The notes beneath the pieces were generated by a model that made no database searches, had not been told where the DNA came from, and worked only from the letters and a program-made list of their open reading frames with translations. Made by a program: the position numbers and the translations under genes. This document shows, piece by piece, positions 1-20,475 of a stretch of 20,475 bases of DNA. Numbering within the stretch: the stretch's first letter is position 1; each line of letters begins with the position of its first letter. The stretch spans positions 1-20,475 of the forward strand of contig CAZERV010000059.1 in the NCBI GenBank assembly GCA_964514815.1, written 5' to 3'. This DNA is from an uncultured Spirochaetaceae bacterium. Lineage in GTDB: Bacteria; Spirochaetota; Spirochaetia; SZUA-6; DRHE01.

Positions 1-352
1 CTATTTTTCCACCTTGCCCCTTGAGGTGGAAGAGGCGGCCATGATAGACGGGGTCGGGCCTTTTAAGACCTTTTTTAGGATTATCCTTCCCATGAGCTGG
101 CCGGGACTTGCCTCTGTCTCTTCGCTGCAGTTTACCTGGGTCTGGAATGATTTCTTCCTGGCGCTTATATTTATCTACGATCCGAATAAACTGGTAGCTA
201 CCCAGAGGATCCCCCTTTTAAGGGGCCAGTATCATGTGGACTGGGGAATTCTCACCTCGGCGGCTCTTTTAACAACTCTGGTTCCTCTGCTTGTCTTTAT
301 CCTGCTGCAGAAATACTTTGTTAAGGGCTTTATCGGCTTTGCCTCAAAATAA
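1..352 (+). CDS. Carbohydrate ABC transporter permease (MalG/UgpE-type), C-terminal fragment; the 5' end lies outside the window
   Basis: The frame is open from the window edge (ORF track start at 14 is an internal TTG). It carries the EAA loop of type I sugar ABC permeases (LEVEEAAMIDGVGPFKTFFRIILPMSWPG) and C-terminal TM helices. Stop at 350-352. Confidence 0.85.
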   Translation, partial: YFSTLPLEVEEAAMIDGVGPFKTFFRIILPMSWPGLASVSSLQFTWVWNDFFLALIFIYDPNKLVATQRIPLLRGQYHVDWGILTSAALLTTLVPLLVFILLQKYFVKGFIGFASK

Positions 353-375
353 CAGAGAAATCGAGGCTCATCGAA

Positions 376-1413
376 ATGGAAAAAAGGCGTGTTTCGGCAG
401 CGGATGTGGCCAAAAGAGCGGGTGTTTCGCGCACTACCGTATCTTTTGTTTTAAACAATACACCGGGAATGATTATCTCGGAAATGACCAGGCAGAGAGT
501 CCTGAAAGCTGTGGACGAGCTGGATTACCGGCCGAATGTATGGGCCCGAAACCTGGCCCTGACCAGGCGCCACTCCATCGGTCTCTTTATCTGTCATACC
601 GATTCCCTCTTTTCCGACGCCTATATCCTGAGCCTCATCCAGGGCATGTCAAAAATCCTCAACAAGCATCGCTTTCAACTGGTTCTTCAGCCTTTGAAGC
701 TCCGGCAGTTCAACTATCTTTCCCTGGCAGAGAAGGATAATGTGGACGGCATCATCCTGCTGAACACCCACGATAAAGATGAAGGTTTGGCTGAAATCAT
801 CGAAGCCGGCTTCCCGCTGGTTGTTATCGGAACCTTAGCGGATAAAAAGATCTTTCAGGTGGACATCGACAATTATTCAGCAGCCCGGCAGGTAATGAGC
901 TATCTTATAGGACTGGACCATCGAAGAATCGCTATGATCGTCCACGCGCCTCCTGTCTACTATGCCGCCCGGAAGAGGTTCCAGGGGTATAAAGATGCCC
1001 TCGATGAGGCGGGATTGGAGTACAGGGAGGCCATGATTGCGAACTTCACCGAAGAAAGCGGTTACAGGGCGATGAAAGAGCTTCTTTCCCTCACCGGTCG
1101 CCCCACCGCCTTGTTTGCCGGCAACGATATGATCGCCTATGGAGCCATTCAGGCAATCAAGGATGAGGGTTTGAATATACCGGAAGATCTGTCCATCGCC
1201 GGATTTGACGACGACTTTCTTTCCCGCTACCTGAATCCGCCCCTTACAACCATGTCCCTCCCGGCGCCCAGCCTGGGAGCAGAGGCAGCCAGGCTCCTGA
1301 TCGATCGGCTCTCAGGCAGGTTCACGGAGCAGAGGCAGATTCTGCTCTCACCGCATCTTTCGGTGCGCGAGAGCTGCCAGGCTTTGAACCGGCGGAGGTC
1401 CGCCGGTGGCTGA
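376..1413 (+). CDS. LacI-family transcriptional regulator
   Basis: N-terminal LacI HTH (VSAADVAKRAGVSRTTVSFVLNN) followed by a periplasmic-binding-protein-like sugar-binding core (IAMIVHAP...GYRAMKELL...FAGNDMIAYGAIQAIKDEG...SIAGFDD). It lies 23 bp downstream of the sugar permease. Confidence 0.9.
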   Translation: MEKRRVSAADVAKRAGVSRTTVSFVLNNTPGMIISEMTRQRVLKAVDELDYRPNVWARNLALTRRHSIGLFICHTDSLFSDAYILSLIQGMSKILNKHRFQLVLQPLKLRQFNYLSLAEKDNVDGIILLNTHDKDEGLAEIIEAGFPLVVIGTLADKKIFQVDIDNYSAARQVMSYLIGLDHRRIAMIVHAPPVYYAARKRFQGYKDALDEAGLEYREAMIANFTEESGYRAMKELLSLTGRPTALFAGNDMIAYGAIQAIKDEGLNIPEDLSIAGFDDDFLSRYLNPPLTTMSLPAPSLGAEAARLLIDRLSGRFTEQRQILLSPHLSVRESCQALNRRRSAGG

Positions 1414-4354
1414 CAGACCTTCCTCTGCCTATCCGCCGGATGAATGGAGAATCATCGAAGCAGAATTTCATAAGGACATGCTGCCCAGAAATGAAAGCAT
1501 CTTTACTGTCGGCAATGGGTATATCGGTCTGAGGGGCAATCTGGAAGAGAGGACAGGTTCCTATCAGGACGGAACGTACTTAAACGGTTTTTATGACTCA
1601 AACCCAATAGTCTATGCAGAAATCGCTCCCGGCTATGCCAGGAACAGCCAGACAATGCTCAACGTTACCGATGGAAAAGAGATTAAACTTTGGGTAGATA
1701 ATGAGCCCTTTGATCTTTGGGCAGGAACGATTCTGGACTACAGGCGCGTTCTGGATATGCGGAAAGGAGTTCTCACCAGGGAGGTTGTCTGGCAGTCTCC
1801 GGCCGGTAGAAAAATGGCCGTTCGCAGCACCCGGCTCGTATCTTTTTCACATAGGCATCTTGCCCTGATCTCCTATTCTGTCGAATCCCTGGACGGGGAA
1901 GCTTCGCTTGTTTTAAAATCCAGCCTGGACGGGAATGTACGAAATCAACCCAGCGGCAAAGATCCTCGAGTAGGTTCTGCTTTGAAAGGGCAGATTTTAA
2001 AGCCACAAGACCGGCATGCAGAGGGGAGCTTTGCCGCTCTTAAGCATGTGACCAGGAACACTCATTTTATTCTCAGCAGCGCCGCAGAGCATTGTCTTGA
2101 TGCTCACTGTCCCTTTACTATGGATACGGAACAAGAACCAAACCGCATTTCGGTTGTCTATCGGGTTCAGCTTAAGGAAAAGGAAGAGGTTCGTCTGTTT
2201 AAATATATTGCCTACTATACATCCAGGGATCATGATCCGGATGAGCTGATGCCACTGGCAAGGCAGGAGGTTTCCGCAGCTAAAGAAAAGGGCTTCGAGT
2301 ATTTCCTTTCCGATCAGAGGCGCTTTCTCAGGTCTTTCTGGAAAAAAAGCGATATCCGGATCGAGGGGGATCCTGCTGTTCAGCAGAGCCTGCACTTCAA
2401 TCTCTTCCATCTGCTCCAGTCGGCGGGGCGGGACGGAAGGACCGGTGTTGCGGCCAAGGGCCTGACCGGGGAGGGATATGAAGGACACTATTTCTGGGAT
2501 ACGGAAATCTATGTGCTGCCTTTCTTTATTTATACCAACCCGGAAATTGCCCGGAAGCTGGTCGAGTTTCGCGGTAGTATTCTGGATAAGGCGCGACAGA
2601 GGGCTTCTGAAGTGTCCCAGAAGGGCGCTCTTTTCCCCTGGCGCACGATAAACGGAGAGGAGTGCTCAGCCTATTATCCGGCAGGAACGGCCCAGTACCA
2701 CATCAATGCGGATATTGTCTATGCCATGAGAAAATACATCGAGGTTTCCGGGGACCTGGATTTTTTGAGGCAGGCCGGCGCAGAGACTCTGTTCGAGACG
2801 GCCAGGTTCTGGGTAGACTTTGGAGATTATATCCCGAAAAAAGAAGGCCGCTTCTGCCTCAACTGTGTTACCGGGCCGGATGAGTACACGGCCGTTGTAA
2901 ACAACAACACCTATACTAACCTGATGGCCATGGATCACCTGGAGTACGCGGTAAAAACAGCCGGGATGCTGAAACAGAAATATCCGAATGATTTTGCTGA
3001 GGTATCTGAAAGAATAAGTCTCAAGGAAGAAGAGATATTGGCATGGGAAAAAGCCGCATCCGGCATCTATCCCCAGGATGACTCCTTTTTCGATAAAGCG
3101 GTCTGGAGTTTCGAAAAAACTCCGGAGAGGTGCTACCCCCTCCTTCTCCACTATCATCCGTTAGTCATCTACCGCCATCAGGTGCTCAAGCAGCCTGATC
3201 TGGTGCTGGCCCTGTTTCTTCAGGGGAACCGATTCACCGCTGCGGAAAAAAAGAGAAACTTTGACTATTACGACCCCCTTACGACGGGTGATTCTTCCCT
3301 TTCTCCCTGCGTTCAGAGTGTTGTTGCCGCAGAAATCGGGTACACGGAGCTGGCCTACCGCTATTTTATGCAGACAGCAAGAATCGACCTTGAAGATTCA
3401 AATAATAACGTGAGGTACGGCGTCCATACGGCGGCGATGGGCGGCGCCTGGATATCGCTCGTCTATGGATTTGCGGGAATGCGGGATTTTGGGGGATGCT
3501 TAAGCTTTCGGCCCAGACTGCCTGCCTCCTGGACCAGGCTTTGTTTTAAGCTAATCGTACAGGGAAATACTATAAACATTGATATAAGAAAGGATTCGGT
3601 TATCTACACTCTTATCTCGGGCCCGGGGATTAGCATTACCCATGAAAAATCAACCATACACCTTTCACCCGGCACTCCGGTCACTGTCAGCCTGAAATCC
3701 AGGATCGAAGCCGTTATTTTCGACTTAGACGGCGTGATTACCGATACAGCGGAATGTCATTATAAGTCCTGGAAAAGGCTGGCCGATGAGCTCGATATTC
3801 CCTTTACCAGAGGGGATAATGAGTCGCTCAAAGGGGTCAGCCGTATGGAATCCCTCGACATTATCCTCAACAAAGGCGGGAGATCCTGCTCGCAAGAGGA
3901 GAAGGAAGCCCTGGCTGAGAGGAAGAACGAGTATTACCGCCGGCTCATCGCCGGGATAACCCCGGAAGATCTTCTTCCGGGCATTAAGAGTCTCCTTGAA
4001 GAGCTGAAGGGAGCCGGGATCAAGCTCGCCCTGGCCTCAGTGAGTAGAAACGCCCAGACTGTCATCGATAATCTTCAGGTCGGGGAGTATTTTGACCTCA
4101 TCGTCGATCCGGCAGCGATCCGGATGGGAAAACCCGATCCCGAGATATTCCTCCAGGCTGCCGATCGACTGAACATACCGTACAGAAACTGCGTGGGCGT
4201 CGAGGATGCCCAGGCAGGAGTAGCGGCCATCAAGGCTGCCGGAATGTTCGCAGTTGGGATCGGCTCTTCTCTTAACGGCGCCGACTGGAAGGCTGCGGAT
4301 ACGTCCCAGCTCTCCTGGTCTGAGCTGAACAGGCGCTTCTTATTGATAGGATAA
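1406..4354 (+). CDS. GH65 alpha-glucoside (kojibiose/maltose/trehalose-type) phosphorylase fused in-frame to a C-terminal beta-phosphoglucomutase (HAD) domain
   Basis: GTG start overlaps the LacI stop by 8 nt; GGAGG at 1394-1398. GH65 N-terminal motif FTVGNGYIGLRGNLEE and catalytic region GEGYEGHYFWDTEIYVLPFF. From about nt 3668 there is a complete beta-PGM domain: DLDGVITDT nucleophile motif, LASVSRN, GKPDPEIF and GVEDAQAGVAAIKAAG. Total 982 aa, about 755 aa GH65 plus about 225 aa beta-PGM. Confidence 0.9.
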   Translation: MADRPSSAYPPDEWRIIEAEFHKDMLPRNESIFTVGNGYIGLRGNLEERTGSYQDGTYLNGFYDSNPIVYAEIAPGYARNSQTMLNVTDGKEIKLWVDNEPFDLWAGTILDYRRVLDMRKGVLTREVVWQSPAGRKMAVRSTRLVSFSHRHLALISYSVESLDGEASLVLKSSLDGNVRNQPSGKDPRVGSALKGQILKPQDRHAEGSFAALKHVTRNTHFILSSAAEHCLDAHCPFTMDTEQEPNRISVVYRVQLKEKEEVRLFKYIAYYTSRDHDPDELMPLARQEVSAAKEKGFEYFLSDQRRFLRSFWKKSDIRIEGDPAVQQSLHFNLFHLLQSAGRDGRTGVAAKGLTGEGYEGHYFWDTEIYVLPFFIYTNPEIARKLVEFRGSILDKARQRASEVSQKGALFPWRTINGEECSAYYPAGTAQYHINADIVYAMRKYIEVSGDLDFLRQAGAETLFETARFWVDFGDYIPKKEGRFCLNCVTGPDEYTAVVNNNTYTNLMAMDHLEYAVKTAGMLKQKYPNDFAEVSERISLKEEEILAWEKAASGIYPQDDSFFDKAVWSFEKTPERCYPLLLHYHPLVIYRHQVLKQPDLVLALFLQGNRFTAAEKKRNFDYYDPLTTGDSSLSPCVQSVVAAEIGYTELAYRYFMQTARIDLEDSNNNVRYGVHTAAMGGAWISLVYGFAGMRDFGGCLSFRPRLPASWTRLCFKLIVQGNTINIDIRKDSVIYTLISGPGISITHEKSTIHLSPGTPVTVSLKSRIEAVIFDLDGVITDTAECHYKSWKRLADELDIPFTRGDNESLKGVSRMESLDIILNKGGRSCSQEEKEALAERKNEYYRRLIAGITPEDLLPGIKSLLEELKGAGIKLALASVSRNAQTVIDNLQVGEYFDLIVDPAAIRMGKPDPEIFLQAADRLNIPYRNCVGVEDAQAGVAAIKAAGMFAVGIGSSLNGADWKAADTSQLSWSELNRRFLLIG

Positions 4355-4481
4355 CTATAGAAAGCTACAGCTTTTCAGGCAGCTAGGGGAATCAGCGGGG
4401 TTATGAGAGCCGGATTGCACAGCCTGCTTATTTCGTGATAATTTAATTAAGGAACTCTATAAAGTAAGGTTTGGCTTAATT

Positions 4482-5552
4482 ATGCGAAAGAAACTGGAAG
4501 AAATACTCGAGCGCTATCAGGAAGTGCAGCGGCAGGTTTCAGACCCGGTCATCCTTAAGGACCAGAAGCGTTACAAGGAGCTGATGCAGGAGAACGCCTT
4601 CCTGACCGAGATAGCCGATAAATATGAAGACTATAAAAAGATTGAGGAAGAAATGGCCGCTGCTCACGATCTTATTGAGGAAGCGGGGGATAATGAGATG
4701 CAGGACCTGGCCAGGGAAGAGCTTAAATACCTGGAAAAGAAGAGAGAAGAGCTTAATCAGAAGCTAAAAGTCCTCTTGATTCCCAAAGATCCCTTAGATT
4801 TAAAGAATATTATCATGGAGATCCGGGCCGGGACCGGTGGGGATGAGGCCGCCCTGTTCGCCGCGGACCTCTTTCGAATGTATTCTCACTTTGCCGAGGG
4901 AAAAAACTGGAAAGTCGAGATCCTGTCCGCCCAGGAGACCGAAATCAGGGGATTCAAGGAGATTTTCTTTTCGATTGCGGGAAAGAGTGTCTATGAAAGC
5001 CTTCGTTATGAGAGCGGGGTCCACCGGGTCCAGAGGGTGCCGGTCACCGAGTCCGGGGGCAGGATTCACACTTCGGCCGTGACGGTCGCCGTATTACCGG
5101 AGGCGGAAGCCACCGATGTGGAGATCAAGCAGGAGGACCTGCGCGTCGATGTTTACCGTTCATCCGGTCCGGGCGGCCAGAGCGTAAACACTACCGATTC
5201 GGCCGTGCGGATCAACCACCTTCCCACCGGATTGGTGGTCACCTGCCAGGATGAGAAGTCACAGCATAAGAACAAGGCCAAGGCGCTTCGCGTTCTCAGG
5301 GCCCGGCTCTACGAGCTGGAGGAGAGAAAGAGGCAGGAAGCCCGGGCGAAAGAAAGGAAGAGCCAGGTAGGAAGCGGCGACCGCTCCGAGCGGATCAGGA
5401 CCTATAACTTTCCCCAGAACCGGGTTACGGAGCACCGGACCGGCCTGACCCTTTACAGGCTCGAAGAAGTACTCCTCGGAACTTTGGATGAGATTATCTA
5501 CTCCTTAAAACTGAATGCCAGGGAGGAGTTCTTGAAATCGGGATCGTCATGA
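4482..5552 (+). CDS. prfA: Peptide chain release factor 1
   Basis: PCRF domain, RF1-type PxT tripeptide ([15 protein letters not shown]) and universal GGQ motif ([24 protein letters not shown]). 356 aa. Confidence 0.93.
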
Positions 5553-6391
5553 CCGTTCAGACCGTCCTGAGAGAGGGACAATCTATTCTTTTTTATGCGG
5601 AAGTGGAGACACCGGTATTGGATGCCACCGTTCTGCTGGCCGAAGCCCTGGAGGTCAGCAAGGAGAGGCTCCTCGCTTCCTTTCCCGATACTGTTGATGA
5701 AGGAGGCTACCGGAGATACCGCCGCCTGCTGGATTTAAGGTGTTCCGGACGGCCGGTTTCTTATATCAGGAAAAAAAAAGAGTTTTACAGCCTGGAGTTT
5801 TACGTGGATGAGCGGGTCCTGGTGCCCAGACCCGATACCGAGACCCTGGTTGATGAAGCCCTGGATCTGATCCGGGAAAATCCGGGGACGGTGAGATGTC
5901 ACGATCTCTGCACCGGCAGCGGCTGCCTGGCCATCACTCTTAAAGCTTGCCGGCCGGATTCGGAAATCTCAGCCTCTGATATATCTCCTGAGGCGGAAGA
6001 AGTTTTCAGGATTAACTGCGAAAATATTCTCGGCTTCCAGATTCCGTTTTATGTTTCCGATCTATTGGTCGATGTGCCGGACCGGTTCGACCTTATTGCC
6101 GCCAATCCCCCCTACCTGACCGACCGGGAAGTGGAAAACCTGAAAAAGATCGGCTGGCCGGAGCCTGCGCTGGCCCTGAAAGGGGGACCGGAAGGACTTT
6201 CTATAGCCCGGCGGCTGATTCGGCAGGCCCCGGAGAAATTGAGCGACCGGGGCGCCCTGATCCTGGAAGCCTCGCCCGGTCAAATAAAGTCCCTTACCGC
6301 CTTGCTGGAAGAAGCAGGATTTCGGGAAATTGCCGTCAGAAAAGACCTGGCCGGCAGGGAACGGGTGATCAGGGCAAGGATTCATAAATAA
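5549..6391 (+). CDS. prmC: Release factor glutamine N5-methyltransferase PrmC/HemK
   Basis: ATGA overlap with the prfA stop. SAM-binding motif ([11 protein letters not shown]) and catalytic NPPY motif (IAANPPYL). Conserved prfA-prmC synteny. Confidence 0.9.
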
Positions 6392-8406
6392 TGTCAGGAA
6401 TCAAGACCCGGGTTCACGAATTTGCGGAAAAACTAGAATTCTATGCTGTAGAAGAAAGAAAGAAGATCCTCTCCGCGGTCCGTTGGGCGGAAGGACTACA
6501 TCATAACCAGAAGAGAGCCAGCGGAGAGCCTTATATCATTCATCCCCTAAGCGTAGCGGAGACCCTGGTCCGGACCCGGATGGATTACCGGACCGTAATT
6601 GCCGGGCTCCTTCACGATGTGCTCGAGGACACGGGGATTACTCATAAGGAATTGCGCAAGGAATACGGCAGGGAAGTGGAAGCCCTGGTTCAGGGAGTGA
6701 CCAAGATCTCGATAATCCGGGGGATGAGCAAGTCCGTTCAGCAGGCGGAGACCATTCGCAAGATGCTCTTTGCCATGGTCAAAGATGTTCGTGTCATTCT
6801 GATCAAGCTGGCCGATAAGCTTCACAATATGCGCACCCTGGAGTACCTGGAAGAAGGCAACCGGAAAAGGATCGCTACCGAATGCCTGGAAATTTATGCC
6901 CCCCTGGCCGGGCGGCTGGGCATCTCCCGAATCAAGATTGAGTTGGAAGACCTCTCTCTCAAATATCTGAACCCCGAGGTCTTTGAACAGGTAAGAAGGT
7001 ATATAGCGGAGAAAAGGGATGATCGCAGTGATTTTCTCACCCGGCTGGAAGAAGGCATAACTAAAGAAGCAGGAAGGGCCGGCATCAAGATTGAGATCGA
7101 GACCAGGGCCAAGCACTTCTATTCTATCTATAAAAAGATGAAACGAAAGGGCAAGTTCCTGGATGAAATCTACGATCTATTCGGGGTGAGAATTCTCTGT
7201 GACACTCCGGGCCAGTGCTATGAGATTCTGGGTATCGTGCATAAGCTCTGGAAACCCCTGGAGGGCAGGTTTAAGGATTATATAGCCATGCCCAAGTCGA
7301 ACCGCTACCAGAGCCTTCACACCTCGGTAATGGGTTACGGGGGAAAAAGGATCGAGATCCAGATCCGGACCTACCTGATGCACCAGATGGCGGAGAACGG
7401 CATCGCGGCCCACTGGCTTTATAAAAGCGAGTTTGCCAGAGATTCCCTCAAGCCGGAACAGCTTACCGTCATCAACATGCTTAAGAACTGGTACGGGGAG
7501 AAGGGGGCCTCCGGCGAATTCCTGGAGGAGATCAAGCGGGAGCTCTTGAAAGATTCCATCTATGTGTTTACGCCTAAGGGAGATGTGATCGAGCTTCCCA
7601 AAGGGTCCACCGCCCTGGATTTCGCTTACCGCATTCATACGGAAGTTGGCAACCACTGTCTGGCCGCCAAGGCGGACGGGGTGCTGATTCAGCTCAAAGA
7701 GGAGCTCAAGAATACCCAGGTCATTGAGGTAATCACCTCCAATACGTCCCGGCCCCACCTGAACTGGCTGCGCTCTGTGCGAACCGCCTCGGCTCGCTCA
7801 AGGATAAGACACTGGCTGAATCAGCACGATGCCGATCTGTTTATTGACCGCAACATCGTAGCTAAAAAGAAAAGCGAAATCCCGGCGGCCAGACCCGTGC
7901 GAAAGAAAAAGGAACAGGAGCCGTCCCAACTATGGCAGGAAAAAAAGGTCCAGGATAAAACAAAGGTCGGCATAAGGATCGGCAATGAGCGAAACATGAT
8001 GATCCGGCTGGCTCAATGCTGTGAGCCGATATCCGGAGACGCCATTATCGGCTATGTTTCCCGGGGAAGGGGTATTATCGTCCATAAAGCCGACTGCCCG
8101 AATTTGAAATATATTAAGGATTTTTCCGAGCGCAGTATCGAAGTGGAGTGGGCGACCGTTTCTCCAAAGGCCACCCGCACTTTTCAGGTCACGGCCCGCC
8201 TCACTTCCAATCTCTTCTCCGAGATAGAAGGGGCGATCAGGAAGTTTAGGGGCCATCTGATCGAGGGAAAGCTGGAAGAAAGTAATCCTGAAACCCTGCA
8301 GGGCTTTTTTACGTTGGAATTGGAGAATATAGAAGACTTCGGGAAGGTACTAAAAAGTGTGAGAACGATTCCTTCGGTTACGAACATAAGGACAATGAGC
8401 TATTAA
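6391..8406 (+). CDS. rel: Bifunctional (p)ppGpp synthetase/hydrolase, RelA/SpoT family
   Basis: 1-nt overlap with the prmC stop. N-terminal HD hydrolase (HPLSVAETL...LLHDVLEDT), RelA_SpoT synthetase (YKKMKRKGKFLDEIYDLFGVRILC...YQSLHTSV), TGS (IYVFTPKGDVIELPKGSTALDFAYRIHTEVG), Cys-containing ZFD/RIS region (CCEP...GYVSRGRGIIVHKADCPN) and C-terminal ACT/RRM. At 671 aa it is shorter than typical, with a Lys-rich linker. Confidence 0.92.
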   Translation: MSGIKTRVHEFAEKLEFYAVEERKKILSAVRWAEGLHHNQKRASGEPYIIHPLSVAETLVRTRMDYRTVIAGLLHDVLEDTGITHKELRKEYGREVEALVQGVTKISIIRGMSKSVQQAETIRKMLFAMVKDVRVILIKLADKLHNMRTLEYLEEGNRKRIATECLEIYAPLAGRLGISRIKIELEDLSLKYLNPEVFEQVRRYIAEKRDDRSDFLTRLEEGITKEAGRAGIKIEIETRAKHFYSIYKKMKRKGKFLDEIYDLFGVRILCDTPGQCYEILGIVHKLWKPLEGRFKDYIAMPKSNRYQSLHTSVMGYGGKRIEIQIRTYLMHQMAENGIAAHWLYKSEFARDSLKPEQLTVINMLKNWYGEKGASGEFLEEIKRELLKDSIYVFTPKGDVIELPKGSTALDFAYRIHTEVGNHCLAAKADGVLIQLKEELKNTQVIEVITSNTSRPHLNWLRSVRTASARSRIRHWLNQHDADLFIDRNIVAKKKSEIPAARPVRKKKEQEPSQLWQEKKVQDKTKVGIRIGNERNMMIRLAQCCEPISGDAIIGYVSRGRGIIVHKADCPNLKYIKDFSERSIEVEWATVSPKATRTFQVTARLTSNLFSEIEGAIRKFRGHLIEGKLEESNPETLQGFFTLELENIEDFGKVLKSVRTIPSVTNIRTMSY

Positions 8407-8555
8407 GCTCCACTGCACTCGCCAGACAGCCAATGACTTAAAAAGCAATTGTAGCCAGTTTGAAATGGGAGGCTAAGGTTTCGAAGTGGTTATCCAGGTG
8501 GAGAATGGCGGCTTTATGCTTTCCGGCCGAGGCGGCGATAATGAGATCTAAAGCA

Positions 8556-8578
8556 GGTATGGTTATACCCTTTTTTAG
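8556..8578 (+). terminator. Weak candidate rho-independent terminator downstream of rel
   Basis: GGTAT-ggtt-ATACC hairpin (5-bp stem) followed by CTTTTTT. The stem is short and AT-rich, so the call is weak. It lies about 150 nt after the rel stop. Confidence 0.3.
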
Positions 8579-8666
8579 TTTTGGCGCCTCCTCATATCAC
8601 CACTAATATACACCAAAATGCTTATGCCGGTAACCCGCTTGCTACGGGTCGGCCAGAAAAAAAGTC

Positions 8667-8695
8667 TTGACAAAGTTGTACTAATGTACTAAATT
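8667..8695 (+). promoter_or_regulatory. Sigma70-like promoter for the GntR-SPFH-ABC operon
   Basis: Perfect -35 TTGACA (8667-8672), a 17-nt spacer, then TAAATT (8690-8695) as the -10. The AT-rich context is unique in this GC-rich window. It lies about 40 nt upstream of the GntR start. Confidence 0.55.
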
Positions 8696-8720
8696 ATTAT
8701 TGTATTAATACATTAATACA
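8677..8720 (+). promoter_or_regulatory. Candidate operator for the YtrA/GntR-family repressor: TGTAYTAA half-site array
   Basis: Tandem direct repeat TGTACTAA TGTACTAA (8677-8692) overlaps the spacer and -10. It is followed by the perfect 12-bp palindrome TGTATTAATACA (8701-8712) and an extra inverted half-site TTAATACA (8713-8720). This gives five TGTAYTAA-type half-sites in the arrangement -> -> -> <- <-. The GT...AC core fits the GntR-family operator style. Confidence 0.5.
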
Positions 8721-8734
8721 ACTTGGAGTGTAAG

Positions 8735-9157
8735 GTGGGACAAAGATTGGCTTTCAGCCTGGACCTGAAGAACGGGGTGCCCTTCTATAAACAGATCATC
8801 CTGCAGATCCAGATGGCCATGGCCGACGGCAGGCTCACGACGGGGGACCAACTCCCCACCGTGCGCAGCCTGGCGGTGGACCTCCAGGTAAATCCGAATA
8901 CGGTAGCCCGGGCCTACAGTGAGCTGGAGATCCGGGGGATAGTAAACACCCAACAGGGAACAGGCACCTTTATAAGCGATAAGAAGATAGAGCTTAACGA
9001 AGTGGAAAGAGAAAAGATTTTAGCCGAGATTTCCAGGACCTTCATAACGAGAGCTGCCTCATACGGTTTTACCATCGAAGAGATCACTCGTTACCTGGAT
9101 GAGCTCGACGGTAAAGAAGTTTCGTTCCGGGAGGAAGAAAATGTACTGGAAGGTTAA
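8735..9157 (+). CDS. GntR-family transcriptional regulator, YtrA-like short subfamily
   Basis: Winged HTH of the GntR family (PFYKQIILQIQMAMADGRLTTGDQLPTVRSLAVDLQVNPNTVARAYSELEIRGIVNTQQGTGTFIS) followed by a short, roughly 60-aa C-terminal tail, as in YtrA-type regulators that precede ABC transporter operons. The start is ambiguous: TTG 8723 (ORF track), GTG 8735 (GGAG at 8725-8728, 6-nt spacer) or TTG 8747 (AAGGTGGGA at 8732-8740). Confidence 0.85.
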   Translation: MGQRLAFSLDLKNGVPFYKQIILQIQMAMADGRLTTGDQLPTVRSLAVDLQVNPNTVARAYSELEIRGIVNTQQGTGTFISDKKIELNEVEREKILAEISRTFITRAASYGFTIEEITRYLDELDGKEVSFREEENVLEG

Positions 9158-10286
9158 ACCATTCGCGGCCATCAAAAACGTCCAGAAGCCGGAGATCCTA
9201 AAGGACTTCCGGATGAATCCGCCGGCTCTGCTCGTGCTGGCTTTATTTCTGGCCGGCGGTATCATCTGGCAGTTCTCAGTAACCTACGAGATCGATTCGC
9301 TGGACCTGGTCAAAGTAGCCGGAGGAACCATCGTAAGCGGTTTCCTTCTTTTGCTCATTCCCCTGTGGGGCCTGGTCCTGGCCCTTATCGCGGGTTTCTG
9401 GATCAACCTGCTGGCCCTGTTTACCTTTGATTTTTACCCCCTCTTCCTGATGGTCAGCCTGGGCCTGCTGTTCTCTCCCTGCGTGCAGATAGCCCACCAA
9501 TGGGAAAAAGCGATAATTTTAAGACTGGGTAAGTTTCGCAAGCTGAAGGGACCGGGGATTTTTCTCATTTTTCCATTGCTCGACCGGGTGACCCGTTATG
9601 TGGATACCCGGATTCGGGCCACCGATTTCAGTGCCGAGAAAACCATTACCATAGATACGGTCCCCGTTCATGTGGACGCCCTGGCCTTCTGGATGATCTG
9701 GGATGCCAGGAAGGCGGTATTGGAAGTGGAGAATTTTATCGAAGCGGTGGTGCTTTCCGCCCAGGCCGCCCTCCGCGATTCCATAGGCAGGCATGAGCTG
9801 GCCGACCTTCTCTCCGAGCGGGAGCGCCTGGGCAGGGAGATTCAGCAAGCCCTGGACAGGAAGACCAATCCCTGGGGAATCAGCATTCTCTCTATCGAGA
9901 TCACGGATATCATCATCCCGAAAGAGCTGGAGAACGCCATGTCCAAGCGCGCCCAGGCCGAGCGGGAGAGACAGTCCCGGGTAATCCTGGGCACGGCCGA
10001 GGTTGAGATCTCGGAGAAGTTCGTGCAGGCGGCCGAGCGCTACAAGGACAATCCCACCGCGCTTCATCTGCGGGCCATGAACATGATCTTCGAAGGGATA
10101 AAGCAGAACGGAACCATCGTTCTTTTGCCGGCCCCGGCCCTCTCGACCATGTCCCTGGGTGGCATGCTCGATGACCTGGCCCACGGAAAGATGCCTGAAA
10201 TCATGGAAGGAAAGAATGATAAAAATGAGCCCGGAGCGAAGGCGGAAGGTAAAATAGAAAAGGAGAAGGAAGATGATCAAAGTTGA
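9141..10286 (+). CDS. SPFH/band-7 (stomatin/prohibitin-like) membrane protein with a polytopic N-terminal extension and an acidic/lysine-rich C-terminal tail
   Basis: SPFH core begins around HQWEKAIILRLGKFRKLKGPGIFLIFPLLDRV and continues through the coiled-coil region (ELENAMSKRAQAERERQSRVILGTAEVEIS). It is preceded by about 110 aa containing 3-4 hydrophobic helices. Preferred start is ATG 9141 (GGGAGGAAG at 9129-9137), which overlaps the GntR stop by 17 nt. The ORF track starts at 9099. ATG 9213 (AAAGGA upstream) and ATG 9450 are alternatives. Confidence 0.82.
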   Translation: MYWKVKPFAAIKNVQKPEILKDFRMNPPALLVLALFLAGGIIWQFSVTYEIDSLDLVKVAGGTIVSGFLLLLIPLWGLVLALIAGFWINLLALFTFDFYPLFLMVSLGLLFSPCVQIAHQWEKAIILRLGKFRKLKGPGIFLIFPLLDRVTRYVDTRIRATDFSAEKTITIDTVPVHVDALAFWMIWDARKAVLEVENFIEAVVLSAQAALRDSIGRHELADLLSERERLGREIQQALDRKTNPWGISILSIEITDIIIPKELENAMSKRAQAERERQSRVILGTAEVEISEKFVQAAERYKDNPTALHLRAMNMIFEGIKQNGTIVLLPAPALSTMSLGGMLDDLAHGKMPEIMEGKNDKNEPGAKAEGKIEKEKEDDQS

Positions 10287-10959
10287 AGGAGTTACCAAGG
10301 ATTACCATGTGGGTGCAACAGTCGTTCATGCCTTGAGGGGAGTTTCTCTCGAGGTTGAGCAGGGAGAGTTTATCTCCATAGCCGGGCCCTCCGGCTCGGG
10401 CAAAACGACCTTGCTCAACTTGATCGGCTGTCTGGACAAATGCACGGCCGGGGAGGTCATCATCGATGATGAGCCTGTGGCGGAGAAAAATAGAAAGGAG
10501 CTGGCGCTGCTAAGGAGGAAGAAGCTGGGATTCGTCTTCCAAACCTTCAACCTCATCCCCGTGCTCAAGGCCAACGAGAATGTTTCATTTGCGCTCTTTC
10601 TCCTCGGTCTTCCCCAGGCGGAGGTCACGGAAAGGACGATGGCTATCCTGGAGGAAGTAGGCCTCAAAGGAATGGAGGATCGATTTCCCCGGGAGCTTTC
10701 CGGGGGGCAGCAGCAGCGCGTGGCTGTAGCACGGGCCCTGGTCAAAGACCCTGCAATTGTACTGGCCGATGAGCCCACGGCCAATCTCGACTCTACAACC
10801 GGAGAAGAGATCCTGCACCTGATGCAGGCGCTGAATGAGAAAAACGGCACAACCTTCGTTTTTTCCACCCATGACCCAATGGTGATGGACCATGCCGGGA
10901 GACTCGTCCAGCTCCATGACGGCCTAATCACGGCAGACGAGAGGAGGCAAAAAAAATGA
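10273..10959 (+). CDS. ABC transporter ATP-binding protein, MacB/LolD family
   Basis: Walker A GPSGSGKTT, Q-loop, ABC signature LSGGQQQRVAVARAL, Walker B ILADEPT, H-loop FSTHD. About 228 aa, typical LolD/MacB-NBD size. Overlaps the SPFH gene by 14 nt. Confidence 0.93.
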   Translation: MIKVEGVTKDYHVGATVVHALRGVSLEVEQGEFISIAGPSGSGKTTLLNLIGCLDKCTAGEVIIDDEPVAEKNRKELALLRRKKLGFVFQTFNLIPVLKANENVSFALFLLGLPQAEVTERTMAILEEVGLKGMEDRFPRELSGGQQQRVAVARALVKDPAIVLADEPTANLDSTTGEEILHLMQALNEKNGTTFVFSTHDPMVMDHAGRLVQLHDGLITADERRQKK

Positions 10960-12194
10960 GATTCATCCTGGATCTGGCCTGGAAGAACCTTTCCCGGCAC
11001 AGGCGGAGAACAATGATCACCGCCGCCGCTATTGCCTTTGGCATCGCCATCTTTATCTGGATGGATGCCTTTCTCCTGGGAATGGAGAAGGACTCCGAGC
11101 GGAATCTGATCTGGTACGAGACGGGATCGGCCAAGATCATGAACAGGGAATACTGGGAAAAGATCGACAACCTTCTCGTAAAGCATGCTATTGACGATCC
11201 CGCCGGTGTGATAAACCGGCTCGAGCTGGGAAACGTAAAGCACACCCAGAGAATCGTATTTGGGGGAGAGCTCTTCTTCGGAGAGGGCTCTCTGCCGGCC
11301 AAGCTGATTGCCATAGATCCGAGCACAGACCGGCAGGTGTTCCGGCTGGAAGAGTCTATCGTCGAGGGAGGAAGGTATCTTGCCCAGGACCAAGCGGAAA
11401 TCCTGATCGGCCAGTGGCTGGCCAGAGACCTGGGGGCCGAGCCTGGTGATGTCGTAGAAATACGAACCAGGACAAGACACGGCGCCATGCAGACCATGGA
11501 GCTGGAGATCGTAGGCATCCTCAACTGCCCTAATCCGATCATCAACAAGGGTACCGGCTTTCTGCCGATCTCTGTTGCCCGGTACGACCTGGACATGGAG
11601 GGGGCAGTCACGGAGATCGTGCTGAGCCTTCCCGGAGGGGCCAGGGTAGGCGAAGAGGTCAGCCGGATCAACGAGACGCTGGCCTCCTCTTTCCCCGGAC
11701 TCACCGCGCTGACCTGGCAGGAGCTGGCCACGGATTTTATCGCCATGGCGGAGATGAAATCCAAAGGCTCGGGCATGTTCATATTCCTTATATTAGTGAT
11801 TGCCGCGGTGGGCATCTCCAACACCATGCTCATTGCAGTTTACGAAAGGTTCCGGGAGATCGGCATGATGAGGGCCCTGGGCATGAAGGAATCATCCATC
11901 CGCCTGGCCTTTCTGCTGGAGGCCGGCGGGATAGGCCTGCTGGGTTCCCTGGTGGGACTCGTCCTGGGTTCCCTGGCCACCTACTGGATCGTCAACTGGG
12001 GCATCGACTACACTAATCTCTTAGGCGACATGGACATAGGCTACAGGATCAAGGGTGTATTCCGGGGGGCGTGGCACCCCGAGGCCATGGTGTCGGCCGT
12101 CTTTTTCGGCACCCTGATCAGCATGACAGTCGCGCTCCTTCCCGCATCGAGAGCGTTGAAGATGAAGATCTCCGACTGCCTCAGGCACGAGTAA
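10956..12194 (+). CDS. ABC transporter permease, FtsX/MacB-type (LolC/LolE-like architecture)
   Basis: N-terminal TM (RRRTMITAAAIAFGIAIFIWM), a periplasmic domain of about 220 aa, and a C-terminal FtsX domain with the signature ERFREIGMMRALGMKESSIRLAFLLEAGGIGLLGSLVG plus 3 TM. ATGA overlap with the ATPase gene. Confidence 0.9.
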   Translation: MRFILDLAWKNLSRHRRRTMITAAAIAFGIAIFIWMDAFLLGMEKDSERNLIWYETGSAKIMNREYWEKIDNLLVKHAIDDPAGVINRLELGNVKHTQRIVFGGELFFGEGSLPAKLIAIDPSTDRQVFRLEESIVEGGRYLAQDQAEILIGQWLARDLGAEPGDVVEIRTRTRHGAMQTMELEIVGILNCPNPIINKGTGFLPISVARYDLDMEGAVTEIVLSLPGGARVGEEVSRINETLASSFPGLTALTWQELATDFIAMAEMKSKGSGMFIFLILVIAAVGISNTMLIAVYERFREIGMMRALGMKESSIRLAFLLEAGGIGLLGSLVGLVLGSLATYWIVNWGIDYTNLLGDMDIGYRIKGVFRGAWHPEAMVSAVFFGTLISMTVALLPASRALKMKISDCLRHE

Positions 12195-12221
12195 ATGCTT
12201 TAATATAGAAAGGAGTAAAAG

Positions 12222-13544
12222 ATGAAACTTGCCGCCATCGCTTTCCGAAATATCGCACGAAACAGGAGAAGATCCCTTCTCTCCGGCGCCGCGATAACCC
12301 TGGCTACCCTGGCCATCGCTTTTGTATTCTCGTATATCGGGGGGATCAAGGTGGATCTGGCTAAAAACGCCTTCATCTACGACAGCGGCCAGATCAGGCT
12401 GAGAAACAGAGAATATGACAGGTATGAGACTCTCAATCCTCTTCACCTGGGGGTTTCAGACTACCGGAGCGTGGTATCCAGCCTTGAAACTCAAGAAAAC
12501 GTGGCGCTCGTTCTTCCCCGCATCCGGTTCTTTTCCGCCATATACCGGGAGGAGATCAACTACAGGGGGATGGGCCTGGGCATCGATTTTGCCAGGGAGA
12601 TTCTTCTTGACAAAAAGGCAGCGGGAAAAGATCTGGCCGAAACGAGCTACCGACAGATGGATCAAAGGCAGAAGTTGGAAGCCTTTGCCTCTGCATGGGG
12701 CCTGGCTGGGTTTGAGGGGGAGCTGCCGGAGGAGGGCAAGAGGCAGGTCCTGCTCTCTTCCGGCCTGGCCGAAGAGATGAACGTGGATGTAGGGGACAAG
12801 GTGACCTTCTACACCAAGACGGCCTACCTGGGTATGCAGGCCTGGACGTTTCTGGTTACCGGCCTTATCCGCTTTCCTATCGCGGGAATGAACCGGAGTT
12901 TTTTCCTGGCGCCCCTCGGTTCTGTTCAGAGATTCCTCAAGATGGATGCCGTAGGCAACTCCGTTTCGGAGGTGCTGGTTCATCTAAAGGATCTGGACAG
13001 GCTCGATGAGACAGCCCTCAGCATTCTCGACATTTTGAGCGCTAAAGGATTCGAGGATCTGGCCGTTCAGCCCTGGACTGAGATAGGAATATCGTATGCC
13101 TGGATGGAACTGGCGGAGCAGATATACAACATCGTAGCCCTCTTCTTCTTCATCCTGGGCAGTACCGTGATAATCAACACTACCATGATGGTCATCTTCG
13201 AGCGCATGAAGGAGATCGGGACAATCGCGGCCATGGGCATGACGGGCGGGGAGATCATGAAGCTCTTTTTCCTCGAGGCTTTTTTCATCAGCCTGATAGC
13301 GGCCTTCATCGGCGTCGCCCTGGGCGCCGGGATCACGATTCTCCTCTCCATCTATGGAATTGACTTAGGTGAAGCGATGAGCGGCACGGACTTCCCCATG
13401 TCCCCCGTTCTTTATCCCATTCTCAGTATACGTTCCACCGTATTCGTTTTCTTCTACTCGGTCGCCGTTGCCTCGCTGGCCTCGTTTCTGCCTACCCGCA
13501 AGGCGGCCAGGATCGAGCCGGTGGAGGCGCTGAGATCCCTGTAA
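12222..13544 (+). CDS. Second ABC transporter permease, FtsX/MacB-type (LolE/LolC-like), non-identical paralogue
   Basis: Same architecture: NRRRSLLSGAAITLATLAIAF TM, a large periplasmic domain, and the FtsX signature ERMKEIGTIAAMGMTGGEIMKLFFLEAFFISL plus 3 TM. RBS AAAGGAG 7 nt upstream. It is clearly diverged from the first permease, implying a heterodimeric permease as in LolCDE. Confidence 0.9.
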   Translation: MKLAAIAFRNIARNRRRSLLSGAAITLATLAIAFVFSYIGGIKVDLAKNAFIYDSGQIRLRNREYDRYETLNPLHLGVSDYRSVVSSLETQENVALVLPRIRFFSAIYREEINYRGMGLGIDFAREILLDKKAAGKDLAETSYRQMDQRQKLEAFASAWGLAGFEGELPEEGKRQVLLSSGLAEEMNVDVGDKVTFYTKTAYLGMQAWTFLVTGLIRFPIAGMNRSFFLAPLGSVQRFLKMDAVGNSVSEVLVHLKDLDRLDETALSILDILSAKGFEDLAVQPWTEIGISYAWMELAEQIYNIVALFFFILGSTVIINTTMMVIFERMKEIGTIAAMGMTGGEIMKLFFLEAFFISLIAAFIGVALGAGITILLSIYGIDLGEAMSGTDFPMSPVLYPILSIRSTVFVFFYSVAVASLASFLPTRKAARIEPVEALRSL

Positions 13545-13567
13545 ACCCTATTGAAAGGAGCAAGACT

Positions 13568-14314
13568 TTGAAAAGGAAGTGCATAAAAAGCGCGATTATC
13601 TGCATCATTCTTCTCTCTCTGGCAGCCTACTCGTTCGCCCTGACCGGAGAAGAGATCATAAAAAAAATGGAGGGCAACCAGGTCCACAAAACCTCTAAGG
13701 CCACCGGTTCCATGGCGATAACAGACCGTTTCGGGACCAGGATAAAGACGTACAAGGTCTTTTCCGAAGGGGACGACAGGATGCTGCTGGAGTTCACCAA
13801 TCCTGAGGAAGAAGGACAGAAGATCCTGCGCATCGACGATGAAATCTATCTCTACTTTCCAGAAGCCGAGGAGATCATCCATCTCCAGGGTGCCGCCCTG
13901 AAAGACAGCGTCATGGGGTCCGATTTTTCCTATGAAGATCTGACGGGCGGCAAGGGACTGCTCGATTCCTACAGGGTGGAGCTGGAGGGAAACGAAATCG
14001 TGGACGGGCAAGACTGCTACAGGCTCAAGCTGGAAGCCAGGACGCGGGAGGTGGTGTATCCGCTGGAGCGGGTTTGGGTGGACAGGCGGTTGTTCGTCTA
14101 CAGGAAAGTGGTGCTGTATTCTCTTAGAGGCAAGCCCGTCAAGGAGATGAATATAATCGATTTCCGGCAAGTATCCGGCAAAAACGTTCCCGTGCAGATG
14201 GAAATGAGAGACCTGATGAAGAAAAACTCGAAAACCGTATTCAAGACCGATAGCATCGAGATCGATATTCCTCTGGATCCCTCTCTCTTTTCCCTGGAGG
14301 AGCTTTCGTGGTAA
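13568..14314 (+). CDS. Periplasmic LolA-like outer-membrane lipoprotein-sorting-family protein
   Basis: TTG start with AAAGGAG 8 nt upstream. Signal peptide (KSAIICIILLSLAAYSFA|LTGEE) with no lipobox Cys. The body resembles the LolA_like outer-membrane lipoprotein-sorting protein family as I recall it, including a GSDFSYEDL motif and alternating beta pattern: ITDRFGTRIKTYKVFSEGDDRMLLEFTNPEEEGQKILRIDDEIYLYFPE. Confidence 0.75.
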   Translation: MKRKCIKSAIICIILLSLAAYSFALTGEEIIKKMEGNQVHKTSKATGSMAITDRFGTRIKTYKVFSEGDDRMLLEFTNPEEEGQKILRIDDEIYLYFPEAEEIIHLQGAALKDSVMGSDFSYEDLTGGKGLLDSYRVELEGNEIVDGQDCYRLKLEARTREVVYPLERVWVDRRLFVYRKVVLYSLRGKPVKEMNIIDFRQVSGKNVPVQMEMRDLMKKNSKTVFKTDSIEIDIPLDPSLFSLEELSW

Positions 14315-15420
14315 CCGGAAACGTCAGAAGAGCCGCCGGCTTGCTGGCGGCTCTCTTTATCTTAGCTCCGATGCTCTACGCAGAGCTTTCCACAACGGCG
14401 AAGGTGAGCGGTACGACCGCAGTGCTGCACGAGGAAGCGGGGCAATTCTCTTTACTGTCCTTCGGGCAGGGAAGGCTGGACTTCAAATCTTTCGGGAACC
14501 GGAACGTGAAGGGGCAGTTTCAACTGGATGCCCTGATTTCCGATGATATCGTATTTGATGTTCCCAGGGCGTACCTGAAGGTTCGCTTTCCTTTTTTCAG
14601 GGTAACCCTGGGCAAGACGCGGGTTTCCTGGGGAGAGGGCTTCCTCTTCAATGCGGGGGATGTCATCTTTAGCGGCATGTCTCTCCTGGGCAATCTCACA
14701 GCCGCAGAGCTCAGGGATGAGACCGATTGGATGCTGGTGCCCTATCTCCCCCTGGGTACGTTCTCCTATATCGAGGGGGTACTCCTGCCGCACCCGACCG
14801 GAACAGGTCCGCCCGTGTCGATAAAGCTGCACGAGGTGGATGCCGGGATTCGGGTCCAGACCAAGCTGGTGGGGCACAAGCTGGAGGCGGGGTATCTATA
14901 CAGCGGAAGCAATGGGAACCATCGTCCCTACGTGAGTGTCAAGGGAAATCTCCTCAACATCGACTGGCACCTCTCGAGCGCTCTCAGCATACCGGTGGTG
15001 AAACCGGATGAGGAAGACCTGAAAAAGGGATGGGATATCTCCTTCGGCCTCTTCCGGATGGTTAGCCTTCCGGCCGGTCCTTCGCTGCTCTTCAGGCTGG
15101 AATCGGGCATCAATCCCTTCGGACACTGGGAAGAGATCCATCCCTCCCCCGCAGACGCAGATTACGGAATATACCTTTACCCGGAAGTTTCCCTCTCTCC
15201 CAGCGATGCGGCCTCGATTTTCCTGCGCACCATCATCTCTCCGGTGGACCTTTCCGCTCTAATGTCTACAGGCCTTAGCTGGAATATCTATCAAGGCTTC
15301 ACCATGCATTTCTTCTTCGCTTTTCTCATGGGGGACGGCGATGACCACTTCAGTTGGGGCAAAACGGGGGATCTATCCTTCACTACTAAGCTGGAGTACG
15401 TGTATGGAACGAGCAGATAA
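14308..15420 (+). CDS. Secreted hypothetical protein, beta-strand-rich; candidate outer-membrane beta-barrel
   Basis: GTG start overlaps the previous stop (GGAGGAG RBS). Signal peptide AAGLLAALFILAPMLYA|ELS. About 340 aa mature, with many alternating hydrophobic/polar dyads (RVTLGKTRVSWGEGFLFNAG, GYLYSGSNGNHRPYVSVKGNLLNIDWHL, LSFTTKLEYVYG) typical of transmembrane beta-strands. I recognise no family. Confidence 0.7.
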   Translation: MVTGNVRRAAGLLAALFILAPMLYAELSTTAKVSGTTAVLHEEAGQFSLLSFGQGRLDFKSFGNRNVKGQFQLDALISDDIVFDVPRAYLKVRFPFFRVTLGKTRVSWGEGFLFNAGDVIFSGMSLLGNLTAAELRDETDWMLVPYLPLGTFSYIEGVLLPHPTGTGPPVSIKLHEVDAGIRVQTKLVGHKLEAGYLYSGSNGNHRPYVSVKGNLLNIDWHLSSALSIPVVKPDEEDLKKGWDISFGLFRMVSLPAGPSLLFRLESGINPFGHWEEIHPSPADADYGIYLYPEVSLSPSDAASIFLRTIISPVDLSALMSTGLSWNIYQGFTMHFFFAFLMGDGDDHFSWGKTGDLSFTTKLEYVYGTSR

Positions 15421-15781
15421 GAGGCACGATCGCTCTCGCCGGTTTCTTACAGCCGGCACTGTGCCCGGTCAATCTCTCAACACTCCTGCTGGGCGGTATA
15501 ATCAATCTCATAGCTATCTGCCGGTAGGGAAAGCCTTTACCTCTGTCTCCCCCAAATTATCCCTTGAGATATTGTTCCAATAATTTGTCCGGATCATATA
15601 CGGTTATTATTGAACCCTTTTTTAACCTTTGACCCGTAAAAACCAGGGCCACACCGGCACTTCTCAACTTCCTTATAAATTTAGTCGATTGTTCGAGCAT
15701 CGATAGCCGAACGAATCCTGCCGGAATATTAGATCCAAATCAAGGATGACCTTTTAATCGTTATCTGTTATAAGGATACAA

Positions 15782-17083
15782 ATGATAGATTTTGCGCTTT
15801 CACTCCCCGTGCTGGTCAAGGTATTCGGCAGCCTGGCCGTTATTCTGATTTTAAACCGTTTTTTAAAAAACCTTTTGATTTCAGCCACAGCGGGCACTGT
15901 TATCCTGGGGCTCTGGACCGGTCATTTCGGGGGTGAGTTTGTAGATATTGCCTGGAAACGATTTTCCTCCCCCGACAATCTCCTGCTCATGACCGTTGTG
16001 TTACTGGTGATCTGGTTGAGCTCCCAGATGACCCGGAGCGGGGTGATGCAGGACCTGGTTCGGGTGGTCCAGGCCCGCATCCCCAGGCGCCTGGCTATTG
16101 CCGTCCTTCCCGCGGTCATCGGCTTTTTACCCATGCCAGGGGGAGCCATTTTCTCGGCCCCTTTAGTGGATAGCTGCGATCGGGAGAAGCGTCTATCCGG
16201 CCTTCTAAAGACTCAGACCAACTACTGGTTCCGCCATGTCTGGGAATATTGGTGGCCCCTCTATCCGGGCGTGCTCCTGACCACCGCCCTGACCGGTTTG
16301 GAGATCTGGCAGTTCATCCTCCTGCAGATCCCGGTATCCATGCTGGCGATAGCCAGCGGGTACTGGTTCCTGCTGAGGCGCGTCCCCAGGGAAGGCAACA
16401 GCGGTGAAACCGCCGTCCGGGAGACGGGACAATCGTTCTGGGCCTTAATCGCCCCTATCCTGGTGGTAATCGGTTCCTACCTGCTGATTCGAATTTTTCT
16501 GCCGGTTGTGGCTGAAATCAATAAATACCTGCCCATGATGATCGGGGTTCTGGCGGCGATGATTTTTCTCCAGGCCCGGAGAAAGATAGACGGCGCCGGC
16601 TGGAAAACAATCCTGCTTTCAAAAAGAGCCTTTTTATTGGCCGTGCTCATTGCGGTTATCCGCATCTATGCCGCGTTTATAGAAGCTCCCCTACCTTCGG
16701 GCATATTGCTGGTAGAGCAAATGCGCCTGGAGCTGAGCAGGTTTGGCATTCCTCTTCTGGCCGTGATGGCCCTGGTCCCCTTTTTAAGCGGAGTGGCCAT
16801 GGGTCTGACCGTGGGAGTGGTGGGTGCCAGCCTGCCGATCGTTCTGAGCCTGATCGGACGGGACCCTTCCCTGGGCAAGCTGCTGTCCGTAACCGTGCTC
16901 GCCTACGGCTGTGGATTCATGGGCCAAATGTTTTCTCCGGTCCATGTCTGCATCCTGGTGACCACCGATTACTTTAAGACTCGGGTGTTTCGCAGCCTGG
17001 TAAGCCTGCTCAGGCCGGCCGGGGTTGTTCTTCTTGGGATAATCATCCTCAGCCTGGGTATCGAGCGGCTCTGGCCCGGGTAG
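15782..17083 (+). CDS. Polytopic membrane protein, DUF401 / ion-transporter-superfamily-like, with internal two-fold repeat
   Basis: About 12 predicted TM segments. GG-containing re-entrant-loop-like motifs appear in both halves (LPAVIGFLPMPGGAIFSAPLVDS versus PFLSGVAMGLTVGVVGASLPIVLS...FSPVHVC). RBS AAGGA 5 nt upstream. Family assignment is from memory and tentative. Confidence 0.7.
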   Translation: MIDFALSLPVLVKVFGSLAVILILNRFLKNLLISATAGTVILGLWTGHFGGEFVDIAWKRFSSPDNLLLMTVVLLVIWLSSQMTRSGVMQDLVRVVQARIPRRLAIAVLPAVIGFLPMPGGAIFSAPLVDSCDREKRLSGLLKTQTNYWFRHVWEYWWPLYPGVLLTTALTGLEIWQFILLQIPVSMLAIASGYWFLLRRVPREGNSGETAVRETGQSFWALIAPILVVIGSYLLIRIFLPVVAEINKYLPMMIGVLAAMIFLQARRKIDGAGWKTILLSKRAFLLAVLIAVIRIYAAFIEAPLPSGILLVEQMRLELSRFGIPLLAVMALVPFLSGVAMGLTVGVVGASLPIVLSLIGRDPSLGKLLSVTVLAYGCGFMGQMFSPVHVCILVTTDYFKTRVFRSLVSLLRPAGVVLLGIIILSLGIERLWPG

Positions 17084-17087
17084 AAGG

Positions 17088-18413
17088 ATGAAAAATATAA
17101 CGGTCAATTCTCTGACCCTGGGAAAGGTTTTCTGGTTCTGGCTTCCCCTGGCGGCCATGTGGCTGATGATGGGGATCGAGCATCCCATAATCACCGCTTT
17201 GATAGCCAGGCTTCCGGACCCGGAGCAGAACCTGGCTGCTTTTGGGATAACCTTCTCGATGGCCCTGATTATCGAAAGTCCGATCATTATGCTGCTGACC
17301 GCAGCCACCGCCCTGGCTTATAACAGGGGAGATTACCGGCTCCTGCTGGTCTTCACCCATATCATGGCTTTAAGTTTGACAGCTCTGCACCTCCTGATCG
17401 TTCTGACCCCCGCCTACAGGATAATAGTTGGTAGATTTATCGGGGTTCCTCCGGAGATTATTGAACCGAGCCGCATTGCCTTTCTGTTGATGGCGCCCTG
17501 GTCGGCGGCCATCGCCTACCGTCGTCTCTGGCAGGGAGTCCTGATCCGCTTCAAGCGGACCGGGGTGGTCCCGCTTACAATCCTCTCCCGGTTCCTGACG
17601 AGCATGATCGTCTTAGCCCTGGGTTTTCGCCGGGGCAGGGTTCCGGGAGCCTACATAGGGGCTGCGGCCTTGAGCCTGGGGGTAATTGCCGCCGCCTTTA
17701 CCGCCTACGGTTTCAGCCGGCCGGTAGTGAGGTCTCATTTAAGCTCCGGGGCCGAGGCTGAAGAGCCTTTGACCTGGCCAAGACTTCTCGAGTTCTACCT
17801 GCCCCTGGCCCTCACTATGCTCTTGACCATGGCTGCCCAGCCGATCCTATCCATCGGTCTGGCCCGGGCGCCCGAGCCCCTGGCTTCTCTCGCCATCTGG
17901 CCGGTGGTAATGGGGGCGCTTTTTATCATCCGCTCACTCGGCATTTCCTATCAGGAGGTAGTGGTAGCTCTGCTCGCCGATGCCGGGAGCTTTAGTGTTT
18001 TACGGCGCTTTACCCGCCGGCTGGGACTGAGCCTGGCCGGAATCCTGGCCCTTTTCGCGTTCAGTCCTCTTTCAGGATTCTGGTTTACTAAGGTAGCCGG
18101 GCTTTCGGCGAAGCTGGCCGATTTTACCGTGCTTCCCATGATGGTTTTGGCCGTTGTCCCGGGATTGGAATCCCTGCTCTCCTGGCTGCGGGGTTTCCTG
18201 GTTCACAAGGCACGGACCAGGATAATTTCGCAGGCCGTGGGGCTCAACTTGCTGGTTCTGGCGGTGGTGATGCTGGGCGGAGCCGCCGTGCTGCCCATCG
18301 GGGGCGCCGGCACTGCCGCCATAGCCCTGACCTTCGCCCTGACCCTGGAATGTCTCTTTTTGTGGCTGCGTATCGGAGCCGTGGGGGGTGAGTTGTTTGG
18401 AAAGCGTTTATAA
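17088..18413 (+). CDS. Polytopic membrane protein with clear internal duplication, MOP/MATE-flippase-superfamily-like
   Basis: The N-half motif (WFWLPLAAMWLMMGIEHPIITALIARLPDPEQNLAAFGI) is repeated in the C-half (EFYLPLALTMLLTMAAQPILSIGLARAPEPLASLAIWPV). About 12 TM. Starts 4 nt after the preceding stop, so it is probably co-transcribed. Confidence 0.65.
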   Translation: MKNITVNSLTLGKVFWFWLPLAAMWLMMGIEHPIITALIARLPDPEQNLAAFGITFSMALIIESPIIMLLTAATALAYNRGDYRLLLVFTHIMALSLTALHLLIVLTPAYRIIVGRFIGVPPEIIEPSRIAFLLMAPWSAAIAYRRLWQGVLIRFKRTGVVPLTILSRFLTSMIVLALGFRRGRVPGAYIGAAALSLGVIAAAFTAYGFSRPVVRSHLSSGAEAEEPLTWPRLLEFYLPLALTMLLTMAAQPILSIGLARAPEPLASLAIWPVVMGALFIIRSLGISYQEVVVALLADAGSFSVLRRFTRRLGLSLAGILALFAFSPLSGFWFTKVAGLSAKLADFTVLPMMVLAVVPGLESLLSWLRGFLVHKARTRIISQAVGLNLLVLAVVMLGGAAVLPIGGAGTAAIALTFALTLECLFLWLRIGAVGGELFGKRL

Positions 18414-18450
18414 ATTATACTGGGGTCAATTTTAAAAGGGAGGATTTAGT

Positions 18451-19338
18451 ATGAGCCTGAACAATATCGGCTGGATCGGCACCGGAGTAATGGGAAAGTC
18501 CATGTGCGGGCATATTCTTAAGCAAGGATACAAGGTCTTTGTCTATACCAGGACAAAGAGGAAAGCAGAAGTTTTGCTGGCGAATGGAGCCGAGTGGTGT
18601 GAGAACCCGAAAGAAGTGGCCGGGAAGAGCGACTTGGTTTTTACCATTGTCGGTTATCCGGCCGATGTGGAAGAGGTGATTCTGGGAGAAAAAGGAGTCT
18701 TATCCGGGACAAAGCCGGGCTCCATTGTCGTGGATATGACCACTTCGGAGCCCGCCCTGGCGGGGAAAATATATGAACAGGCCAGACTACGCTCCGTGGC
18801 TTCCCTGGATGCCCCGGTATCGGGTGGAGACGTGGGCGCCCGGGAGGCAAAGCTGGCCATCATGGTCGGCGGAGACAGAGAAGTTTACGATAAGGTTCTA
18901 CCATTTTTCGAGATCATGGGGGAAAATATCGCTTACATGGGCGGCGCCGGCGCCGGGCAGCATACCAAGATGTGCAATCAGATCCATATTGCCTCCACGA
19001 TGATCGGGGTGGTGGAGTGCCTTCTCTATGCCCATAGAGCCGGGTTGGATATGGAAGAGATGATCGCCGTGGTCGGAAAGGGAGCCGCTTCCTCCTGGTC
19101 CATCAATAACTACGGGCCCAGGATTGCCAGAGGGAATTTCGATCCGGGATTCTTCATCAAGCATTTCGTCAAGGATATGGATATTGCTTTAAAGGAAGCC
19201 CGCAGGATGAAGCTCTCCCTGCCGGGATTGGCCCTGGCCCACCAGTTTTATGTTTCCGCCATGGCTGTCGGGCTCGAAAACCTGGGCACTCACGGCCTGT
19301 ACAAACTCTTCGAGAGGATGAATAATCCGGGAGGATGA
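18451..19338 (+). CDS. NAD(P)-dependent oxidoreductase, 3-hydroxyisobutyrate dehydrogenase / 2-hydroxy-3-oxopropionate reductase family
   Basis: N-terminal Rossmann motif IGWIGTGVMGKSMCGHILKQGYKVFVYTRT, the catalytic-Lys region of the 6PGDH-like NAD-binding fold, and C-terminal NAD_binding_11-like helices. 295 aa. Confidence 0.88.
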   Translation: MSLNNIGWIGTGVMGKSMCGHILKQGYKVFVYTRTKRKAEVLLANGAEWCENPKEVAGKSDLVFTIVGYPADVEEVILGEKGVLSGTKPGSIVVDMTTSEPALAGKIYEQARLRSVASLDAPVSGGDVGAREAKLAIMVGGDREVYDKVLPFFEIMGENIAYMGGAGAGQHTKMCNQIHIASTMIGVVECLLYAHRAGLDMEEMIAVVGKGAASSWSINNYGPRIARGNFDPGFFIKHFVKDMDIALKEARRMKLSLPGLALAHQFYVSAMAVGLENLGTHGLYKLFERMNNPGG

Positions 19339-19571
19339 TGATGGAGTTATACTATAAAGAAACCTGCCCCTACTGCCAGAGAGTTTTGAGCTTTTTAAAA
19401 GGCAAAAAACATTCCATTCGCCTGAAAGAGATTATAGTGAACCCTGAGTTCAGGAAAGAGCTTGAGGCGATTAGTAACAATAACAGCCAGGTCCCCTGCC
19501 TGGTGGTAGAGGGCAGGCCCATGCTTGAATCTGGTGATATTATCGAGTACTTGAGAAAGCGCCTGGCATGA
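19335..19571 (+). CDS. Glutaredoxin-family small thiol-disulfide oxidoreductase
   Basis: CPYC active site (YYKETCPYCQRVLSFL), thioredoxin fold about 78 aa, conserved cis-Pro region (QVPCLVVEG) and C-terminal GD motif. ATGA overlap with the upstream stop. Confidence 0.85.
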   Translation: MMMELYYKETCPYCQRVLSFLKGKKHSIRLKEIIVNPEFRKELEAISNNNSQVPCLVVEGRPMLESGDIIEYLRKRLA

Positions 19572-20269
19572 TCGAGCTTCTGCAGTTCAGATACGGACAG
19601 GATAATTTGGGCTATCTCCTCTATGCCGGGAAAGAAGCGCTGGTCGTGGATCCGGGGGACCCGGGCCTCGTAGTCGAGTTCTTAAAGAAAAATCAGCTCG
19701 AGCTTAAGGGGATCATGAATACTCACAGCCATGGCGATCACACCTCAGGAAATCGAAGCCTTGAGAGAGCGACCGGTGCGCCTGTCTGGGAGTACCGGGA
19801 GTTGTTGAAAAAAGAATATATCAAGCTTGGGAGCGAGCGGATCGATATCATCCCCACCCCCGGTCATACGGAGGATTCCCTCTGCCTGCTTTCCGGCCGT
19901 AATCTTTTAACCGGGGATACTCTGTTCATAGCCAATGTGGGTAACTGCCCGGCTTTCAGAATGAAAAGTTTTGCCGAAAGCTTAAGCCGGCTACTGGTCC
20001 TGCCGGAGGAGACAAGGGTCTTTCCGGGTCATGACTATACGGAGCGTTCCCTGAAGCGTGCCATGGAGATCGAGAAGAGCAATGCTTATATAAAAGAGTT
20101 CCGGGAGCGCTACAAGCCGCCGCCCGTGGCCGGCACGATTGGGGATGAGAAGAAGATCAACCCCTACCTGCGGGCCTCGGAGCCGGAAGTAGCAGAGCAC
20201 CTCAGGCTCAAAGGTAAGAATACGGCCAATGATTTTGAGTGCTTCAAATCTTTCCTGGAGCTGTATTGA
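19568..20269 (+). CDS. gloB: Hydroxyacylglutathione hydrolase (glyoxalase II)-like MBL-fold hydrolase
   Basis: MBL motif THSHGDHTSG (HxHxDH), downstream His/Asp ligands (TPGHTEDS, GDTLF, FPGHDY), and a HAGH_C-like C-terminus with EKKINPYLR (the NPFLR-type motif of glyoxalase II). ATGA overlap with the glutaredoxin stop. Confidence 0.85.
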   Translation: MIELLQFRYGQDNLGYLLYAGKEALVVDPGDPGLVVEFLKKNQLELKGIMNTHSHGDHTSGNRSLERATGAPVWEYRELLKKEYIKLGSERIDIIPTPGHTEDSLCLLSGRNLLTGDTLFIANVGNCPAFRMKSFAESLSRLLVLPEETRVFPGHDYTERSLKRAMEIEKSNAYIKEFRERYKPPPVAGTIGDEKKINPYLRASEPEVAEHLRLKGKNTANDFECFKSFLELY

Positions 20270-20475
20270 AAATCGAGCCGCTCCAGCAATAATGAACAGC
20301 AGAGAATGGCTAATTTTTAAGCTAAGAAGAAATATAAAGTAACTTTTTAATATTTTTTGTTTTGTAACCTTTTCTGTGTTATCATTGTTTGTAGTTATAC
20401 AAACATTCATGGAGCCCCTGGGTTTTTTCCTCCTTTTCCCGGGGGCTTCTTGTTTCATAATACTGTCTGCGAAAA

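Follow-up and report, generated by a model that had tools for sequence, protein, structure and literature searches.

[quoted passage not shown]

Described systems that resemble the locus

The closest analogues of the cluster described here are AmeABCD of Castellaniella defragrans, the PG1175-81 operon of P. gingivalis, and counterparts of the ABC type that occur in Burkholderia and Persicobacter. In AmeABCD and the DUF1302/DUF1329/BNR/RND(HAE3) cassettes, as in our locus, an energised pump of the inner membrane, a LolA-superfamily periplasmic protein and an 18-strand Occ/AlgE-like barrel are encoded together; inducibility and a proposed role in exporting apolar compounds or an envelope component are further shared features. 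Cells in which AmeABCD has been deleted tolerate monoterpenes less well and accumulate more Nile Red (PMC6394551), the DUF1302, DUF1329, BNR and RND genes cofit, which led to the proposal that they serve in the export of an envelope component (bioRxiv 10.1101/072470), and the DUF1302-DUF1329 complex reaches an ipTM of 0.84 in AF-multimer (PMC13499233). Our locus differs in its engine (a heterodimeric type VII ABC transporter instead of RND), its LolA-like protein (PF17131 instead of DUF1329), its regulators (GntR with a slipin, or TetR, instead of LuxR/AraC) and the absence of a BNR/Ycf48-like protein.

Similarly, the TetR/ABC/MMPL/PF17131/porin-DUF1302 operons of Bacteroidota (P. gingivalis PG1175-81, Prevotella) place a PF17131 gene before a barrel gene, carry a local repressor and encode uncharacterised transporters (PMC10434189, PMC13096392). 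Their pump, however, is of the MMPL/RND type and their inducer is iron or haem limitation, with PG1175-81 rising 13- to 136-fold under iron limitation (PMC10434189). Plasmid cassettes of Burkholderia thailandensis and Persicobacter combine a MacB-type ABC transporter, PF17131 and a secreted partner of ~380 aa. As in the TetR-type loci of spirochaetes, the Persicobacter cassette encodes its two permeases separately and includes a TetR, whereas in Burkholderia two FtsX units are fused into one permease; gene order differs, with the putative barrel first in Persicobacter and PF17131 first in Burkholderia. Both are uncharacterised, and neither has GntR or SPFH.

Among spirochaetes, the regulated BBJ23-BBJ29 locus on lp38 of Borrelia burgdorferi encodes an ATPase, an FtsX-type permease, a LolA-like protein and an unknown protein in the same order as here (PMC13078400). 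According to that computational study its permease is single (homodimeric), its barrel, BBJ25, is of the Omp85 type, and two TPR proteins are encoded as well (PMC13078400); repressor and SPFH are absent, and BBJ28 has no detectable sequence similarity to our LolA-like protein, g6. In Treponema pallidum, TP0789, the namesake of PF17131, is numbered beside the RND-type TP0790 (PMC8407342, PMC10600179) and is predicted to be a lipoprotein (PMC5015957); the signal peptide of g6, by contrast, is of type I.

Two better-known systems share parts of the design. E. coli LolCDE-LolA-LolB likewise has a type VII ABC transporter of one ATPase and two different 4-TM permeases with periplasmic domains, plus a soluble periplasmic LolA-superfamily protein; here, however, the carrier is PF17131, Lol equivalog scores are far under cut-off, the outer-membrane partner is a predicted integral barrel and not a lipoprotein like LolB, and every part is encoded together under a repressor. 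In B. subtilis ytrGABCDEF, a YtrA-type GntR autorepressor heads an ABC operon with an FtsX-type permease (PMC12772383, PMC8060467). There too a small/accessory membrane protein adjoins the repressor gene and the response is envelope-linked, the YtrA-repressed ytr ABC operon answering inhibitors of the lipid II cycle (PMC12772383), and YtrF is the best PDB match of our first permease, g4. Features of its own are two ATPases, other permease types, the lack of SPFH and, because the host is Gram-positive, the lack of a periplasmic carrier or outer-membrane barrel. An earlier, sequence-only reading of our DNA knew of no characterised system with this composition; that is literally true, but AmeABCD, DUF1302/DUF1329/RND and BBJ23-29 are close described analogues.

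Gene content, conservation and control

The window is a 20,475-nt stretch of contig CAZERV010000059.1 from an uncultured Spirochaetaceae bacterium. In its 8667-15420 region, seven co-directional + strand ORFs form an operon-like array behind one predicted promoter.

8667-8695, + strand: predicted sigma-70-type promoter (-35 TTGACA 8667-8672, 17-nt spacer, -10 TAAATT 8690-8695)
8676-8721, no strand assigned: putative GntR operator region, read from sequence, its pattern conserved in orthologous loci
8735-9157, + strand: g1, short YtrA-type GntR-family repressor, ~140 aa (Pfam GntR)
9141 (or 9099)-10286, + strand: g2, stomatin/slipin-type SPFH membrane protein, 381 aa (Pfam Band_7)
10273-10959, + strand: g3, ABC ATPase of the LolD/DevA/FtsE/MacB-NBD group, 228 aa (ABC_tran)
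10956-12194, + strand: g4, type VII (MacB/LolCE-type) ABC permease 1, 412 aa (FtsX + MacB_PCD)
12222-13544, + strand: g5, type VII ABC permease 2, 440 aa (FtsX + MacB_PCD)
13568-14314, + strand: g6, secreted soluble LolA-superfamily protein, 248 aa (PF17131, LolA_like/TP_0789-like)
14308-15420, + strand: g7, secreted predicted 18-stranded outer-membrane beta-barrel, 370 aa (structure model)

The same g1-g7 set is recovered by ENA's own, independent gene call for the source contig. The first three junctions are overlaps (g1/g2, 17 nt; g2/g3, 14 nt; g3/g4, 4 nt), gaps of 27 and 23 nt separate g4/g5 and g5/g6, and the start of g7 overlaps the stop of g6 by 7 nt; a search 3' of g7 found no intrinsic terminator. 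The run of seven co-directional, overlapping or nearly overlapping genes reported in the sequence-only reading is therefore confirmed by the gene call, and its gene content by profile searches, which return GntR, Band_7, ABC_tran, FtsX with MacB_PCD (twice) and LolA_like.

Its "seven-gene operon" stands as to the genes but not as a single unit, for what is conserved is a core of five genes whose regulator can be exchanged, TetR taking its place elsewhere. Conservation of the neighbourhood, which that reading had left to be tested, is clear: the core of ATPase, two permeases, LolA-like protein and barrel (g3-g7) is intact and syntenic in 52/52 spirochaete loci with enough flanking DNA. GntR and SPFH are present at 31/46 loci; of the others, at least 8 carry a TetR repressor instead. 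The cluster is conserved in free-living spirochaetes, being recovered from a subset of Spirochaetota, and Marispirochaeta associata JC231 holds two copies in one genome. Flanking genes vary; the loci inspected contain no linked biosynthetic or modifying enzymes, and no linked catabolic genes were found.

The product of g1 matches Pfam GntR over residues 22-84 (E 1.2e-16); its top NCBIfam matches, the Rv1152 family (4.9e-23) and PmtR (9.6e-16), are both below cut-off. It lacks an effector domain, with just ~55 aa beyond the wHTH, and its orthologues are 65-82% identical. We place the start at GTG 8735, preceded by GGAG (alternatives: TTG 8723 and TTG 8747). The product of g2 matches Band_7 (E 2.5e-35) and, by phmmer against the PDB, human stomatin (1.4e-37) and PH1511 stomatin and QmcA (6e-27); NCBI names its orthologues "slipin family protein". 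Hydropathy gives it two extra N-terminal hydrophobic segments before the stomatin-type membrane hairpin, so that the earlier label of polytopic SPFH was roughly right. SPFH proteins are organisers of membrane microdomains. It accompanies g1 in all loci scorable for both, and since the pair is swapped for TetR in other spirochaetes, SPFH travels with GntR and not with the transporter; its absence from TetR-type loci likewise makes it dispensable for transport.

The predicted promoter matches the consensus at 10/12 positions in a consensus scan. Taken alone this match is weak evidence because shuffles hold promoter-like sites at least as often, the real sequence of the region showing no excess over them. 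The "single strong promoter" proposed earlier is thus retained as predicted -35 and -10 hexamers whose layout (cTTGACA...TAnAnT) recurs 5' of g1 in orthologous loci, together with a palindromic operator. In our window a perfect palindrome, TTGTATTAAT-AC-ATTAATACAA, lies at 8700-8721, just 3' of the -10 hexamer, and two more TGTACTA half-sites (8677-8683 and 8685-8691) fall within the promoter spacer and -10. The pattern TGTAYTA-N5-8-TRRTACA occurs within 250 nt 5' of g1 in 34/36 loci; the rest of the 994 kb of fetched locus sequence contains no further match. Because the palindrome is so restricted to g1 upstream regions, it supports g1 as an autorepressor acting at this putative operator, much where a GntR site had been suggested (8677-8720).

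Transporter, LolA-like protein and predicted barrel

The ATPase g3 matches ABC_tran (E 3.1e-34) with Walker A GPSGSGKT, signature LSGGQQQR and Walker B LADEPT; it scores 211.6 bits against LolD TIGR02211 (cut-off 307.75) and similarly, likewise below cut-off, against the DevA and FtsE models. The permease g4, with 4 predicted TM segments and a periplasmic domain, matches FtsX (1.2e-19) and MacB_PCD (2.3e-8), and its nearest PDB relatives are YtrF (2e-13), LolF (8.5e-13) and LolE (9e-11). Its paralogue g5 (24% identity over the full length, E 3e-31) matches FtsX (6.1e-18) and MacB_PCD (3e-6), its nearest relatives being LolE (1.8e-10), then 5xu1 (an S. pneumoniae ABC permease), LolC and MacB.

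Could these genes be a housekeeping or paralogous Lol pathway, with g3-g5 as LolCDE for triacylated lipoproteins, g6 as LolA and g7 replacing LolB? The single ATPase with two distinct permeases had been read as the hallmark of LolCDE. That reads too much into the arrangement, as T. pallidum MacB is heterodimeric too (TP0962/TP0963 + TP0964; PMC8407342) and g3-g5 are below the Lol cut-offs. The arrangement nevertheless agrees with Lol, as do lolCE TIGR02212 being the top NCBIfam match and spanning the full length of g4, LolE and LolF among the nearest solved relatives of g4/g5, the LolA superfamily membership of g6, and the lack of LolB in spirochaetes, where the Borrelia BBJ26-28 cluster has been so interpreted (PMC13078400). 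Against this, g4 and g5 reach 84.8 and 92 bits for TIGR02212 (cut-off 362). In addition, dedicated GntR or TetR repressors are odd for an essential pathway, M. associata JC231 has two copies, and Borrelia has BBJ28 plus a separate LolA, BB0346 (PMC13078400). We rejected canonical LolCDE/LolA because every Lol equivalog score is well short of cut-off, and we regard the broader Lol reading as highly improbable; the earlier view of an accessory, non-housekeeping module is supported. MacAB-TolC was also rejected, because the cluster has neither adaptor nor TolC.

The carrier bears on the same question. Its match to PF17131 is strong (E 7e-50, 169.7 bits, cut-off 30) and was the sole one in Pfam, the LolA family proper being unmatched, so the description of g6 as LolA-like holds for the superfamily but not for the family. 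By phmmer it matches the LolA-superfamily structures 9tp6, 3buu, 4z48 and 3bk5 (1e-13 to 4e-8), and its orthologues have signal-peptidase-I-type signal peptides without a conserved lipobox Cys. Across bacteria, the neighbours of PF17131 are pumps of the MMPL/RND or MacB type and, along with these, DUF1302-type barrels (also PMC10434189); its pairing with MMPL/RND pumps, which do not handle lipoproteins, and the position of TP0789 beside TP0790 (PMC8407342, PMC10600179) argue further against Lol.

No Pfam family matched g7, but its model is a ~18-strand beta-barrel (pLDDT 85.6, pTM 0.76) behind an N-terminal signal peptide, bearing out the putative outer-membrane barrel of the sequence-only reading as a confident prediction. 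Its Foldseek pattern, AlgE and Occ at TM ~0.55, is as reported for DUF1302 (PMC13499233). By sequence, g7 has no significant match to PF06980, homology of its family to DUF1302-type barrels and to the Burkholderia/Persicobacter partners is not demonstrable, and when A1 is compared with the Burkholderia family by hhalign the probability is 1.4%, with only a ~60-residue motif aligned; what ties the module to AmeABCD-type cassettes is thus fold class, motif and gene order. The g6 and g7 tblastn matches abut or overlap in ~12 orthologous loci, and the gene overlap fits a stoichiometric pair.

The closest structural neighbours of g7 are uptake channels (Occ/OprD, ChiP, maltoporin), which would suit uptake of a hydrophobic nutrient, with g7 as entry channel, g6 as periplasmic binder or shuttle and the ABC complex as importer. 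Likewise, Pseudomonas putida DUF1302/DUF1329 mutants have nutritional phenotypes, being defective on fatty esters (bioRxiv 10.1101/2020.07.04.188060), and iron or haem starvation induces the analogous Bacteroidota cassettes (PMC10434189, PMC13096392). The cluster, however, has no classical substrate-binding protein and no linked catabolic genes. We know of no importers among type VII (FtsX/MacB-type) ABC transporters, and consider this the least probable explanation.

FtsEX and other type VII ABC proteins act without moving substrate across the membrane. ATP might similarly alter the conformation of periplasmic g6/g7 for porin gating, envelope-enzyme activation, or sensing and neutralisation of antimicrobial peptides, as in FtsEX or YtrEF. 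The matches of g4 to YtrF and of g5 to 5xu1, the YtrA-type regulator and the likeness of g7 to substrate-specific Occ/OprD channels would all suit this. A LolA-fold carrier with a lipid cavity, however, most simply handles cargo; the PF17131-barrel pair is elsewhere powered by RND/MMPL proteins, which are true transporters, and AmeABCD has efflux-type phenotypes (PMC6394551). Mechanotransmission without transport is thus distinctly improbable.

Proposed function

On balance, the locus is probably, by a modest measure of confidence, a repressor-controlled accessory trans-envelope export system for hydrophobic or amphipathic cargo, whose nature and direction of travel we infer from the behaviour of the families. 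A g3 dimer would drive g4/g5 as a type VII "mechanotransmission" ABC transporter, the permeases picking up cargo from the inner-membrane outer leaflet or the periplasm and passing it to the hydrophobic cavity of g6, which would shuttle to, or dock on, the g7 barrel for release into or across the outer membrane. That the parts could span the envelope, as suggested earlier, is plausible given an inner-membrane ABC transporter, periplasmic g6 and the predicted barrel. The logic would be that of the DUF1302 barrel/DUF1329 LolA-like/RND cassettes (AmeABCD), an ABC engine replacing the RND pump. By occluding the promoter, g1 would repress the operon until relieved by an envelope or amphiphile signal. 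The slipin, inherited with g1, may be a membrane scaffold or cage organising the pump; alternatively, it may help the signal reach g1, a regulator without a ligand-binding domain.

The same hardware would serve if the module were devoted to the biogenesis of some envelope component made by the cell itself (glycolipid, surface lipoprotein or outer-membrane lipid), building or remodelling the outer membrane under stress instead of pumping out toxic compounds. The microdomain role of SPFH proteins suits this, as do the 18-strand relatives AlgE (polymer export) and Wzi (capsule anchoring). Price et al. proposed DUF1302/DUF1329/RND clusters as cell-wall component exporters (bioRxiv 10.1101/072470), and YtrA-type control in B. 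subtilis is tied to cell-envelope precursor status (PMC12772383). The absence of linked biosynthetic or modifying enzymes at the inspected loci, with their variable flanks, and the recovery of the module from a Spirochaetota subset only speak against it. So do the TetR-type regulators of sister loci, which are usually sensors of small-molecule ligands. We hold biogenesis to be unlikely.

Within the export reading, an inducible efflux system that clears toxic lipophilic compounds or surplus membrane amphiphiles seems to us likelier than dedicated biosynthetic export, because no biosynthetic genes are linked and a ligand-type TetR replaces GntR in sister loci. Efflux is not the sole reading, since for YtrBCDEF of B. 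subtilis, the nearest regulatory analogue, antibiotic protection could not be shown (PMC12772383), and the P. putida phenotypes are nutritional. Most likely, the cluster takes a greasy molecule from the inner membrane and delivers it to the outer membrane or passes it through; the module, itself uncharacterised, belongs to a type of envelope transporter that is widespread but little studied, and is distinct from standard lipoprotein sorting.

Gene content, conservation and regulation of the module

Seven ORFs on the + strand lie where the sequence-only reading had placed them (8667-15420), and its gene content and coordinates are borne out by our ORF reading of the window and by the Pfam and NCBIfam domains assigned to g1-g6. 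In order, they encode a YtrA-type GntR repressor (g1), a stomatin/slipin SPFH protein (g2), an ABC ATPase (g3), two type VII ABC permeases (g4 and g5), a LolA-like protein (g6), and a predicted outer-membrane (OM) beta-barrel (g7). The ENA gene call on the source contig, made independently, matches: it uses the short start of g2 at 9141, which has GGAGGA just ahead, and approximately the same g1 start. Successive genes overlap by 17, 14, and 4 nt, are then separated by gaps of 27 and 23 nt, and end with a 7-nt overlap. The window is part of a 53-kb metagenome scaffold (ENA ERZ23499938), and all relatives of its genes come from Spirochaetota genomes and MAGs. Rfam gave no RNA family anywhere in the window, no convincing intrinsic terminator was seen there 3' of g7, and PADLOC detected no defence system, its matches being only generic ABC/LolE-TM.

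Features flanking the module in the window
376-4354: LacI-family regulator, then a 982-aa GH65 glycoside phosphorylase-HAD (beta-phosphoglucomutase-like) fusion; unrelated to the module
8407-8666: 260-nt non-coding stretch from the relA/spoT stop to the module promoter; no Rfam match, no annotated feature
15782-17083: DUF401 gene, 3' of the module
17088-18413: polytopic membrane protein, 441 aa, about 12-14 hydrophobic segments, no Pfam match; starts 4 nt after the DUF401 gene

Only the closest relatives also have the last two genes as a pair downstream of the module.

With one genome scanned per species, g7 relatives turned up at 70 loci, all in Spirochaetota; because the scan relied on peptide patterns taken from close relatives, it does not prove absence outside Spirochaetota. 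Among the carriers are Marispirochaeta, Salinispira, Sphaerochaeta, and Thalassospirochaeta, as well as many MAGs. Wherever at least 4.3 kb of upstream sequence was available (52/52 loci), g3-g4-g5-g6 lie directly upstream of g7 on the same strand. GntR and SPFH genes are both present in 31 of the 46 loci with enough DNA and both missing from 14, and in one they are hidden by a masked N run. In at least 8 of the 14 loci without them, the gene just before the ATPase belongs to the TetR family, with TetR_N confirmed by Pfam on four. The genome of Candidatus Marispirochaeta associata JC231 has the five-gene core g3-g7 twice (loci L035 and L057): one copy has GntR and slipin, and the other has neither, with no TetR detected upstream. 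The invariant core synteny, together with the GntR/SPFH and TetR counts, identifies the module as a five-gene core with an exchangeable regulatory head, in which the slipin is co-inherited with GntR and not with the transporter. The "seven-gene operon" of the sequence-only reading therefore holds for the core, but not for g1 and g2 as fixed members. At about 3680-3800 of locus L065, a tRNA-like sequence beside a 100-N masked run occupies the expected site of the GntR gene, which explains why g1 went undetected there.

Predicted regulatory sites ahead of g1
8667-8695, + strand: predicted promoter TTGACA-17-TAAATT (sequence scan)
8700-8721: putative operator, a perfect palindrome TTGTATTAAT-AC-ATTAATACAA (read from the sequence)

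Two further TGTACTA half-sites fall inside the promoter spacer and the -10, and this promoter/palindrome layout recurs ahead of g1 in 34 orthologous loci, which with the window makes 35 upstream regions. In 34/36 loci, a match to TGTAYTA-N5-8-TRRTACA falls no more than 250 nt ahead of g1; the 994 kb of fetched spirochaete DNA contain no other. With 65-82% identity among orthologues, g1 is the best conserved protein of the module. Conservation of both operator and g1 across loci provides strong comparative evidence that g1 would repress its own expression through promoter occlusion.

The regulator itself is about 140 aa long, with a GntR winged helix-turn-helix (PF00392) at residues 22-84, no second domain, and a short C-terminal region; its best NCBIfam matches are the Rv1152 family and PmtR. 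It fits the YtrA subfamily, in which the winged helix-turn-helix is followed by about 50 aa of C-terminal region lacking an effector-binding domain. Members of that subfamily also autoregulate a neighbouring ABC-transporter operon through a palindromic operator, a role for which the conserved palindrome is a candidate. Regulators of this type have no ligand domain. In Bacillus subtilis, the prototype governs an ABC operon responsive to cold and to inhibition of the lipid II cycle (PMC12772383).

Band_7 (PF01145) matches g2 at 122.6 bits, and its closest relatives are stomatins (human stomatin, 1.4e-37; PH1511 stomatin; QmcA, 6e-27). The alignment to human stomatin begins in the last hydrophobic segment of g2; the N-terminal membrane hairpin is present, together with two additional N-terminal hydrophobic segments. 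A homologue search with g2 returned close spirochaete orthologues only, and so speaks neither way on GntR-SPFH pairs beyond the module. The slipin operon partner NfeD was found neither among the seven proteins nor in the scanned flanking genes. The constant company of slipin and this GntR regulator suggests that the slipin may help to sense the signal or to organise the pump.

The ABC transporter, the LolA-like protein and the predicted barrel

The ATPase g3 is an ABC_tran protein for which the LolD, DevA, FtsE, and MacB NBD models of Pfam and NCBIfam score about equally: it reaches 211.6 bits against the LolD equivalog TIGR02211 (cut-off 307.75), 210.6 against DevA, and 207.1 against FtsE. 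Both permeases combine FtsX (PF02687) with MacB_PCD (PF12704), that is, an FtsX-type permease with a MacB periplasmic core. They have a four-TM, type VII topology with a periplasmic domain, and are paralogues along their full length (24% identity). Against the LolC/E equivalog TIGR02212, g4 scores 84.8 and g5 92.1 bits, both below the cut-off of 362. Among solved structures, they come closest to B. subtilis YtrF, LolF, LolE, the Streptococcus pneumoniae ABC permease 5xu1, LolC, and MacB, at modest E values of 1e-5 to 1e-13. MacAB-TolC shares the FtsX/MacB_PCD permease domains but has a MacA/HlyD membrane-fusion adaptor and a TolC-type OM factor, both absent from the module. The pump is ABC-type, and a Pfam scan of the module proteins gave no RND or BNR domain.

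In one compared locus (L034, 3787-6504), permease 1 is tandemly duplicated, with copies 50% and 49% identical to g4, and the g5 orthologue follows; such a version of the module would have three permeases.

As for g6, it matches PF17131 (LolA_like, now titled TP_0789-like) at 169.7 bits (gathering threshold 30, E 7e-50) over profile positions 1-183 of 184, and its sequence also matches the solved LolA-superfamily proteins 9tp6, 3buu, 4z48, and 3bk5. The earlier proposal of a LolA-like protein is thus upheld, at the level of the superfamily: g6 lies outside the LolA family proper, as PF17131 is its only Pfam match at E<=0.01 and NCBIfam gives none. Together with its orthologues, it carries a type I signal peptide (cleavage between …SA and ITAEE…) and no conserved lipobox cysteine, from which g6 is predicted to be a soluble periplasmic protein.

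Could the module simply be the organism's housekeeping Lol pathway? One ATPase with two non-identical four-TM permeases, which the sequence-only reading took as the hallmark of LolCDE, is a Lol-type trait and is present here, but it is not exclusive to Lol, since the MacB of Treponema pallidum is also heterodimeric (PMC8407342). Against the canonical LolCDE/LolA identity stand scores under the LolD and LolC/E equivalog cut-offs, the PF17131 family of g6, the dedicated repressors placed over the module, and the duplicated core of M. associata JC231, an indirect sign bearing on whether this could be a genome's sole, essential Lol set for triacylated lipoproteins. Judging from the module and its orthologous loci, we consider the housekeeping role unlikely.

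The g7 protein carries a signal peptide, and AlphaFold2, given a 30-sequence alignment, models it as a barrel of about 18 strands (pLDDT 85.6, pTM 0.76). The Foldseek neighbours of this model are AlgE, ChiP, and Occ (TM about 0.55), consistent with a barrel, so that the suggested OM barrel is supported by the predicted structure. Pfam and NCBIfam have no family for g7, although Caps_assemb_Wzi is weakly matched by 14/30 family members (best E 4.9e-4). Searched by HMM at E<=1e-3, 1.84 billion representatives yielded 377 clusters, which make up a closed family; neither a profile search over PDB sequences nor a tblastn of plasmids gave a match. We conclude that g7 founds an unannotated barrel family that lacks a Pfam model.

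A strong hairpin at 14329-14354 (11-bp stem, 8 G-C pairs, dG about -22 kcal/mol, then a T-rich tract) sits within the first 50 nt of g7, shortly after the g6 stop, and could attenuate barrel expression. It is not conserved: the median at the g7 start is -12.4, and only about 11/67 orthologous loci have a comparably stable hairpin there.

Related systems

PF17131 proteins stand outside the standard Lol pathway, and their neighbours are energised pumps and barrels. The namesake, TP0789 of T. pallidum, is abundant and has been described as a structural homologue of LolA (PMC10600179; PMC5015957). We rejected TP0786-0788 as an adjoining MacB-type transporter, because TP0784-0786 are LptC/A/B and TP0790 is an RND-type pump (PMC8407342). 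In Prevotella nigrescens the neighbourhood comprises TetR, two ABC proteins, MMPL, PF17131, and DUF1302; Porphyromonas gingivalis PG1175-81 has the same gene set, with PG1178 labelled a porin; iron limitation raises its expression 13- to 136-fold, and it is also up in a hemH mutant grown without haem (PMC10434189, PMC13096392). Haliovirga has TetR, MMPL, and PF17131. An ABC-driven version lies on a Persicobacter plasmid: TetR, a secreted 378-aa partner protein, an ATPase, two FtsX permeases, and PF17131.

To our knowledge, AmeABCD is the only relative studied experimentally. Alongside a DUF1302 barrel and a LolA-like DUF1329 protein, it comprises a BNR protein and an RND pump of the HAE3 type; cells that have lost it tolerate monoterpenes less well and accumulate more Nile Red (PMC6394551). 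Fitness data tie the DUF1302, DUF1329, BNR, and RND genes together, with export of an envelope component proposed (bioRxiv 10.1101/072470), and also connect DUF1302/DUF1329 with the ability to grow on fatty esters (bioRxiv 10.1101/2020.07.04.188060). DUF1302 is itself a predicted 18-strand barrel with AlgE/Occ-like neighbours and predicted binding to DUF1329 (ipTM 0.84; PMC13499233). Such cassettes resemble the module in encoding a LolA-superfamily partner beside the barrel: the g6 stop overlaps the g7 start in the window, and the g6 and g7 tblastn matches abut or overlap in about a dozen of 52 loci. They differ in that the module's partner is PF17131 rather than DUF1329, and in having an RND (HAE3/MMPL) pump with a BNR/Ycf48-like protein where the module has an ABC pump and no BNR.

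An "lGRQ.isWG" motif is common to all the partners in the PF17131 systems above, at the same relative position as "LGKTRVSWGEGF" in g7. When g7 is compared with DUF1302 (PF06980) and with the Burkholderia and Persicobacter partners, this short motif alone aligns and hhalign is not significant; the equivalence of these barrels is therefore architectural, with sequence homology unproven. The module shows that the design of pump, LolA-like protein, and 18-strand barrel is independent of its engine, RND or ABC, and extends across phyla.

For Borrelia burgdorferi lp38, a computational study reads BBJ26-28 (ATPase, permease, LolA-like) as Lol-like export with the Omp85-type BBJ25, and lists BBJ29 as "unknown function" (PMC13078400). 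BBJ23-29 differs from the module in its Omp85-type barrel and TPR chaperones; the module has neither, and g7 is not of the Omp85 type. BBJ29 (22007-23008 of lp38, locus L077) directly follows the LolA-like BBJ28 and is thus the positional equivalent of g7. Only the region with the "F.F.lGRQ..G.G" motif of g7/DUF1302-type barrels aligns in hhalign (E 0.58, short of significance); BBJ29 could be a partner barrel that has degenerated.

Proposed mechanism and significance

The data show gene content, predicted folds and localisation signals, synteny, and operator conservation; we infer the transport steps, their direction, the cargo, and the part played by the slipin as follows. A g3 dimer would power a g4/g5 heterodimer, which would draw a hydrophobic or amphipathic molecule out of the inner membrane or the periplasm and pass it to g6. 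The latter would deliver the cargo to the g7 barrel, or stay docked on it, and g7 would release the cargo into or across the outer membrane. Repression of the operon would fall to g1, whereas g2 might scaffold the pump or sense the signal. Inducible efflux or detoxification seems to us likelier than dedicated biosynthetic export, because no biosynthetic genes are linked to the module, the flanking genes differ between loci, and TetR-type regulators substitute for GntR. Biogenesis of envelope components, mechanotransmission without transport in the manner of FtsEX or YtrEF, and uptake are each less probable.

A more speculative reading, which we regard as improbable, joins two ideas: that g6/g7 form a spirochaete-specific, LolB-independent OM delivery device, and that g1 reads a slipin cage. 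Here a Lol-like ABC extractor would hand lipoproteins or glycolipids to the PF17131 carrier, which would plug into its dedicated 18-strand barrel and so insert or flip the cargo to the surface; g2 would form an HflK/C-like cage round the ABC complex, its state read by the ligand-less g1. If true, this would amount to a membrane-stress-gated circuit for envelope remodelling.

How hydrophobic molecules cross the periplasm of diderms without a TolC duct is only partly understood, also in spirochaetes, which have no LolB and carry many lipids and lipoproteins at their surface. In the module, a type VII ABC motor is coupled to a LolA-fold protein and a dedicated barrel. Its exact composition is undescribed; the principle of its design, though poorly understood, is known already from Pseudomonadota, Bacteroidota, and Borrelia, and on present evidence this is not a categorically new mechanism. 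It does offer a regulatory handle, in the highly conserved operator and obligate GntR-slipin pair, and some relatives, Marispirochaeta among them, can be cultured, which makes it testable. The abundant TP0789 of T. pallidum and Borrelia BBJ26-29 likewise gain a context from it. As a comparative system it is clean: the operator is conserved, the regulators are modular, and an ABC engine stands where relatives have RND. It is also a lead on lipid or lipoprotein traffic in spirochaetes.
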